Shown here: one piece after another, positions 1 to 64,000 of the stretch
How the letters are laid out: each line of letters starts with the position of its first letter
How positions within the stretch are numbered: the first letter of the stretch is position 1
From: a virus
IMG/VR virus record: IMGVR_UViG_3300010384_000002
Strand: one strand, 5' to 3'
DNA length: 64,000 nt
Program-made: the position numbers and the translations under genes
Notes under the pieces: generated by a model
The model's input: the letters and a program-made list of their open reading frames with translations, nothing else
Told to the model about the DNA's origin: nothing
Database searches by the model: none

Positions 1-85
1 TCGGCACCGCCGTGGCCGAGCCGTACGCGCCGGCCGTGACCGCCGTGTTGGCCAGCGCGATCGTGGGGTTGCCCGCCACGCCGTC
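1..85 (-). repeat. Intragenic direct repeat, copy B (identical to 697-781)
   Basis: 85/85 nt identical, offset 696 nt (232 codons), within the tail fibre gene. Confidence 0.9.
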
Positions 86-1309
86 CGGGTTGGTGACACC
101 GATGCCCGTGCCAGCGGCGATCGAGCGCGCAGCCACCGCGCCGGCGCCCGTGCGCGTGACCATGCCGGTCGTTGCAAGCCCGGCCACGGCTGTGAGCGTG
201 GCATTCAGGGTCTGCGCATCCGTGATTCCATAGCCGGCCAGGGTGGTGGGCTTGCTGGTGATGTTGGCGAACGAATGGTTGTGCGAGTCGTCCGCGATCA
301 CCACCGGGATGGTGATGTTTGTCGATCCATCGAAATCGGCCTGCCCGGTGGCATCGCCGGACAGCGAGATGGTTCGCGAGTTGAGCAGGCGCGAGGTGGT
401 TTCTGCATTGCCGCTCAACTGGCCCGTGGTCGCGATCGTGACGCTGTTCGTTGCGGTATCCCACGACAACGAGACGTTCGCCCCAGCCTTGATGTTGAAC
501 AGGGCGCTCGACAGCCAGTCCAGCTTTTTGATCGTGCCGTCACCGATCTGCAGGGTGTGCGTATGCGACGTGGATGCCGCATCCGTGATGCCGTAGCCGG
601 CCACGGTCGTGGGTTTGCTGGTGATCGAGGCCCAGGCCGGCGCGACAGCGACCGAGCCGGCGGCGGTGAGGCGGCCCTGCGCGTCGACCGTGAAAGTCGG
701 CACCGCCGTGGCCGAGCCGTACGCGCCGGCCGTGACCGCCGTGTTGGCCAGCGCGATCGTGGGGTTGCCCGCCACGCCGTCACCGTTCGTGACGCTCATG
801 GCGTTGCCGGCGGTGATGGTGCGCGCCGCGATCACGCCCGCCGCCGTACGGCCGATCAGACCATTCGATGCGAGGTTCACGACGGCCGAGATGATGGCCG
901 GGGTGCCCGTGAGATTGCCGAATGCGTGCTGGTGGCTGTCGTCCACCACCGTAACGGTGATGGCGGCGTTCGAGCTGCCGTCGAAGGACACCGAGCCGGC
1001 GGCATCGCCCGTCAGACTGAGCGTGCGTGCCGTGGCCAGCTTCGTGGCGCTGCCGGCGTTGCCGGTGACGTTGGCCGGCAGCGCCGCATTGGCGTCCAGG
1101 CGCAGGATCTTGCCTGCCGCCGGTGCCGTGACGATATCGGCCGCCGTTGCATCGGCCGTGGCCTTTGCGGCGTTGGCCGTGGTCGTGACGGTGGTCATAT
1201 CCGTGTCGATCATGCCCAGCGCCGTGCGCAGGCGCGGGTTATCGAACGACAGCGCGTTATCCGTATGCGGCAGCGGATAGAGCCGGGTGATGGTGCTTTG
1301 ATCGTACAT
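1..1309 (-). CDS. Tail fibre protein, N-terminal ~436 codons (3' end runs off the window)
   Basis: My own reverse translation from ATG 1309 (MYDQSTITRLYPLPHTDNALSFDNPRLRTALGMIDTD...) stays open to nt 1, so it is absent from the ORF track. Repeated GDAxG..FDGSxN, DDSHxH and ITSKPTTxAGYGITDA motifs are typical of phage tail fibres. It is the last gene of the tail module. Confidence 0.8.
   Translation of the reverse strand, partial: MYDQSTITRLYPLPHTDNALSFDNPRLRTALGMIDTDMTTVTTTANAAKATADATAADIVTAPAAGKILRLDANAALPANVTGNAGSATKLATARTLSLTGDAAGSVSFDGSSNAAITVTVVDDSHQHAFGNLTGTPAIISAVVNLASNGLIGRTAAGVIAARTITAGNAMSVTNGDGVAGNPTIALANTAVTAGAYGSATAVPTFTVDAQGRLTAAGSVAVAPAWASITSKPTTVAGYGITDAASTSHTHTLQIGDGTIKKLDWLSSALFNIKAGANVSLSWDTATNSVTIATTGQLSGNAETTSRLLNSRTISLSGDATGQADFDGSTNITIPVVIADDSHNHSFANITSKPTTLAGYGITDAQTLNATLTAVAGLATTGMVTRTGAGAVAARSIAAGTGIGVTNPDGVAGNPTIALANTAVTAGAYGSATAVP
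697..781 (-). repeat. Intragenic direct repeat, copy A
   Basis: Identical to 1-85. Confidence 0.9.
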
Positions 1310-1324
1310 AGGCCGCCGTCAGAA

Positions 1325-2530
1325 TCAGGTGAGCGAGATGCGCAGGTTGCGGATACGCGGGCGCGCCGCCGGGGTGCCCGTCAGGGTGAGCATGAACCGC
1401 AGCTGCGCCTCCGTGACGTTGGACGCGCGGAACGAGTACTCGTACAGGTTGTCGCCCAGCGGTACCGGCGCCACGTCCTGCGTCAGGTTGATCCAGTTGT
1501 CGCCGGCATCCATGCCCTTGTAGGCTGGAGCTACGCTGGCGCCCGATGGGATGATGGCGTCGAACATCAGATGGATATTCGTGCCGGTGACATCGGCCTG
1601 CATCACGGTGGTGATGTAGGTACCCGAGGCGGCGAGCGAACCGGCGCCCAGGTAGCTGCCCGGCTGGAGCACGCCAGAATGCGATGTCACGGCGTTCAGA
1701 ACCGCCTTGACGTTCACCGCGCCGGTGATCTTACTGGCCAGGGAGATGACCTGGCCCGGACCAGCGTTGTACTGCTTGCCATCCGGCAGCGTGATCAGGT
1801 AGCTGCCGTCGGCACCTGGCAGTGCCGATTCGATCGAGCCTTTCACCTGCAGCTCGGAGGCGTTGGTGACGTTGACGCTGCCCAGGTTGATTTGCCGCGT
1901 CGCTTCGGTGTAACGCATGCCCACCAGACGGAACACCAGATCGCGGTCCTGATGCGCGGTCCAGGTCGAGGCGTTCGACGAGGACAGCATGACACCCACC
2001 GAAAACGGCTGCGCCGACACCCAGCGTTGCGTCGACGAGTCGTATTTGCCCAGCTCGGCCAAGGCGACGGATGCCACGTTGTCGGTGGTGAGCACGACGA
2101 TGGCATATTCGACGTTCGGCGCAAGCGCTTCCGGCGCCGGGAAGGTGAAGCGATTGTAGTCGTTTGCCTTGAGGGAGGCCGGCTGCAGGATCGCCTCGGC
2201 CAGCACCACTTGCGACGGCACCCCGTACCCGGTTTCGCGCAGCTGCACGCGGATCGGTTTCGTGCCCTTGTCGGTCAGGAAGATGTCGACCGCCTTGATC
2301 TGTTCCGGGGCACCGAGCGTGAACGTTTGCGCCACCGGATCGTAGCGCGTGACGATCGTGGTGGAAACGTTCTGCTTTGTCGTCGTGGTGACGGAACCGT
2401 CCCCCACATACACGGCGCCACCACGGCTGCCCTGGTCGCCCAACACCAGAACCTCTTTTTTCCCGGCTGGGACGTTCGCCGGGATGGTGAACTTGCCGTT
2501 GATCTGGCCGTTGCTATCTGCTTGAATCAT
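1325..2530 (-). CDS. Tail/baseplate-associated structural protein (function not recognised)
   Basis: 401-aa ORF with a GGGGAG SD about 7 nt upstream of ATG 2530 and balanced composition. It lies between the DUF4815-like gene and the fibre gene. Confidence 0.7.
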   Translation of the reverse strand: MIQADSNGQINGKFTIPANVPAGKKEVLVLGDQGSRGGAVYVGDGSVTTTTKQNVSTTIVTRYDPVAQTFTLGAPEQIKAVDIFLTDKGTKPIRVQLRETGYGVPSQVVLAEAILQPASLKANDYNRFTFPAPEALAPNVEYAIVVLTTDNVASVALAELGKYDSSTQRWVSAQPFSVGVMLSSSNASTWTAHQDRDLVFRLVGMRYTEATRQINLGSVNVTNASELQVKGSIESALPGADGSYLITLPDGKQYNAGPGQVISLASKITGAVNVKAVLNAVTSHSGVLQPGSYLGAGSLAASGTYITTVMQADVTGTNIHLMFDAIIPSGASVAPAYKGMDAGDNWINLTQDVAPVPLGDNLYEYSFRASNVTEAQLRFMLTLTGTPAARPRIRNLRISLT

Positions 2531-2547
2531 TTATGTTCGCTCCCCGG

Positions 2548-4533
2548 TTAAACGGCGACCGGCGTAACCGGGACGCCGTCGAAAGTCATGGTTTGAAGGT
2601 TTTCCAGCGGGCTGAAACCGTCGATCGTGAACAGCACGTCGATCTGGCGCACGTACTGGAGGGGCTTCGTCGTGGTCGAAATCACTTTCGTGGTGGTGGT
2701 GGTGGTCGACGACGTGAGAACCCCGTAGCCTTGGTACATGGTCGACGTTTCATCGCTGGTGAACGACGTGACGGACTGGGTATAGTGGTCCGCCGGCGGA
2801 TTCAGCGCGACCGAAGCCGGGATCGGGTCGAAGGCGGCATAAGGGTTGATCTGCATGTCCCCCGTGCGCGCGCTCTGCTCCATCACGGTAGTCAGGGTGG
2901 CATTCAGCACCACCGGCACGTTCGTGTCGCTCGGCAGGCGGGTCATCGTGGCCGCAATCGGCAGCACGAGCTCGCCATCGACAATCGCGGCGGTCTGTGC
3001 CATGCCCGCGTCGCGCAGGCCGTCGCCGGTGAATGGGTCCACGAACAGGCCCTTTTTCGCGGCGGACGAGCGCGAGTTCGCATCGGACGTCAGGCGCTGC
3101 TGCGCGATGAGATCGGTGAGCACGTCCAGGCGCGTGTTCATGCTCTCGATGTCGCTCATGGACATCACACGCGAGCCATCCTGCGTGAGGGTGGTCGTGT
3201 TATCCCAGTTCTGGTAGACGCGGGCCAGGGGCAGGTAGAGATTCGGCACTTGCGGCGCGATCGGGTTGAAATCCGTCGACGTGCCCGTGATCCACTGGAA
3301 AGCGCCGTCTTGCGTGAGGCACAGACGATCGATGCGCGGCATTTTGACGTTGTAGGACGTCTGGATCAGCGTGCCGACCACGGCGCCCGTCACGGTAAAG
3401 CCGATGGCGTCCACGGCCGTGGGCGTGACCGACGTGATGTACTGATAGATGACCTTGTAGGTCGAACCGATATCCACCTCGGCGCCGGACAGGGACCAAT
3501 CGATTTTCTGGCCGGTGAGCTTGAAGTCGACGCCATCCACGAAGTTCACGCCGCCAGTGAAGCCGGACAGGTCGCCCTTGACCGTGCCGCCCTGGTTGAT
3601 CGCCACAATCTTGACGATCGAGCTATCGGGGATCGGGTCCTGCGCGCCGGTGAATGAACCGTGCACGATGTCGGCCGACTTCTGCGCCGTGATGCGCACC
3701 TGCGTGATGTTCGCGACCGGCGTGCGGTCGAACGTGACGCGCTGCGCGCCGATGGTGGTCGACAGCCAGGGCTCGGAATCGATGAAGCGCAGAACGGGCG
3801 TGGCCGCGTAGGCCAAGCGCCGCGCGGTGGCCATGTCGACGGCAAAGCCGTTCACGCGCGCCGAGCCGGCGTCCACGCTGTATTGCTGCGCGCCACCGCT
3901 GTCGGCCAGCTTCGTGACTTTCAAGCCCGAGACGACGTAATCGCCGCCCGTGGAATCGCGGTCGTAGCGGGCGATCGCCTGCGACACGGAGTCCAGCTGC
4001 GGCGGCGTGGTCTTGATGCGCAGCACGCCATAATCCGACGTGTAGACCGGGTAGAACTCGCCGGTTTGGCCATCGGACGCGCCAGCGGCCTGCCAGCCCC
4101 AGGAAGTAGTCACCTGCAGGCGGCCCGCGCCCGGCTCCTGATAGTTGCGCACTTCCGTGGCCGGGTCGCGCAGGTTCGGGTCCTGCAATTCGGTGATCGT
4201 GGTTTCGATCAGGTAGATGCCGATGACGACGGTTTTGTCGATCGGGATGGTGAAGTTGCGGGCAGCGACGGTGCGCACGGCGCCGCGCAGGTACACCGAG
4301 CCGGCCGCGCACTTGGTAGCGCCGGTGGTGGACGTGATGACGACGCCGGCGTCCTTGATCAGGTCACCGTCCTTGAACAGCGCATCGGACACGCCCTTGA
4401 GGCGGTCAATGATGGAGGACTGAATTTCGTTGAGCTCGGCGCCCTGCAGCACATAGCCCGAGCGGAACAGATGGCGCTCGTACTTCTTCGCAGGGTCGAA
4501 GCGGTTGTAGTAGTGAAGGAGATTGTCGGCCAT
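2548..4533 (-). CDS. DUF4815-like phage structural protein
   Basis: 661 aa. The N-terminus MADNLLHYYNRFDPAKKYERHLFRSGYVLQGAELNEIQS matches my recollection of the DUF4815 family. It sits downstream of the baseplate wedge genes. Confidence 0.7.
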   Translation of the reverse strand: MADNLLHYYNRFDPAKKYERHLFRSGYVLQGAELNEIQSSIIDRLKGVSDALFKDGDLIKDAGVVITSTTGATKCAAGSVYLRGAVRTVAARNFTIPIDKTVVIGIYLIETTITELQDPNLRDPATEVRNYQEPGAGRLQVTTSWGWQAAGASDGQTGEFYPVYTSDYGVLRIKTTPPQLDSVSQAIARYDRDSTGGDYVVSGLKVTKLADSGGAQQYSVDAGSARVNGFAVDMATARRLAYAATPVLRFIDSEPWLSTTIGAQRVTFDRTPVANITQVRITAQKSADIVHGSFTGAQDPIPDSSIVKIVAINQGGTVKGDLSGFTGGVNFVDGVDFKLTGQKIDWSLSGAEVDIGSTYKVIYQYITSVTPTAVDAIGFTVTGAVVGTLIQTSYNVKMPRIDRLCLTQDGAFQWITGTSTDFNPIAPQVPNLYLPLARVYQNWDNTTTLTQDGSRVMSMSDIESMNTRLDVLTDLIAQQRLTSDANSRSSAAKKGLFVDPFTGDGLRDAGMAQTAAIVDGELVLPIAATMTRLPSDTNVPVVLNATLTTVMEQSARTGDMQINPYAAFDPIPASVALNPPADHYTQSVTSFTSDETSTMYQGYGVLTSSTTTTTTKVISTTTKPLQYVRQIDVLFTIDGFSPLENLQTMTFDGVPVTPVAV

Positions 4534-4541
4534 GTTTTGCC

Positions 4542-5024
4542 TTAGAAGGTGACGACGAATTCAAACGTCTGCCGGACGGCAGGGTTTCGAGAAAACTTCT
4601 TGATGCGCTCCAGCGCCAGCATCTGGCCGGTGCTTTGCAGCTGGGCCAAGGTGAAATACTTTTGGCCGGCCGGCAGGCCCGGCTTGACGACGGTGCCCAG
4701 GAACACGGCCACCTCGCGGATATCCGAGGCGGATGCATCCGTGAAATCGAAGTTGAAGCGCATGTAAAGATTGTTGGTCGGGTCATCGCTCACCGAGAAC
4801 CGGCCATTGGGGACCACGATGTCGCCGGCCGGATCGGGCGTGCAGTACAGCCACTGGGTCAGCTCGCGGCGGCCAATCTCCGATTCGAGTGCGGTGGCCA
4901 GCAGCGGCTCGGGTTCAGGCGTGGCGTCCCACGAGTCCTTGCCAGTACCCCAGGCCATGTGCAGCGGCATGTTTGCGATTGCGCGCGCGACGGCGGCGCG
5001 GCCAACGTTGACGAGAATTGCCAT
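4542..5024 (-). CDS. Hypothetical tail-module protein
   Basis: 160-aa ORF with an AAGGAG SD 6 nt upstream of ATG 5024. A GTCGTGAC motif lies 29 nt upstream. Confidence 0.7.
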   Translation of the reverse strand: MAILVNVGRAAVARAIANMPLHMAWGTGKDSWDATPEPEPLLATALESEIGRRELTQWLYCTPDPAGDIVVPNGRFSVSDDPTNNLYMRFNFDFTDASASDIREVAVFLGTVVKPGLPAGQKYFTLAQLQSTGQMLALERIKKFSRNPAVRQTFEFVVTF

Positions 5025-5054
5025 AGAAAGCTCCTTTTATGGTTGAGTATGTAG

Positions 5055-6524
5055 TCACGACTGCGGCTGAATACCGCCGCCCCAAGGCGTGACGTCTTGC
5101 CAATCGGTGGTGTCGTCCTGATCCCAAACACCGCCGCCGTAGAAGCCCCACAGGTACGGTTTAGGCTCCAGTACGCCAGCCAGGGTGGTGACTTCGGCGT
5201 GCACTTCCTCGATGCCGAGCACGGCAATGGTGGTTGGCAGGTTGGCCAGGACCGGGCCCATGGAACGGATCTCCTCGATGCCGAACGAGGCCAGCGCGCC
5301 ACCGAAGTCTTGGAATGCCACGGACCCGGCGTACAGCTCGGTGATTTCGTTGACCATGCCCAGGTAGATGCGGCCCTCGTAATCGGACAGGCGGTGTTCG
5401 CCCAGCGTCATGAAGTCGGGAGGCTGAATCCAGTAGGAGCGCGGCAGCACGGCATTGATCGCGCCTACCGGGTCGCCCTCGGACAGCACGATGTTCGCGC
5501 GGCGCACGTTGCGGCGTGTTTCATCGAACGAGCTGGGGTCGGCCAGCGGCGTGACGTTGGAAATGGTGATGAGCTCGGCCATGCTCACCTCCCAGTTCGT
5601 GGCGCTCGGCTCGACCTCGCCCAGCGCAAACGCATCCAGGCGGCCGCCCACGTCGTTGAACGCCTGCAGCGACATCGTGTGCGTGTGCCCGGTCAGAACG
5701 GTCTGCTTGATCTTCGCGTCGACGGACATACGGCCCAGGAACTGCGGCGGCGCCACGATCACGCCGGCGGCGCGGCTGCGCTCCACCACGGTCATGATCG
5801 CGTCCCAATCAGCCTCCTCGGCCGTGACGGGCTGGATCACGTTGTGCGTCCAGTAGGTGCCATCTTCCATGTGATCGTCGCCGGACAGCTGCGACCCGCC
5901 CAGGATGAAGGTGTTGCGCCAGGGCTCATAGATTTCGACGTTGTGCCCGGTGGCCACCTTGACGGCGTTTTCGATCGCGTACTTGCTCACGCGCGGGCGC
6001 AGGGTTTCCGCGATGATGCGCAGCCGGTAGGCCTCGTCCAGCTCGCCGTTCAGGCGCACGAGGCCAAAGTAGTCCCCCCACACGTCCAGCAGCTCGGCGC
6101 TGGCCGTGCCCAGGTACAGCTGCCGCAGTGCAGTTACGCAATCCTCGCGCGCGTCCTCCAGCACGATGGCAAAGGCATCCAGCACCGAAAACAGGATCGA
6201 GTCGTAGGCGCGCAGCACGTCGCCGTTCGCGTCCGACTGGCGCGCGCGGCCCGCCAAGAGCGTATCGGCGGCGCGCTGGGCCATATCCGCGTTCAGGTAG
6301 ACCACGCGGCAGCCAGCGTCCTCGATCTGGCCGGCCAGATCGGTCATGGTGATGCCCCGTAGCGCGATGGTGGCCAGCTGGGCGCCGGCCTCCGTCCCCA
6401 GCGTGAGCACCCGGTCCGCGATCGCCCAGGTGACGCGGCTCGGGTGGGTAATGCGCAGGGCGATTTGCGCGTTCGGGTTCTTGTCGAACGCGCTGTAGGT
6501 GAAGTCGAGGAGGCGATCAAGCAT
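5055..6524 (-). CDS. Baseplate wedge protein (P2 gpI / Mu gp48-like)
   Basis: 489 aa. The LLDVWGDYFGLVRLNGELDEAYRLRIIAE motif resembles baseplate tail-protein-I families. It follows the baseplate J gene. Confidence 0.6.
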   Translation of the reverse strand: MLDRLLDFTYSAFDKNPNAQIALRITHPSRVTWAIADRVLTLGTEAGAQLATIALRGITMTDLAGQIEDAGCRVVYLNADMAQRAADTLLAGRARQSDANGDVLRAYDSILFSVLDAFAIVLEDAREDCVTALRQLYLGTASAELLDVWGDYFGLVRLNGELDEAYRLRIIAETLRPRVSKYAIENAVKVATGHNVEIYEPWRNTFILGGSQLSGDDHMEDGTYWTHNVIQPVTAEEADWDAIMTVVERSRAAGVIVAPPQFLGRMSVDAKIKQTVLTGHTHTMSLQAFNDVGGRLDAFALGEVEPSATNWEVSMAELITISNVTPLADPSSFDETRRNVRRANIVLSEGDPVGAINAVLPRSYWIQPPDFMTLGEHRLSDYEGRIYLGMVNEITELYAGSVAFQDFGGALASFGIEEIRSMGPVLANLPTTIAVLGIEEVHAEVTTLAGVLEPKPYLWGFYGGGVWDQDDTTDWQDVTPWGGGIQPQS

Positions 6525-7632
6525 TCAGCCACTCCACGGTGAGCGTGCCCAGCTTGAGCACTTCGTTGGCGCCGCACACGATGTTCGTGTTGTTGTCGGC
6601 CACCGCCTTGAGCACGCCGGACAGCGTGAGGGCCGCGTTGGTGAGCTGGGCCACCTGCATCGTCTCGCCCGAGGCAATGGAATCGAATTGCGTGGTCAAG
6701 AGCGTGGCAATCTGGTTCTTCATCGCCGTAGTGCCGGCAAGGCCGGACGCCAGCGTGACGTGCAGCGACACGTTCACGATGCGCTCGGACATCGGCAATA
6801 CGCGCCCTTCGACGCCGCCGGCGACGTAGCCCGGCACGGCGGTGCCGTCCGTGTCGCGGTAGCCGTCCACGATCTTCTGCGCGGCCGCCAGAAGGGCCGC
6901 CGACGGAACGCCCGAGCTGCCGTAGATGTAGACGTCAATCCGGCCGGGCACCTCGCTCGACCCCACGCGCGACACGTACTCGATCAGATCGCCCCGGCTG
7001 TTCTTGATCTGCGCCTGCTTGACGGCGTACCGGACCGAAACGCTGGTGCCGCGCGACAGCGACTGGATGAACTCGGCAAAGCGCGCCTTGCGCTCGGATT
7101 CGGTTTGCCCATCGTTGCCGCTCGTGAATGCCGGGTTGGTCAGCACCGACCCGATCGGGAATGAATAGCCCTCCGTGGACGTGATGGCGTTGGCGCTGAC
7201 GTTGCCCACCGCGCCCTCGGTGGCGCACACGACGATGATGTCGACGGCCGTCGCGCCCACGGGCACCAGCTGGGCGGCCAGCGCGGTGAACTTGAGCGTG
7301 CCGGTGCTGGCGGGCGCCACGAACACCGTGCCGGCCGGGACCGTGAATGCGTCCACGATCGGGCCGCCGAATTGCACGTGCACGGTACCGCGCGCGGCAG
7401 CCGGGCCGACCAGGTCGAAGCCGAAGGCCTTGTAGATAGCCGTCGGGATCGCATCGAGCGTGCCGGCGAGCATACGCTGGTACAGCTCCTCGATTTCGAT
7501 GGCGGGGGCCTCCAGCAGCGTGCGGATGGCCGATCCCACCTCGAAGTCGGTAATACGGGTTTGTGAGGCCCGCACCTGATTGGCCATCGAGGCCGTGATG
7601 GAAATGAAGTCTTTAAGCTGGAACGCGGTCAT
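6517..7632 (-). CDS. Baseplate J-like protein
   Basis: The real start is MTAFQLKDFISITASMANQVRASQTRITDFEVGSAIRTLLEAPAIEIEELY at ATG 7632, in an ATGA overlap with the upstream stop. The track ORF 6517..7725 is over-extended. N-terminal pattern is typical of the Baseplate_J family. Confidence 0.75.
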   Translation of the reverse strand: MTAFQLKDFISITASMANQVRASQTRITDFEVGSAIRTLLEAPAIEIEELYQRMLAGTLDAIPTAIYKAFGFDLVGPAAARGTVHVQFGGPIVDAFTVPAGTVFVAPASTGTLKFTALAAQLVPVGATAVDIIVVCATEGAVGNVSANAITSTEGYSFPIGSVLTNPAFTSGNDGQTESERKARFAEFIQSLSRGTSVSVRYAVKQAQIKNSRGDLIEYVSRVGSSEVPGRIDVYIYGSSGVPSAALLAAAQKIVDGYRDTDGTAVPGYVAGGVEGRVLPMSERIVNVSLHVTLASGLAGTTAMKNQIATLLTTQFDSIASGETMQVAQLTNAALTLSGVLKAVADNNTNIVCGANEVLKLGTLTVEWLNA

Positions 7633-8243
7633 CAGAGCACCGTAGAAAAATTGAGGGGCCGGCCAGAGATGGGCACCACCTGCGACACGATGCGCAGCGC
7701 TGTGCCCTCGATCGTTGCCGTGCACGAGGCCTCGGCCACGCGCGAGTCCTCCAGCAGAGAGGATTTGGCGTACATGGCCGCCAGGGATGCCACGGCCGGG
7801 CTGAGCTTGCCGCCCTTGAGCTGGGGCGCGAAGTTGCCGTATTCCGGGTGGTAGGCCAGCTCACGCTTGACCACCTGCAGCCGGGTCTTGAGCGCTTGGA
7901 GTAGGTTGTCCATGCCGCCCACGATGGCCAGATCGCCACCATCGGCGCCCAGCTGGCCGCGCTCGATCAGGAGGTCGCGCCCGAACACGCCGTCCGGATC
8001 GGCGTCGGCGCTGACGTAGGCGGACTGGGAGGGCACCTTGATCAGGTCCCCGGCCACCAGCACGCCGTCGACGCGCTCGGTCTCGGTCTGGACGATGTAG
8101 GGCGGGCGTAGGCTGTTCAGGGTGGCCAGCTCGACCCAGCGCGCGGCCGTGCCCAACTCGCGCAGCGACAGGCGGCGCAGGTCGTCGCCGTAGCGGATCT
8201 CCGACAGGCGGACGTTCGGGGCGTCTTTCTCAAATGTAGGCAA
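7632..8243 (-). CDS. LysM-like + gp25/GpW-like baseplate protein
   Basis: The C-terminal two thirds of track ORF 7632..8426 has real composition: SEIRYGDDLRRLSLRELGTAARWVELATLN (LysM-like), then GGMDNLLQALKTRLQVVKRELAYHPEYG (gp25/W-like). The proposed TTG start at 8243 has a GGGGG run 6 nt upstream. The exact start is uncertain. Confidence 0.6.
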   Translation of the reverse strand: MPTFEKDAPNVRLSEIRYGDDLRRLSLRELGTAARWVELATLNSLRPPYIVQTETERVDGVLVAGDLIKVPSQSAYVSADADPDGVFGRDLLIERGQLGADGGDLAIVGGMDNLLQALKTRLQVVKRELAYHPEYGNFAPQLKGGKLSPAVASLAAMYAKSSLLEDSRVAEASCTATIEGTALRIVSQVVPISGRPLNFSTVL

Positions 8244-9435
8244 CGGTGGCCCCCATGATCTTCGTTTGGCCAGCGCCGGCCGCCGCGATCGCCGCGTTGA
8301 CGGCTTCGGTCGAGATGGCGGCACCCGCGCCGATCGATTCGAGCAGGCCGGCCGTGGTGGTGGTGCTGGGCGGGTTGAGCAGGTCGACCGACGACAGCGT
8401 GTTGACGGCCGCCTCTGCCTGCGCACTCATCGACACGGGCGAGGCCTGCGCCGGGAACAGGGACGGGAACACGTTCACGTCCGCATACGGCGACGCCGGG
8501 CGGCCGCCAGCCGTCGAGGAGCAGTTCGAGGCGCCATACAGGGCCGAGTAGTCCGGCAGCGTGGTGGGTGCCTTGATCGCGTTGTGCAGGAGGCAGTTCG
8601 CGTTGTTCAGGGCGGCCTTTACCTCGATGAAGTCGCGCTTGACCGACAGCGGCAGCGAGCGCGAGGACGAGGCGATCGCCATCACGTTGGTCGACACCTT
8701 CGTGAGGTCGCGCGCCACCTCCAGCACCGGCGCAAAGGCGCTGCTGGAGACGTTCTTGCCGGCGGCGGCAAGCGCGCGCACGTTGGTGAGCGCCGTGCTG
8801 GTGAGGCCCAAGACCTGCTTGACGCCGCGCGAGAGTGGCCCGAGCGCGGTGGAGATATCGGCCTTGATGTTGGCGGCGAACGTGTTGATCTTGGCGATCG
8901 AGCCGGCCAGCGAGGAGTCCGCGGCGCCGATGTTGGTGCTCTTAGCCGGCTGGATCACGACGTCATCGGCCAGCTTGGTCAGGCTGATCTGGTACTGGGA
9001 CAGCAGCGGCCGCGAGCGGTTGCGGCGCAGGTTGAACACCTGCGGGCCGACCACCCAGGCGAAGTCGTTGAGGCCATCGGAAAAGATCAGCTTGACGCCG
9101 TCCGGGTCCTTGCCCTCCTCCACGGCCTTCGCGCGCAGCTCGTGGTAGCGCTGGAACACGGTCTGGTGCAGCTTCTGGAACTGCTCGAAGCCGTCAGGCA
9201 GGCCGCCGGCGCCCCAGCCGGTGGTGCCGGAAATCGTGCACGTGGCCAGGCCGGGGCCGGCCGTATCCGCCCAGGCGCCGCCGAGAGTCTGGACCACGGC
9301 CATGTTGGACGGCTCGGACCGCACCAGATCCTCGGGGCGAATCGAGAGCGTGAAAACCTCCGTCGGCGCGCCGTGAACAGTGTCGTTCAGGGCGAACGCG
9401 ATGGGGCGAAGTTCGGGGGCTTGGGATCGTGGCAT
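8230..9435 (-). CDS. Tail/baseplate hub-region protein (unassigned)
   Basis: 401-aa ORF between the spike and W-like genes. A GTCGTGAC motif lies 14 nt upstream of ATG 9435. Confidence 0.65.
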   Translation of the reverse strand: MPRSQAPELRPIAFALNDTVHGAPTEVFTLSIRPEDLVRSEPSNMAVVQTLGGAWADTAGPGLATCTISGTTGWGAGGLPDGFEQFQKLHQTVFQRYHELRAKAVEEGKDPDGVKLIFSDGLNDFAWVVGPQVFNLRRNRSRPLLSQYQISLTKLADDVVIQPAKSTNIGAADSSLAGSIAKINTFAANIKADISTALGPLSRGVKQVLGLTSTALTNVRALAAAGKNVSSSAFAPVLEVARDLTKVSTNVMAIASSSRSLPLSVKRDFIEVKAALNNANCLLHNAIKAPTTLPDYSALYGASNCSSTAGGRPASPYADVNVFPSLFPAQASPVSMSAQAEAAVNTLSSVDLLNPPSTTTTAGLLESIGAGAAISTEAVNAAIAAAGAGQTKIMGATVAYI

Positions 9436-9480
9436 GATCCCATCGTGCTGTCACGACCAGGGGCCGGGAAGGCCTCGAAA

Positions 9481-10254
9481 TCAGCCGGGCGGGCCTGATT
9501 TATCCGTGCCGGATTTGACCAGCGTGTGCTTGTGTCCGGACAGCGAGACGCCCGAGCCGACCACGTCGCCCCCGGCATGCACGCCATCCCCGACGTCGAC
9601 GCCCTGCCCCACCGTGAGGCCGCCATCAATCCCCACGTTCCCGGTAAAGCGGGAATCCGGCACGTCCACCAGCAGGTCGGGCGCCTTGAGCTCGGCACCG
9701 CCGCCCGCCAGCACGCGCACCTTGCCGTCCGGGTCGATGTCGACGGATGCCACGCCGCCGGCCTGCTCGATGTGAATGTGCACGCGCTGGTCGGTGTTGC
9801 GGCGCACCTTGAACCGGCCTTGGAAGTCCTTGCCGGTCAGGTCCTCGTGCGTGGGATCGGTGGCAATGCGCACGAACGCGCCGGATGGGTGGAACCACTC
9901 GGCGTTCCCCTGCCCATCGATCGTGTGATAGAAGTCCGACGGCGAGCGGTCCATGACGCGATCGGCATCCGGAAACAGCAGCTCCGAATCGGTGCCGTGC
10001 AGGAAGCCCTGCACGACCGGCACGCCGTCGTAGAAGGCCACGCACGCGATCAGCTTGCGCTCGCCGGTGGCCGGCACCGCGTACGGGTCGCCGCCGTCCT
10101 GCCCGGCCGGGATGGCGTGCCCGCTGCGGCCCGAATGGCTGCTCGCATGCTCGGCCATGACGCGCACGCCCGGCACGCGCTTGCCGCTGACCAGGAACAG
10201 CAGATCGGCCTTGCCGGTTTCAGGGTGGTACGCGGTAACGCGCGCGAGATTCAT
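9481..10254 (-). CDS. Baseplate central spike (gpV/gp5-like)
   Basis: The real start is MNLARVTAYHPETGKADLLF at ATG 10254, in an ATGA overlap. The C-terminal GVSLSGHKHTLVKSG motif (HxH apex) and beta-helix-like G-rich repeats are typical of spike proteins. The track ORF is over-extended to 10548. Confidence 0.7.
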   Translation of the reverse strand: MNLARVTAYHPETGKADLLFLVSGKRVPGVRVMAEHASSHSGRSGHAIPAGQDGGDPYAVPATGERKLIACVAFYDGVPVVQGFLHGTDSELLFPDADRVMDRSPSDFYHTIDGQGNAEWFHPSGAFVRIATDPTHEDLTGKDFQGRFKVRRNTDQRVHIHIEQAGGVASVDIDPDGKVRVLAGGGAELKAPDLLVDVPDSRFTGNVGIDGGLTVGQGVDVGDGVHAGGDVVGSGVSLSGHKHTLVKSGTDKSGPPG

Positions 10255-11729
10255 AACAGGCCTTTCATGTTGCGCTCGGCGTAGTAGCCGCCATCGTCGC
10301 CGGCGGCGCGCAGGGCGAAGCCGGTGCCGCGCTCGAACGAGAGCGTGGTCTTGAACGTGCCGTTGGGGATGAACTGGTGCGACACGGCCGTGACGTAGTG
10401 CAGCGCCGGCGCCAGGGTGCCGATCGCCGCGCTCACGTACATGCCGCGCTTGATGCGCTCGTTGCCGGCGACCACCATCTGCCCGTCTTCGAGGATCGAG
10501 TTGTCCTTGTTCTGCTCGGCCAGGACGCGGCGCCGCTCGGTGAGCCATGCGATCAGCCGGTCCGTTTCCGCCTGCGACTGTTCCGCCTTCATGGCGTCGG
10601 AATAGTCCTGTTCCGGCGCGCCGAGGGCGCTGGACACCTCCATTTTGCGAAAGCCGAAGCGCGCCGGGTGCGCGTTCACGTAGTCCATCAGAGCGTATTG
10701 CTCCACGTTGCTGGTGGCGGCCAGCTGGCTCACCTCGATGGTGTCCTGAATCTGCCAGCCGTAGTTACTGACCCAAAAATAGTTGGCCACGCCGGCATCG
10801 CTGCGGCCCTGCGTGATGCTTTCGATTTCCGTGGCCGGGATCTCGACGATGGAGTCGTTGGCTTCCTGCTGCGCGGCGGCATCGCCTTGGATCAGGTTGC
10901 CGTCCAGGTCCATGAAGCGGTTGGGCCGGATCACCAGCACCGACGTGCTGTCGCGGTCATCCACGAACATCTCGTTGAAGGGGCCGATGTCGAGGAACTG
11001 GGACAGCAGCTGCCGCACCGAGCCGTCGCTGAACAGCGACACCGACAGGGGCGACACGGTGCCGGCAATGGTCACTTCGGATTCCAGCTGGCCCAGCACC
11101 TGCGCGCCGACCAGGGCGCCGGTCGAGTCTCGAGTCAGGCGCGCCAGGAACGGGTTGATGACCTTTTCCAGCACCAGCTCGGCAAACTCCTTGGCGCTCA
11201 TGATCTTCGCGTCCGCCAGCTCGGCATATTTCTGGAAGAACCGGAACTCGGACATGATGTTGTCCCCGATCACCGAGTTGTTCAGGTAGTAGATGCGGAT
11301 GATGTCGAGCACCTTGCTGAAATCGGCGCCGCCCACGTGCACGCGGCGGTGCAGCTGGCCGCCCATGTTCGCGCGCGAGCGGTCCACGCTGGAAACGAAC
11401 CCGCGCAGCACCACGGGCAGGCCACGCGAGTACTCATGCGGCGAGCGCGCCATGCGGATCTCGATGATGTCGTTCGGCTCGATCAGGTAGCACAGCGATT
11501 CGCCATACTCGGACACGACGCGGTCGACCAGCGCAAGGTTCCACGTGCTCGCGGCGCCCAGCTGGTGCCGGATCGTGACCGGCTCGCCGGTCACAAGGTA
11601 GGCCGTCAGGTCCAGGCTCGTGAGCTCCTGATACCGCGCGGCCGCCTGCTTGCCGGTGGCCAGCGCACCGCGCCGCGCCGTCTTGATCAGGCGCACCTCG
11701 ATCTTCGGCGAATAGGTCCGGATCGTCAT
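10251..11729 (-). CDS. Tail hub/distal tail protein (unassigned)
   Basis: 492-aa ORF immediately after the tape measure gene, with overlapping stop-start signals at both ends. Confidence 0.6.
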   Translation of the reverse strand: MTIRTYSPKIEVRLIKTARRGALATGKQAAARYQELTSLDLTAYLVTGEPVTIRHQLGAASTWNLALVDRVVSEYGESLCYLIEPNDIIEIRMARSPHEYSRGLPVVLRGFVSSVDRSRANMGGQLHRRVHVGGADFSKVLDIIRIYYLNNSVIGDNIMSEFRFFQKYAELADAKIMSAKEFAELVLEKVINPFLARLTRDSTGALVGAQVLGQLESEVTIAGTVSPLSVSLFSDGSVRQLLSQFLDIGPFNEMFVDDRDSTSVLVIRPNRFMDLDGNLIQGDAAAQQEANDSIVEIPATEIESITQGRSDAGVANYFWVSNYGWQIQDTIEVSQLAATSNVEQYALMDYVNAHPARFGFRKMEVSSALGAPEQDYSDAMKAEQSQAETDRLIAWLTERRRVLAEQNKDNSILEDGQMVVAGNERIKRGMYVSAAIGTLAPALHYVTAVSHQFIPNGTFKTTLSFERGTGFALRAAGDDGGYYAERNMKGLL

Positions 11730-14623
11730 TGGCGCGCCCCTGCCGGCACCGGGCCGCCGCCGATGTGCACGCGCGCGGGCGCGGCCAGCGGCTCGCCCGT
11801 TTTTTCGCTACGCACGATCACGTCCACCACGTGGGATTGCGTGCCGCCGCCGGCGCGCACGTTCGAGCTGCCGGCCGCTGCCGGGATGCTGCCGAACGCG
11901 GCGTCGTACAGCGCCATCGAGTTGTCCGCGTACTGCTCGGCGCTTTTGCCGCTGCCGTTGTAGTTCCGGAAGGCGCCGCGCAGGCTGCCGCCCGATCGCC
12001 GCATGGCATCCGCGAACACCTCGGCGCCGGCCATGATGTTCGTTTCCGGGTCCTCCACGTTGTCATCGTTGATGCCGCGCGCCCCATCATAGCGGCTGTT
12101 GAGCTGCATGATGCCCCGGTCCAGGGTGCCGTTCGGGTTCTTGTGCAGCGCTCGATTGAACAGCCCGGATTCCTTGACGCCGATGAGCTTGAGCAAGCGC
12201 CAGTCGACGCCCGTTTTCTTGCCGGCGCGGCGGAAGATGTCGTCGTACGGGCTCGCGGCGCTCAGCTGCTGGGCCTGCTGCGCGATCTGGCGCGAGGATG
12301 CCTTGCTCAGCCCGCTGGCGAGGCTGCCGCCATTACCAGCGGTGTCCGGCGCCTTGGACGAGATGTCGGCGTATTGCTCCTCCAAGCTGGCGTGAAACTC
12401 TTTCGTGTAGTCGTCCGGATTGGCGCGCACCTTGGCCAGCATGGCGCCGATCGCGGCACGCCGGTCAAGGGGCGTGCCAGCCCCCTGCAGCTGGTTGGTA
12501 AGCACGGCGCGCGCTTTTTCGGTCGCGCCATAGGCGTCCTTGAACTTGCCTCCTGTGAGCGCGTTCGCCACTGCCGCTACGGCCTCGCGGATCGAGTTCG
12601 TCATGGGAATCAGCTTCGTGGCCACGTCGGTAGCCAGATTCTCCAGGCTCGCCATGTTCTTGCGGGAGACGTCGCCGTCCGTCATCTCCATGCCGTACTG
12701 CGGCGCCAGGCGCATGAGCACCGTTTTCAGGTCCTCATTGTTCTCGCCCGGCTTGGCCAGGGCGCCGTCGAGCATCTGGCGATCGCCATCGCTCATGCCC
12801 TGCGCCTTGAACCACGCGGCCTTGCTGCGCAGCTGCGACGGGTCGCCGTACTCGATGTCGAGCACGTTGCGCAGGGAGGTGCCGTTGAGCTTGGACGGGT
12901 CGATGTCGTATTTACGTGCCACGCCCATCATGGTGTCGCTCAAGCTGCCGCCGTGCAGGCTCGTCACCTGTTGCAGCATCGCGGCCTGCGAATCGGACAG
13001 GCCGAACAGACCCATCATGTTCTTGCGCTGCATGTCGCCGCTCATGCCGCCCATCTGGCCCATGGCGAGGTCGAAGAACGTGCGGCTGCCGCCCTGCGCC
13101 GCCAGCTTGCGATAGCGCTCCTGCGTGGCGCCGTCGGCCGCCTCGTAAGCCGCGCTGCCCTTGCCGAACACCTGCGCGGCCGTGCCGAACATGCCGGCGT
13201 CCTGCATGAAGCCCATGTCGACGGACGTCATGCCCGGCATCGCGCGCTGCAGGGCCCCGAGCAGGAAATTGCGCTGCGCTTCGCCGCCGGTGTGGCGGAA
13301 CGAGGCGTCGATGGTGCTCAACATGCCAGCGGCGCCAGCCGGGTCCAGGCCGGCCTGCCGCATGTTCAGCAGGTTGCCCATGGCGCCGACGTACCCGCCT
13401 GTATTCGCTGGCGACAGCGCGGCGCTCGTGGCGATCTTCGTGTACGTGGACACGGCCGACAGCACCTCGTCGGCTTTGCTGAACACGCCGGCGCGCGCGA
13501 TCGCCTCGCCCAGCATCATGGCGATGCGGCGGTTGTCGGCGTCGCCGCTGCTCACTTTTGTGTTACGCATCACGCCAAAGAAGCCGGCGCCGGCCTCCGG
13601 GTCCAGGCCCAGCATGCGCGCGAAGCCGCCCGCGCCGCGCAGCTCGGACGTGAACTGGCGCGAGCTCAGCCCGTCGGCACCGGACGTGTGCAGGTAGGTG
13701 GCGGCCAGCTTCGAGCCGTCGCCAAAGGACAGGTCGAGGTTCTTGGACGCGCCGCGCACGGCCTCGCGCAGCTGGTCGAACGTGCTGCTGGTGGCGCCCA
13801 TCTGGCGCAGCATGTCCGAGTAGCCAACGCCCTCCTCCTCGGCCGTGCCGATCTTCGCGCGCGTGGCTTGGATGCCGCGCACGGCCGCATACGCGAGTCC
13901 AGCGACACCCAGGCCGCCGGCGAGGCGCGATATGCCACCGAGCGACAGCAGGCCGCCAGCAGCACCACTTGCCGAGCCCAGCGCACCTTGCGCGATCGAG
14001 CCGCCCACGCCGCTGCCGGCCATGATCGCGCCACCGACGCCGCCGCCCGCGCGCCGCATCATGTCGGCCATGAAGCGCCCGAAATTCTGCTGGGCTGGCG
14101 CCGGCGCGCCACCAGGGGCGTGCAGCCCGAGCTGGCGCATCATGTCGTTGAACTGGCGCCGCGCCGCGACCTCGTTGTTGCCGAGCGATCGCCAGCCGCC
14201 GCCCAGCAGCGATTCCATGCTGACGCCCTGCAGCTTCTTGCGCATGGCCGGGCTGGCGTTGTTGTCGCGCCAGAACGAATAGTCCTTGCCGAACTCGCCA
14301 GCCTGCGCCGCGCTCATGTTGTAGCCGTTCTTGGCCAGGGCCGCCTGCAGGCGCTGGGCCTTGGCCAGCTCGTCGTTCAGCTTCTTGGCGTCGGCGGCCG
14401 CCTTGCCCATACCGGCGCCGGCCTTGCCGCCAGCCGCGCCCAGCGAATCCTCCAGCTTCTTCGCGTTCTTGGCCGCGTCGCCCAAGCCATCGACGAGCTT
14501 GTCGAGGCCCTTGGAATCCAGGCCCTGCCCCAGCGCATCCTTGAGGTCTTTGCCCAGGTCATCGACCTCTTTTTTCACGCCCGAGAGGTCGGCGCTGATG
14601 GGGATTCTAATTCCGCCGGTCAT
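11726..14623 (-). CDS. Tape measure protein with C-terminal lytic transglycosylase (SLT) domain
   Basis: 965 aa. It has a coiled-coil/Gly-Ala-Met-rich body typical of tape measure proteins. The C-terminus GVKESGLFNRALHKNPNGTLDRGIMQLNSRY...AGAEVFADAMR is an SLT-type motif. It follows the chaperone pair. Confidence 0.85.
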   Translation of the reverse strand: MTGGIRIPISADLSGVKKEVDDLGKDLKDALGQGLDSKGLDKLVDGLGDAAKNAKKLEDSLGAAGGKAGAGMGKAAADAKKLNDELAKAQRLQAALAKNGYNMSAAQAGEFGKDYSFWRDNNASPAMRKKLQGVSMESLLGGGWRSLGNNEVAARRQFNDMMRQLGLHAPGGAPAPAQQNFGRFMADMMRRAGGGVGGAIMAGSGVGGSIAQGALGSASGAAGGLLSLGGISRLAGGLGVAGLAYAAVRGIQATRAKIGTAEEEGVGYSDMLRQMGATSSTFDQLREAVRGASKNLDLSFGDGSKLAATYLHTSGADGLSSRQFTSELRGAGGFARMLGLDPEAGAGFFGVMRNTKVSSGDADNRRIAMMLGEAIARAGVFSKADEVLSAVSTYTKIATSAALSPANTGGYVGAMGNLLNMRQAGLDPAGAAGMLSTIDASFRHTGGEAQRNFLLGALQRAMPGMTSVDMGFMQDAGMFGTAAQVFGKGSAAYEAADGATQERYRKLAAQGGSRTFFDLAMGQMGGMSGDMQRKNMMGLFGLSDSQAAMLQQVTSLHGGSLSDTMMGVARKYDIDPSKLNGTSLRNVLDIEYGDPSQLRSKAAWFKAQGMSDGDRQMLDGALAKPGENNEDLKTVLMRLAPQYGMEMTDGDVSRKNMASLENLATDVATKLIPMTNSIREAVAAVANALTGGKFKDAYGATEKARAVLTNQLQGAGTPLDRRAAIGAMLAKVRANPDDYTKEFHASLEEQYADISSKAPDTAGNGGSLASGLSKASSRQIAQQAQQLSAASPYDDIFRRAGKKTGVDWRLLKLIGVKESGLFNRALHKNPNGTLDRGIMQLNSRYDGARGINDDNVEDPETNIMAGAEVFADAMRRSGGSLRGAFRNYNGSGKSAEQYADNSMALYDAAFGSIPAAAGSSNVRAGGGTQSHVVDVIVRSEKTGEPLAAPARVHIGGGPVPAGARQ

Positions 14624-14912
14624 CGATTAAATCCTCGAAATCATCACTTGGCGGGGCGGCATCCGTCGGCTCGGGACGCTCGATCCCGAACAGCTCGTCC
14701 ATCCGCTCCTCGTTTTCATCAAAGTTCTCGTCCACGACCTCATCGGGCACGCCCTTCTCGGCGTAGTGGTGCGCCCAGTACAGGGTCAGGACCTGCTCAT
14801 CATCAAGCGCCAGCCAGCGCGGGTCCGTCGGCAGGACGTTGTAACGGCTCTGCACCGAGAACTGCACCGTCTGGTGCAGCCGGCGCGCCACCTTCTTGGC
14901 CCGCTGCTCCAT
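14607..14912 (-). CDS. Tail assembly chaperone, downstream (T-like) frame
   Basis: 101-aa ORF with near-100% GC3 and an acidic C-terminus. Its reading frame is open from 14945. It overlaps the upstream chaperone ORF by 110 nt and the tape measure gene by 17 nt. Confidence 0.7.
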   Translation of the reverse strand: MEQRAKKVARRLHQTVQFSVQSRYNVLPTDPRWLALDDEQVLTLYWAHHYAEKGVPDEVVDENFDENEERMDELFGIERPEPTDAAPPSDDFEDLIDDRRN

Positions 14913-15258
14913 GTCCTTGAACGACCGGGCGGACTCGAAAGGAGTCTAGTTTTTCCTTCAAGGCGATGTAGAGCTGGAAGATCGAGGTTTCCAGCTCCGG
15001 ATTTTCCGTCAGGTCGATGGCCTCGATGTCTTCCCAGCCGGGCGGGCAATCCACCATCAGCGCGCCATAGCACGCGACCAGATCGGCGTGCGTGCGCATC
15101 ACCTTATCCTGCTCGTCACCCTGACTGTTCGGGCCCAGGATGCGCGAGACGATCGCGTCGATTTTGATCTGCGCGCCGTAGTTCTTGCGGTTGAAGCGGA
15201 ACACGCCGACCCCTTCGAGGGGAACGGTAAAATCATTCGGCTTTGGCTGGTTTTTCAT
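14803..15258 (-). CDS. Tail assembly chaperone, upstream (G-like) frame
   Basis: The real start is MKNQPKPNDFTVPLEG at ATG 15258. The coding signal (GC3) collapses after about 14938 although the frame stays open to 14803. See the frameshift finding. Confidence 0.6.
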   Translation of the reverse strand: MKNQPKPNDFTVPLEGVGVFRFNRKNYGAQIKIDAIVSRILGPNSQGDEQDKVMRTHADLVACYGALMVDCPPGWEDIEAIDLTENPELETSIFQLYIALKEKLDSFRVRPVVQGHGAAGQEGGAPAAPDGAVLGAEPLQRPADGPALAGA

Positions 15259-15275
15259 ATGAATTGGATGGGAAA

Positions 15276-15578
15276 TTAGGGAAGTTGGCGGCCCAGGATG
15301 CGGGCGGCGCGCGCACGGCGCTCCCAGTCCTCGGCGCATTCTTTGCAGCAGAAAACGTCTTCGGATTCGAGGCTCAGCGCCTCGCCGCAGTCGTTGTGAC
15401 AGGACAGGCCGAGCTCTTGCACTTCGGGATCGTCGCGGCCGCGCTGGGCGGCGATCTGGCGTGCCTCGGCCAGCTTCTTGCGCTTGAGGTCGATGACCGA
15501 GACGGGACGGCGCGCGGCGTAGATGTTGGCCTCGCGCTCGATGGCTTCGTAGTTGGATGCGATATCAGTGGTGTCCAT
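15276..15578 (-). CDS. Small Cys-rich protein (possible zinc ribbon)
   Basis: 100 aa with C-terminal CHNDCGEALSLESEDVFCCKECAEDW. No TM segment or lipobox. Its start lies at the foot of an 11-bp hairpin. Confidence 0.6.
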   Translation of the reverse strand: MDTTDIASNYEAIEREANIYAARRPVSVIDLKRKKLAEARQIAAQRGRDDPEVQELGLSCHNDCGEALSLESEDVFCCKECAEDWERRARAARILGRQLP

Positions 15579-15610
15579 GATGGGGTTCCTTTACTCCATG
15601 GAACCCCATC
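15579..15610 (-). promoter_or_regulatory. 11-bp perfect hairpin abutting start codon 15578
   Basis: GATGGGGTTCC-N10-GGAACCCCATC then ATG. The AAGGAA SD lies in the 3' arm. Confidence 0.7.
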
Positions 15611-15616
15611 ATGGCG

Positions 15617-16168
15617 TCACGACCTGACGTACTGGAGGAGGTAAATCAGGCGTTCCAGGGCGCGCCGTGCGGTGAGGCCAGGGAGCACGCGGCCACCGGC
15701 TTTGTTCCAGAGGCAAAAGGCGTCAGCCGCCGCCTGCAGCTGGCCCCGCGTGGTGAAGCGGGCGACGGATGACACGCCGAAGGCGCCCAGGCCGATGTTA
15801 TAGGCGAGGCTCGTGCACGCGGCCGCGCGCTCGGTCTCCAGCAGGTGCAGCGCCGGGCACTTGGCGTACACCTTGGCCAAGAACAGCACCAGCTTGTGGC
15901 GCAGGCGCAGCTCGGCATATTCGGGCGTCCACACGTCGCCCTCGTTGACGCCCTCGGTTTCGCCGTAGCCGTTCGTCCAGGGCTTGCCGGACAGGCCGCG
16001 CAGGTCGGCCGGGATCTCGGCGCGGCCGGCCATGTAGGCCTTGAGCAGGCCAGCTTTGGCCAAGGCAGCGTAGAGCGGCGAGGCCGGGTCCGGGTAGGCG
16101 CGCAGCGCCAGGCCCTCGGACTGCTTGACGAGCCCCACCAGCAGCTCGAAGGCCTCGGACGGCTTCAT
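15617..16168 (-). CDS. Endolysin, lysozyme (GH24-like) family
   Basis: The real start is MKPSEAFELLVGLVKQSEGLALRAYPDP...WTNGYGETEG at ATG 16168, in an ATGA overlap with the holin stop. It has an E-D-T-like lysozyme motif with an insertion. Confidence 0.7.
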   Translation of the reverse strand: MKPSEAFELLVGLVKQSEGLALRAYPDPASPLYAALAKAGLLKAYMAGRAEIPADLRGLSGKPWTNGYGETEGVNEGDVWTPEYAELRLRHKLVLFLAKVYAKCPALHLLETERAAACTSLAYNIGLGAFGVSSVARFTTRGQLQAAADAFCLWNKAGGRVLPGLTARRALERLIYLLQYVRS

Positions 16169-16674
16169 TTCTTGGCCCGCTCGAACGTGCGCCCGACGAA
16201 CCAGAAGCCCAGGATAGCCGACAGGATCGCGGCGTCCTCGGTTGTCCAGCACTGGATGATCGAGGCCCAGGGGTCGCTCGTGCGCAGCGCCACCACGATC
16301 ATGGCCGTCTTGACGATGCCGTAGCAGCCCAGGAAATAATAGGTGGTGAGCGGGCGCACCAGCATGTTGAGGGCGTCAACCCACCAGATGCCGACCTTCT
16401 GCATCTGGCTTTGCAGCGCGGCCGACGTGGCGTCCATCATCTTGAGGGCCGTGCTGATGTCGCCTTGCAGTTGGGACTCGCTCATGGTCGCCGCGTGCTG
16501 GGTGTTGATTTCGGCGGTGCGGTTGGCGCCTTTCAGCGTCTCCAGCTGCACCTGCTTGTCCATCATGGCCAGCTCGTGGCTGTTGTCCGAGCGCTTGTTG
16601 AACAGCGTCAACAGCTCGGGCAGCATGCGCATGAGGCCGCCGCCGAGGGCCGACAGAATCGTGATCAGGGTCAT
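16165..16674 (-). CDS. Holin (3-TM, gene-transfer-release type)
   Basis: The real start is MTLITILSALGGGLMRMLPELLTLF at ATG 16674, with a GGAGA SD 5 nt upstream. Hydrophobic segments at the N-terminus and near the C-terminus. It lies directly upstream of the endolysin. Confidence 0.65.
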   Translation of the reverse strand: MTLITILSALGGGLMRMLPELLTLFNKRSDNSHELAMMDKQVQLETLKGANRTAEINTQHAATMSESQLQGDISTALKMMDATSAALQSQMQKVGIWWVDALNMLVRPLTTYYFLGCYGIVKTAMIVVALRTSDPWASIIQCWTTEDAAILSAILGFWFVGRTFERAKK

Positions 16675-16692
16675 TTGAATCTCCAGGTGGGA

Positions 16693-16717
16693 GCCGCCAC
16701 GGGCGCGCCGTGGCGGC
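16693..16717 (-). other. Stem-loop between the tube and holin genes (no U-tract)
   Basis: 10-bp stem GCCGCCACGG/CCGTGGCGGC with loop GCGCG. Confidence 0.6.
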
Positions 16718-16724
16718 GGGTGGA

Positions 16725-17147
16725 TTACAGGCCGGTACCGCTCACGTCCAGCGCGGCGAACTGCGCGTTGCTCGTGACGATGCGGTGCGCGGAGACTTCG
16801 ACGCTGCCGCCGGTGTAGGTACAGCCCTTGTACTCGCGCAGCACGTCGTTCTCGTCCTTGCCGTAGGTGGTGAACGTGAACACGTTGCCCTTGAGGACGA
16901 CGTCGGAGTTTTCCGCCGTGATGCCGGCTTGACGGCACAGATCCTTGATCAGCACCATCTTGGACACGCTCAGCGAGTGGCGCGCCTGACCGGGCACGTA
17001 CTCGACCACTTTCGCATCACCGATGCCCGACGCCGGCTCGTGGCCGTAGTCGTCGCTCATCTGGACGCTTTGCACCAGCCCGATATCCTTGCCGTCGAAC
17101 GAGACGACGGTGCGATTACCCGAGCGGACTTTCAGATTTTTCTGCAT
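16725..17147 (-). CDS. Tail tube protein
   Basis: 140-aa ORF directly after the sheath gene, with the size and position typical of myophage tube proteins. Confidence 0.75.
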   Translation of the reverse strand: MQKNLKVRSGNRTVVSFDGKDIGLVQSVQMSDDYGHEPASGIGDAKVVEYVPGQARHSLSVSKMVLIKDLCRQAGITAENSDVVLKGNVFTFTTYGKDENDVLREYKGCTYTGGSVEVSAHRIVTSNAQFAALDVSGTGL

Positions 17148-17163
17148 GTTTCACCTTTGAAAG

Positions 17164-18882
17164 TTACGCCGAAGCCGAGCCGCTGTACGGGACAGCGGCC
17201 ACCTCTTGCAGCACATAGTTGGTCGGCAGCACGATGGCCGCCTCGTAGGCGATCCGGATGGCGGTGCCATCGATCCAGCCTTTCAGCTTGCGATACGGCG
17301 GGTTATCCGCATCACCGACGATCACGCCAGGGCCCATCGGCTCAGCCACCGCGCAGGCGTCCAGGGCAGCGCGGACGTACGTCAGCGCGTTGTTCAGGCT
17401 CATCGGCCCGAGCTTCTGGCCGCGCACCTTGTCGGCCGCTTCCTGCGCCGAGCGGCGCACGTAATCGGCGGCAGAGCCGGCCGAGACTTCGGTGCGCAGC
17501 AGGTTGTCCGGGTTCGAGGTGTAGGTCGTGACCGACTGGACCACCTTGACGGTGCCGTTATCGTCTTCCAGCGGCAGCACGCCCGCCTGCAGCAGCGCAT
17601 CGGTGTCGGTCGGGTTAGCCAGCTTGCGCTCGACGCCCTGCACCTTGAGCGACTTGGCGGTCAGCGGGGTGCCCGGCGCCATGCTCGCGGCCATGCCGGC
17701 CAGGATTGCGGCGACGACATACGGCGGGTACAGCGTGAGCTTGTTCTGGCCGTTGTAGTCGTACACGCCCAGGTGGGTATAGGCCGTGCGGTCCGAGTTG
17801 AGCACGGCGGCGGCGGCGCTGGCCACCGCGTCGGTGGTGCCGACATCGGGACCCACGAACGAACGGCGCATTTTCTTGGTGGCGTTCGACATGAACACGC
17901 AATGCGCGTCGACCATGGCGTGCACGGCCGGCAGCGGCGACAGCGCGGCGATCCACTGCACGTCGTCCTTCTTGAGCACGTCCAGGGCGCTCTGCCATTC
18001 CGCGTTCGTGACAACGCCGTCGGATGCGCCGGACAGGTACGTGAAACCGACGTTCGTCGGCGGGGCGCCAGCGCCGACCGGGCGCGAGGCATCCACGAAG
18101 CCCTCGGCAATGCCGTTGAACCAGTCGATGCACGCCTGCAGGTGCGCGGTGACGCTGACGGCTGCGCTCTTGCAATCGGTGGCGGCCATCGTGTCCAGGC
18201 CGTTCAGGGCTGGTTTCGTGCCGTTGTTGTCCAGCACCGACGCGGAAAAGCCCGGCTCGGTGTTGATGCGGTCGACCAGCTCCTGAATCGTCGGGAAGTC
18301 GTTCAGGTCCAGGGCCGTGTTGGTGGCGCCGTAGATCAGCGTGACGGTGGTGTTGGCCACGGCGATGGTGGCGGTTGCCTGCGCGCCCGTGTAGCGCACC
18401 GACAGCGCATTGCGCGCGATGTTGTCGCCGCTGTAGTAGTTGTTGCCGTACTGGGTGGTGAGCTTCTTGCCCGCGATCGAGCCGGATTCTACCTTGTACT
18501 TGATCGAGTTGTTCGGGCGGCCGTAGTCGGTCGACACCAGGGCGATCGATGGCTGGGTCGCCGCGTCCTTGAGCGTGGCCGAGGCCTGCGTGGCCGGGTT
18601 CACGCGCACGAATTTCACCGTCGACGGGGAACCCGCTTCGCTCGACGAGGCAAACGCCTTTTCGATCGCCTTGAGGGTGCTGTCGTCGCCCTTGAGGGTG
18701 TTGCGGGCATCATCCGGCGAGCTGAACGACAGCACCGTGAACGGCTTGCCGCCGGCCGAGCGGCCTAAAATCGCGACGGCGTTGCCGGTGCCGGCGCTCG
18801 CCTCGTACATGGCCGCATCGTTGATGGCCGACGCGCTCGTCGGGGTGATCAGCTGGCGGCCGCCAAAATACACTTTCGACAT
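17164..18882 (-). CDS. Tail sheath protein
   Basis: 572 aa. Position, size and the N-terminal pattern (MSKVYFGGRQLITPTSASAINDAAMYEASAGTGN) are typical of contractile sheath proteins. Confidence 0.8.
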   Translation of the reverse strand: MSKVYFGGRQLITPTSASAINDAAMYEASAGTGNAVAILGRSAGGKPFTVLSFSSPDDARNTLKGDDSTLKAIEKAFASSSEAGSPSTVKFVRVNPATQASATLKDAATQPSIALVSTDYGRPNNSIKYKVESGSIAGKKLTTQYGNNYYSGDNIARNALSVRYTGAQATATIAVANTTVTLIYGATNTALDLNDFPTIQELVDRINTEPGFSASVLDNNGTKPALNGLDTMAATDCKSAAVSVTAHLQACIDWFNGIAEGFVDASRPVGAGAPPTNVGFTYLSGASDGVVTNAEWQSALDVLKKDDVQWIAALSPLPAVHAMVDAHCVFMSNATKKMRRSFVGPDVGTTDAVASAAAAVLNSDRTAYTHLGVYDYNGQNKLTLYPPYVVAAILAGMAASMAPGTPLTAKSLKVQGVERKLANPTDTDALLQAGVLPLEDDNGTVKVVQSVTTYTSNPDNLLRTEVSAGSAADYVRRSAQEAADKVRGQKLGPMSLNNALTYVRAALDACAVAEPMGPGVIVGDADNPPYRKLKGWIDGTAIRIAYEAAIVLPTNYVLQEVAAVPYSGSASA

Positions 18883-18891
18883 GGTTTCTCC

Positions 18892-19128
18892 TTATGCCGG
18901 GCGGTTGATAAATGCGTCGAAGCGCAGCGCGTACGCCGATTCGACGTCCACGACGCGGCCGGCAAGCGCTTCTTCCGCATGAAAGGCGCTGATCAGCTCG
19001 ACGCGGCGGTCGACGGCCGACAGGCGCGTGCAGTACTCCTCCAGCGACAGCGGGATTTCCTCGTTTTCCAGCGCGCCTTGTGCGGCGCCCTCGTCATTGG
19101 TGGCGGTTTTGGGCATCTGTTTCCTCAT
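18892..19128 (-). CDS. Small hypothetical protein
   Basis: MRKQMPKTATNDEGAAQGALENEEIPLSLEEY... The internal ATG 19116 has the better SD (AGGAAA). The track ORF to 19419 is over-extended. Confidence 0.55.
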   Translation of the reverse strand: MRKQMPKTATNDEGAAQGALENEEIPLSLEEYCTRLSAVDRRVELISAFHAEEALAGRVVDVESAYALRFDAFINRPA

Positions 19129-19133
19129 GAAAG

Positions 19134-19967
19134 TCAGAATTGATAAAAATCTGCCTCGGCATCCGTCACCACCGGGGAACGGACCTCCACAGCAGCGGGA
19201 GCGATACAGTTGATCGTGCAAGTGGCCTGATACATCGGCATCTGGTAGGTGTTCATGTCGTCGACGTCCGCGAAGGACGGCTCGATCAGCGACATGCCGG
19301 CATCCTCGAAGATCGGCAGGTTGGCCAGCATCACGGCCTTGAGGGCCTTGCGCAGCGCGATGCGGGCGTCGCCGTTGTTGCTCCACACGATGACGAGGAT
19401 CGAGTGGCGCGACAGCCATCCCTCGCTCGAACCGACCTCGATGTCATCCCCGATCCCCAGCACCTCATCGGGCGCCAGGATCTCGCCCACGAAGCGGTCG
19501 GCCGGGGCATCGTTCTGCTGGTGCACGCTGACGAACGGGAATGAGCAGTCCTCCAGCGCCGGCGTGGCCAGCAGCACGGGAATGTGGTTGTTCGGGTGGC
19601 GCAGCACGCCGCGCGTGCGCAGGGCCTCTAGGCCCGCGTCCAGGCGCTGCTGCACGAGCTCCAGGGGATCGCACGAGATGTCCGCGAACGTGGCCGCCGG
19701 CGTGACGGCGCGCGAGTCGGCGGCGACCCAGGCGTCGTCGACGAGGTAGAACGGGCGATAGAAGTACTGCGTGCCGTTGGCCAGGGCGGCCGTGTCGATG
19801 AACTGGCGCGCCAGGCCGTCGAACACCACGTTCGAGCCCGGATCGTCGGCGGCCGCGATGGTGTCCGCGCGCTTGCGCAGCACGCGGCAGCGCACCGCCT
19901 CGTCGGGCGGCGCCAGGAACACCTGCACGGCATTGCCGGCGGCCAGGGGAGCGATGTACGTGATCAT
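19134..19967 (-). CDS. Hypothetical neck/tail-completion module protein
   Basis: The likely start is MITYIAPLAAGN at ATG 19967, 15 nt downstream of a GTCGTGAC motif. The track start GTG 20021 would place the motif inside the gene. Confidence 0.6.
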   Translation of the reverse strand: MITYIAPLAAGNAVQVFLAPPDEAVRCRVLRKRADTIAAADDPGSNVVFDGLARQFIDTAALANGTQYFYRPFYLVDDAWVAADSRAVTPAATFADISCDPLELVQQRLDAGLEALRTRGVLRHPNNHIPVLLATPALEDCSFPFVSVHQQNDAPADRFVGEILAPDEVLGIGDDIEVGSSEGWLSRHSILVIVWSNNGDARIALRKALKAVMLANLPIFEDAGMSLIEPSFADVDDMNTYQMPMYQATCTINCIAPAAVEVRSPVVTDAEADFYQF

Positions 19968-20039
19968 GGAACGAATGATCCCGTCACGACTCAGCGCGGT
20001 GCTATTGACGAGTCCGCGCACTGCGGATTATTGTCAGGT

Positions 20040-20807
20040 ATGCAATCTGGAATCTACCTCATCACCTGCCGCCGGCCCGGTGCGCTGCCGCTTTACTACG
20101 TAGGACAGTCCCAAGGGTGCGAAAAGCGATTTGCCCAACACCACGCAGACCTCCGAAGCGGCCGGCATGCCAATAAACACATGCAATCGGCTTTTGTTAA
20201 ATACGGAGAGACATCATTCACGATGGAAGTCCTAGAGCATGTGGAGGCCGCTGATCTAAATCATGCAGAACAATGGTGGTTAGACGAAATGGTTGGGTAT
20301 GCGCGAACTCTAAACGTAGGTATTGATGCGACTAGCGGAATGCGTGGAAGATCGCACACTGCAGAATCAAAATACAAATTATCGCAAAAGAGTAAACAGA
20401 AAAAGCTGTCGCCCGAGCATTTGAAGGCGCTCATCTTAGGTGGGGTAAATAGAACCCGGCCGCCAGAAGAAGTTGAGCGGCGACGAATGGCGCAACAAGG
20501 TCGAATATTTTCCGACGAACACAGGAAGCGAATGTCAGCTGCTGCGAAAGACAGGAGGGCCAGCGATGAGCACAGGGAAAATATATCTAAAGCAATGAAA
20601 GCAAACCACCCAATGGCAGGAATAAATCGTTCCAATCACCCCTTATCGAAAAAGGTGATTGGAACGAATAAGCTCACTGGAGAGGAAATAACTTTTGGCA
20701 GCACGCAATGCGCAAAGGATGCCGGCTTTTCTGGATCATGCATTTCATTGGCGTGCAATGGAAAGCTGAAAAGTCACAAAGGATACACGTGGCGCTATGC
20801 TATGTGA
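20040..20807 (+). CDS. GIY-YIG homing endonuclease with NUMOD3 repeats and C-terminal DNA-binding module
   Basis: GIYLITC...YYVGQS...R..H motif. It has three to four SxEHRxK(I/M)S NUMOD3-like repeats and a C-terminal ...SHKGYTWRY. About 45% GC versus about 65% for the flanks. It is on the opposite strand to the surrounding operon. Confidence 0.85.
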   Translation: MQSGIYLITCRRPGALPLYYVGQSQGCEKRFAQHHADLRSGRHANKHMQSAFVKYGETSFTMEVLEHVEAADLNHAEQWWLDEMVGYARTLNVGIDATSGMRGRSHTAESKYKLSQKSKQKKLSPEHLKALILGGVNRTRPPEEVERRRMAQQGRIFSDEHRKRMSAAAKDRRASDEHRENISKAMKANHPMAGINRSNHPLSKKVIGTNKLTGEEITFGSTQCAKDAGFSGSCISLACNGKLKSHKGYTWRYAM

Positions 20808-21606
20808 GATGGGCAATTGCCTGCTCAAAGACTTTCGGCGCATCCAGCGCAATACCATCTCGGACTTTTTTCGCAATATATTGCCCAGGTTGGGCCGGGA
20901 TGATCCATCCCGTGCTTTTCTCCGACATCACCCTGAACGTCATATAGGTTGAAGATTTGCCCTTGCCGGCGGCAGTCGAAAATCTCACCATGCTCGCGTA
21001 CGGGTCCGTGACGTGATACGGCTGGAGCTTCGGTGCGAGGCCCGCCGGCAGCCGTGCGCCCCACGAGTACTGCTGCTGCGGCACCGTGATCGGTTTCTTG
21101 CTCTTGAGGCCGATCGCGCCGGTACCGGACAGCCGCGACACCGTGCCGGTGATGACCGACGGGTCCAGGCGCTTGGCCTTCTTGTACACGTCCGCCGGCA
21201 TGGCTGGCGCCAGCGCGATGTTCCCAGGAGTATTGTGCCGGAATGGGATTATGAGGTAGCGAGTCCCATCCTTTTTCGACACCCTGACCCGGAGCGACGT
21301 GTCGAGCATGCGCTTGAGGTCGCGCGCCGGGCGGCCCGTCTCGATCTCCTCGGCCTTGTCGTACGTGGCCGACACCACTGCCTCGAAATCGCTGGTCATC
21401 AGCCAGTTGATGGACTCGATGTAGGCCTGCTTCTCGCCGTTCCACAGCTTGGCCTTGGCCACGCCGTCCTTCCAGCGGTAGACCGTCTCCGATGCCACCG
21501 CCTTGACGGCCTGATGGACGGTGGGCAGCACGTAAGCGTTGATCGCGCTGCCCAGGCCGCCCATCAGCTCGGACAGGTCGATGCGGATCTGGTACTGGGA
21601 CGCCAT
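20800..21606 (-). CDS. Hypothetical virion-module protein
   Basis: The real start is MASQYQIRIDLSELMGG at ATG 21606, in an ATGA overlap. The last ~65 codons (20808-21000) drop to about 52% GC. Confidence 0.65.
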   Translation of the reverse strand: MASQYQIRIDLSELMGGLGSAINAYVLPTVHQAVKAVASETVYRWKDGVAKAKLWNGEKQAYIESINWLMTSDFEAVVSATYDKAEEIETGRPARDLKRMLDTSLRVRVSKKDGTRYLIIPFRHNTPGNIALAPAMPADVYKKAKRLDPSVITGTVSRLSGTGAIGLKSKKPITVPQQQYSWGARLPAGLAPKLQPYHVTDPYASMVRFSTAAGKGKSSTYMTFRVMSEKSTGWIIPAQPGQYIAKKVRDGIALDAPKVFEQAIAHLT

Positions 21607-22235
21607 CAGCTGTTGGAGTACATGTCGAAGCGGCGCAGCACCACCTTGCGCGGCAGCGCGGCGCCGGCGTGGTGCGGGCGGTCCCACGCCGTGCTCGGGA
21701 ATGCGTAGTACTCGGCGCGGCGCCGGCCGGTGATGGAGAACGTGACGCCGTCGGGCAGCTCGACGCCCGACCAGTCCAGGGTGCCATCGGACATGATCAG
21801 CGGCAGCGGCGCGTCGACGACGTTATCGCCATCGATGTACAGTACGGTCTCGAGCTCGACCACCGCGAACCGGATCACCTCGTTGACGCCCTTGACGATG
21901 TTCTGGCTGAACGGTTCGGTGCGGTTCAGGAACAGCACGCGGTCGAATGGGCCGATCGCGTACATGGGCGAATCCGACGGCACGGATACGACGATGTCGC
22001 CCTCGGCGTACATGCCGAAGTTCACCCATTGCTTCTGCACGCTGCCGCCGGCGACGCCCGTACGCGCCGCGACCTCGGCCATCCAGATGCGCCCCTTGCC
22101 GTCGCAATGCGGGCACGTGAACGCGGCCTGCCCCGAGTTCGGGTTGACGCACGGGCAGGCGCGCGCGCGGCGCCACATGACGTCCTGCCCGATGTTATTG
22201 AGGAAGGCGTTAAATTCGCTCGGCTCGAAGTTCAC
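21606..22235 (-). CDS. Hypothetical virion-module protein with CxC...CxxC motif
   Basis: ARACPCVNPNSGQAAFTCPHCDGKG. The start is either GTG 22235 (GTGA overlap) or GTG 22247. Confidence 0.6.
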   Translation of the reverse strand: MNFEPSEFNAFLNNIGQDVMWRRARACPCVNPNSGQAAFTCPHCDGKGRIWMAEVAARTGVAGGSVQKQWVNFGMYAEGDIVVSVPSDSPMYAIGPFDRVLFLNRTEPFSQNIVKGVNEVIRFAVVELETVLYIDGDNVVDAPLPLIMSDGTLDWSGVELPDGVTFSITGRRRAEYYAFPSTAWDRPHHAGAALPRKVVLRRFDMYSNS

Positions 22236-22987
22236 AGCACACCCCACACCGGACCGTTCATCTTCTGTTTCAGCACCTTCAGTTCCTCGTCCAGCTCCTC
22301 GCGGAATTTGCCGGCGTCCAGGCTCTTGGACTGCGACAGGCCGTCACCGGAGATGGAGGCCGACTGCGGCGCGAATTTCAGGTAGCGCAGCATAGCCATG
22401 CGCATGATCAGGTCCATGATGGCGGGCATGTACGGGCTGTCCGGCGTGAGGCCGGCGCGGTAGCGCACGCGCACCAGCTGCGGCACGTTGCCGCCGCGCG
22501 CCATGATATTGGCCGTAATCAGGGACGGCGCCATGACGCCGGCCATCGTCGGCTGCGGCGCGAACTGAATGATGCCGGCCTTGAGGTCGGGGTAAATCCA
22601 GTCCTTCGGCACCTCGTAAATCGTCTCGTTCAGGCTCGGGTAGACGAACTTGACTGAGACGACCTCGATCAGCGGCCGGCGCGCGATCTTGATGGTGCCC
22701 CACTGGAACGTGCCGAGCATGGCGCTGTCCAGATCGTAGCCGGGTTCCACCTCCCAGCGGCGTCCGCCCAGTGCGGCGATTTCGTCGGACGTGGGCGGAA
22801 CCAGGGGGAACACTTCGACAGGTTCCAGGGACACGCCCAGGCGCGTGGCCACGTCGACCTCGGCCGCCTGCAGATTGCGCCAGATCGAGGATTCGCCAGG
22901 TTTGATGCCGCCCAGCAGGCCGACGATCAGCGGCAGGCGTTCGTTCTGCATCTCCTCGATGGCCTGCTTGGAATCCAGTATTGACAT
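22232..22987 (-). CDS. Hypothetical head-tail connector module protein
   Basis: 251-aa ORF with real composition, located in the structural operon. Confidence 0.6.
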   Translation of the reverse strand: MSILDSKQAIEEMQNERLPLIVGLLGGIKPGESSIWRNLQAAEVDVATRLGVSLEPVEVFPLVPPTSDEIAALGGRRWEVEPGYDLDSAMLGTFQWGTIKIARRPLIEVVSVKFVYPSLNETIYEVPKDWIYPDLKAGIIQFAPQPTMAGVMAPSLITANIMARGGNVPQLVRVRYRAGLTPDSPYMPAIMDLIMRMAMLRYLKFAPQSASISGDGLSQSKSLDAGKFREELDEELKVLKQKMNGPVWGVL

Positions 22988-23006
22988 GTTTTATCCGATG
23001 AGAAAG

Positions 23007-23990
23007 TTACAGAATCAGCGTCTCATTTGCGGCCAATGTTCGAATGTTCCCATTGACCAGCACCAGCGGCACGCCCTCGTCGGCAACACGTTGCTGGATG
23101 CGACCCATGTACAGAACCAGCGGCTTGTTGTTCGTGCCGACCAGCGCGTCGACGATTTGCGTAATCTGCGCCCCCACCATGATCAATGCGCGCTGCGTCG
23201 CGGTCGTATTTGGAATCCACATGCGGCGGGAAGATGCCTTGAACAACTGCCACGGGTTGTCGGCGAGCGATACCATTTCCGCGTCCGTCAGTGCTCTCAC
23301 CCATACCACGACGAGCATCAGCCCGCCGGTGTTCCACAGCTGGGTTCCCGTCTGACGAGACCCGACTCGTAGCGCTATGCTGACAGTGGGGGTAACCGGG
23401 GTTCCCGTCAGCGCAACGCCGGGAATGAGCGTGCCGTTCTGGAAAGCTGCTGTTCTCGTGGGCGAGACCACTCCGCCCATGGTGAAGCCTCGTGACATTT
23501 CTGCCAGCGTCAGAGCCACCGGGGAGGTTGCCCGTCCAGTGGGGGAGTTGCTGGAGTTAAACGGGATCAGGTCTACCTTGCCGCTGTCTACTCGAAACTG
23601 GAAATACCGGCCCGCAGAGTTATCCATGTCCAGTGCAGACTGGGTATTGGAAGTTGATGTGCAGCTTCCTACCGCGAACAGAGAGTAGCTCGGGGAATCA
23701 ATCGCCCCCCTGGTCGTTAAGTCGTACATCGCTCCGGTTCCAGCAGCGATTCGCCCTCCCGTACCGAGGGGTGTGTTGAATTGGACTACATTCGCCGATG
23801 CGTACGGGACGGTAGATCGCGTAACTGTGCCTGCGCTCCCATCCGTAAAGGCGTAGAAGCCATACGCCGCATCCGAGTGCACCAGGCAGACGGTCATATC
23901 CCGTGCGATCGGGTTATCCCAGTCGATGTTCACAGCCTCTCCTGGCAGAGGCTGTGTCGTACGAACACGGCGCTTTACTGGCGTGACCAT
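23007..23990 (-). CDS. LamG/concanavalin-like domain protein
   Basis: 327 aa. The motif VVVWVRALTDAEMVSLADNPWQLF is typical of LamG-type lectin-fold phage proteins. GC is lower here (about 55-60%). Confidence 0.55.
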   Translation of the reverse strand: MVTPVKRRVRTTQPLPGEAVNIDWDNPIARDMTVCLVHSDAAYGFYAFTDGSAGTVTRSTVPYASANVVQFNTPLGTGGRIAAGTGAMYDLTTRGAIDSPSYSLFAVGSCTSTSNTQSALDMDNSAGRYFQFRVDSGKVDLIPFNSSNSPTGRATSPVALTLAEMSRGFTMGGVVSPTRTAAFQNGTLIPGVALTGTPVTPTVSIALRVGSRQTGTQLWNTGGLMLVVVWVRALTDAEMVSLADNPWQLFKASSRRMWIPNTTATQRALIMVGAQITQIVDALVGTNNKPLVLYMGRIQQRVADEGVPLVLVNGNIRTLAANETLIL

Positions 23991-24469
23991 TACGTGTACT
24001 GGGCCGTCACACCCAGGCCTTTAAGCGTCCAGCCGCTGTTGATCGTAACGCCAGAACGATTGATGATATAGACGTTGTACACGAATGGCTTCAGCAAAAC
24101 ATCGCCGGACTGCAGCACGAGCGAAGCGCCGGCCGTCGGTGTTTTTGGGAACACAAATACCCCTGCCCGCAGCTGGAACGGAATGTAGGAGGCACCGGCC
24201 GTCACATCGATGTCCGGGAACGTGACCCCGCCGTCGATGGACGGCACCAGATAGAGGTCAGCCGCAGTGGAGCCCGCCACCAGGCCCGTGGTTGTTGCCA
24301 CCGCTGCGGTCAGGGAAAATGCGGCCTCCAATGCCTGCGCAAACCCGGCAGTACCGCTATCGCGGCAGTCAATTTGAGCCGCAAGACCTGCCGAACCTCC
24401 GGTAAGCGCGGAGCCCGTGGTGGTGAGAACATTAAGCGCGCCCTCTTTCCATTTAATAGTTCCTGCCAT
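23990..24469 (-). CDS. Hypothetical structural-module protein
   Basis: The likely start is MAGTIKWKEG at ATG 24469 (ATGA overlap). The track start is 24481. Confidence 0.55.
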   Translation of the reverse strand: MAGTIKWKEGALNVLTTTGSALTGGSAGLAAQIDCRDSGTAGFAQALEAAFSLTAAVATTTGLVAGSTAADLYLVPSIDGGVTFPDIDVTAGASYIPFQLRAGVFVFPKTPTAGASLVLQSGDVLLKPFVYNVYIINRSGVTINSGWTLKGLGVTAQYT

Positions 24470-24924
24470 CATGCGCTCCAAGCATCGAGGATTTGTCGGG
24501 TAGATGGCACTGGGATACCCAGCGCTTCGGCCCGACTGGCCGGCACCGTGGCCAGCTGATAAAGGGCATCCACTTCCGCCTGCGTCACAATGCCGGACGT
24601 AACCCAGGCAGCCAACATGTCTTGCAGATCCGTGCTTTCAAGATGAATCGGATCTCCGCATGCAAAAGAGTCGCGAATTACCAGACACGAGGCCCGGCAC
24701 GGATGGTCAACACTATTGCCCACGTCGACAATGCGGGCGTACGGTCCGAGCGCCGCCCACGCCTTTGCCGTGGTTGTGCGCAGCGGTCCAACCATGGTTG
24801 TTGACTGTTCAGACAGCAGGTGAACGACGCGCGCAGGGTCGTCCGGGAGGTGAGCTGCGTAACCACGCCCCTCCGGGTCCGCAATCAATTCAGCGCGCAA
24901 GGCGCTTTGCTGTTCAGGCGTCAT
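24469..24924 (-). CDS. Hypothetical protein
   Basis: 151-aa ORF with coupled starts and stops. Confidence 0.55.
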   Translation of the reverse strand: MTPEQQSALRAELIADPEGRGYAAHLPDDPARVVHLLSEQSTTMVGPLRTTTAKAWAALGPYARIVDVGNSVDHPCRASCLVIRDSFACGDPIHLESTDLQDMLAAWVTSGIVTQAEVDALYQLATVPASRAEALGIPVPSTRQILDAWSA

Positions 24925-24927
24925 GAC

Positions 24928-25518
24928 TTAGGCCAGCGTGATCGGATCGAACGACTGGAAGTTGATCGCGGTGGCCGATACAGCAAAGCCGAGCTTCTGC
25001 ACCACGTTGCCCGAGGCGGTCGGCGCTGCGGCGCCCGCTTTGCCTGCGGTGGTCTGCAGGAACACCTTGCCCGCCGTCTGGCCGGTCACCTGCGTGTTGG
25101 TGCCTTCAAAGTAGACGGTTGCCGTCGCGCCCTGTGCAACTGCGGCCAGGACGAAGCCGTGCGCCTCTTTGCCGGCGACAGTTGCATCCGCCTTGCGCAC
25201 CTTCGGGCCAGAGCTGTCGAACACGTTGACGAAGTCGCCGGCGGCCAGCGCCTCGGATGCGGAGATTGCCGCCGTATCGGCACCGATGCCGGTCGGCATG
25301 ACGGTCGGGTCCAGGCGGCCCGAGCCATCCAGCTGGACGATCTTGCCGGCAGCCGAGCTAACGGTTGCGTTCAAGATCGTCGGGTCCAGCACGCCGCTGG
25401 CATTCAGCGCCGGCACCTTGTCCGCATCGCCTGCGCCAGCCGAGGTGATAACGGCGGCCTCCTCCGTGAGTTGGCCACTGACATTTTTCAGAAATTTTTT
25501 GGTCGAATTGGTGCCCAC
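24928..25518 (-). CDS. DUF2190-like (head decoration/cement-like) protein
   Basis: The C-terminal half, AAGDFVNVFDSSGPKVRKADATVAGKEAHGFVLAAVAQGATATVYFEG, resembles the DUF2190 family. Confidence 0.5.
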   Translation of the reverse strand: MGTNSTKKFLKNVSGQLTEEAAVITSAGAGDADKVPALNASGVLDPTILNATVSSAAGKIVQLDGSGRLDPTVMPTGIGADTAAISASEALAAGDFVNVFDSSGPKVRKADATVAGKEAHGFVLAAVAQGATATVYFEGTNTQVTGQTAGKVFLQTTAGKAGAAAPTASGNVVQKLGFAVSATAINFQSFDPITLA

Positions 25519-25529
25519 TTATGGCTCCT

Positions 25530-26003
25530 TTAGGCGGTGAGAACGATTGGCTCGCGAAGATTCACGAGCAGTACGGTGCTGGAGATAGGGAACCCCACCA
25601 CCATGGAAAATTTCGATTCCGGCAGGGCCGGCGCCTGCTGCGTGAGCAAGCCGTCGATGCCCAGGTAGACCGGCTTGCTGGCATCCCAGGCCCATGACGG
25701 CTCCTCGATCTGGTCGAAGTTCTGGACGCGGCAATCCGCGTCGACGTCGACCGCGCCCAGCGTGATGCCGACCACCCGACCCATGTGCGACAGGTCCGCA
25801 GCGCTGGCATACACCAGCTTGCCGGCGGCGTTGAGCGTGACGACGCGGTGCCCGCCGATCGCGATGCCGGCGGGGTATTCGAGGGTCGTGCCGCCGGGCG
25901 CTCCCGGCTTGCCTTGTGGGCCGGCGATGCCCGGCAGGCCCTGTTTGCCACCCTGCGAAACGATGCGGATGCGATCGCGAGCGACTACAAGCAAATTACT
26001 CAT
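25530..26003 (-). CDS. Collagen-like repeat protein with DUF2190-like C-terminus
   Basis: The real start is MSNLLVVARD at ATG 26003. It has a GKQGLPGIAGPQGKPGAPGG stretch (six G-X-Y triplets), then a beta-rich domain. Confidence 0.55.
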   Translation of the reverse strand: MSNLLVVARDRIRIVSQGGKQGLPGIAGPQGKPGAPGGTTLEYPAGIAIGGHRVVTLNAAGKLVYASAADLSHMGRVVGITLGAVDVDADCRVQNFDQIEEPSWAWDASKPVYLGIDGLLTQQAPALPESKFSMVVGFPISSTVLLVNLREPIVLTA

Positions 26004-26370
26004 TGATCGTCTGTGCCCCCTCAAAAGAAACCTTGAACTTGAACAGGCAGTCGGTATCCCCGTTCGGGTAGAGCAGGAAGAAATCGGCCACACCCGCGCC
26101 GGTGGTGAACTGCATGGCCGCCGTCGCCGCGCTGGGAATGTAGAGGTCGATGTCGCCCGGCGCGCCGTTGAGGACGATGCCGCCGTTCTCGGTCGAAAGA
26201 TCGTGGATCAGCGCGCCGTTGAGGGCATCGCGGATCTGCATGTGCGCGCGGAAGCCGGTCAGGTCATACGGCTGCTTGAACCGATCCTGAAAGTTGAACC
26301 ACAGGCGGAACGTCGCCCCCTGCTTGATCAGGATGTCGATGACGGGAATGTCGTTTTCAGAGGTAGGCAT
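25996..26370 (-). CDS. Hypothetical protein
   Basis: 124-aa ORF preceded by a terminator and a GTCGTGAC motif. Confidence 0.55.
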   Translation of the reverse strand: MPTSENDIPVIDILIKQGATFRLWFNFQDRFKQPYDLTGFRAHMQIRDALNGALIHDLSTENGGIVLNGAPGDIDLYIPSAATAAMQFTTGAGVADFFLLYPNGDTDCLFKFKVSFEGAQTINE

Positions 26371-26422
26371 GGCTGTATCCAGGGCTCGCGCGAATCACAT
26401 TGATCATGGCGTCACGACCATG

Positions 26423-26452
26423 AAAAAGGGCGAGCCAACGGCCCGCCCTTTT
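26423..26452 (-). terminator. Intrinsic terminator after gene 26473..27090
   Basis: Minus-sense AAAAGGGCG-GGCCGTTGGCT-CGCCCTTTTT. Confidence 0.7.
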
Positions 26453-26472
26453 CGCCACCCCAGGATCGGGAA

Positions 26473-27090
26473 TTACTTCGTGGCGCCCGGCTTGCGGCCA
26501 GCCTTCTTGGCGGCAGCATCCGCGCCCGCCGCATCGCCGGCGTCGCCCGCATCGCCGGCCGGGCCCTGTTGCGCGTCGCCGCCAGCGCCTGCGGTGTCGC
26601 CCGTCGCACCGGCGCCTTCGCCCGCGCCCTGGTCGCCGCCGACGGCTTCCGTGGTTGCAACAGCCTTTGCGGCGGCCAGCTGGGCCGCCAGCCGGCCGGC
26701 CAAGCCGGTATCGCCCAGCAGAACCGGGTTCGGATCGAACGGGCTGGTGGCCTGCAGGTTCAGCACGCTGCCGTCCGGCAGGGGGATATTCATGCTCAGC
26801 ACGCCGTCATCGCCCACGGTGCCGGTAATCGCCGGGATCGTGCCGCCGAACACCTTGGCGAAGGGGGAAACATCGACGGCCGGGGCGCTCGATGCCGCGA
26901 CCAGCTGGGCCGCGTCGTTGGTGGCTTCCTCGGCGCCCATGATCTGGAAGCCAGGGATGGACAGGAAGATGTCGAGCATGTCGCCTTCGACCGGCTCGAC
27001 GGACACCATGCGGCCGTTCTCGTGGCGTGCGAAGTGGACGCCGTTGACGTTTTCGGAGGTGTTCGGGTGGGTGCTTTCGATGAAATGCAT
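26473..27090 (-). CDS. Hypothetical protein with acidic G/D/A low-complexity tail
   Basis: 205 aa. The C-terminus is GGDQGAGEGAGATGDTAGAGGDAQQGPAGDAGDAGDAAGADAAAKKAGRKPGATK. It lies between two intrinsic terminators. Confidence 0.6.
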   Translation of the reverse strand: MHFIESTHPNTSENVNGVHFARHENGRMVSVEPVEGDMLDIFLSIPGFQIMGAEEATNDAAQLVAASSAPAVDVSPFAKVFGGTIPAITGTVGDDGVLSMNIPLPDGSVLNLQATSPFDPNPVLLGDTGLAGRLAAQLAAAKAVATTEAVGGDQGAGEGAGATGDTAGAGGDAQQGPAGDAGDAGDAAGADAAAKKAGRKPGATK

Positions 27091-27115
27091 TTTTAATTCC
27101 TATGAATTTGGACGT

Positions 27116-27143
27116 AAAAAAGTGGGGCGCGCAGCCCCACTTT
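27116..27143 (-). terminator. Intrinsic terminator after the capsid gene
   Basis: Minus-sense AAAGTGGGGC-TGCGC-GCCCCACTTTTTT. Confidence 0.8.
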
Positions 27144-27159
27144 CACACCGATCAGCCGA

Positions 27160-28620
27160 TTAGAACGGCTTCCACACCTGCGTGCGGCTGATGATGTTTT
27201 TGATCACGATGTGCTGCCGGCGCTTGGTGATGCGCAGGTAGCCGCAGATCATTTGCAGCCACGGATCGATCGGGCTGTTGACGGCCGCCATCGGGATCTT
27301 GATCATCGGCATGAACTGCTTCCAGCTGATCGCGTGGTCCGACGCCGACAGGTTCAGGATGTAGGCGTTGGTCGAGCCCGGAACTTCGCGGTTCTTGTCC
27401 AGGAACACGGTGGTGGCGCCGGTCTTCGGGATGCGGCACATTTCGCGCATGTCCGACAGGGCATTGGTGCCGCCGCGACGCGAACGGTAGATCACGTAGC
27501 CGGTTTCATCGCCGCCGCCAGCAGCGGTGATGGTCAGGGCGACATTGCCGCCGGCGGCCACGGCTGCCTGCGCGGTGGCGATCGCGGTCGACTGGCCGGC
27601 CTTGCTGATGCCCGTGACAGCGTAGTAGTACTGGCCAGCGTTGTCAGCGGTCCAGGCCGAATCGGCGCCGCCCGAAGCGTTCACGGCCACGGCCACGGCG
27701 CTCGGCTTGTTGCCGGCCAGCTTGGCCGCGATCTTGGCGTGTGCACCAGGGCGCAGCTCGAAAACGCGCTTCATCTTCTCGTCGCGGATGAACACGTCCT
27801 GCGAGGTGGCGATGTCGCCCCAGGCGGTCTTGATCGCCTGCACGTGCGCGCCGTAGGTCAGGTTCTTGCCGCTCGAATCCAGCGAAACGCGGAAGGCCGG
27901 GTCCAGGTGCGTGTTCAGGTCGGTCTGCACGGTGCCGGACATGAAGATGTCGGTCGAGGTGCCGAAGTTCTCGATGCCCCACACGGTTTCCGCCGCCTTG
28001 CTGATCGGGTCCATGCCATCCAGGGCGCCGCCTTTCAGGTCGATGATGTGGTCAGCCGAGCCCAGGAGCTCCATCTGCGTTTTCAGGCCGTTGAACTCGG
28101 TCGGCACCACGCGATCGTCACCCTCGAAGGTGAGGTATTCGATGTCGGACAGCAGCTGGCGCGCGCCGTTCGAGGCTTCCACCGCCTTGGCCGACACGAT
28201 GTTGTTCTGCGCGTTCAGGACCAGCGACACTTTGCGGTAGGTCGACAGGTATTTCACCTGACCGACTTGGCGAGCGTAGTCGCCTTCGGCTTCTTCGGCC
28301 TCGCCGGATTCGGTGTTGGTCGAACCACCCAGCACGCCGCCGATGCCGTACTGCTCGGTCCATTCGTCAACCGTTGCGGTTGCCGACGGTTTCGGCAGGC
28401 GGTTGAACAGGACGAAATGCTTGTTGTCCTGCACGGTGGCCTGCATCGTGGTGTCCAGCGACTGGATGCGCAGCGCGGCGCCGCCTTCCAGGCTGGCGGA
28501 ATCCGAGCCGTAGCCCGCTTCCAGGGATTTGTTCAGCGCGGTCAGCTCGGCCATGCCGAAGGCGCCGGTGAGCGTTTCCCCTTGGCCCGCGTTGTTCAAA
28601 ATATTGTCGATAGTGCTCAT
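27160..28620 (-). CDS. Major capsid protein (HK97-fold type)
   Basis: 486 aa. It follows the protease and scaffold genes, has a GGAALRIQSLD-type N-terminal motif, and is followed by a strong terminator. Confidence 0.8.
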   Translation of the reverse strand: MSTIDNILNNAGQGETLTGAFGMAELTALNKSLEAGYGSDSASLEGGAALRIQSLDTTMQATVQDNKHFVLFNRLPKPSATATVDEWTEQYGIGGVLGGSTNTESGEAEEAEGDYARQVGQVKYLSTYRKVSLVLNAQNNIVSAKAVEASNGARQLLSDIEYLTFEGDDRVVPTEFNGLKTQMELLGSADHIIDLKGGALDGMDPISKAAETVWGIENFGTSTDIFMSGTVQTDLNTHLDPAFRVSLDSSGKNLTYGAHVQAIKTAWGDIATSQDVFIRDEKMKRVFELRPGAHAKIAAKLAGNKPSAVAVAVNASGGADSAWTADNAGQYYYAVTGISKAGQSTAIATAQAAVAAGGNVALTITAAGGGDETGYVIYRSRRGGTNALSDMREMCRIPKTGATTVFLDKNREVPGSTNAYILNLSASDHAISWKQFMPMIKIPMAAVNSPIDPWLQMICGYLRITKRRQHIVIKNIISRTQVWKPF

Positions 28621-28635
28621 TTATTCCCTCGTGGG

Positions 28636-29379
28636 TTACTTGGTGGAAAACACTTTGGTGCGGATGCCGTCCGGAACGGCGACACCGCTACCAATGGCAG
28701 CCTCGGCCGTTGCCACTTCCTGCAGGGTCATGCGGCCTTCTTTCTGCAGGTCGAGGCACTTGGCTAGGAATTCGTTCGGGGGCAGACCATCGCCGTCGCC
28801 GCCGTTGTTCAGCGACTTGGCCAGCGGGGTGCCGCCGCCGGCGCCCGCCGGGTTGGTGACGCTCTTGCGGCCAGCCGGCTCGTTGCGCAGCGCGTCGAAG
28901 TCGGCGCGCAGCGTGGTGATGGTTTCGCCCTGCGACTTGACCAGGGCGCCCGCCTCGGTCAGGGACTTGGTGAGCTCAGCGATCTGGCCGTTTTGCGTGC
29001 TCAGCAGCATGATGGTTTGGCCCAGCAGCTTCTTGACGGACTCGCCGTCCGAGTCGACGCGCTCGCTCAGCGCCTTGAGCATTTCGCCGCCGTCGAAGGC
29101 TTCGATCTGGGTGCCGTCTTCCAGCGTGAACGTCATCGACTTGCCCAGCGGCGTGGCACCATCGCCAGTGCCGGGATTCGCGGCAGCGGCCGCCGCTGCG
29201 TCGGCGGCGGCTTTGGCGGCTGCCGCTGCGGCCTCCTTGGCCTCCAGCTCCTCGGGCGTCTTGGTGCCATCCGTGGTGCCGGCCGGCGGATTGGTGACGG
29301 CGCCGTCGGTGGACGTAGCGCCCAGGCCATTCGCGGCCATCAGGGTGGCCAGGGATTTGGCCAGGGTTTGAAAGCTCAT
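28636..29379 (-). CDS. Scaffolding protein
   Basis: 247 aa, Ala/Glu/Lys-rich and predicted helical. It lies between the protease and capsid genes. Confidence 0.7.
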   Translation of the reverse strand: MSFQTLAKSLATLMAANGLGATSTDGAVTNPPAGTTDGTKTPEELEAKEAAAAAAKAAADAAAAAAANPGTGDGATPLGKSMTFTLEDGTQIEAFDGGEMLKALSERVDSDGESVKKLLGQTIMLLSTQNGQIAELTKSLTEAGALVKSQGETITTLRADFDALRNEPAGRKSVTNPAGAGGGTPLAKSLNNGGDGDGLPPNEFLAKCLDLQKEGRMTLQEVATAEAAIGSGVAVPDGIRTKVFSTK

Positions 29380-29382
29380 CGC

Positions 29383-30264
29383 TTATCCTTTTGTGAGTGC
29401 AAGTTGTAGATCGTTGAGGAATCGCTGGACGTACCGGGCCGCCGAGGCGGCCGGGATGCCGAACAGCTTTTGCGCCGCCGCCACCAGCTCGGATTGCGAC
29501 GAAACGCCAACGCTTCCGGACTGAATCGCGTTGGAGAATTGGTCACGGAAATCCCAGTAACTCATCAGCTGCTTGTCGAGCGACTGGACGCGCAGGGCGG
29601 CGCCGCCCGTGAGCGAGGCCGAATCGGTGCCGTAGCCGGCCTCCAGGCCCTTGAGCATCGCGCCCCAGCTCTTGGCCAGCGGACCGAATGCCGTGGTGCT
29701 CACCGTTTGCAGGTGGTCGTTCACCGGGGTCTTGGAAAATCCGATGTTGGTCCAGCGCACGCCAGTGACGACGCCGACCTTGTTGCCATCAGAATCGAGC
29801 TCGACGCTCTTGCCGGTGACGGCGCCACCCACGGACGGATACCAGCGCTCGGGCGGGTTCACATCGGTGAGCGAGGACCAGAACAGATTCGCCTTGAGCG
29901 CCGCCGGGCCTTCGCCGGCCTTGATGTGCCCCTTGACGAACGTGGTGCCCTTCTCGATGCGCACCGACGCCGGCATGCCGATCTCGTAGGCCATGTAATC
30001 GGGAATGCCCCGCTTGGCACCGATCTGCGTGTAATGATCGATGTCCAGGTTCCCGAACTTGAGGTAGTAGTCGGCCGAATTGGCCAGCGCCTTGGCCAGC
30101 ACCTTCTCGCCCTGCTGGTCTTTCACCTCGTTGCTGGCCTCGATGTAGACGAAACGCTCAGCCCCTTCCGTGGCCGGCGTCGCCTTGAGCATCATCCCGC
30201 CCACCGCCAGGTGAGTGGGAAGCGCTTCGAGCAGCAGAGAATCGTCGTCGTGGCTGATGTCCAT
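29383..30264 (-). CDS. Prohead protease (putative)
   Basis: 293 aa, in the protease position of the head module. It shares a 24-aa block with the capsid N-terminus. Confidence 0.6.
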   Translation of the reverse strand: MDISHDDDSLLLEALPTHLAVGGMMLKATPATEGAERFVYIEASNEVKDQQGEKVLAKALANSADYYLKFGNLDIDHYTQIGAKRGIPDYMAYEIGMPASVRIEKGTTFVKGHIKAGEGPAALKANLFWSSLTDVNPPERWYPSVGGAVTGKSVELDSDGNKVGVVTGVRWTNIGFSKTPVNDHLQTVSTTAFGPLAKSWGAMLKGLEAGYGTDSASLTGGAALRVQSLDKQLMSYWDFRDQFSNAIQSGSVGVSSQSELVAAAQKLFGIPAASAARYVQRFLNDLQLALTKG

Positions 30265-30394
30265 GACGCAATCGTGCTGTCACGACTTTTGGCGCGGGGA
30301 AATTTGCAAACGAAAGGAAGGGGTAGCCAAAATTGCCGTAAGGAATCGTGGCTGTGATATTGTTCGATCCCCATGAATTTCACAGGGATAGCGC

Positions 30395-30766
30395 ATGAAC
30401 TGGAAGATAGGGGCCGTTCTGGCTCTGGTGGCAACGGTTTCGCGCGGCTCGGCGGCGGACTCGATGGAGGCGTATTTCGCGTATGCTTATTCGCCAATCG
30501 GCCGGGCTGGCCAATACACATACCTCGCGCATCAGCCTTGCGCCGACAAAGCGGCATCGAAGCTTGGATGGAGCCGGGCCGCCTTTTCCACCGCCGGGGG
30601 GGATCTGCTGCGTGCGTGCTGGCAAGATGTCAGCTCGGACAAGATCGGCAGCGCAGTACGTGTGTGCATGGTGAGCAGCGCCGATAAACTCGGAAACGCC
30701 TGCCGCTACATCAGCAAGCGCTATTTCCTTGACGCTGCCACGCTACCGCGCCGCCCGAAGTTCTAG
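30395..30766 (+). CDS. Exported small Cys-containing protein (moron)
   Basis: Has a signal peptide (MNWKIGAVLALVATVSRGSAA-D) and an AGGGA SD. It is on the opposite strand to the head operon, in a lower-GC region. Confidence 0.65.
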   Translation: MNWKIGAVLALVATVSRGSAADSMEAYFAYAYSPIGRAGQYTYLAHQPCADKAASKLGWSRAAFSTAGGDLLRACWQDVSSDKIGSAVRVCMVSSADKLGNACRYISKRYFLDAATLPRRPKF

Positions 30767-30792
30767 CCGCGTCATCTTACAAATCAACCCAC

Positions 30793-30821
30793 TTGTATCG
30801 TGATGCGATACGCTATACAAT
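30793..30821 (+). promoter_or_regulatory. higBA promoter with inverted-repeat operator
   Basis: TTGTAT-N17-TACAAT. The inverted repeat GTATCG-TGATG-CGATAC (30795-30811) lies in the spacer. Confidence 0.6.
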
Positions 30822-30828
30822 CAATTCC

Positions 30829-31107
30829 ATGATAAAAAACTTCGCTCACAAGGGACTGCAAAAGTTCTTCGAGACAGGCAGCAAGGCAGGCATCAAACCC
30901 GCACACGCCACCAGATTGAACCTGCAACTGGGCGCCCTCGACGCGGCAGTAAAGCCAGAGGATATGAACGTTCCGGGATGGGACTTTCATTCATTGAATG
31001 GTGACTTGAAAGGCCACTGGGCTGTCTCTGTGAACGGAAACTGGCGCGTGACCTTCACATTTGACGGCAAGGACGCTGTCGTTGTTGATTATCAGGATTA
31101 CCATTAA
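30829..31107 (+). CDS. higB: HigB toxin (RelE/ParE superfamily killer protein)
   Basis: [22 protein letters not shown]...[33 protein letters not shown] is the canonical HigB pattern. The track start TTG 30793 is over-extended. Confidence 0.85.
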
Positions 31108-31117
31108 GGAGTTGAAA

Positions 31118-31465
31118 ATGCGTATGCACAATCCCCCGCACCCCGGCCTGCTGGTCAAGGAATATTTGGGTGACGTTACCGTGACGGAGGCGGCCGAGCG
31201 CATGGACGTCAGCCGCGTCACGCTCCAGCGCATCGTGAGCGGTAACGCCGGCATCTCGCCGGACATGGCCTACCGCCTGAGCGATCTGTTTGGCACGAGT
31301 CACGAACTGTGGTTCAACCTACAGAAGAACTATGAGATGCACGTTGCCGGCATGGCCAAGCGGCCGCGCATTGCGCCCATCACCTCGCCGTTCAAGAAAA
31401 AGACGGCCGAGCGTATCGTATCGGCTCGACCGAAAAAGGCTACCGCATCCGCCACAGCAGCGTGA
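31118..31465 (+). CDS. higA: HigA antitoxin (XRE HTH)
   Basis: [17 protein letters not shown]...[58 protein letters not shown] at 31106-31111. Confidence 0.85.
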
Positions 31466-32012
31466 TCGACTTGATCATGCCGGGCCGGTCCCTGCTGGCC
31501 CTCACCTTGCGCACGAACTCGTCCACCGGCATGGCTACGATCCCGCCAAAGAAGCGCGGGTCGTCGTAGTGCCCCAGGTAGGCCTCGCGCGCGGCCTCGA
31601 TCGACGGAAAATCGATCATCACCTTGTCCTCGTCGTACGTGGCCCAGTCCTTGCGGCGCATCTGGCGCACGATGTACACCTCGCGCGCGTCCGCGTACGG
31701 GCCGATGTAGACGTCGACGGGATCGCCGTCGGCGCCCTCGGTACCGGCCACCTCGCCGTAGGCGTAGCGGAACTCCGTTCGCCAGGGCTTGCCACCCTCG
31801 TCCACGCCCTCGCGCACGGTGCCCACCGGGTTCTCGATGTTCAGCTGCAGGCCGTGCCAGGACATGCGCGGCTTATAGTAGTTGCCGGCGGCGGCCTGGG
31901 CGGGCGTAGGCTGCTTCCAGGCCGGGTCGGTTGCGGCCGCCAGCGCGCGATGCGCGGCGGCGCGCAGCTCGGCCTGCGCGATCGCCTTGAGGAACAGGAC
32001 CGGCTTAGACAC
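31440..32012 (-). CDS. Inorganic-pyrophosphatase-signature protein in the head module
   Basis: DGDPVDV fits the family-I PPase signature D-[SGDN]-D-[PE]-[LIVMF]-D-[LIVMGAC]. The likely start is GTG 32012, overlapping the upstream stop by 8 nt. Confidence 0.55.
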
Positions 32013-32268
32013 GATCCGGCCAGAAAGCCACCGGGGCGCTCGACTCCGCGCGCGCGGCCTGCGCGGCTTCGCGCGTCTCGAACATCTGGATCGACATGCC
32101 GTGCATCGGCGGCGCGCCATCCGGCAGCACCGTGCAGTTGATCAGCACGGTCGCCTCGGCGGGCTCCTTGTCGCTCCATACGCGATTGATGAGCGCCGGG
32201 TGTTCGCTGGTGCCGTTGGAACTGATAACGCCCTGCGTGATGACGACACGGCCGATGGATGGTTTCAT
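32005..32268 (-). CDS. Hypothetical protein
   Basis: 87-aa ORF with real composition. Confidence 0.55.
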   Translation of the reverse strand: MKPSIGRVVITQGVISSNGTSEHPALINRVWSDKEPAEATVLINCTVLPDGAPPMHGMSIQMFETREAAQAARAESSAPVAFWPDRV

Positions 32269-32297
32269 ATGATTCTCCTATGGTTTAGGTATGCGCT

Positions 32298-33500
32298 TCA
32301 TTGCGCGTGGTTGCCCTTCGTGGGCGATTCTTTGGCCTTGTGGAAGTGCTGGTCGAGCCACTTCTGGAAATCGGGGTCATCGTGCGGGCCGGCCTCGGGC
32401 ATCGGGGTCCAGCCGCCACGGCAGTGCGGATGCACGGTCCCGGCCGGAACCCACCACATCTCTGACGGCAGCCGCTCGACCAGTTCGTCGCCCACGCGCT
32501 TGCGCGGCGCGGCGCTGCGCCCGATGTTGGTCTTGCCCGGCCACACTTCCTTGTCCCCATCCTTCTCGGGGGCGTCGGCGGGCACCACCTTCATCACCAC
32601 GCCATCGATGCGTTTGCAGAACGGACAGGCGCCCTTGTACTGCTCGATGCGGCGCACGCGCGCGCCGGGCGTGAGCGTGGCCAGGAACCCTTGATTGGCG
32701 TTCTCGCCGGCCTCGGTGACGGCGATGCGGCGCCAGTCTCGGTTCAGGGTGGCGAACTCGTCGAACAGCTTCTGTTGCAGATCCTGCCGCGTAGCCACCG
32801 GGTCGCCGGTCATCTTCTGGAACGTGTGGGCCATGATGGCCTTCTTGAGGCGCTGGCGCGTCGACGCGGCCAGGGCCACGACCTGCTCGGCGCAGCGCGC
32901 GTTCCCGTATTCCATGATGGCGTCCAGGCGGCTGAACTTGAACGCCTTCTGCGCGGCTGCCACGGTGATCGGCATCGCGGCGATGACCGGGTCGAGCTCG
33001 GGCACCGTGGGCGCCTTGCCGGCCATGACGGCCTGCACGCGGCCCAGGATCGACGAGCGCACCGCGAACCACTCGGCCTCGGTGCGCAGCACGGCCTCGG
33101 GCATGTACGTGTGCAGCAGGTAGTCGACCACCAGGGACCAGTCGTCGAAGGCGAAGGCCGCCGGCGGCAGGCTGGTGAGGTACAGGCGCACCAGGGCGGA
33201 TTCCTCGGCCGTCCAGTTCTGGACGAAGCCGGCCGGCTTCACGACCGGCACGGCGGCCGGGTCATGCAGCTTGCCATCGGCCCAGTCCATGAGGCCTTGC
33301 TTGACGTGCTCCAGCATCGTAAGCCCGCGCGCGGTGAACAGCTCGATGATGCGCTGGATGAACGGGTTGTGGTGCGGTTCCCAAATGTCGTGCGGATCGC
33401 CGCCCTCGCCGGAAATGGCCTTGGCCAAGCTCTCCAGCGCATGGTCGGTGCAGCAGGCCGACAGGCCGCCCAGGTCGACCAGCAGCGGCTTATTTCCCAT
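32298..33500 (-). CDS. Head morphogenesis protein (SPP1 gp7 / Mu F family)
   Basis: The real start is MGNKPLLVDLGG at ATG 33500. It has DWRRIAVTEAGENANQG and C-terminal CPFC...VHPHCRGGW motifs typical of Phage_Mu_F. It follows the portal gene. Confidence 0.75.
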   Translation of the reverse strand: MGNKPLLVDLGGLSACCTDHALESLAKAISGEGGDPHDIWEPHHNPFIQRIIELFTARGLTMLEHVKQGLMDWADGKLHDPAAVPVVKPAGFVQNWTAEESALVRLYLTSLPPAAFAFDDWSLVVDYLLHTYMPEAVLRTEAEWFAVRSSILGRVQAVMAGKAPTVPELDPVIAAMPITVAAAQKAFKFSRLDAIMEYGNARCAEQVVALAASTRQRLKKAIMAHTFQKMTGDPVATRQDLQQKLFDEFATLNRDWRRIAVTEAGENANQGFLATLTPGARVRRIEQYKGACPFCKRIDGVVMKVVPADAPEKDGDKEVWPGKTNIGRSAAPRKRVGDELVERLPSEMWWVPAGTVHPHCRGGWTPMPEAGPHDDPDFQKWLDQHFHKAKESPTKGNHAQ

Positions 33501-33873
33501 CGCCCGCCTTCTTCTTGCCCGGCGTGTGCGCCGTGACCTCGTGCCAGTGCACGCGATGCTCGCGGCCGGTGTCATCCGCCACCGTGGCGCCGTGCTCGCC
33601 GGCGGCGGACACTTCGCCCGAGCCATTGAACGCGCCGGCCGTGAACGCGACGTTGTCGCCCTCGGACACGTTGTGCGGGCCGAACTCGCCGCCGGCGGCG
33701 CAGGTCTTGAGCAGCGCCAGCAGTCCCACGAAATTCGGGTGCGACAGATCGACCTGCGGCTGCTTCGCGGCAGGCTTGTCCTGCCCCAGCTGGGCTTTGA
33801 GGTTCTTGTGGAAGTCGTCGGCCGCCTTCTTCTTGGCGCTGGGCGTGGGCAGCGCCTTGAACATCAGCATCAT
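33490..33873 (-). CDS. Hypothetical protein
   Basis: 127-aa ORF with an ATGA overlap with the portal stop. Confidence 0.55.
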   Translation of the reverse strand: MMLMFKALPTPSAKKKAADDFHKNLKAQLGQDKPAAKQPQVDLSHPNFVGLLALLKTCAAGGEFGPHNVSEGDNVAFTAGAFNGSGEVSAAGEHGATVADDTGREHRVHWHEVTAHTPGKKKAGDGK

Positions 33874-35645
33874 GGCATCAGGTCCTTGGGTTGGTAGACC
33901 GGCAGGCCGAACGCCTTGCCGAAATCGAAGTCGTTGCCGACGGCCGTCGGCGGCTCGCTGGTGGCCAGCTCCTTGGCGGCGCGCTTACCGGCGGGCGCCG
34001 GTTTGTCGTCATCGCCATCGGCGCCCTCGCCGTCGCCATCCTCCCCAGGTTGCGCAGCCTCGGGCGGCGTGATCAGGCCTTGCTGCTGCGCGCTGGCCAT
34101 GTACACCTGCATCAGGCTCGGGTTCACCGGCGCCTTGCCGATCAGCGGGTCCTCGTGCTCGGGCTGGCCATCGCGGGCGCGCATCTCGTCCACCGTCATG
34201 GTGAGCTTGCTGCGCTCGTGGCGCTTGTCCAGGTCCTCGGGGTCCAGGCCGGTGAAGCGGAACACCAGATCGGGCGAGAACTCCCCGACGACGTAGTCCG
34301 TGATCAGCTGCTGGAAGTACGACAGCAGAGGGCGCAGGCCGGAATCCTTCGAGGCGGTCAGTTTCTCCTCGGTGTCCGAGCCGGCCAGCGGGCTCGTGCT
34401 GCCGCCGCTGAACGAGTCGAAGTTGATTTCGGCCGGCGAGATCCCGTAAATCGCGCAGATCAGCGACGTGAGGAACGTCATCCACTTCGCGAAATACATC
34501 TCGTTGAACTCGACGTCGAATTTCTCGAACGAGGCCTTGCTTTTCTCGTCGGAGGAAACCATCACCGGCAGCGCCCAGGCGTTGTTCACGCCCTTGCACA
34601 TGGCATTCCAGTAGCGCTTGAAGGCGATGATGTCCTTGTCGTCGTACTTGCCGATGAGGTGCATCATCCCCTTGGGGATCGCGTTCGAGTCGAAGCCCTT
34701 GATGTTGTACGTCATGGCGTTCAGGTAGCCGGTGACGGTCTTCACCAGCAGCTCGACCTCGGAATGGCCATAGCCGGCCACCAGCACGTTGCTGCGCGGG
34801 TTGCGCGGCTCGTAGATCAGGTCGTCATGGGTGTATGGCGTGCAGATGCGGCCCTGCACCACCTGCAGGGCGAAGATGTCCGGGTTGCCTTGGTAGCCCT
34901 TGTCCGTGCACAGGCGGATCGTGGAGCCGTCGACGGCATAGAAGCCGGACACGCCCAGCTTCTTGTCGCGCTTCCATTCCACCTCGATCGCGGCCGAATC
35001 CATCGACAGCGTGTCGCGCGTGAGCTTGCCCATGAACTGGGCGAACGAGTCGCGGCCGAGCGCCTTGCGCAGGCGCGGCTTGAACTCCCAGCCGCAGTTC
35101 GAGATGAAGCGGTTCAGCTGGCGCACCTGCTCCTGCTCGGACTTCGTGAGGTGGTGGTCCTTGTCCATGTGGCGGATCTCGTAGCCGGGCAGGTCGTTGC
35201 CGCACTCGGACACCGCGCAAAAACGCTGCACCTGCCGCATGCGGGTGAGCACGACGGCCGACAGCACCGGGGTCTGATCCACGACCGCGCGCATCGAGTC
35301 GAACGACATCAGGCTGGGACGCTCCCAGTATTCCCCCTGCATGTTCAGCATGAACTCGTCGACCTGCACCGACTGCATGCCCGGCTTGCGGTTGCGCAGG
35401 TTGTTCGACGGGTACGGCACGATGTTGGCGCTCATCGCCTTGTTCACCATCAGGTGCTCGTCGGCCATGGCGAGAAAGTCGCGCAGGTGGCCCATGGGCG
35501 CCAGGTCGTTGGCGGTGGGCATATAGGCCTTTTGGAGCTCGGCAAGCGCATCGTTGCGCTCGTCCTGCGGAGCGTTCTGATTGAATGCCACCACGTCGGC
35601 GCGATCGCGCGCGCGGCCCCGGCGGCGCTGATGTTGGTCGGTCAT
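33870..35645 (-). CDS. Portal protein
   Basis: 591 aa. Size, position upstream of the MuF-like gene, and an acidic C-terminus are typical of portal proteins. It has an AGGAGG SD and a GTCGTGAC motif 32 nt upstream. Confidence 0.8.
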   Translation of the reverse strand: MTDQHQRRRGRARDRADVVAFNQNAPQDERNDALAELQKAYMPTANDLAPMGHLRDFLAMADEHLMVNKAMSANIVPYPSNNLRNRKPGMQSVQVDEFMLNMQGEYWERPSLMSFDSMRAVVDQTPVLSAVVLTRMRQVQRFCAVSECGNDLPGYEIRHMDKDHHLTKSEQEQVRQLNRFISNCGWEFKPRLRKALGRDSFAQFMGKLTRDTLSMDSAAIEVEWKRDKKLGVSGFYAVDGSTIRLCTDKGYQGNPDIFALQVVQGRICTPYTHDDLIYEPRNPRSNVLVAGYGHSEVELLVKTVTGYLNAMTYNIKGFDSNAIPKGMMHLIGKYDDKDIIAFKRYWNAMCKGVNNAWALPVMVSSDEKSKASFEKFDVEFNEMYFAKWMTFLTSLICAIYGISPAEINFDSFSGGSTSPLAGSDTEEKLTASKDSGLRPLLSYFQQLITDYVVGEFSPDLVFRFTGLDPEDLDKRHERSKLTMTVDEMRARDGQPEHEDPLIGKAPVNPSLMQVYMASAQQQGLITPPEAAQPGEDGDGEGADGDDDKPAPAGKRAAKELATSEPPTAVGNDFDFGKAFGLPVYQPKDLMP

Positions 35646-35721
35646 TGGAAATTTCCTCCTGATTCACTCACGCTACCGTCACGACCGGGCGGGGGATTGT
35701 TTCAATCAGGACAAAAAATCC

Positions 35722-35751
35722 TTGCGAAACTAACGCTTAGCGTTATATAGT
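35722..35751 (+). promoter_or_regulatory. Sigma70-like promoter with palindromic operator (cassette promoter 1)
   Basis: TTGCGA-N18-TATAGT. The spacer holds the palindrome TAACGC-TTA-GCGTTA (35731-35745). Confidence 0.65.
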
Positions 35752-35785
35752 CTCTCCATCGAATCACCTCATTGGAAGGCAGGAC

Positions 35786-36280
35786 ATGGACAAGAAACAG
35801 GCAATGGCGTTGGGCAAGGACATGGCGGCGGCGGTCAGCGAGGTACTGACCAAGCACGGGATCACGGGCGGCGTGGTGAGCGCCCTCGCGAGCCCGGCCG
35901 GCATCGGCATCACGGTAAAGCTGGCCGATGAGCAGCCGACCCCGAATGCCGTGTCGCGTTACAAAAAGTTCGGCGCCAAGCTGGGCCTGCCCTCGATCAA
36001 CACCATCATGCTGGTGGCCGACAAAGAATACGTGCTGATGGGCCTGTCGAGCGACGGCGCCCGCGTCAAGGCGAAACTGGCACAGCCGGGCGCCTCCATC
36101 ACCGACCTGCCGCTGGCGGCCGTACAGGCCGCGATCGCCGCCGCCGGCGCCAAACAGGTGGCCGAGCTGGATAAAGCCGAGCAGGCCCAGCCGGATGACG
36201 CGGTCGACCCGGACGTCGCCGCGTGGCTGCACGCGATCGGGAAGAAGGGCGCCGCCAATCCTGCGGAGGGCCAGCAGTGA
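35786..36280 (+). CDS. Hypothetical protein (first gene of the plus-strand accessory cassette)
   Basis: 164-aa ORF with a GGAAGG SD, downstream of an operator-bearing promoter. Confidence 0.6.
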   Translation: MDKKQAMALGKDMAAAVSEVLTKHGITGGVVSALASPAGIGITVKLADEQPTPNAVSRYKKFGAKLGLPSINTIMLVADKEYVLMGLSSDGARVKAKLAQPGASITDLPLAAVQAAIAAAGAKQVAELDKAEQAQPDDAVDPDVAAWLHAIGKKGAANPAEGQQ

Positions 36281-36477
36281 GCGAGCGCAACACCGACCAC
36301 GTGCGCCTGCTTGATGGGTGGTTCACCTGCCTGCACTGTGGCGCGCGCTACCAGATGAACCTGCCATGCCCTATCGACGTGTTCACCGCCGCCTGCAACG
36401 CCTATGTGGCTGTGCACGCGGGATGCACGCCCGGCCAGCAGGCGGCGCCAAGGATTCAATTCACCGCAAAAGGATAG
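36277..36477 (+). CDS. Small Cys-containing protein
   Basis: GTG 36277 is in a GTGA overlap. Sequence: VSERNTDHVRLLDGWFTCLHCGARYQMNLPCPIDVFTAACNAYVAVHAGC. Confidence 0.5.
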   Translation: MSERNTDHVRLLDGWFTCLHCGARYQMNLPCPIDVFTAACNAYVAVHAGCTPGQQAAPRIQFTAKG

Positions 36478-36485
36478 GAAATTCA

Positions 36486-36863
36486 ATGAAAAAAATGACC
36501 CATGCCGAATTCATGGACGAACTGCGTGCGCAGGGCGTCGAGCGCGATCACATGGCCGTGGTCTGCCCCATGTGCGGCACCGTGCAAAGCCCCACGTCGC
36601 TGATCCGCGCCGGCGCTGGCGCCGACTTCGAGGCGGTGGGCCGCTATGTCGGGTTCTCCTGCGTTGGGCGCTGGCGCGAGCCGCGCTTGAGCCCGGCCGA
36701 GGCCAAGGCGCTGGGCGAGCCCTGCAACTGGACCCTTGGCGGCCTGCTCCAGACCCACACCATGGAAGTCGTCACCGATGACGGCCGCTCGCACCCGCAT
36801 TTCGAGCCAGCCACACCCGAGCAAGCCCAGGCGCTGCGCGCCAAGCACGCGGAGACGGTATGA
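36486..36863 (+). CDS. VVA0879-family-like protein
   Basis: MKKMTHAEFMDELRAQGVERDHMAVVCPMCGTVQSPTSLIRAG... resembles the conserved VVA0879 family as I recall it. AGGA SD. Confidence 0.55.
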   Translation: MKKMTHAEFMDELRAQGVERDHMAVVCPMCGTVQSPTSLIRAGAGADFEAVGRYVGFSCVGRWREPRLSPAEAKALGEPCNWTLGGLLQTHTMEVVTDDGRSHPHFEPATPEQAQALRAKHAETV

Positions 36864-37180
36864 CCCAGTTTTACAACTACACGGCCCGGCTCAAGACCCG
36901 CAAGCAGATCGATGTCGAAATCCCGCGTCACCTGCAGGGCTGGTGGGCGGACGTCTGCCCCGGCAAGGTGCTGGAAAACCTGCGTGACGCGACGGCCGCC
37001 GATCTGGCGCGCTGCAACCTGAACGAGCTGGCGTCGCGCGACCCGGCCGATTACCTGTGCGAGGACATCGAGCGCGGGGCGCTGATCAGCCGCGAGGCGA
37101 TCCTGTGGCTGCGCATCAAGGTGCCCACGGCGTTCACCGGCGCCCACAAGCTAGCGGAAATGCTTGCGTCTGACGCTTAG
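36860..37180 (+). CDS. Hypothetical protein
   Basis: 106-aa ORF with an ATGA overlap. Its 3' end carries the second cassette promoter. Confidence 0.55.
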   Translation: MTQFYNYTARLKTRKQIDVEIPRHLQGWWADVCPGKVLENLRDATAADLARCNLNELASRDPADYLCEDIERGALISREAILWLRIKVPTAFTGAHKLAEMLASDA

Positions 37181-37192
37181 CGTTAGTATAGT
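37164..37192 (+). promoter_or_regulatory. Sigma70-like promoter with palindromic operator (cassette promoter 2)
   Basis: TTGCGT-N17-TATAGT. The spacer holds ACGCTTAGCGT (37173-37183). It is nearly identical to the promoter at 35722. Confidence 0.65.
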
Positions 37193-37225
37193 CAAGCTAA
37201 TTCATATTAAGTTCATATTTTAATC

Positions 37226-37924
37226 ATGGGAAAAACGGATGATGCAGTATGCCCGCTTGAGGTGGTTGGGCACGTCGACGTGCCGGCCGCCGTGCTGGAG
37301 CATCGGTTTGTGCGCGAGGCGCTGGCGTGCGTGCGCGTGCTCAAGGAGCGTCGCGACGAGGAGGGCGCCCAGGGCAACGAGGTGGTGGGCACGGAAAACA
37401 CCGGCGAGGTCGAGCTGTATGGCTGGGCCGACAACGTGCCGAACCACGTCGACAACAAGGGGTTCATCTACTTCGTGGCGCTGAACCCAGGCAAGACCAT
37501 GGTCGAATGCATCCGAGGCGAGGAGACGCACGGCGTGATGCTCGCGCAGGGCGCCGTGGTGCGCCTGAACGATTACTGGGAGCACTGGACCATCGATACC
37601 GAGTCGCGCGTGTGCGCGTTCATCGGCAGCTTCGACGAGCCCTGTGAAGAATGGGCGATCAACAGGCTCACGGCCGCCATCGAGGCGCTGGACAATGGCG
37701 ACTACTACGGCGCGCCGCGCGTGGGCAAAGGGTTCCGCGTGTATGGCGACGACGAGTGTCTGGTGCCGTCCGGGCCGGACATGGACGTGCGCCCGATGCT
37801 GCTGGCCGACGCGAAGGCGCAAGGCCTCGATTACGTGCAGTGCAGCCACTGCGACAAGCCGGCTGCAATCATGGATCATCACTGGCCGTACGATACGGAT
37901 TGCAGGTGCTATGGCCACCGTTGA
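37226..37924 (+). CDS. Hypothetical protein with HxD...H pattern and Cys-rich C-terminus
   Basis: 232 aa with PNHVDNKG...EHWTIDTESR and a C-terminal CSHCDKPAAIMDHHWPYDTDCRCYGH. No SD. It has an AT-rich leader. Confidence 0.55.
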   Translation: MGKTDDAVCPLEVVGHVDVPAAVLEHRFVREALACVRVLKERRDEEGAQGNEVVGTENTGEVELYGWADNVPNHVDNKGFIYFVALNPGKTMVECIRGEETHGVMLAQGAVVRLNDYWEHWTIDTESRVCAFIGSFDEPCEEWAINRLTAAIEALDNGDYYGAPRVGKGFRVYGDDECLVPSGPDMDVRPMLLADAKAQGLDYVQCSHCDKPAAIMDHHWPYDTDCRCYGHR

Positions 37925-38006
37925 TTTTATGCAATTCTTTGGTGCAACTAACGCAAAACGTAAGGTCCCCTGCTACAATGCCGCCATCGGATTACAAGGA
38001 CAGGCC

Positions 38007-38258
38007 ATGACGGCAGAAGAAACTCGCGAAAACGACAACGACGGCTTCCCCACGAAAGAGGAAGTGGCGGAAGCACGGCGTATCGCCGGCGTCAGCCAAG
38101 AGCGCGCGGCGCAGTTGGTGGGTCTGACGTCTCATACCCGTTGGAGCGAATACGAGCGCGGCGTCCGCCGCATGGACCCGATGCGGTTCGAGATGTTCAA
38201 GATCAAGACCGGCCAGCATCCCGACTACGTGCCCCGTGGTCAGGCCATCACCTCTTAG
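38007..38258 (+). CDS. XRE/Cro-type HTH regulator
   Basis: MTAEETREND...AGVSQERAAQLVGLTSHTRWSEYERGVRRMDPMRFEMFKIKTG. AAGGA SD 6 nt upstream. The track ORF from 37644 is over-extended. Confidence 0.75.
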   Translation: MTAEETRENDNDGFPTKEEVAEARRIAGVSQERAAQLVGLTSHTRWSEYERGVRRMDPMRFEMFKIKTGQHPDYVPRGQAITS

Positions 38259-40929
38259 GCATCCAGAAAAAGCACGCCACGTCGCGAGCGCGCACCCTTA
38301 GCTCGCGCTCCAGGCAGTACTCCGCATCCGGGTCGAAGTTCTCGCACCCGCCGCAGGTCCCCATCTCCTCCACCATCTGCTGCTGTTCCGCGATCGCCTT
38401 GACCACCGGGCTGTTCGCCACCGCGCCGGCATTGGCCGTCGCCGTTGCCGGCTTGCTCTCCTCGGGGAACAGGAACATGGTCACGCCGTGCGCGCGCGCC
38501 CAGGCCACGTTCAGCAGCATGTAGGCGTACGAAAAGTGCGGGTCGATGCCGACCTTGACCACGCGCCGCGTGTATTTCTTTTCCTCGTCGTCCTTCTCGA
38601 CCACCAGGGCGGTGCGCGTGAAGTGCATGAACACGCGGTCCTTGAGCAGTGCGATGCGCACGCGCTCGCCCTTCGTGCCCTTTTCCAGCACCTCCTGATG
38701 CAGGCCGTCCGGGTTCGGGAACACCGTCACCTTGTTCTGGATGCGCTTCATGGCGACCTGCATGCACTTGTACTGGTCGAGCATGACGCTGTAGCGGTCT
38801 CGATCCTCCTCGTCGGTTTTTCTTTCGGCGTTCGACAGCGCGGCATCACCCCACCGCATCATGTCGTCGTCAATTTTTTGATAGCCGGCCAGGAACACCT
38901 TGCCGGGGTGACGGTTGGCGAAGCGCTTGGCGTCGTTGTAGTTCGGCAGTGTCTCGACCACGCAAACAGAGATGCCGTACTGCTCCATGAGCTCGTCGCA
39001 CCGATCGAACGGGCTGGCTTCCGGGTTTTCCGGCGTGGGCTGCGTCAGGATCTCCTCGACGTGCACGATGCCCAGGTGGCCCGTGGGCATGCGAATACCG
39101 ATGATGGCGACGTTGTACCCGCCCATCTGGTCGATGCCCATGTAGGCGCCGCTCGCGCGCGCCATCCATTGCAGGCCCAGGCGCATGCCCTCGGCCGCGC
39201 AGGCGTTAAGCATTTCGAGGTTCACCGGCACCTGTGACGGGTCGGTGTACGGCTTGCCCAGCACGCGGTTCCAGAAGTTCTTGAGGTCGTCCGCGTTGTG
39301 GTACTTGGTGATGATGTTGCGCGCGCTGATCGTGGGCGACAGGAATTGCGGGAAGTGCAGCGACACCGGCAGGATCGTGCCGTCCGCATCGACCCAGCGC
39401 TGCACCTCGATGGTGTTCTTCTTGTCGGTCGCGATCGTGACCCACTGGAGCGTGCCACGATGCGCGCGCCATTCGCCAATTTGCGGATCGTCGATCCAGC
39501 CATCGCAGCTCTTGCACACGTAGCGGTATTCCCGCGTGTCGTCGTCGTACCGGATGCAGGCAGGGAAGTACGAGTCGAGCGCGTGGTGTTCGCCGCAGTT
39601 CGGGCACAGCGTCCAGAACTGGTGCATCGTGCCCTGCTTGTACAGCCAGTCGATATCCTCGTCCGGCCAGTTCGCGGTCGACCCAGCCAGGGTGAACTTG
39701 ATGCGCGAGCCCGAGAGACGTTCTTTCGTCTTCTCGATCTGCTCCTTCGTCATCTCCTGCACCTCGTCCAGGGACAGGACGTCCAGCGGGATCGATTCGG
39801 TGGCGCCCTTGCCCGAGGTCCACATGAAGTGAAAGCGCGAGCGGCCCATGACGCGCACCAGCACATTGCCCTCGCCCTTGCTGGCGCCGGTGACAGCGTC
39901 GGTGGTGAGCAGCTGGTGGGCGGCCGGGATGGTGCGCAGGATCGGCATGAAGCGAATGGAGGACTTCACGCCGGCGAGGTTCATGTCCGGCAGGTACATG
40001 CCGATCTTGCACGGCATGAACTTGATGGCCATGTAGATCATGGCCAGCATCTCCATGACGGTGAACCCGACCTGCGTGCACTTCATCATCACCACGATGC
40101 GCTCGAACGCTTCCTCGATCGTTCCGGGGATCTGGTCGTACACGAACCACATGGCCGGCCGGTTATCGAGCTCGAACGGCATGTCGTCCACTTGCAGGCC
40201 GCTGGCGGCCAGGCGCAAGCACCAGTCGCGGAACGACTCGTCGGGCCCGATGATGGCCTGTTCGTCGGTGAGCTCGATGCCGTCGACGAAGGCGCCGCAC
40301 CGTTCCTGCTGGAAGGCCTCGGGCTTCATCCGCGCGCGATCGCGCTCCAGGGCCTCCATGTCAGCGTGCGGGTTCTCCTCCGTGGCCATGTGGAACACGG
40401 CGCTGTCCCGATCATCGTCGGCCATCCGGGCCATGCGCGCGAAGTCGTTGAACATGCCGGCCGGCTTGCCGAAGAACCACGCGCGGCCACGGTATCGGGT
40501 CAGCAGCGGTTCGATCGCGTTGGCCCAGGCGTCGGCCAGCTGCTCGATGTGCGGCGCGTCGTCGACGACGACCAGGGCGAACTGGTCCCACAGCCGGAAC
40601 GGCTTGTCCATGGCCACCAGCTGGATGACGCCGCCGCCGGTGCGCAGCACGATGCGATCGCGGTCCATGCGGCTCTGCGCGGAAATCAGCGGCTCGATCA
40701 TGCCGTAGATGCGGCGCTTGACCGCGTCGACCTCGTTTTCGGAGGGCAGCAGGATGGCGACGGGGAAGCCCCGGATGGCGCCGAACTTGGACGCCAGGGC
40801 GATGTCGATGGCCAGGGTCGTCTTGCCCGAGTCAATGCCGCCGGCCACGACGTTGAAGCGCGCCGGCGACGCGGCAATCCGCGCCTGCAGGGGAGTGAGC
40901 TTGGGGAGCTTGATGCGGAGTTCAGCCAC
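38248..40929 (-). CDS. Terminase large subunit: N-terminal Terminase_6-like ATPase fused to a complete GpA-type terminase
   Basis: The first module has Walker A GGIDSGKT, Walker B LVVVDD and ...FQQERCGAFVD. It is followed by the KCTQVGFT P-loop, a CPNCGEHH...CKSCDG zinc ribbon and a nuclease region typical of lambda gpA-like terminases. The proposed start is GTG 40929 (GAGG SD). ATG 41076 would need ~49 low-GC3 codons that contain regulatory motifs. Confidence 0.75.
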   Translation of the reverse strand: MAELRIKLPKLTPLQARIAASPARFNVVAGGIDSGKTTLAIDIALASKFGAIRGFPVAILLPSENEVDAVKRRIYGMIEPLISAQSRMDRDRIVLRTGGGVIQLVAMDKPFRLWDQFALVVVDDAPHIEQLADAWANAIEPLLTRYRGRAWFFGKPAGMFNDFARMARMADDDRDSAVFHMATEENPHADMEALERDRARMKPEAFQQERCGAFVDGIELTDEQAIIGPDESFRDWCLRLAASGLQVDDMPFELDNRPAMWFVYDQIPGTIEEAFERIVVMMKCTQVGFTVMEMLAMIYMAIKFMPCKIGMYLPDMNLAGVKSSIRFMPILRTIPAAHQLLTTDAVTGASKGEGNVLVRVMGRSRFHFMWTSGKGATESIPLDVLSLDEVQEMTKEQIEKTKERLSGSRIKFTLAGSTANWPDEDIDWLYKQGTMHQFWTLCPNCGEHHALDSYFPACIRYDDDTREYRYVCKSCDGWIDDPQIGEWRAHRGTLQWVTIATDKKNTIEVQRWVDADGTILPVSLHFPQFLSPTISARNIITKYHNADDLKNFWNRVLGKPYTDPSQVPVNLEMLNACAAEGMRLGLQWMARASGAYMGIDQMGGYNVAIIGIRMPTGHLGIVHVEEILTQPTPENPEASPFDRCDELMEQYGISVCVVETLPNYNDAKRFANRHPGKVFLAGYQKIDDDMMRWGDAALSNAERKTDEEDRDRYSVMLDQYKCMQVAMKRIQNKVTVFPNPDGLHQEVLEKGTKGERVRIALLKDRVFMHFTRTALVVEKDDEEKKYTRRVVKVGIDPHFSYAYMLLNVAWARAHGVTMFLFPEESKPATATANAGAVANSPVVKAIAEQQQMVEEMGTCGGCENFDPDAEYCLERELRVRARDVACFFWMPKR

Positions 40930-40958
40930 TGGGTGCCTCTGGTAGATCGAGGCACCCA
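40930..40958 (-). promoter_or_regulatory. 10-bp perfect hairpin abutting terminase GTG 40929
   Basis: TGGGTGCCTC-N9-GAGGCACCCA then GTG. The GAGG SD lies in the 3' arm. Confidence 0.7.
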
Positions 40959-41109
40959 GTGTTGCGTCACGACTCTGATTATCAGAGGGAAGTGGCCGAA
41001 CGGACGCTGCAGGGCGGGGCTCGGACCAACTGGGCGAATTTGCGAAATGCCCCTGATTATCACGGACATTTTGCATCTAACCGACGTAACGCCTCCTCTC
41101 CCCTATAAA

Positions 41110-41137
41110 CCCCGGCCACCAGTAACGGTGGCCGGGG
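41110..41137 (-). terminator. Terminator-like hairpin upstream of the terminase leader
   Basis: 11-bp stem CCCCGGCCACC/GGTGGCCGGGG with a 6-nt loop. The minus-sense tail is TTTATAGG, a weak U-tract. Confidence 0.55.
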
Positions 41138-41236
41138 CATGGGAGCAGGCACAACGTGGCGCTCATACGGCGCGGCAACACCGTTCGCTTCGTTGCAAAT
41201 CTAGCATGCCATAAGAGGCATTATCCGCTCAAACCA

Positions 41237-41252
41237 CTGTATGAATATACAG
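41237..41252. promoter_or_regulatory. LexA (SOS) box
   Basis: CTGTATGAATATACAG matches the consensus CTGT-N8-ACAG and lies within ACTGTATGAATATACAGTA. Confidence 0.75.
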
Positions 41253-41315
41253 TACTTCCATTGTATGAGGCAAGGTTTACTGTGATAATCACGGCAATGT
41301 TGACTTGCATCAAAT

Positions 41316-41507
41316 TCAGGCGACGTCGGCATCGTCCAGGTCGATGATCAGCACCGGGAACGCCTTCGCCAGAAGGACCTCGCCGGATTCCTCGATCGCG
41401 GTCTGCCGGTCATCCCACGTTTGCAGGCATTCGGCATCCGGGCCGCTGCCGCCGATGGTGATGGGGATGATATGCGGGCCGCGCTGGATCACTGCAATGA
41501 AGGCCAT
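41316..41507 (-). CDS. Hypothetical small protein
   Basis: MAFIAVIQRGPHIIPITIGGSGPDAECLQTWDDRQ... ATG 41507 is in an ATGA overlap. Confidence 0.5.
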   Translation of the reverse strand: MAFIAVIQRGPHIIPITIGGSGPDAECLQTWDDRQTAIEESGEVLLAKAFPVLIIDLDDADVA

Positions 41508-42361
41508 CACTCGCCCCCGCTCTCGGGCGCGCAGGCGCCGCACGGGCCGCCGTTGAACATCTGGCTGCCGCCGCAGTGTTCGCACACAGGGTCCTGATCC
41601 ACGTAACCAGGGGCGCGCGGCATGCCGTCAACCTGCTCCAACAGGTCGGCGGCCAGCTCCGGATGCGTGTCGGCGCACGCGGCCGCATAGGCGTGAATCG
41701 CCGGGATCGCGTAGGGATCATGGTTCAGGTCCAGCACGAAGTTGAGACAGCCGTGGTGCTTCCCGCCCGGCAGATCGCTGCCGTCGACGCGGTACACGAG
41801 GAACTTGTGGAACAGGCCTTGCTCCTCGGCCGGCCTGTCCAGATCGCGCTCCTGCAACTGGAACGCCTTGTCGTCCACCCGATCCTCATGGATGGCCAAC
41901 GCGACGTTGTGCGCCTCGACGAAGGCCTTGCGCTCGTCCTCGGCGCCGACCACGCGCGCCGCATTGGCTTGGCCGCGCAGCCACGCCAACAGCCGCGACA
42001 TACGGCCCTTGCATGCGCCGGCCAAGCCCGCCCACCGGCCGGATTGTTCGACGCACTGCGCCAGCTGCTGCTCCAGCTCGGCCACGCGATCGCCGGCGGC
42101 GGCGAGATCCAGGCGCGCATGCACGTGCACGGCCGAGACGAACGCCGACAGCATCTCACGCGCGTCGGTTGCGTTGACGCCGTGCAGGTAGCCGCGCAGG
42201 CCGGTGGCGCGTGCAATCTCCAGCAGCTGGACCGGGTCAGGGGCGTGATCGGCGGGCAGCTTGGCCAGGGCTTCCAGCACGTCCTCGACGTTCTCCAGGC
42301 TGGTGCGAGTGAGGCCCTTGGCCGACATCGCGGCCATTACTTTGCGGGTGGTTTCATTCAT
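41507..42361 (-). CDS. Hypothetical protein
   Basis: 284-aa ORF with a Cys-rich C-terminus (CEHCGGSQMFNGGPCGAC). Confidence 0.6.
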   Translation of the reverse strand: MNETTRKVMAAMSAKGLTRTSLENVEDVLEALAKLPADHAPDPVQLLEIARATGLRGYLHGVNATDAREMLSAFVSAVHVHARLDLAAAGDRVAELEQQLAQCVEQSGRWAGLAGACKGRMSRLLAWLRGQANAARVVGAEDERKAFVEAHNVALAIHEDRVDDKAFQLQERDLDRPAEEQGLFHKFLVYRVDGSDLPGGKHHGCLNFVLDLNHDPYAIPAIHAYAAACADTHPELAADLLEQVDGMPRAPGYVDQDPVCEHCGGSQMFNGGPCGACAPESGGE

Positions 42362-42373
42362 GGTTGCTCCCTC

Positions 42374-42895
42374 TTATGCCGAGACAGACAGACCGGCGCC
42401 GAGCAGCGCCGCGCGAGTGATTTCGTCAACGCGATCGTCTTGGCTGGCGATTTCTACGAAATCGTCACTGCGCATCGTGTTGTAGCTCCAGGCCGACCAC
42501 GCGCGGGTGCAATCGTAGGCACAACCACCGATCGCATGCGCGACTTGCGCGGTCGCGGCATCGAACTGGTCCTGCGTGATCTGCGTGACGGTGGCCAGCC
42601 GGGCCAGCTCGGCACCCATGTCGCCGGCCAACTGGATGGCCTGCGGCCCCGTCGGGGCGACTTCGGCGCGCAGCATGCCCGCCTCTCGGGCACCCTGTGC
42701 GATCGCGGTCAGCAGCTGGTCGCGCTGGTGCGCCTGCTCGCGGTTCGCGTTGACCAGCTCCACATAATGGCCCAAGGCCTTGGTGACGGCGCGCAGGGCG
42801 ATGGTGTGCCCCAGCTCGCCGGGCTTGAGGATATTCAAGCCGTTGACCTCGGCCAGGATCGCGGCCGCCTGTTCTTCAATCGTGGTTTCGCTCAT
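42374..42895 (-). CDS. Hypothetical protein
   Basis: 173-aa ORF. Confidence 0.55.
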   Translation of the reverse strand: MSETTIEEQAAAILAEVNGLNILKPGELGHTIALRAVTKALGHYVELVNANREQAHQRDQLLTAIAQGAREAGMLRAEVAPTGPQAIQLAGDMGAELARLATVTQITQDQFDAATAQVAHAIGGCAYDCTRAWSAWSYNTMRSDDFVEIASQDDRVDEITRAALLGAGLSVSA

Positions 42896-43299
42896 TTTTT
42901 GTTCAGCTCCTTTTTTGCGTTGTTGATGGCGGCGTCGATGCGCACCGCGTCGCGTTTGTTGGGAACGCCCGAACGGGCCGACTGGCGCAGCTGGCGGGCC
43001 ACATGCTCCAGCTCGGTGAGCGCTTCCGTCAGGCGGTGCACGCGGCGCGCCAGCACGGTGGCGTCCAGCTGCTCCAGCTTGGAGATTTCAGCGCGCAGAT
43101 CCTTGGTGATGCCCTTGTCGAGCGCCGCGTGCGCGGCCATGCCGTGGGAACGTCCTTCCCTGAACCAGTACTTGGCGATCGCGCGCGCCGGCTTGTTGCC
43201 CGGCAACGTGCGCGCCCATACCATCTCGAATTCGGCCGCCACTACCTCACGTGAGTTGATGTCGGTAGCGTCCATAGGCGTGACGTTGACCGGCTCCAT
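42892..43299 (-). CDS. Hypothetical protein
   Basis: The real start is MEPVNVTPMDATD at ATG 43299 (ATGA overlap). Confidence 0.55.
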   Translation of the reverse strand: MEPVNVTPMDATDINSREVVAAEFEMVWARTLPGNKPARAIAKYWFREGRSHGMAAHAALDKGITKDLRAEISKLEQLDATVLARRVHRLTEALTELEHVARQLRQSARSGVPNKRDAVRIDAAINNAKKELNKK

Positions 43300-43586
43300 C
43301 ACGCGCCCTTGTAGCGCCACACCTCGGCGCGCGCGAACCCGCACGGTACGCGCTCGCCGGTGTCCTCGAACAGGCCCGTGGCCAGGGCTGGCTCGCGCAG
43401 CACCTCGTTTTCCTCCCACATCTTGACGTGGACATGGCCCGGTGCCAGCGGCTGGTCGTGCACGTTGATGGTCAGCTTGGCGAACCGGCCGCCGTCGATC
43501 ACGATGGCCACGCGCCCATTGTCGTAATAGCCCTCGTGCAGATCGCGCACCTGTGCGCCGATGGTGATGGTTCCTACTTTTTTCAT
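43299..43586 (-). CDS. Hypothetical protein
   Basis: The real start is MKKVGTITIGAQVRDLHEGYY at ATG 43586. Confidence 0.5.
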   Translation of the reverse strand: MKKVGTITIGAQVRDLHEGYYDNGRVAIVIDGGRFAKLTINVHDQPLAPGHVHVKMWEENEVLREPALATGLFEDTGERVPCGFARAEVWRYKGA

Positions 43587-43599
43587 ATGACTTTCATCC

Positions 43600-44340
43600 T
43601 TAAAAAATACGCATTTGCAGGCCCTGCTCGCTTTCATCCACGAGCTTGTCCGCCTTGAGGACGTAGTCCCGCACGATGTGCTCGTTGTCCATCAGGCCGT
43701 GCGTGATCGGCGTTTGCCAGCGGTGGTTGATCTTCTGACGCTCGCCCACGAACTCGACCTTGATGTGTAGCGTGCCTTCCGCCGGCGTGCGCACGCGCTT
43801 CGCTTCGGCGTGGTCGACGTCCTGCAGCAGGGTGATCTGGTCGGTGACAGCGCCCATCGGTTCGCGGCGCACGAGCATGTCGCCGGCCTTGAACTGACGG
43901 CCCAGCGTGCGCAGGTACACGCCCAGCTGGCCGCGCTGCTCGCCTATCCCGCCGCTCGTCGCGCGCACGCGGGCATACGCTTCCAGGAAGCGGGCCGTGC
44001 GCAGGAGCGCCACGTAGACGTCCGCCACCGCACGATACAGCGCGCCGCCGGCGATGAACACCTCGTTGAAGGCCTTGCCCTCGAACTGGGCCACATCGAG
44101 GCCCTTGGCGATCAGCTCGCGCTGACGCTCCTCCGTCATGGGCTGCTCGTAGCTCTCGACCAGGGCGTCGGCGTGCACCAGGCCGTGCTTGGCCGAGATG
44201 ATGTACACGTCGGGCTGATTCTCGGCCGGCATCCACTTGCGCAGCACGTCGAACATGACACCCTGATACAGGTCGATCGCGCGGTGCGTGCCCGCCAGCT
44301 TGCGCCCGGAACAGGCAATCAGCAGCAGCGGGCGCGTCAC
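43600..44340 (-). CDS. DUF6884-like protein
   Basis: The N-terminus MTRPLLLIACSGRKLAGTHRAIDLYQGVMF resembles the DUF6884 family as I recall it. Confidence 0.5.
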   Translation of the reverse strand: MTRPLLLIACSGRKLAGTHRAIDLYQGVMFDVLRKWMPAENQPDVYIISAKHGLVHADALVESYEQPMTEERQRELIAKGLDVAQFEGKAFNEVFIAGGALYRAVADVYVALLRTARFLEAYARVRATSGGIGEQRGQLGVYLRTLGRQFKAGDMLVRREPMGAVTDQITLLQDVDHAEAKRVRTPAEGTLHIKVEFVGERQKINHRWQTPITHGLMDNEHIVRDYVLKADKLVDESEQGLQMRIF

Positions 44341-44702
44341 GTCGACACCTTTTTAAGCATGCGCAGGCGCACGACAGCGCCGGCCACCACCGCGATGAGC
44401 AACACGGCTTTGCGATCGCCATCGACGGGCACGGGCTCGCGGTAGCAGACCCAGCCGTCAGAATCGACCACCTCGAACACTGGCCCGGTGGGCGTCTGCA
44501 CCTCGCGCGGCCACACGCCCACCTCAAGCATGAGGTTCAGGTTGTCGGCCACGTCGCGCGCCGGGCGCGGCAGCCACCGCTTATTGCCGTCCGGCTCGCG
44601 CACCCACACAGTGCCGCTCGATCCGACGAACGCCACCTCATGGCCCTGCGCCTCGGCCAGCTGCTTTTCCAGCTCGACGGCGCGCTGGTGCATGGTGCTC
44701 AT
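44337..44702 (-). CDS. Hypothetical protein
   Basis: 121-aa ORF with coupled stops and starts. Confidence 0.55.
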   Translation of the reverse strand: MSTMHQRAVELEKQLAEAQGHEVAFVGSSGTVWVREPDGNKRWLPRPARDVADNLNLMLEVGVWPREVQTPTGPVFEVVDSDGWVCYREPVPVDGDRKAVLLIAVVAGAVVRLRMLKKVST

Positions 44703-45010
44703 GACTGCCCATCCTCCTTGGGGACGTAGAAGAAGGTCAGCATGGCATCGAACCAGGGCTCGCCGTCGTACTGCGTGTCCGTCGACGAGAACCCGGCGCC
44801 AATGCGCGGCTGGTAGAAGAATCGGCCGTTGAAGGTGTTGTACAGGACCGGCACGAGCGTGCCCTGCGGGCCTGGCAGCTCGACGGTCACGAAGTCGCTA
44901 CCGAGGTGGAAGCGCGAGGCATCGACGCGCACGCCCTGCTCTTTGGCATGGGCGATCACCTCGTCGATCGTGCGGTGTCGCGAGAACTGCGGGTCTGGTT
45001 TCTTGGCCAT
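44699..45010 (-). CDS. Hypothetical protein
   Basis: 103-aa ORF with an AAAGG SD. Confidence 0.55.
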   Translation of the reverse strand: MAKKPDPQFSRHRTIDEVIAHAKEQGVRVDASRFHLGSDFVTVELPGPQGTLVPVLYNTFNGRFFYQPRIGAGFSSTDTQYDGEPWFDAMLTFFYVPKEDGQS

Positions 45011-45031
45011 GGTGAACCTTTCTGATAGTTG

Positions 45032-45226
45032 TTATCGGGTGTTGCCGCTGCGGTCGTGCACACCCGGCACGACGCGAACCGGGTTCAGCACCGGCTCGCA
45101 TTCGGTGATCAGCTTGCCGAGGGCTTCCCGCTCCCGGTCATCGAGCTGGTCGCCGCCGCCGGCAACGGTGCGCAGGCGGCGGGCCCAGTGCAGCAGGCGT
45201 CGTTGCTGTATTGCGGTCAGGCTCAC
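45032..45226 (-). CDS. Small hypothetical protein (start reassigned)
   Basis: GTG 45226: VSLTAIQQRRLLHWARRLRTVAGGGDQLDDREREALGKLITECEPVLNPV... It has high GC3. It is only the C-terminal part of the junk-looking track ORF 45032..45652. Confidence 0.45.
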   Translation of the reverse strand: MSLTAIQQRRLLHWARRLRTVAGGGDQLDDREREALGKLITECEPVLNPVRVVPGVHDRSGNTR

Positions 45227-45228
45227 GA

Positions 45229-45933
45229 TTAGGCGGCCTGTTTCAGCTTGGAATCCAGCAGCGTGCGGGCGATCGCCTTGCCGGCCAGCTTGAAGCTGAC
45301 GCGGGCGGCGCCCTTGCGAACGATGCCCATCACGCGGACAGTGCCGGCCGAGGTTTGCAGGCTGCGCTCGACGTCCCAGTCGTTGCTGCCGGCGTGCTCG
45401 CCGCACAGCTTGCGCACGTCGGCCACCAGCTGGTCCAACTTGACGAGCTCGTCGTTCGCCGGCTTCTCGTGCTGGCGGGTGCTGATCGCCGGGCCGAACT
45501 GGCCGGCGGACGCGAACCGCGCCACGGCCGAGGTGCTGGCCGAGGTGCGGGCCGTGCTGGCCATCTCCAGTGAGCGCTGCACGGGCGCCGGGCGGGCGTT
45601 GTGGTAACGCGAGTAGGGACGCTGCGGCTGCAGGCGCGCCATGATGCCCCACACGCTGTTGTACGCCGTATGCAAGCCGTGGTCTCGAGTCGAGCCCTTG
45701 AAGTTGCGGTAGGTGATGCTGGAGAGGTGAGTGGCGATGGTCGCACCCACGAGCTTGCGCGGGATCAGCGCGCGGAACTGGTAGTCGCGGCCGTCCAGGG
45801 TTTCGGCCGTGTGGCCGGGGAAGATGCGCTCGATGTCGCCAGGGCGGCGAGCGCGCACCAGCAGGTTATCGACGTCGCGCAGGTCTTCCGGGCTGACGAT
45901 CGACAGGAATGCGTTGTTGAGGCAGATCCACAT
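45229..45933 (-). CDS. Hypothetical protein
   Basis: 234 aa (MWICLNNAFLSIVSPEDLRDVDNLLVRARRPGDIERIF...). Its GGAAGGAG SD lies inside an 8-bp leader hairpin. Confidence 0.6.
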   Translation of the reverse strand: MWICLNNAFLSIVSPEDLRDVDNLLVRARRPGDIERIFPGHTAETLDGRDYQFRALIPRKLVGATIATHLSSITYRNFKGSTRDHGLHTAYNSVWGIMARLQPQRPYSRYHNARPAPVQRSLEMASTARTSASTSAVARFASAGQFGPAISTRQHEKPANDELVKLDQLVADVRKLCGEHAGSNDWDVERSLQTSAGTVRVMGIVRKGAARVSFKLAGKAIARTLLDSKLKQAA

Positions 45934-45985
45934 GGGTGACTCCTTCCGTTGAAGTGTTGTTCGACGGAAGGAATCATAACCGACA

Positions 45986-46002
45986 CTAACGCTAAGCGCT
46001 AG
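45986..46002. promoter_or_regulatory. Third copy of the operator palindrome
   Basis: CTAACGCTAAGCGCTAG overlaps the Nudix gene stop, upstream of gene 45229..45933. Confidence 0.5.
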
Positions 46003-46961
46003 TCTTTTTTCATATTAAGTTCATCGCCAAGCGATAGGATTTTCCGATCAACTTCCGTGTTCAGAACGGACGGCAATTGGTCCCTCGGAACGAGCTTGAC
46101 GGCCTGCGCTTCCCAGCCCATGTGCGCCGGCGAGCCGCCCACGCGCCGGGCGCGGTAGTAGCGCGCCACGGTGGTGGTGCGCTCGATGTCGCCCCAGTAG
46201 CCGGTGATTTCCACCTGCAGCCCGGTTTCCTCGAACGTCTCCTTGATGGCCACGGCTTGGAACGACAGGCCCGGCTCGTGGCGCCCCTTCGGGAACGTGG
46301 CCTCGTAGCCGCCGAACTGGTTGGTTGGGCACATGACCCACACGCGGCCGTCGGGCTCCTCGATGATGACGCCGGCGGCGCGCTCCTTGGGTTTGCCGCT
46401 CGCGGCCTTGGCCACCTTCATCAGCGGCTCGTCCAGGTCCTGCATCTGGCCGGGGACGTTGGCCCAGCCCTCGGGCGAGGTCGGCGCATCCTCCCACGGC
46501 GCGAACGCGACGCCGCCCAGCTCGGCCGGCACATCGCAATCGGGCACGAACGTGGCCACGGCCTTGGGGTCCGCCCAGGTGTCCGGAGGGCTCTGTTCGC
46601 TCGGCTCGTTGATGGTTATGGTCTCGCCCTTATCGCCCTCCTGCGGGTGCGTGATCGCATTCGGGTATTTGGGCGCCGCCGGCGCCGCATCGAACAGGTC
46701 GTCGGCCCACTTCTTGGCGGCCGGCTTGCCGCCGTACTGCGGACCGACCACGCCCTTGGGCTTCATGAACAGGGCCAGCTGCTTGCCCTTGGCGTGCACC
46801 TTCGTCTCGTGCGCGGGCACGAATGTGCCGTCGCCCTTGGTGTAGGCGGCCACGTGGGCCTTGGCCAGCGGCATGTTCATCTTGACGCTTTGCGCCATGC
46901 CGATCAGTTTGCCATCGAAGAACACGACCACCTTGCCGCTATTGATCATGCCTCCCATCAT
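45999..46961 (-). CDS. Nudix hydrolase with N-terminal extension
   Basis: The real start is MMGGMINSGK at ATG 46961 (ATGA overlap). Nudix box: GRHEPGLSFQAVAIKETFEETGL. Confidence 0.75.
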   Translation of the reverse strand: MMGGMINSGKVVVFFDGKLIGMAQSVKMNMPLAKAHVAAYTKGDGTFVPAHETKVHAKGKQLALFMKPKGVVGPQYGGKPAAKKWADDLFDAAPAAPKYPNAITHPQEGDKGETITINEPSEQSPPDTWADPKAVATFVPDCDVPAELGGVAFAPWEDAPTSPEGWANVPGQMQDLDEPLMKVAKAASGKPKERAAGVIIEEPDGRVWVMCPTNQFGGYEATFPKGRHEPGLSFQAVAIKETFEETGLQVEITGYWGDIERTTTVARYYRARRVGGSPAHMGWEAQAVKLVPRDQLPSVLNTEVDRKILSLGDELNMKKD

Positions 46962-47455
46962 GCCCCCTTGCGTTTCGCCGAGCCGGTCAGCATGCGGATC
47001 AGCTGCTGCACGCGCTGGCCCATCTTCATGTTGGCCATGTCGTCGTCGCCATCCTTGAGCGCGTCGACGACGGCCCACACGAGCCACGCATACAGGACCT
47101 GATACGGATCGTCGCCGTGCTTGGCGCGCTGGCCCTGCCAGTAGTGCCCCAGGTCCGCCTTGATGGTTTCCTGCAGGCCGCCCACGCGCGTGTTCCAGCC
47201 CTCGATCGGCAGGTACGCCGGGTTCTCGCCAGCGAAGTCGCGGGCGAACGCCGCCGCGCGCTCATGCGCACGGGCGGTCATCTCCTGCGCCTCCATCGTT
47301 CCAGCGCTGCGCGCCTTGACCCATTCCAGGATCTCGGTCAGGTAGGGCTGGACGATGCCGGCCACCACGTTCGGGTTGCCCAGGTAGTTGGGGGCCATCT
47401 GCTGCTCGAACGACGGCGGCAGATCGGTGAAACGATCGGTGCGATTTTGGTCCAT
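46958..47455 (-). CDS. Hypothetical protein
   Basis: 165-aa ORF. Confidence 0.55.
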   Translation of the reverse strand: MDQNRTDRFTDLPPSFEQQMAPNYLGNPNVVAGIVQPYLTEILEWVKARSAGTMEAQEMTARAHERAAAFARDFAGENPAYLPIEGWNTRVGGLQETIKADLGHYWQGQRAKHGDDPYQVLYAWLVWAVVDALKDGDDDMANMKMGQRVQQLIRMLTGSAKRKGA

Positions 47456-47456
47456 A

Positions 47457-50400
47457 TCACACGGTCCTTGCGAAAGATTTAACGAATATTACCACCCGCT
47501 TACGCAGAGCGGCAGTTGCTGCTGGGAAAATGACGAGCGATTTCCCCAGCTTGCCCAGGCCTCCCACCTCGGCCACATAGCCCTCGTGCGGCGGCAGCGC
47601 GAGCAGGTCCAGGGTGATACCGTCCGGGCTGGAGGCGTTGCCCTTCTTGACGCCCAGGACGACGAAGCGCTGGCCCATCAGGGTGGTCACCTCCATCTCG
47701 CCCCCGCCGTTCTTGTGCACGTAGTTGCCCTCGGCGTCTTGGCCCGAGCCGGCGAAGCGGCCCGACCCGAGCGACGCCATGGCCTTGGCGCCCTTGGCGA
47801 ACTTGATGTTCAGGTAGGCGCCCGAGCCGAATTTCGCGTTGTCGCCCCAGTCCTTGAAGATCGACGTGCACATGGAGTCAGCATTCTGGAACACCAGGCC
47901 GGCGCCCTCCTTGAGCAGTTGCTGCTTCATCGTGTCCGGCAGGTTCATCCAGCGGCCGACGGTTTCGCCCTCCTCGAACTCATAGGCCTCGTTGTAGATC
48001 GTGCTGGCCAGCTGTTGCGCGCCGCCGCTGTACGAATGGCCCTTCGAGCTGATGCTGATGGTCTTGTCGCCCTTGTTCCAGAAGCGGTTCGCTGCGCCCG
48101 AGTCCTGAATCGAGTTGACCAGGGCCTTGGTGGCCGTGGACACGCCCTGATACCACTTCTTGGCCTTGGTCACGAAATCGGTTTTGAGATAGCTGGTCTT
48201 CGGCGGGACCAGGTCCTTGACCACATCGGCGCCCACGTGGCCGAGCTTCATCCAGAAACCGATGACCTTGTCCGAGGAGATGGTGTTGATGTTCTCGCCC
48301 GGCTTGATGTAGCCGGCCGCCTCCGACACTTCCTCGATCGAGCCGCCGCCGATCGGGGGCAGGTCCAGGCCTTCAACGGGCGGGTGCGCGATCGCGGACA
48401 GCAGGTCGCACAGCGCGGCGTGGTGGTTCTTGATGTCCTTGGACGGGTGCTGTCCGATCGGCTTTTTGCCCAGGTAGGCGCCGGTTTCCTTATCGTAGGC
48501 GTCGTAGTGGTAGTCCTGCAGCGCCTTGAGATTGCCCTGCTTGGCGAACTCGATCAGGGCCGCGTCGTCGACCGTGTTCTGGTCGTTGATGTGCTTCTTG
48601 GACGACAGCGGGCCGCCCTTGCCGGGGTAGTTGTTGAAGTCGATGGGCGGCGGCAGGTCGGACGTGTTCACGGCCAGCTTGGTGATGTCTGGCGCCGGCG
48701 CGTTCCACGGGTCGGCGATGCCCAGCTTTTTCAGGATGAACTCGCGGCGCGCCACCAGCTTGGACGCCAGGGCCTCCTGCTCGGCGCGCGTGCCCGGACC
48801 GAACGTACGGCACAGCTTATCGATCTGGTTCGGGTGCATCTTGGCCAGCACGGCGCCGCCGGTCTCGAGATCCGCCGGCGTGATCTTGCCGAACACGGCG
48901 GCCGAATTCGCGTTCTTGGCCGGGTCCAGCAGCGTGTCCAGCTCGGTGACGGTTTCACCGAAGGCGTCGCCCTTCTTGCTGCCCTGCGCGCGGTAGATCA
49001 GCGAGCCGCCGACGTCGACGCGCACGGCCTTGCCGTCCTTGAGCAGCATGTTGTCGTTGGACAGGCCGACGACGTCCCAGTTGGCCAGCCACGCATCGAA
49101 CACGAACCCTTTGTGCGCGCCCTCGGCGCCGGCCAGCGCGGCCGCGTCACCCTTCGTCAGGCCATCCACCCACTTCGAGGCGATGCCCAGTTGGCCCGCG
49201 CGCTTGACCAGGCGCAGCTCGGGCACGTCGACACCCAGCATCTGGTAGAACTTCGCGGCCAGCAGCTCGTTTTTCACCGTGTCCGGATCGCTCGGGAATT
49301 TGCAGTACCACTCCTGACCCTTCGCGTCCTTGAAGCGGCCGCCGGGGTTGGAACCCTTCTGCGGCCCGGTCTGCTCCCACGTGTCCGCCACCATGGCGCT
49401 GACCTTCCCCACCTTCACGGTGGTGGGCACCGACATCGTCGGCGCGGCGCTGGCCGTCGACGCGGCAGCTGCTGGGGCTGGAGCGGCCGCCGGTGGCTCG
49501 CTGGCGCCCTTCGTGCCATCCATCGCAGCCACGAGATACTTGGCATATTTGGCCATGGCTTGCGCATTGGCGCCATAAGTCGAGCCGTCCGGGTTGATGG
49601 CCTTCCAGCCCACCGCCTTCACGTGCCCAGCTGGAGTCATCTTGACCAGCTTGGCCAAGCCCTCCGCGCCGCCGCTTTCCGCCGCCGCCTTGAGGGCCTT
49701 CATCGTCTTGGTCATCTTGATGGAGTTTTTGCCCGACAGCTTCGGCATGGGCACGCTCGCGGCTTTCTCCTTGAGCACCTTGGGATCGGTACCCATCTTG
49801 TGCCACCGGCCGTTCTCGAACACCAGCATGCCGTCGGCGCCCTGCTTCGTGTCGCCGTCCTTCGGGCCCTGCTCGGCGGCTGCCGGCGCGGTGGCGCCGC
49901 TCTGCTCGGCCTCCAGCTTCGCATACGCCTGCACCGCCCAGGCCAGCACCGGCTCGAAACCCTGCACCTCGTCGATGCCATCGATCAGCTTGCCCAGCTT
50001 CTTGGTCGACTTCTCGGCGTAGGCGGACTGGACCGCCTGCAGCGCCATCTGTGCGCCGCTGCTCAGCTGGGAGACATCGGGCAGCGGAATGTCCGCCGGC
50101 GCGGCGGGCTTGGCTTGCAGGTAGGCCAGCGCCTGCTCGCCATACGCCAGGATCAAGCCGGCGTTCGTGAACGGCGGGATCGGCTTGTCCCCGAATGGCG
50201 CCTTGAGTTCGGCAAGGGCGCTCTCGATCGTCGCGGGGATGCCCTGCTCCAGGCCCACCTCGATCGCATGCGCGTACGCATGGAGGCCGGTTATCTCGGG
50301 CTTTTCTGGCTTCGCCGGCGGCGCGGCGGGCGCGGTACCGGCCAGCGCGTGCTCGTGCAGCTGGACGAGTTTGTTTTCGGCCTTGATCGCGCTCATGTCG

Positions 50401-52634
50401 TCGTCCATGGGCAAGTCCATGTGCATCGCCAAGTCCGCCATCGCCTCGGCCTTCTCGTCAAGCCAATGATCCTCATTCGACAGCTTGAGCGCGTTCATGG
50501 CCTCGGCCTGCGCCTTCGTCGGTACCATGCCCGATCCGATCGCGGCTTTCCATCCGCCGACCAGGGCGTCCTGCTTGTCGGCATCCGACAGGCCCGGCTC
50601 AGCCGCCGGCTCGGCGCCTTCCAGGTGGGCGATAGCGGCCGTGATGTACTGGTGGATCGGCGCGAAGCTCAGCATGCCCTCGGTGGAGGCCTGCATGAGT
50701 TCCAGCTTGGCCAAGTTCCCGGTGGCGAAGTAGTGCTCGACGTCCTTGAGTACTTCGATCTTCGATGGGCTCATACCCTCCGTCGACGGCGGCACCGGAA
50801 CGCTGGCGGCCGGCGCAGCTGCTGGCGCGGGCGCGGTGGCCGGTTCCTTGACCTTGATGCTCACCACCTTGAGTTTCGGGTGCTCGCCGGCCTTCTGCCC
50901 CGGCGCCACCTGATGGCGCGAGCCCAGGAATTCCAAGGCCTCGTTGGCCAGCTTGGCGGCCTTCTTGCCGTAGGTGTTCGTGCCGTAGCTCATGGCCAGC
51001 AGCGCGTCCTTGTCGCCTGCCTGCAGCGCCGCGATGATGGCGTCCACCTTCGGGTTGAACGCCTTGGCGTTCGTGTTCGACAGCGGCACCTTGGCATCGT
51101 GGAAGGCGTCGACCAGCTGCTGCACGGCCTTGCCGTCGTCCGGCTCGGCGGTGGCGGCGGCCACCTTCGCATCGTGCGCCGGATCAGCGGCCGGCGCCGG
51201 CTCGTAGGTGGCCGCGTATTCGTCGTAGCCCAACGTGGTCAGCACCGATGCCAGCTCGGCCTCATGACCAGGATGCGCGGCGATCCATTCCTGCGCGGCC
51301 TCCTTGACCGTCTTCGGGCCGTTGGCGGCGTCTATCACGAACGCCATGGCGGGCGTATCTGCCGCCGACAGGACCCAATGCCCGTCTTTCAGCACCAGCG
51401 TGCCACCCTTGCCTTCCTTGGTGTCGCCTTCCTTCGGACCCGCGTCGACTGGCGCAACAGCGACCGGCGTCACGCCCTTCGCCTGCGCCAGCGCGGCCGC
51501 GTGCAGGTCCACCAGCAGCTTGCTGTTCACCGTCTTGCCCTTCCACGACGCCTTTTCCGGGTTCGGCATGGCCTCCAGGCCTGCGACGTCGCCGGCGGCC
51601 GCCAGGGCGATGATCTTGGCGCTCACGCCCTCGTAGTACTTCTTGACGCCGGTGGTCGTCTTGCCCTCGACGAATTCGGGGACCGTCAGGCCGGTGGTCT
51701 GCTGCGCTGCCGCTGCGGCCTCCATCTTCGGGGCCTTGATGGCGGCCGGGTCGATGTAGTCGCTCATCTGCTTCGGGTAGAAGCCATTCGCCTGCAGGTG
51801 GCCCTGCTCCTTGCTGGCCAAGTGGGCATTGATCTGGCCCTTGGCGTTCGTGGCGCCGGTGTTCAACACCCAATACTCGGTGCCGTGCGCATCGGTGAAC
51901 GTAGGCGTTCCGGCCTTCTCGTGCTTGGTGTTGTAGGCGGCCTTGGCCTCGTCCAGCTTGTCGATGGCAGCGGCCTGCTGCGCAGACAGCGTAGGCGCGG
52001 CGCTGGCGGGCTTTTCTGGCTCGGCCTTGGGCTCGACCTTCGACGCCGGCGCGGAGGCCTTGGCGGGCTCCTGCTGGGCCGGAATATTTTTCGGAATATT
52101 TTGCGGTTCGTTTTGTAGCTCGGCCGGCTTCTCATTCGCCGGCGGCTGCTTCGCCACCCAGGCGGCGTATTCCGCGTCCATCGCGGCGCCCTTGCCTGCC
52201 GCGTGCACGGCCTCGGTGATGGCCTGCTGTTTGTCCGCCGGCGCGGCGTGGAAGTGCTTCCATTCGCCCGCCGTCGGCGCCTGCCCGGCGAGCAGCTTTT
52301 TCTTGAGCGTGGCCAAGCGCGCGGCCGCCGATTCCGCGTCCTGAATCTGCGTCGCGTGATGCATGACCAGGGCGGCCTGATCCTCGGCGCTCATGCCCGC
52401 GAAGCCGGGTTCTTCCTTGAGCGCCGTATGGGCTTTCTTCTGGCTGTACGTGCCGGCGCCGCCGGCAACCTTGTGATGGTCGTGGTCATCGGAGACGTGC
52501 ACCATGGCGAAGTGGCCGCCGACCACCTGCCCGTTTTTCTTGGTGAACTGCGGAATCCAGACCTGCTTTTTGACGGTGGCTTTCAGGAAGAAAACCGGGG
52601 CACCGTAGGTGTGTGCGTGTTGGGTATCGAGCAT
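47457..52634 (-). CDS. Giant polyvalent protein: repeats + atypical protein-kinase-like domain + C-terminal ADP-ribosyltransferase
   Basis: About 1725 aa. The kinase-like region (about 48700-49370) has WYCKF, NELLAAKFY, FDAWLANWDVVGLSNDN and DVGGSL motifs. The ART R-S-E pattern is GRWMNL, DSMCTSIF and GGGEMEV (EME at 47691-47699). ATG 52634 has a GAGG SD. The track start is TTG 52640. Confidence 0.75.
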   Translation of the reverse strand: MLDTQHAHTYGAPVFFLKATVKKQVWIPQFTKKNGQVVGGHFAMVHVSDDHDHHKVAGGAGTYSQKKAHTALKEEPGFAGMSAEDQAALVMHHATQIQDAESAAARLATLKKKLLAGQAPTAGEWKHFHAAPADKQQAITEAVHAAGKGAAMDAEYAAWVAKQPPANEKPAELQNEPQNIPKNIPAQQEPAKASAPASKVEPKAEPEKPASAAPTLSAQQAAAIDKLDEAKAAYNTKHEKAGTPTFTDAHGTEYWVLNTGATNAKGQINAHLASKEQGHLQANGFYPKQMSDYIDPAAIKAPKMEAAAAAQQTTGLTVPEFVEGKTTTGVKKYYEGVSAKIIALAAAGDVAGLEAMPNPEKASWKGKTVNSKLLVDLHAAALAQAKGVTPVAVAPVDAGPKEGDTKEGKGGTLVLKDGHWVLSAADTPAMAFVIDAANGPKTVKEAAQEWIAAHPGHEAELASVLTTLGYDEYAATYEPAPAADPAHDAKVAAATAEPDDGKAVQQLVDAFHDAKVPLSNTNAKAFNPKVDAIIAALQAGDKDALLAMSYGTNTYGKKAAKLANEALEFLGSRHQVAPGQKAGEHPKLKVVSIKVKEPATAPAPAAAPAASVPVPPSTEGMSPSKIEVLKDVEHYFATGNLAKLELMQASTEGMLSFAPIHQYITAAIAHLEGAEPAAEPGLSDADKQDALVGGWKAAIGSGMVPTKAQAEAMNALKLSNEDHWLDEKAEAMADLAMHMDLPMDDDMSAIKAENKLVQLHEHALAGTAPAAPPAKPEKPEITGLHAYAHAIEVGLEQGIPATIESALAELKAPFGDKPIPPFTNAGLILAYGEQALAYLQAKPAAPADIPLPDVSQLSSGAQMALQAVQSAYAEKSTKKLGKLIDGIDEVQGFEPVLAWAVQAYAKLEAEQSGATAPAAAEQGPKDGDTKQGADGMLVFENGRWHKMGTDPKVLKEKAASVPMPKLSGKNSIKMTKTMKALKAAAESGGAEGLAKLVKMTPAGHVKAVGWKAINPDGSTYGANAQAMAKYAKYLVAAMDGTKGASEPPAAAPAPAAAASTASAAPTMSVPTTVKVGKVSAMVADTWEQTGPQKGSNPGGRFKDAKGQEWYCKFPSDPDTVKNELLAAKFYQMLGVDVPELRLVKRAGQLGIASKWVDGLTKGDAAALAGAEGAHKGFVFDAWLANWDVVGLSNDNMLLKDGKAVRVDVGGSLIYRAQGSKKGDAFGETVTELDTLLDPAKNANSAAVFGKITPADLETGGAVLAKMHPNQIDKLCRTFGPGTRAEQEALASKLVARREFILKKLGIADPWNAPAPDITKLAVNTSDLPPPIDFNNYPGKGGPLSSKKHINDQNTVDDAALIEFAKQGNLKALQDYHYDAYDKETGAYLGKKPIGQHPSKDIKNHHAALCDLLSAIAHPPVEGLDLPPIGGGSIEEVSEAAGYIKPGENINTISSDKVIGFWMKLGHVGADVVKDLVPPKTSYLKTDFVTKAKKWYQGVSTATKALVNSIQDSGAANRFWNKGDKTISISSKGHSYSGGAQQLASTIYNEAYEFEEGETVGRWMNLPDTMKQQLLKEGAGLVFQNADSMCTSIFKDWGDNAKFGSGAYLNIKFAKGAKAMASLGSGRFAGSGQDAEGNYVHKNGGGEMEVTTLMGQRFVVLGVKKGNASSPDGITLDLLALPPHEGYVAEVGGLGKLGKSLVIFPAATAALRKRVVIFVKSFARTV

Positions 52635-52681
52635 GTGCAAACCTCATGGGAGATTGCTCTACCGTACCGTCACGACAGGCG

Positions 52682-52709
52682 AAAAAAAGGCCGGCTTTGC
52701 GGGCCGGCC
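52682..52709 (-). terminator. Intrinsic terminator between the phosphatase and giant genes
   Basis: Minus-sense GGCCGGC-CCGCAAA-GCCGGCC followed by TTTTTTT. Confidence 0.85.
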
Positions 52710-52773
52710 AAAATCCAAAACTAGGGATGTCCTGAAAGAGACAGTGCTATGTTTTGGTCACGACTCCATGCGG

Positions 52774-53664
52774 TCAAGCCGCGTTCGCCAGCGCCGGCGG
52801 CCGTACCGCGTAGATGCTGCCGGTGGCCGGCTCCACGCACGTCAGGCCGTGCTGCGCGCTCGCGTTCGGGCGGCTGGCCAGGAAGGCACCCGTGTCGATG
52901 AACACGTGGCTGCCGATGCGGCCGACTTCCTGCACGATCGAGTGGCCCACGAACGTGGGCGACAGGCCCTCGTGCTTCGCCTCGTCGACCTTGCCGTCGA
53001 TGAGGTCGCGGCCCCAGGTGACGCACAGCGGCACAGGATGCGCGGTGGTGATGTTCTCCAGCGCGTCGTCCAGGGCCTCGTCAGGGCCGTGGAATTCGGC
53101 GTGGATCACGTTGAACGTGCGCACGAACTCGGTCCATTCGCCTTTCTGCACGGTCTTGCCCACGACGATGGCCAGCGGCAGTTCGGCCACCTCGGCCGCG
53201 ATGTCCAGCAACTCCTCGCGCGTGATCGTGGTGGCCCAGGCGCCGCCCTGCTGAATCCACGCCTGCCAGTTGAAATTCGGCTGGCACGCGGCATCGAGAA
53301 TGTACTGCTCGTGATTGCCGGCCACCGCCTTGAACCACGGCTCACGGATCAGCGCGAGGCACTTGAGCGAGTCAGGTCCGCGGTCGCCCAGGTCTCCCAC
53401 GGAGAACATGCGATCGCGCTCCTTATCGAAGCTGATCTTGTCCAGCAGCTGCATGAACAGGCCATAGCAGCCGTGCAGGTCGCCCACGACGAAATCGCGG
53501 CCCTCGGTATTTTCTTCGTATCGTTTCAACAGGTTCAACGGTTCAGCTCCGATAGGTGCCGCCGGCGGCGTCTCGGCCTCCTGCTTGGCCGCGAACGCGC
53601 GCGGGTCGGACAGGGCAGCGGCGCAGGCCACGGCGATCAGGGATGGTTTCAGGATGCGGTTCAT
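52774..53664 (-). CDS. Ser/Thr protein phosphatase (lambda PPase-like metallophosphoesterase) with Sec signal peptide
   Basis: The real start is MNRILKPSLIAVACAAALSDPRAFA-AK at ATG 53664. Motifs GDLHGC, GDLGDRG and GNHE. The track ORF to 54264 is over-extended. Confidence 0.75.
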   Translation of the reverse strand: MNRILKPSLIAVACAAALSDPRAFAAKQEAETPPAAPIGAEPLNLLKRYEENTEGRDFVVGDLHGCYGLFMQLLDKISFDKERDRMFSVGDLGDRGPDSLKCLALIREPWFKAVAGNHEQYILDAACQPNFNWQAWIQQGGAWATTITREELLDIAAEVAELPLAIVVGKTVQKGEWTEFVRTFNVIHAEFHGPDEALDDALENITTAHPVPLCVTWGRDLIDGKVDEAKHEGLSPTFVGHSIVQEVGRIGSHVFIDTGAFLASRPNASAQHGLTCVEPATGSIYAVRPPALANAA

Positions 53665-53831
53665 TCGGGACACTTCTCGCAAAAGGGGGCGGTAACGGGG
53701 TTCTTGTGGTTGCAGGTAGCGCAGGTCCAGCCGGGCCGCGCCAGCAGCTGGGCGGCCGGGTGAGCCTTGGCCAGCTGCTCGCGCTCGGGCGCCGGCGCGG
53801 CGGCCGGCTCGATGGCATTGATGTCGAGCAT
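53661..53831 (-). CDS. 56-aa RanBP2-type zinc-finger protein (not in ORF track)
   Basis: Hand translation: MLDINAIEPAAAPAPEREQLAKAHPAAQLLARPGWTCATCNHKNPVTAPFCEKCPE. It fits W-x-C-x2-C-x3-N-x6-C-x2-C exactly. ATGA overlaps at both ends, and high GC3. Confidence 0.65.
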   Translation of the reverse strand: MLDINAIEPAAAPAPEREQLAKAHPAAQLLARPGWTCATCNHKNPVTAPFCEKCPE

Positions 53832-54367
53832 CAGGCCGCTTTCGGCTTGCGGCCAATCTCGGCCGCCGGCGGGAATGGCCAGGGCGCGGGCGGCAGCACG
53901 GTGCGCAGCGGCTGCTCGGGCTCGATCGGGACGGCCGGCGTGACCGGGAGCGCGAGCGGCAACCCCTCGGCCACCAGCTGCTCGTCGATGTTGGCCAGCT
54001 GGGCCTGCAGCGCATGCTTGGCCGGCGCGTCGCCGTAGACCGCGACGGCATCGCCCAGGCCAACGGACTGGCGCAGCACAATCGTGTCGGTGGTCGCCTG
54101 CGTGCCGACGGGCATGCGCTCGACAATGCCGCCTGCAGCTGGCTCATCCGGCAGATCGATGAGCGGGCCACCGGCGTCTCGCGCCTCCATCTCGATGCCC
54201 TCGATGCGACAGGCCTGCGTGATGTTGACCAGGGCGCCGTCGTCGGGCACGCACAGCAGTTCAATTTTCACGATGCCCTCGATCAGCTTGCCGGTTTCGG
54301 CGTCGACGACGCGGATGCCGCGCGCATCCGGACCGCCGGTGATGAGGATGCGGCGCAGCGTGGTCAT
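53831..54367 (-). CDS. Hypothetical protein
   Basis: The real start is MTTLRRILITGG at ATG 54367 (ATGA overlap). Confidence 0.55.
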   Translation of the reverse strand: MTTLRRILITGGPDARGIRVVDAETGKLIEGIVKIELLCVPDDGALVNITQACRIEGIEMEARDAGGPLIDLPDEPAAGGIVERMPVGTQATTDTIVLRQSVGLGDAVAVYGDAPAKHALQAQLANIDEQLVAEGLPLALPVTPAVPIEPEQPLRTVLPPAPWPFPPAAEIGRKPKAA

Positions 54368-54912
54368 GCGCCCTCGACCCACAGCGAACCATCCGCATCG
54401 ACGTGCAGCGTTTCGCCGCGATGGAAGTCCAGTGTCTTGCCTTCCCTCGTGGTGATCAGGTAGCGGTCGTTGTTCTCGTGGCTGACCGGGCGGCCGTGGA
54501 ACGCGAACGACCAGGGCATGCCGTCGACCACGTTGCCGCCGTTTGCAATGCCGTAGGCCACGAACTGATCGAACGTGTAGGTGGTTTCCGGGGATGGTGG
54601 CGTCTCGGGCGCGGCGGTCTTCGGCTCGGAACCCGGCACGTCGCCCAGGTACTCGAACGAGGTGGCGAACGAAGATGCCGGGATGAACACGGCTTGGCCC
54701 TTCTCGTGCTGGCCCAGCAGGCCCAGGTAGCCGCCGGCCTGCACACCCTGCGACGACGCCCAGGCGGCCGGCACGGTGAACTGTTCGCCGGTGTCGACGA
54801 TCAGCAGCAGCTGGTCGGCGGGCGCCGTGGAATCCGGCACGGCCGGCGGCATGGCGATGGAAAGGATCTGTGCGGCGAGGAGGCGCTGGGTCGAGCGGTA
54901 AATACGGTGCAT
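54364..54912 (-). CDS. Hypothetical protein (first gene of the leftward operon)
   Basis: 182-aa ORF with an AGGAG SD. A GTCGTGAC motif lies 45 nt upstream. Confidence 0.6.
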   Translation of the reverse strand: MHRIYRSTQRLLAAQILSIAMPPAVPDSTAPADQLLLIVDTGEQFTVPAAWASSQGVQAGGYLGLLGQHEKGQAVFIPASSFATSFEYLGDVPGSEPKTAAPETPPSPETTYTFDQFVAYGIANGGNVVDGMPWSFAFHGRPVSHENNDRYLITTREGKTLDFHRGETLHVDADGSLWVEGA

Positions 54913-54997
54913 GGGGTGTTACTCCTGTTGGTGGTGAAGATCAGGAGCAACTTTGGCGTCACGACTTTTGTTCCGGCCGTTTTTGCGTACGCGGACC

Positions 54998-55020
54998 CGG
55001 AAATTTCCGTGAAATTCCGG
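54998..55020. promoter_or_regulatory. Palindrome CGGAAATTTCCG plus adjacent GAAATTCCGG half-repeat
   Basis: A perfect 12-bp palindrome at 54998-55009 in the divergent control region. Confidence 0.5.
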
Positions 55021-55111
55021 GCATTTTCGGACGTATGAATGGGGTACACCCTAGCTGAACAATACCGGCGAGCGCGGTTTGTTGTACGAATAGGGTTGTT
55101 TTTGAAATTTC

Positions 55112-55140
55112 TTGACAGATGTGCAGCCAACTCTTAGAGT
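55112..55140 (+). promoter_or_regulatory. Consensus-like sigma70 promoter of the rightward cassette
   Basis: TTGACA-N17-TAGAGT, 32 nt upstream of GTG 55172. Confidence 0.7.
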
Positions 55141-55171
55141 CTAACAACACACTTTTTTGAGGGGATTACCC

Positions 55172-55450
55172 GTGACGAACAACACCAATTCTACACTCTA
55201 CGACGTTGCCCAGGTGGGCGAAGATGTCGACCGCATCTGCATCGTGAGCAATGTAACGGGTCGTATCATCGAAAATTCGCCGTTCTTCGATCGCGATGAA
55301 ATTGATGACGCTCGTGCATTCTGCCGCCTCTTGGAAGCCGCCTACAAATACGGCCGCGACGGGAACTATATGGTGGACGAGCACAAGATTGGTCGCCTGA
55401 TCAATGCGGCGATCGTTTCGGGCGCCGCGCGTAAAGGACGTCGGGCATGA
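55172..55450 (+). CDS. Hypothetical protein (first gene of the rightward cassette)
   Basis: GTG 55172 with a GAGGGG SD. The alternative track start is TTG 55157. Confidence 0.55.
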   Translation: MTNNTNSTLYDVAQVGEDVDRICIVSNVTGRIIENSPFFDRDEIDDARAFCRLLEAAYKYGRDGNYMVDEHKIGRLINAAIVSGAARKGRRA

Positions 55451-55917
55451 ACTACCGCGTCCAACCCACCACCTTGCACCACGGGCCCGGCTTCTTCATC
55501 GTGGACGGCGCTACTGATCAACAGGTCCCCGGCACCGGCTTTTACACCTTGGCCGGCGAGCGCGATGCGAGGAATCTGTGCGGGCAGCTGAACGCTGCCT
55601 ATGCAGCTGGCGCGGCAACCGCACCCAAACTGACTGACTCTGCATTGACCGACCTGCGCGCGTTCCTGCGCCTGCGCATCACCACCACACAGATGTACGG
55701 GAAAGACTTCAACCGCTTGGAGCTTGCCCATAACGATGTGTGGGTGCTGCAGGAACTGGTCGAGCGCGTTGCCGCCCGCGAGCAGCAGCTGGTGGCCGCC
55801 GCCCGCGAGGTGATCCGCACCGAACTGTTCTTTCAGGACCACCCGCAGAAGTTCGCCGCACAGAAAGCGCTGCGTGCCGCCCTCGCCCCGTTCGGCGGTA
55901 CCGGGAGCGATGCATGA
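55447..55917 (+). CDS. Hypothetical protein
   Basis: 156-aa ORF with an ATGA overlap. Confidence 0.55.
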   Translation: MNYRVQPTTLHHGPGFFIVDGATDQQVPGTGFYTLAGERDARNLCGQLNAAYAAGAATAPKLTDSALTDLRAFLRLRITTTQMYGKDFNRLELAHNDVWVLQELVERVAAREQQLVAAAREVIRTELFFQDHPQKFAAQKALRAALAPFGGTGSDA

Positions 55918-56411
55918 AGGCTCTGGATACAATGCGCGCCGCGTTCGAGGCGCACTATTTCGCCGGCGGCAACGAGGAAATCGAGCGCAAGGGCGACGGC
56001 TACGCCCTCGTCGGTGCACAGATCGCATGGGATGCATGGCAACAGGCCTATAACGCTGGTGTCAACGCCATGGCTGAATGCGACCAGATCGTGTTCGAGA
56101 ACGCGGCCACGCGCATGCAGCTGCTGGACGATGCATTGACCGCCTACGTTCTATTCGCCGCGACGCGCCGCACGGAGCTGGGCAGCTTGTCGCCGGAAAT
56201 GGAAGTGGTCGACGCGCAAGCCGTAGCCGCGCTGGCCGGCACTGAGCCCCAGGCGCCGGGCATCGTCGCGTGGTTCCGACAGGAGCAACATGGGCAACGG
56301 TTGGCGCGCTGGGTCGAGTGCACACCATTCCAGCCCGGCGCGGTGCGGTTCGCCGCTAAAGCTTTCCCGAGCCTCCGTTCTCTGGCCAAGCCGACCGGGA
56401 GCACTCAATGA
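55914..56411 (+). CDS. Hypothetical protein
   Basis: The real start is MKALDTMRAAFEAHYF at ATG 55914 (ATGA overlap). Confidence 0.55.
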   Translation: MKALDTMRAAFEAHYFAGGNEEIERKGDGYALVGAQIAWDAWQQAYNAGVNAMAECDQIVFENAATRMQLLDDALTAYVLFAATRRTELGSLSPEMEVVDAQAVAALAGTEPQAPGIVAWFRQEQHGQRLARWVECTPFQPGAVRFAAKAFPSLRSLAKPTGSTQ

Positions 56412-56689
56412 GCGCCGGCGCCAAGCGCCCGACGAAGGCGGACCAGTTCGTCGCGGACATGAAGCGCTGCCGTGGCATCGACTTCGCGCGCATCGGCATG
56501 CAGATCGAGGTCGACGGCGACATGGGCACCATCGTCGGGATGAACAGCAGCGCCAACCTTGACGTGCGTTTCGTGAACGAGCTCAAGTACGGCAAGCACA
56601 CGCACAACTGTCACCCGACGTGGGAAACCTGCTACTTCGACGCCGAGGGCAAGGTGATCGCGGACTATCGCACCCGGAGGGCAGCGTGA
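56408..56689 (+). CDS. Hypothetical protein
   Basis: 93-aa ORF. Confidence 0.55.
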   Translation: MSAGAKRPTKADQFVADMKRCRGIDFARIGMQIEVDGDMGTIVGMNSSANLDVRFVNELKYGKHTHNCHPTWETCYFDAEGKVIADYRTRRAA

Positions 56690-57165
56690 GCGCCGTCATC
56701 AGCCCATGCGGCACGTACCGATACATGCTGTCGCGCGCTGGGGATCTGACTGCGACACGCGGCCCCGCCCTGTTCATCATGCTGAACCCGAGCACAGCCG
56801 ATGCATCGCTGGACGATCCGACGATCCGCCGGTGCCGAGGCTTCGCGGAAACGTGGGGCTGCAACGGAATTCAGGTCGTGAACCTGTACGCCATGCGCTC
56901 CACCGATCCGGATGCTTTGTGGAGCCATCCTGACCCGGTCGGTCCGGACAACGACCAGTGGCTGGTCCGCGCGGCAAACGATGCCGAGGAAATCGTGTGC
57001 GCATGGGGCGCCGATGCCAAGCAATCCCGTGTGCTGGAGGTGATGCGCATGCTGACTTTTGGCGGCGCCCGCCTCAAGTGCCTCGGGACCAACAAGAACG
57101 GCTCGCCGCGCCATCCGCTTTACGTGCGTGGCGACCAGCCGCTGATCGATTGGAGCGCGACGTGA
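56686..57165 (+). CDS. DUF1643-like protein
   Basis: GTG 56686 (GTGA overlap). The sequence ISPCGTYRYMLSRA...LFIMLNPSTADASLDDPTIRRCRGFA...VVNLYA matches the DUF1643 pattern. Confidence 0.65.
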   Translation: MSAVISPCGTYRYMLSRAGDLTATRGPALFIMLNPSTADASLDDPTIRRCRGFAETWGCNGIQVVNLYAMRSTDPDALWSHPDPVGPDNDQWLVRAANDAEEIVCAWGADAKQSRVLEVMRMLTFGGARLKCLGTNKNGSPRHPLYVRGDQPLIDWSAT

Positions 57166-57515
57166 ACGAATGGAAGCTCAAGCGCACCGTGCAATGCAAA
57201 AAATGCCCGTGGCGCGCGGATTGCAACCCGCACGAGATCCCAGGCGGCTACTGCGAGACGAAACACCAGAACCTCGCCGGCACGATCGCAAAGGGCGAGG
57301 TGCTGGAGCAGCTGGCCGTCGACGCCGCGTCCGACGTGCGCCACGTGATGACGTGCCATGAGACGGCCGATGCACACTGCGTGGGCTGGCTGGCCAACCA
57401 GCTCGGCCCAGGCAACAACATCATCATGCGCCTGCGGATGCGCAGCTGCACCAACGCCCACAAGCTGCGCCTCGTCGGGGAGCAGCACGAACGATTCGAG
57501 GACACACTGCCATGA
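57162..57515 (+). CDS. DUF6283-like protein
   Basis: GTG 57162 (GTGA overlap). The sequence CKKCPWRADCNPHEIPGGYCETKHQNLAGT...MTCHETADAHCVGWL resembles DUF6283. Confidence 0.55.
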   Translation: MNEWKLKRTVQCKKCPWRADCNPHEIPGGYCETKHQNLAGTIAKGEVLEQLAVDAASDVRHVMTCHETADAHCVGWLANQLGPGNNIIMRLRMRSCTNAHKLRLVGEQHERFEDTLP

Positions 57516-58051
57516 CCACATTGCCGATCCAGACCACCGACGCGGCCCGCGACTTCCTCATCATGTGGATGCGTCGCTACTTCCCGACCGATCGCACGTT
57601 CGGCCCCTACATCACGGAACACCTCGCCGGCGACTTCGCTTTTCAGCTGGCCAACGCGCTGGCGGTGCCAGTCAGCGGAAGCGCCGGCGATGCACTGGAA
57701 GCCGCCGCCCAGCTGGTGATCCAGCGCACCTCCGTTCCGCGTGACCTTCTCGGGCCCGCGACCGCGCAGATGAAGGCGAAGGCCGCCGCCGGTGAGCAGC
57801 TGGCCGCCGCCATCCGCTCCTTGCGGCCCGCTGCCAGCGGGAGCGACGGAACAGCCGCTGCTGGGGCGGCAGATCAGGCGCCCATCGAGATTACTCCAGG
57901 CATGATCCAGGCGGGCATCGAGGCGCTGGCATTGGTGGCGCAAACAGCTCCGAATGCCGATCTTGCCGTGACCACGATTTACCGTGCGATGCACGCGGCC
58001 AGGGCCTCCAGACTTACCGACATTGCCATCCGAGTAAAGGAACACCCATGA
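57512..58051 (+). CDS. Hypothetical protein
   Basis: 179-aa ORF. Confidence 0.55.
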   Translation: MTTLPIQTTDAARDFLIMWMRRYFPTDRTFGPYITEHLAGDFAFQLANALAVPVSGSAGDALEAAAQLVIQRTSVPRDLLGPATAQMKAKAAAGEQLAAAIRSLRPAASGSDGTAAAGAADQAPIEITPGMIQAGIEALALVAQTAPNADLAVTTIYRAMHAARASRLTDIAIRVKEHP

Positions 58052-58227
58052 GCATTCAAGACATCATGCAACACGCAAACGCGCAGCGCACCGAGGCCAA
58101 GGCCCTGCTGGGCCAGATCACCGTCGACCAGGCCGTGGCTGATCGCATCGTTGATTGCATCATCGGCGCGACCGTGCTGGAAGTCACGGCAATGATGCGC
58201 GACGCCATGCGGGATGCCGCCAAATGA
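58048..58227 (+). CDS. 59-aa hypothetical protein (not in ORF track)
   Basis: Hand translation: MSIQDIMQHANAQRTEAKALLGQITVDQAVADRIVDCIIGATVLEVTAMMRDAMRDAAK. ATGA overlaps at both ends. Confidence 0.55.
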   Translation: MSIQDIMQHANAQRTEAKALLGQITVDQAVADRIVDCIIGATVLEVTAMMRDAMRDAAK

Positions 58228-58793
58228 TGGGGCAACGCATCGGCTACGTGCGCGTGAGCACGACCGACCAGAACACCGACCGCCAGCTGGAAAACATCGT
58301 CCTCGATAGGAAGTTCGAGGACAAAGTGTCCGGCAAGGACACCGAGCGGCCGCAGCTGCAGGAAATGCTGGCGTACGCGCGCGAGGGCGACGTGGTTATC
58401 GTGCACAGCATGGACCGGCTGGCGCGCAACGTCGACGACCTGCGCAAGCTGGTCAAGAGCATGAACGCCCGCAAGATCGTGGTCCAGTTCATGAAAGAGG
58501 GCCTGACGTTCACCGGCGACGACTCGCCCATGTCGAACCTGCTGCTGACCATGCTCGGCGCGGTGGCCGAGTTCGAGCGCGCGCTGATCAACGAGCGCCA
58601 GCGCGAGGGCATCGCGATCGCCAAGACGAAGGGCGTCTACAAGGGCCGCAAACCGGCGCTGACGGAGGCCCAGGCGGCCGAGGCGCGCCGGCTGATCGAC
58701 GTCGACAAGGTGTCCAAGGCCGAGGTGGCGCGCCAGCTGGGCGTCAGCCGCTCGACGCTGTACGCGCACCTCAACGCGGCCGGGGAGGCGTGA
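58224..58793 (+). CDS. Serine recombinase (resolvase/invertase family)
   Basis: MMGQRIGYVRVSTTDQNTDRQ...GDVVIVHSMDRLARN...AEFERALINERQREGIA... plus a C-terminal HTH (VARQLGVSRSTLYAHL). Confidence 0.85.
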   Translation: MMGQRIGYVRVSTTDQNTDRQLENIVLDRKFEDKVSGKDTERPQLQEMLAYAREGDVVIVHSMDRLARNVDDLRKLVKSMNARKIVVQFMKEGLTFTGDDSPMSNLLLTMLGAVAEFERALINERQREGIAIAKTKGVYKGRKPALTEAQAAEARRLIDVDKVSKAEVARQLGVSRSTLYAHLNAAGEA

Positions 58794-59167
58794 CCATGCG
58801 CGTCGTTCTCTACGCCCAAGACTTCGAGCCCATCACCATCATCGAGCTGGAGCCGTGGGCCGTCGACTACCTGCGCGAGCATCGAAGCGTGCGCCTGGCG
58901 GTGGAGACGCCCCCGCCCACCAGCCCGTGCAACGGCCTCTCGAACTACATGACATTCGGGCCGGACATGCGGCAGGTGGAAATCAGGGCTGAGACCATCC
59001 GCTTCTACGGCCGCGACGAACACATGATGCTGTTCACCCGTAACGAGGCGTCGGCCATGCTGCTCAAGGCGGCATTCCTGCCCGGCCAGCGTGTGGCGCT
59101 CCAGGCTGCCGAGCGCGACGCCTTCGCGCGCGGATTCCTATCGGCGCTGGGCCGGATCGGGCGATGA
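58790..59167 (+). CDS. Hypothetical protein
   Basis: 125-aa ORF with a GTGA overlap. Confidence 0.5.
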   Translation: MTMRVVLYAQDFEPITIIELEPWAVDYLREHRSVRLAVETPPPTSPCNGLSNYMTFGPDMRQVEIRAETIRFYGRDEHMMLFTRNEASAMLLKAAFLPGQRVALQAAERDAFARGFLSALGRIGR

Positions 59168-59237
59168 ATTCGCGTTCTTCCCCTTGATTTTCACGGGATT
59201 TCCTTTATTATTCCTACAATTTTCATATTAAAAGGGG

Positions 59238-60044
59238 ATGATTTTGAACTACCTCCGCAAGAAGGCCAAGGTGTACGTTGTGGCGAACACCAAAGGCGGC
59301 GCCGGCAAGACCACGACGACCGTCAACCTGTCCATTCCGCGCGCCATGAAAGGCTTGAAAGTTCTCGACGTGAACGGCGACAAACAGCGCACGCTGAACA
59401 TCGCCATGACCAACCGATCCAATGCCGGCGTGACGCCCACACTCTCCTGCGCCCACTATCCGGACGGCCCCGAGCTGCGCAATCAGGTGATGCATCAGGC
59501 GGATATGTATGACGAAATCTGGATCGACTGCGGCGGCGAGGACAGCCCGTCCATGCGAGCAGCGTTCATGCTGGCCGATACGATCGTCATCCCCTTCCAG
59601 CCGCGCAGCTTCGACGTGTGGGCCATGGAGGACGTCTGCAAACTGCTGGTGGAAGTCATGAGCATGCGCGATGCGCCGCGCGTGGTGGCCTTCATCAACC
59701 AGGCCGACCCAGGCGAGGATGCGTCGGACAACCGCGAGGCTGCCGAATACGTCGACGCCTTGAACAAGAACATGGGCCTGAACATCGAACTGCTGCCCAC
59801 GCCTCTGCGCCGCCGCAAGGCGTTCTCGAACGCCAGCGGACTGGGCCTGTCGGTGCTGGAGCCGCTTCCCAAGGACATGAAACGTCCGCTCGACAAAAAG
59901 GCCATCGACGAGCTGAACAACCTGCTGGCGCGCGTGATTGGCGAAGATGCCCGCATTCAGCCAGCTGCCGGCTTGGCCCTGACGGATACGGTGCCGGAAG
60001 ATTACAAGGCCCCTGCCGCTGGCGCCGCCGTGGAGGCGCAATAA
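59238..60044 (+). CDS. parA: ParA/ParF-type partition ATPase
   Basis: Deviant Walker A: VVANTKGGAGKTTTTVNL. The start is ATG 59238 or GTG 59271 (AAGAAGG SD). Confidence 0.8.
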   Translation: MILNYLRKKAKVYVVANTKGGAGKTTTTVNLSIPRAMKGLKVLDVNGDKQRTLNIAMTNRSNAGVTPTLSCAHYPDGPELRNQVMHQADMYDEIWIDCGGEDSPSMRAAFMLADTIVIPFQPRSFDVWAMEDVCKLLVEVMSMRDAPRVVAFINQADPGEDASDNREAAEYVDALNKNMGLNIELLPTPLRRRKAFSNASGLGLSVLEPLPKDMKRPLDKKAIDELNNLLARVIGEDARIQPAAGLALTDTVPEDYKAPAAGAAVEAQ

Positions 60045-60045
60045 C

Positions 60046-60357
60046 ATGGCCATCACCCCACCATCCCCACCGGCGCTCACTGCCGAGGAAAAGGAACGCG
60101 AGAAAAAGGTCAGTGCGTGGATCAATTCAGCGCCCGACGGGCGCGGCACCGGCAAGCCCGAGCCCAAGCGCGTCATGAAGGGCAAGCAGGCGCAGATTTC
60201 CCACGCCCTGCCACCCGCGCTGCTGGACGAGCTCGACAAGTTCGCGGAGCGTAACGACCTCAAGCGCGCGAACGCCATCAACATCGCCATCCGCCAGATG
60301 CTCCGTCAGGGCATCGTGCTGAACCTGCTGCCGGCCGACCAGGGGGACGGATCGTGA
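60046..60357 (+). CDS. Ribbon-helix-helix (ParG/CopG-like) centromere-binding partner
   Basis: 103 aa, directly after parA. C-terminus: QISHALPPALLDELDKFAERNDLKRANAINIAIRQML. Confidence 0.6.
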   Translation: MAITPPSPPALTAEEKEREKKVSAWINSAPDGRGTGKPEPKRVMKGKQAQISHALPPALLDELDKFAERNDLKRANAINIAIRQMLRQGIVLNLLPADQGDGS

Positions 60358-60554
60358 GCGCCGTCGATCTGGTGCGCGCGGCCCAGCTGCTGGAGGAGGC
60401 AAACAAACTTTCGCCCAAGGATCTGGCCGCGCGCGCCACGTTCGTGATCAAAATGCATGGCGCACCGAGCACACCCGAATATGCCGCCGTAATCGAGGCA
60501 GCGCTGCGCTTTATTGCCGTTGTCACGGGCGAACGTCCCCAGGTGCTGCCATGA
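60354..60554 (+). CDS. Hypothetical protein
   Basis: 66-aa ORF with a GTGA overlap. Confidence 0.45.
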   Translation: MSAVDLVRAAQLLEEANKLSPKDLAARATFVIKMHGAPSTPEYAAVIEAALRFIAVVTGERPQVLP

Positions 60555-60970
60555 AGGTGGCCGAGCTCGAAGGCGAGGCGCTGGCCGAGTGGGTGGCGCG
60601 TGCCGCAGGCTACCCAGTCCAGAAGGATAGCGGTACTCTGACCGTAGAGTTGCCGTTCAATCCGTGGGTTGCATCGTTCGGCCCGCACGGCTTCCGCCCC
60701 GATCTGAATTGGAGCCAGGGCGGGCCGCTGCTCGATCGGTTCGAGGTGTGCATCGGACGCGGCGAGTCGTCCGAATACGAAGTGATCCGCGAGCCCTTCG
60801 ACGGAGATTCCCCGCGCCCAGGCCGCCGCATTGATCGGAGATACGCTATCGCGCGCCTTTTCGGCCGCGAGGACAAGCACCAGGGCGACACCGCGCTGAT
60901 TGCCGGCTGCCGCGCGATCGTGGCCAGCGTCTACGGCGCCGAAGTACCAGACCAACAACAGGAGGGATGA
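60551..60970 (+). CDS. DUF2591-like phage protein
   Basis: MKVAELEGEALAEWVARAAGY...DLNWSQGGPLLDRF resembles DUF2591 (NinX-like). Confidence 0.55.
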   Translation: MKVAELEGEALAEWVARAAGYPVQKDSGTLTVELPFNPWVASFGPHGFRPDLNWSQGGPLLDRFEVCIGRGESSEYEVIREPFDGDSPRPGRRIDRRYAIARLFGREDKHQGDTALIAGCRAIVASVYGAEVPDQQQEG

Positions 60971-61404
60971 TGAGCAACGAGCACCTGAACCTCGGCGCGC
61001 TGGCGCCGCACGAGCTGGCTGTGCACGTCGCGGCCGCAATGGCTGCACAGGCCGCCAGCGGCGCCCAGCTGGACCCGCTGCAGGCGGTGATCTACGAGGC
61101 CGCGAAGCGCTACGCCGAACAGACGGCCACCGGCGCGCGCCATCGCATGGTCGTTATCAGCCCAAACGACAACTCAGACTACTGCTACCTCGACGTCGAC
61201 GAGGAAACGGCGATGAAGCTGTTCAATGAAGGCGAGGACGCCCACCTGTATCAAGAGCAGGCGTTGAAGGTCACAAATATCGACTTCGCCGGCGGCTTCA
61301 TGCTCTGGCGGAACATGGGCAACGACATGGCCGATATCCTCGGCCAGCGCGGCCTGCCGCCCGAGCTGGCGGACCTGCTGCGCGGCCCACAAGATAAGGG
61401 GTGA
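60967..61404 (+). CDS. Hypothetical protein
   Basis: 145-aa ORF, the last gene of the rightward cassette. Confidence 0.55.
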   Translation: MMSNEHLNLGALAPHELAVHVAAAMAAQAASGAQLDPLQAVIYEAAKRYAEQTATGARHRMVVISPNDNSDYCYLDVDEETAMKLFNEGEDAHLYQEQALKVTNIDFAGGFMLWRNMGNDMADILGQRGLPPELADLLRGPQDKG

Positions 61405-61410
61405 TGACGA

Positions 61411-61566
61411 TCACCCGGCGGGCTGCTGCGCCACGTGACGCGCGTGCCAGTCCGCCACCTCGACGCCCAGCAGCGCCCCGATGGCGATGCCGCCCGCCAC
61501 GATCACCAGCGCCACCACCAGATCCGCGACCAGGGCGCAGCGCCGCCCTTTGACGACCCTCGGCAT
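61411..61566 (-). CDS. Small membrane protein (start reassigned)
   Basis: ATG 61566 (ATGA overlap): MPRVVKGRRCALVADLVVALVIVAGGIAIGALLGV..., with one TM segment. Confidence 0.45.
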   Translation of the reverse strand: MPRVVKGRRCALVADLVVALVIVAGGIAIGALLGVEVADWHARHVAQQPAG

Positions 61567-61826
61567 CACCGCACCCACTCGGCCAGCAGCTTCGTGTCCG
61601 CCTCGCCGCGCGACTTGATCCCCAGCGTCTCGCTGTGACCGTGGCATTTGCCGCCGTCGATGAAGCCGGCCGCCACGCACTCGCCGTTCTGCTTATAGAG
61701 GCGATTCCAGTCCCGATGGCCGAAGCGGATGCGTTCGCAAGCCTCGGCCATGCGATCGTGGTCAACCATGCGCGGGAACACGAAGATTTCCTCTTTCCCT
61801 GCCAGGGACATGACGATGTATTTCAC
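61566..61826 (-). CDS. Hypothetical protein
   Basis: GTG 61826 (GTGA overlap): VKYIVMSLAGKEEIFVFPRMVDHDRMAEACERIRF... Confidence 0.5.
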   Translation of the reverse strand: MKYIVMSLAGKEEIFVFPRMVDHDRMAEACERIRFGHRDWNRLYKQNGECVAAGFIDGGKCHGHSETLGIKSRGEADTKLLAEWVR

Positions 61827-62881
61827 GCGGCACCGCCTTTCAAGCAGTACTCGAACATCGCCTTGGCCTGCTCGGCATTGAACAGGTTCGTGCCCGATGG
61901 CATGCCCCACTGCGCTGCATACGTGCGGCTGAACGACACACCCGCGTCCGGATAGAAGTCCACGGGCAGCTTCCAGCCGAGGAAGCGGTTGACCATGGCG
62001 TCCACATCGACCGTGGCGGCCGCTGGCGCCTGCTTATCGGCCCGGTAGCGATCTTCCGCCAGCAGGAAGGCGGCGTAGCCCCATGCCACGCCCAGCGCCT
62101 TCTCATAGGCGTACTGCTGGCCGAGCGTTTCCGAGAAGTCGTCGATGTCGCTGCACGACTCCTCGCCTCGCACGCTGAACCCGTTCTTGAACGTGATTTC
62201 GCACACGGTGGTGCGGCCGTCCGGGCGGATCTCGTGCGTCACCGAGCGGAACATGGCCTCCAGGGCCGCGCGCGCGACCTTCTTTGGCAGCTGCGGCTGC
62301 ACCAGCGCCGGCGGCATCAGGCGCGGGATGATGCGCTCGACGCCATCCGCGTCACGCACCAGCGCGTCGCCGGCCACGGGCTCGCGGCCGCCCAGTTTTA
62401 CGTGATCGTGCTCCAGCTCCTCGGCCGGTGCGCGGTCATAGGTGATGGCATAGGCCAGGATGCCGCCCACCTTCGGCGGCGGTGCCTGATACACCTCGCG
62501 GCGCACGCTCTTGACGCGATCGAGCACGGTGGAGGGCATCGGCGCGGCAGCGGCCGGCGCCACGGGCTCCTCATGCGTGCGGATCGGCCAGGCCGGATGC
62601 TCGCTATCGTCCGCCGGCGAGGCGCGGTGGTACGCGCCCAGGAACAGCGCCTCGGGCACGATCTTGGCGCGGCCTTCGGTGTCCTGCACGAGGTAGTCGC
62701 CGGGCTTCGGCTTGTGCTGCGCCTGCCAGCCCTCGGGCGTGGGCAACGTGATGTTGTGGCCCTGCAGGCGCAGCGCGCGCCACCCGAGCGGGTTATAGGC
62801 GGATGCGACGCCATCGAGCACGTCGATGATCTGCGCGGCGTACACGATGGCGGTGGAGTTGGTCGGGTGGTAGAGCTGCAT
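61823..62881 (-). CDS. N4 Gp49/Sf6 gp66-family domain protein
   Basis: TTVCEITFKNGFSVRGEESCSDIDDFSETLGQQYAYEKALGVAWGYAAFLLAE matches that family pattern. Its start lies at the foot of a 12-bp hairpin. Confidence 0.6.
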   Translation of the reverse strand: MQLYHPTNSTAIVYAAQIIDVLDGVASAYNPLGWRALRLQGHNITLPTPEGWQAQHKPKPGDYLVQDTEGRAKIVPEALFLGAYHRASPADDSEHPAWPIRTHEEPVAPAAAAPMPSTVLDRVKSVRREVYQAPPPKVGGILAYAITYDRAPAEELEHDHVKLGGREPVAGDALVRDADGVERIIPRLMPPALVQPQLPKKVARAALEAMFRSVTHEIRPDGRTTVCEITFKNGFSVRGEESCSDIDDFSETLGQQYAYEKALGVAWGYAAFLLAEDRYRADKQAPAAATVDVDAMVNRFLGWKLPVDFYPDAGVSFSRTYAAQWGMPSGTNLFNAEQAKAMFEYCLKGGAA

Positions 62882-62919
62882 GCTGGAGGCCTTTGACAGT
62901 GATAATCAAGGCCTCCAGC
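62882..62919 (-). promoter_or_regulatory. 12-bp perfect hairpin abutting start codon 62881
   Basis: GCTGGAGGCCTT-N14-AAGGCCTCCAGC then ATG. The loop carries TGATTATCA. Confidence 0.7.
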
Positions 62920-62925
62920 GTGGCG

Positions 62926-63126
62926 TCACGACTTTTGCCAGGGATGGCTTTTCGCTTCCTCTTTCACGATGGCCATGGCCTCGGCCGCCGACTTGCCGTT
63001 GATCCGGATCAGCTGCTTCATGCGCGTGACCATCCACGCCACCTCATCGGCTGGGATGCCGGCCAGCTCGCCCAGCATCGCCACGCCGTTGTATGTGCCG
63101 TCGCCATTGGCCCAGCGCTCGATCAT
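62926..63126 (-). CDS. Hypothetical protein
   Basis: 66-aa ORF. Its stop TGA lies inside a GTCGTGAC motif. Confidence 0.5.
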   Translation of the reverse strand: MIERWANGDGTYNGVAMLGELAGIPADEVAWMVTRMKQLIRINGKSAAEAMAIVKEEAKSHPWQKS

Positions 63127-63338
63127 GGCGCCTCACCGGCGTCGAGCTTCTGGATAATCGTCTGCAGGTAGTTGGCCAAGTCCAGCGCTTCCTCCAGCGC
63201 GTGCTGTAACAGCTGGCGGTGCGTGAGCCCGGAGGCGCCCAGCGTCACACCGTACTTGGCCACGCCCACGCGCGAGCGATCGAGCAGCAGCTGGCGATTC
63301 GCCTCCACGACCGGATCGGGTGCGTGCTCGGTCGTCAT
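63123..63338 (-). CDS. Hypothetical protein
   Basis: The real start is MTTEHAPDPVVEANRQLLLDRSRVGVAKYG at ATG 63338 (ATGA overlap). Confidence 0.5.
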   Translation of the reverse strand: MTTEHAPDPVVEANRQLLLDRSRVGVAKYGVTLGASGLTHRQLLQHALEEALDLANYLQTIIQKLDAGEAP

Positions 63339-63493
63339 TCCCACCACTTCCTCGGCCCCTTACGTTCACGAGGGAACGGGCCACGCGACGTGCGATCGAG
63401 GTGGCGCAGCAGGCGGAACAGCGCCACCAGGGCGGTGCCGACGCCCCAGCCGGCCAGCATCCACAGCAGCGGCGCGGGAATGTGCAGGGTCAT
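63335..63493 (-). CDS. 52-aa membrane protein (not in ORF track)
   Basis: Hand translation: MTLHIPAPLLWMLAGWGVGTALVALFRLLRHLDRTSRGPFPRERKGPRKWWE. ATGA overlaps at both ends. Confidence 0.5.
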   Translation of the reverse strand: MTLHIPAPLLWMLAGWGVGTALVALFRLLRHLDRTSRGPFPRERKGPRKWWE

Positions 63494-63882
63494 GGCCGCA
63501 CCAACAGGTAATGGTGCCAGTCGGACGGCTCGCCATCCAGCCCGGCGCGCGAGGGATGCGGGTCGAAGTGCACCAGGCCGTTCTGCCCCACCACCGCGTG
63601 CGTGCCGCCAGGGTTGCGCGGCGACGGCCCGGAAATCAGGTGGTAGATCACATCATCGGCCCACAAGAACGCGCCGCGCATCATGACGAAGGCGAAGCCT
63701 TGCCGGCGGCAGAACTCGGCCACCAGCAGCCAGAAGTTGCCCTTGCCGTCAGCGTCCAGCTGCGCGAAGTGCGGCACCTCGGCAATCGGAAGATCGAGCA
63801 GCGAAGCCAGCGCGGCGCGCATGCAATCGCCTTGCTGGCCCTGCTCGGGCAGGTGCAGGAACTCTTGATCGACCGGCGTCAT
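63490..63882 (-). CDS. Hypothetical protein with conserved-looking Cys/His
   Basis: 130 aa with QGDCMRAALASLL...HAVVG. It is possibly papain-like, but this is unproven. Confidence 0.5.
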   Translation of the reverse strand: MTPVDQEFLHLPEQGQQGDCMRAALASLLDLPIAEVPHFAQLDADGKGNFWLLVAEFCRRQGFAFVMMRGAFLWADDVIYHLISGPSPRNPGGTHAVVGQNGLVHFDPHPSRAGLDGEPSDWHHYLLVRP

Positions 63883-64000
63883 GCTGCGCCCTCCTGCGGT
63901 TCCCGCTGGACCGGGAACGGCTCGCCCGTCACCGCATGGAAAGGAGCCCGGCCAGTCTGCTCGAAATAGCGCTGACAGGTGACGTCGACGAAGCGCGGGT
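63879..64000 (-). CDS. DNA methyltransferase, C-terminal fragment (5' end off window)
   Basis: Hand translation: ...PRFVDVTCQRYFEQTGRAPFHAVTGEPFPVQREPQEGAA-stop. This resembles the C-terminal tail of phage N6/N4 DNA methylases. ATGA overlap with the next gene. Confidence 0.5.
   Translation of the reverse strand, partial: PRFVDVTCQRYFEQTGRAPFHAVTGEPFPVQREPQEGAA

Follow-up and report, generated by a model that had tools for sequence, protein, structure and literature searches.

Polyvalent proteins, surveyed by Iyer, Burroughs, Anand, de Souza and Aravind (2017, PMC5512222) with P1 DarB as prototype, are very large proteins, from phages and conjugative elements, that string several effector domains along linkers and are predicted to be delivered together with the DNA. 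Their ADP-ribosyltransferases (ARTs) are of the H-Y-D "ART-PolyVal" type, R-S-E ARTs of the Alt/VIP2 kind being stated to be absent from genuine polyvalent proteins, and the kinases in that survey are Ser/Thr/Tyr-type domains without a C-lobe from phages of Verrucomicrobia and Bacteroidetes (PMC5512222). R-S-E ARTs with an ExE motif are represented by T4 Alt and related head-packaged Alt/VIP2 enzymes, including MuF-ART fusions, which are encoded near packaging genes and are probably injected, modifying host proteins early (Iyer et al. 2022, PMC9503650). Phage kinases that reprogram host proteins early are exemplified by T7 Gp0.7 (as cited in PMC5512222). Finally, MuF domains also head polymorphic toxins, which were described with no reference to kinases (Jamet et al. 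2017, PMC5576092).

The 1725-aa protein described here is encoded in a 64,000-nucleotide stretch of viral DNA (IMG/VR record IMGVR_UViG_3300010384_000002; hereafter the window). It shares with polyvalent proteins its large size, its several effector domains on linkers, its predicted delivery with DNA, and unnamed modules otherwise seen in carriers of LPD1, InPase and PBECR3, but differs from those surveyed in combining an R-S-E ART with a predicted HipA/CtkA-like kinase. In contrast to the T4 Alt type, it has neither a MuF domain nor a T4-like context, and its ART comes in permanent association with a kinase-like domain, a 165-aa partner and a Nudix hydrolase. Gp0.7, for its part, belongs to another kinase family, is expressed early, and is neither fused to an ART nor borne in the virion. 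MuF fusions occur among relatives of the kinase-like domain, in one case as MuF-kinase-ART (L083), whereas the 1725-aa protein differs from the MuF polymorphic toxins in lacking that domain. The gene and its surroundings comprise the following features:

47457..52634, minus strand: whole gene of the 1725-aa polyvalent protein (ATG 52634-52632, stop codon 47457-47459)
52642..52645, minus strand: GAGG ribosome-binding site, 7 nt 5' of the ATG
52689..52709, minus strand: intrinsic terminator, 7 G-C pairs then T7, ending the upstream phosphatase gene
46958..47455, minus strand: 165-aa partner gene, starting 1 nt past the stop codon of the 1725-aa gene
45999..46871, minus strand, start approximate: Nudix hydrolase gene, conserved third member of the gene triad

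The reading frame is open on the minus strand from a TTG at 52640 down to 47457, the ATG at 52634 being the likely start, and its codon-position GC content (0.64/0.45/0.88) matches that of real genes in the window. Because the terminator closes the upstream phosphatase gene, the 1725-aa gene opens a new transcription unit. A sequence-only reading of this DNA had called a single 5.2-kb frame with real composition and high GC3; the length of 1725 aa, the GC3 of 0.88, the GAGG and the upstream terminator all bear this out, and every motif it quoted lies where it was placed. The closest relative (P0001) is 1726 aa long and matches the protein at both ends, which, as far as a comparison of sequences can tell, argues against a frameshift or fused-ORF artefact. 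Compared by megablast with 50,697 phage records, the gene had no match, and searches of the whole protein and its segments against Pfam, PHROGs and NCBIfam returned only a weak HipA_C match. We rejected the possibility of a tape measure or other structural protein, given that the large protein of tail and lysis type sits elsewhere (11726-14623).

Two putative enzymes occupy the C-terminal 650 residues, the first being a protein-kinase-like domain that is joined to the second by a middle region:

48657..49412, minus strand: protein-kinase-like domain K, aa 1075-1326 (G-loop 1094-1099, K1112, E1123, N1185, D1187, N1195, D1207)
aa 1094-1099: GSNPGG glycine loop
aa 1108-1113: EWYCKF
aa 1122-1130: NELLAAKFY
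aa 1179-1195: FDAWLANWDVVGLSNDN
aa 1205-1212: RVDVGGSL
48117..48656, minus strand: middle region M, aa 1327-1506, its first half a confident α/β unit like a diverged H module (see below), its second part low-confidence helices running into the ART

The AlphaFold model of the kinase domain (pLDDT 80.6), when searched with Foldseek, matched H. pylori CtkA best (E = 4e-5, probability 1.0) and then LepB, TTK and HipA, with TTK and HipA likewise reaching probability 1.0 and with TM-scores that are moderate, 0.54 (for CtkA) at best; viral kinases in BFVD also matched. The GSNPGG loop, K1112, E1123, N1185/D1187, N1195 and D1207 are invariant across 15 diverse sequences and map onto the predicted β3, αC, catalytic-loop and DFG-equivalent elements. 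HipA, the E. coli persistence kinase, and CtkA, a secreted kinase, offer the closest fold, with the Lys, Glu, N-x-D...N and D-x-G motifs arranged in the same order; the domain differs from these two in having no HipA N-terminal domain, no HipB partner and a longer catalytic loop. No model in Pfam, PHROG or NCBIfam covers it. HipA_C (PF07804) is the sole recurrent Pfam match, scoring 13.9-16.8 bits in the protein itself and giving sub-threshold matches in 6 of 15 relatives (25.7 bits for the best MuF-kinase relative); membership in HipA_C was rejected because every score falls under the gathering threshold of 30.5 bits. A direct hhalign comparison with E. coli HipA aligned only 36 columns, at a probability of 2%, and the profile of the kinase domain plus region M, compared by sequence with solved structures, gave spurious matches only. 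The model, the fold matches and the conserved residues on canonical elements support the kinase-like region that the sequence-only reading had proposed, as a HipA/CtkA-like fold for which phosphotransfer is predicted.

Kinase folds may serve other chemistry—SelO and SidJ perform non-kinase reactions, and SidJ regulates the SidE ART. The domain might accordingly be a small-molecule or lipid kinase, catalyse other nucleotide-dependent reactions (AMPylation or glutamylation, for instance), regulate the ART, or work together with the ART and the Nudix enzyme on a single product derived from NAD/ADP-ribose, a view favoured by the similar Foldseek scores of N-acetylhexosamine kinase, aminoglycoside phosphotransferase and the lipid kinase-like LepB, and by the recurrence of the domain with ARTs and in Nudix fusions. 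We regard this as unlikely, given that the sole compact matches (rmsd 7-8 Å, TM 0.5), which also rank best, are to the protein Ser/Thr kinase CtkA and then HipA, and that the Lys/Glu/Asp/Asn/Asp set expected for phosphotransfer is fully invariant. Nor would the domain be merely an accessory of the ART, because it is also found without one, in GodonK gp67 and many MuF-kinase proteins.

The second putative enzyme forms the C-terminal domain:

47580..48152, minus strand: R-S-E ART domain, aa 1495-1685 (R1561, C1589-T1590-S1591, E1646-M-E1648)
aa 1559-1564: VGRWMN
aa 1587-1593: SMCTSIF
aa 1643-1651: GGGEMEVTT
47460..47579, minus strand: C-terminal 40-aa hydrophobic/basic tail, in the closest relatives only

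Against solved structures, the profile of the ART family matched VIP2 (1qs2, E = 8e-13) and 45 other ART chains, and it also matches CDTa, iota Ia, C3, SpvB and Vis. VIP2, CDTa, iota Ia and C3 exoenzyme (PF03496, ADPrib_exo_Tox) are the best profile matches, with the Arg, S-T-S and E-x-E motifs all aligned. Specifically, R1561, at the β1 position whose Arg contacts the phosphates of NAD+ in this family, aligns with the Arg of the VIP2 YRW motif and is Arg in eight of ten diverse relatives and Lys in two; E1646 and E1648 show no variation in alignment A2 and coincide with the catalytic ExE (ARTT loop) of VIP2; and the S-T-S motif reads C-T-S here, its last Ser being invariant across the family, its Thr nearly so, and its first position either Cys or Ser. 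The domain departs from these toxins in its identity of about 20-25%, in the C-T-S variant, in a 16-aa insertion ahead of the ExE, and in its target, which is presumably a bacterial one instead of actin or Rho. Collinear homologues exceed the cut-offs of PF03496 and PF01129, while the protein taken alone reaches no Pfam threshold for either its kinase-like or its ART domain. Judged by these alignments, the domain is a genuine R-S-E ART, as had been proposed from its resemblance to Alt/C3-type enzymes, and NAD+-dependent transfer is predicted.

The N-terminal ~1000 residues are built from repeated helical modules of ~75 aa, two near-invariant GPKxGDTK β-meanders and Ala/Pro-rich linkers:

52125..52634, minus strand: N1 module, aa 1-170, kept at the extreme N-terminus of 25 homologues
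51735..51953, minus strand: β-sheet module, aa 228-300, common to an InPase/PBECR3 polyvalent protein (P0107)
51450..51704, minus strand: helical "H module" copy 1, aa 311-395
51372..51440, minus strand: GPKEGDTK...GHW repeat 1, aa 399-421, predicted three-stranded β-meander
50859..51107, minus strand: helical "H module" copy 2, aa 510-592
49797..49868, minus strand: GPKDGDTK...GRWHK repeat 2, aa 923-946
49470..49730, minus strand: weak third H-module copy, aa 969-1055 (domain E 0.005)

Both the two GPK(E/D)GDTK repeats and the long Ala/Lys/Pro linkers noticed in the sequence-only reading were recovered, the repeats at the positions it gave and the linkers as Ala/Pro/Lys/Glu-rich segments (for example, aa 161-220). 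The repeats are not a product of chance, because the motif occurs one to three times, almost invariant, in 103 of 107 homologues. Matches to residues 228-301, 316-379 and 515-602 lie in P0106 and P0107, proteins with LPD1, InPase, PBECR3 and methyltransferase domains; named LPD Pfam domains have no match in the 1725-aa protein itself. No further enzyme was recognised in this region with Pfam, PHROG, NCBIfam, solved-structure profiles or Foldseek: the N-terminal 1040 aa and alignment A5 matched no solved structure, and a confident model of aa 225-470 yielded nothing significant in Foldseek, the best hits being small SH3-like barrels (E 0.065). A WGR domain (PF05406) was considered for the GPKxGDTK repeat and rejected, since the protein has no WGR match and the match in homologues falls between the repeats. 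The probable role of these modules, strung along flexible Ala/Pro-rich linkers, is in packaging, ejection or the binding of targets.

The combination of kinase and ART is no rarity of this genome: it belongs to a large family in deposited phage genomes whose kinase part is unannotated. A search with the kinase profile matched 5,556 cluster representatives, and the order kinase-then-ART holds in 215 of the 226 proteins inspected. Exceptions and variants include a reversed ART-kinase order (P0105), separate neighbouring genes in phage Forza, and fusions of the kinase domain to Nudix; an obligatory pairing was rejected on the strength of the GodonK and MuF-kinase proteins without a recognisable ART. 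The sequence-only reading had not seen this combination described, which holds for the searchable (incomplete) literature, where we found no account of the pair or of kinase, ART and Nudix together in virions, but the family itself has been sitting in public genomes.

The gene neighbourhood is conserved as well. Positional homologues of the 165-aa partner come after the kinase-ART gene in nearly all relatives, and the small protein and Nudix lie within about 1 kb downstream in nearly all of 53 IMG/VR kinase-ART loci. The same order recurs in phages ST4, Dolphis, ECML-606-1 and Yen8, and the triad sits upstream of the large terminase (TerL). It is also found in a Kaistia chromosome, in the same order and with the same neighbouring phage-type genes, a copy that is probably a prophage. 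This bacterial copy, the tightly coupled small downstream gene, which recalls a toxin-immunity pair, and the fact that, among solved ART structures, the nearest belong to toxins directed at eukaryotes might together suggest lysogenic-conversion cargo (compare VIP2, C3 and MuF polymorphic toxins), that is, a toxin against eukaryotic cells or competing bacteria with the small protein as its immunity factor. We consider this very improbable: no signal peptide or secretion domain was recognised in the 1725-aa protein, most carriers are myoviruses of lytic type, with genomes of about 90 kb, that come from soil, water and sewage, the small partner is itself annotated as particle-associated, and a variable N-terminus with conserved C-terminal enzymes is the opposite of what polymorphic toxins show.

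The evidence on delivery comes from relatives and from gene order. In Yersinia phage fHe-Yen8-01, the homologue gp129 and the next two genes are annotated as particle-associated in one GenBank record, for which no underlying paper was found in the literature searched. Other phages fuse the kinase domain to MuF and to an HK97 portal, Gordonia phages encode it directly after the portal gene, and one contig places an ART-kinase protein inside a podovirus-like structural module. In the window, the 1725-aa gene heads a co-oriented block that continues with TerL, portal, capsid, sheath and baseplate; TerL follows only after about 6 kb, with non-structural Nudix, DUF6884 and FGE-like genes intervening. 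With its kinase-like domain and ART in one polypeptide of a myovirus, the protein has at least two effector domains, as expected of a polyvalent protein, and the earlier proposal of an injected polyvalent effector fits these data together with the modules common to LPD1, InPase and PBECR3 proteins; packaging itself we infer. Overall, it appears rather probable that the 1725-aa protein is a virion-packaged multidomain effector, delivered with the DNA and bearing a two-enzyme C-terminus, that functions in host takeover or counter-defence.

Alternatively, the protein could act in the infected cell after its own synthesis, in the manner of T4 ModA/ModB or T7 Gp0.7, or late in infection. Its own transcription unit behind a terminator and the metabolic-type genes before TerL would fit such a role, as would the lack of a detectable MuF domain, portal or known capsid-targeting sequence in the protein (MuF, PF04233, does occur in a sister group whose proteins share the kinase domain). 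We think this quite unlikely in view of the particle-associated annotation of the Yen8 homologue and its two partners, the repeated fusion of the kinase domain to head proteins, and an architecture of long unstructured linkers and N-terminal modules such as ejected polyvalent proteins typically show (Iyer 2017).

In the favoured scenario of virion delivery, the protein of this Dolphis/Mecenats66-like myovirus would be produced along with the late structural genes, enter the virion and reach the inside of the host cell together with the DNA, its C-terminal 650 residues forming a two-enzyme warhead. The atypical HipA/CtkA-like kinase would phosphorylate host proteins using ATP, and the VIP2/C3/Alt-type mono-ART, with its E-x-E, would ADP-ribosylate host proteins, most likely on arginine, using NAD+. 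The small partner protein and the Nudix hydrolase encoded directly downstream may travel with the large protein. A more speculative and distinctly doubtful extension is that the co-packaged Nudix works with the kinase-like domain and the ART in one pathway on the same target, the three not being independent effectors. ADP-ribosylation might then be followed by Nudix trimming to phosphoribose (SidE-like) or by phosphorylation of the adduct, leaving a mark irreversible by host hydrolases, or the kinase fold might perform non-kinase chemistry that gates the ART. If true, the phage head would deliver a composite protein-modification system of a new kind.

The family, with thousands of cluster representatives and 267 IMG/VR loci, is labelled by annotation pipelines at present just as "ADP-ribosyltransferase" or "hypothetical", and a domain model covering the kinase part would change the annotation of many phage genomes. 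It offers concrete residues for mutation and cultured carriers for testing (Dolphis, ST4, Mecenats66, fHe-Yen8-01 and ECML-606-1). Apart from T4 Alt, P1 Dar and N4 vRNAP, few virion-delivered enzymes have, to our knowledge, received study. Such enzymes act ahead of any phage gene expression and so shape the first seconds of infection.

The target gene occupies the minus strand of the window, where a single, uninterrupted open reading frame spans 47457-52640; counted from the ATG at 52634, which a GAGG ribosome-binding site precedes by 7 nt, the protein has 1725 residues. Between this frame and the preceding gene is a strong intrinsic terminator (52709-52689), made up of seven G-C pairs and a T7 run. 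GC content at codon positions 1, 2, and 3 (0.64, 0.45, and 0.88) matches the pattern of the window's other real genes, bearing out the sequence-only reading of an unbroken ~5.2-kb frame with real composition and high GC3. The motifs quoted in that reading were all found where it had placed them, and its two GPK(E/D)GDTK repeats lie at 51372-51440 and 49797-49868. Because P0001, the closest relative among the collected proteins, is 1726 aa long with ends matching those of the target protein, nothing in the sequence suggests that the frame is fused or frameshifted.

We consider the C-terminal ADP-ribosyltransferase (ART) the more secure of the two enzymatic domains. A Pfam search with aa 1500-1725 of the query alone returned no match; iterated searches found a counterpart of this C-terminal domain in 103 of 107 relatives, and in those collinear with the query it scores above the PF03496 (and PF01129) cut-offs. 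Among solved structures, the top match of a profile of ten diverse members was VIP2 (E 8e-13); next came CDTa, iota toxin Ia, C3 exoenzymes, C2-I, SpvB, Vis, and further proteins. Within that alignment, S1591 and the ExE residues E1646 and E1648 are invariant, T1590 is almost so, and eight of the ten sequences have Arg at position 1561 (R1561 in the query), the other two Lys; the query has Cys at the first position of 'S-T-S'. By profile and motif, then, the domain belongs with the R-S-E ARTs of the Alt/VIP2/C3 type, and we rate its fold and catalytic competence together as highly probable. Its ExE form, by the rule established for the Alt/VIP2/C3 clade, points to arginine as the putative acceptor. 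A 16-residue insertion (AGSGQDAEGNYVHKNGGG; aa ~1627-1645, window 47682-47760, minus strand) directly precedes the ExE and falls in what is, in related ARTs, the substrate-selecting loop; the query alone carries it among the ten aligned sequences, with a similar stretch in P0001. The ART is followed by a hydrophobic/basic C-terminal tail (…KSLVIFPAATAALRKRVVIFVKSFARTV; aa 1686-1725, window 47460-47579, minus strand) common only to the closest homologues (P0001-P0004 and P0014).

Evidence for the kinase-like domain came mainly from conservation and structure. Its limits were placed at aa ~1075-1326 (profile positions ~36-290) because of relatives that have the kinase domain only. Pfam returned HipA_C alone, its 13.9-16.8 bits falling short of the 30.5-bit cut-off; this sub-threshold match, the sole recurrent family, reappeared in six of 15 relatives and reached 25.7 bits in one MuF-fused relative. 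Membership in any curated family was thus rejected. By sequence alone, the domain had no genuine match in the PDB, and hhalign against E. coli HipA aligned the αC region and nothing else. Across 15 diverse sequences, invariant residues include G1094, N1096, G1098, and G1099 within a GSNPGG loop (aa 1094-1099), as well as K1112, E1123, N1185, D1187, N1195, and D1207. In an AlphaFold2 model built from this alignment (mean pLDDT 80.6, core >90), K1112 sits at the end of a β-strand, E1123 in the long helix after it, the N-x-D motif after a helix, and D1207 after a β-hairpin—an order of elements that, as modeled, is the canonical kinase layout. The top Foldseek match in the PDB was H. pylori CtkA (E 4e-5, probability 1.0, TM 0.54 on target, rmsd 7-8 Å), followed by an N-terminal fragment of Legionella LepB and many eukaryotic protein kinases (TTK, IRAK4, ACVR1), with N-acetylhexosamine kinases, aminoglycoside kinases, and HipA further down; among viral models, matches were to Gordonia phage proteins, giant-virus Ser/Thr kinases, and a haloarchaeal-virus 'PI3K/PI4K catalytic domain' protein. 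The modeled fold is protein-kinase-like and nearest the HipA/CtkA branch, with the full catalytic set conserved. We regard the fold as very likely, and activity as a phosphotransferase on proteins as a prediction that is somewhat favored. The earlier proposal of a kinase-like domain and an ART in one protein is therefore supported, by family profile for the ART and by fold model and Foldseek for the kinase.

The remainder of the protein is modular. The region between the two enzymes (aa 1327-1506) is specific to the kinase-ART fused family; its first half folds with confidence (α-α-β-β-α) and resembles, motif-wise, a helical module of ~75 aa (MPxFxEGKxxxGVxxYYE...AGD/NxxxLE...GKTxNSKxLLxLHAxAL) that is repeated in the N-terminal part of the query (aa 311-395 and 510-592, with a weak copy at 969-1055) and occurs in 356 copies across 110 proteins. 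The motif GPKxGDTKxGxxGxLVxxxG[HR]W appears one to three times per protein in 103 of 107 relatives, with one copy always ~150 aa ahead of the kinase domain, and had no family match. As a 23-aa stretch (GPKxGDTKxGxxGxLVxxxG[HR]W[HV]K), it is near-invariant in proteins (P0001-P0103) that are otherwise 30-40% identical, which suggests a candidate binding or processing site. A WGR identity for the repeat was rejected, as WGR matches in relatives fall between the repeats. The model of aa 225-470 is confident (pLDDT 89.5) and comprises a four-stranded sheet domain, a three-helix module, the GPK motif as a three-stranded meander, and a small helical bundle; Foldseek found nothing significant for it (best E 0.065, to small SH3-like barrels), and the N-terminal 1040 aa had no sequence match among solved structures. 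Segments at aa 228-301, 316-379, and 515-602 match two textbook polyvalent proteins carrying InPase, LPD1, PBECR3, and methyltransferase. Among close relatives, the C-terminal 800 aa are collinear and the N-terminal modules reshuffled.

We ran a profile of the kinase and middle-region alignment against 1.84 billion cluster representatives, recovering 5,556 proteins at E ≤ 1e-3, of which 2,708 also passed E ≤ 1e-30. The kinase-then-ART order held in 215 of 226 proteins examined; four had two or three kinase copies ahead of the ART, one had five kinase copies, and one (P0105, encoded among the structural genes of a podovirus-like contig) had the ART ahead of the kinase. Tandem copies, two to five per protein, occur in P0170, P0146, P0224, P0209, and P0215; in P0170 (3416 aa, five copies) the family profile does not recognize an ART. 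Relatives occur at 267 IMG/VR loci, and among the 80 fetched, 53 encode kinase and ART in one frame. At the other 27, the profile did not recognize an ART, and five of six sampled were MuF fusions; one of these five (L083) encodes MuF-kinase-ART with an ART from another R-S-E subfamily, which three more loci outside the sampled six also carry. In BFVD, kinase-like domains are fused to HK97 portal, Nudix domains, and ARTs. In Gordonia phage Forza, the gene for a kinase-domain protein comes next after that for the portal, and two genes on an R-S-E ART is encoded; in GodonK, a kinase-domain protein comes next after the portal, without an ART. Separately, a 1726-aa MuF-kinase fusion (L085:4148-9325, plus strand) has an intein splicing-domain match at aa 232-532, between MuF and kinase, and a 1923-aa protein (L090:6470-12238, plus strand) carries a DUF7178 domain behind a kinase-like domain that is close to the N-terminus, its gene lying 57 nt ahead of a portal-like one.

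The window is a myovirus genome, with these genes around the target:

52774-54264, minus strand: 496-aa protein with NinI/PrpA-type Ser/Thr phosphatase domain, directly upstream of the target
46958-47455, minus strand: 165-aa protein, downstream of the target
~45999-46871, minus strand: Nudix hydrolase, downstream
43600-44340 and neighbors, minus strand: several small genes including DUF6884, between Nudix gene and terminase
41507-42361, minus strand: FGE/sulfatase-modifying-factor-like (FGE-like) protein, between Nudix gene and terminase
38248-41076, minus strand: gpA-type large terminase, downstream
33870-35645, minus strand: portal, downstream
27160-28620, minus strand: major head protein, downstream
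17164-18882, minus strand: tail sheath, downstream
11726-14623, minus strand: large tail/lysin protein, downstream
5055-7725, minus strand: baseplate, downstream

The phosphatase gene adjoins the target, and the phage therefore has a phosphatase beside its kinase-like effector. Phosphatase similarity is confined to the C-terminal half of the 496-aa protein (PHROG E 4e-49; NCBIfam protein-serine/threonine phosphatase model E 2.7e-28, under the curated cut-off), the N-terminal 240 aa having no family assignment; a related metallophosphoesterase is encoded in Dolphis, a few kb away. At 942 aa, the large terminase is of unusual length; it matches two distinct TerL PHROG families in succession (aa 58-278 and 278-865) and has its relatives in the Mecenats66/Dolphis/PHB04 clade, for which a distinct headful packaging subtype has been reported. 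GC content dips locally to 0.58 at 20001-22000, against 0.63-0.68 in the rest of the window.

A translated search of phage records with the C-terminal 805 aa found the kinase-to-ART block in eight cultured phages of ~86-95 kb—Aeromonas ST4; Pseudomonas Dolphis, Jeremy, and Touem01; Escherichia ECML-606-1; Enterobacter phiT5282EW; Morganella Mecenats66; and Yersinia fHe-Yen8-01—while Gordonia phages and an Actinomycetia phage matched through the kinase part alone. By morphology Mecenats66 is a myovirus, its closest relatives being Dolphis and Bordetella phage PHB04 (PMC9503643). The order of large protein, ~165-aa protein, and Nudix, with TerL further downstream, recurs in ST4, ECML-606-1, and fHe-Yen8-01 and, amid phage-type genes that suggest a prophage, on the Kaistia sp. 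32K chromosome; Dolphis keeps the order of the first three, its linear record stopping short of a terminase gene. In nearly all of the 53 single-frame IMG/VR loci, a small protein and Nudix follow within ~1 kb, often with TerL 2-6 kb beyond the Nudix gene. The small partners are only 20-24% identical, yet alignable with shared motifs. Near the Dolphis homologue (L002 1-3000 and 16695-16970) are MazEF, a PAPS reductase-like gene, a DNA methyltransferase, and a short 'adenylosuccinate synthase'; another gene there bears the annotation 'CRISPR repeat binding protein'. Such neighbors suggest DNA-modification and counter-defence cargo in Dolphis-group phages.

Packaging in the virion with co-injection is the best-supported reading, since fusions of the kinase domain with MuF and with portal exist in other phages, the target gene heads the late block, and its product is made of long linkers and modules. 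The GenBank record of fHe-Yen8-01 labels the homologue gp129 ('ADP-ribosyltransferase toxin') a 'phage particle associated protein' and the next two products, the small protein and Nudix homologue, 'particle associated protein'; as our literature search found no paper behind these labels, we treat them as an annotation claim. For the window's own phage, we infer that virion delivery of the target protein is moderately probable.

Head-delivered multi-enzyme effectors and packaged ARTs are already known from Iyer et al. 2017 (PMC5512222), which defined polyvalent proteins, and Iyer et al. 2022 (PMC9503650), which described Alt/VIP2 ARTs fused to MuF or adjoining terminase/portal genes, along with head-packaged Nudix proteins. 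The former reported ARTs of the H-Y-D 'ART-PolyVal' type and placed Alt/VIP2 R-S-E ARTs outside genuine polyvalent proteins. Its kinases are Ser/Thr/Tyr-type, lack a C-lobe, and come mainly from Verrucomicrobia and Bacteroidetes phages, whereas that of the target is HipA/CtkA-like; the latter shares the R-S-E ART but does not mention a kinase partner, which the target protein adds. Kinases are likewise not mentioned in the MuF-toxin survey (Jamet et al. 2017, PMC5576092). Three features have apparently not been described before: this family of HipA/CtkA-like kinases, the near-obligate coupling of its members to an R-S-E ART, and the small protein and Nudix that form a fixed escort. Another polyvalent effector will not shock specialists; a large, unannotated kinase family with a fixed tie to ART and Nudix is a concrete and testable lead.
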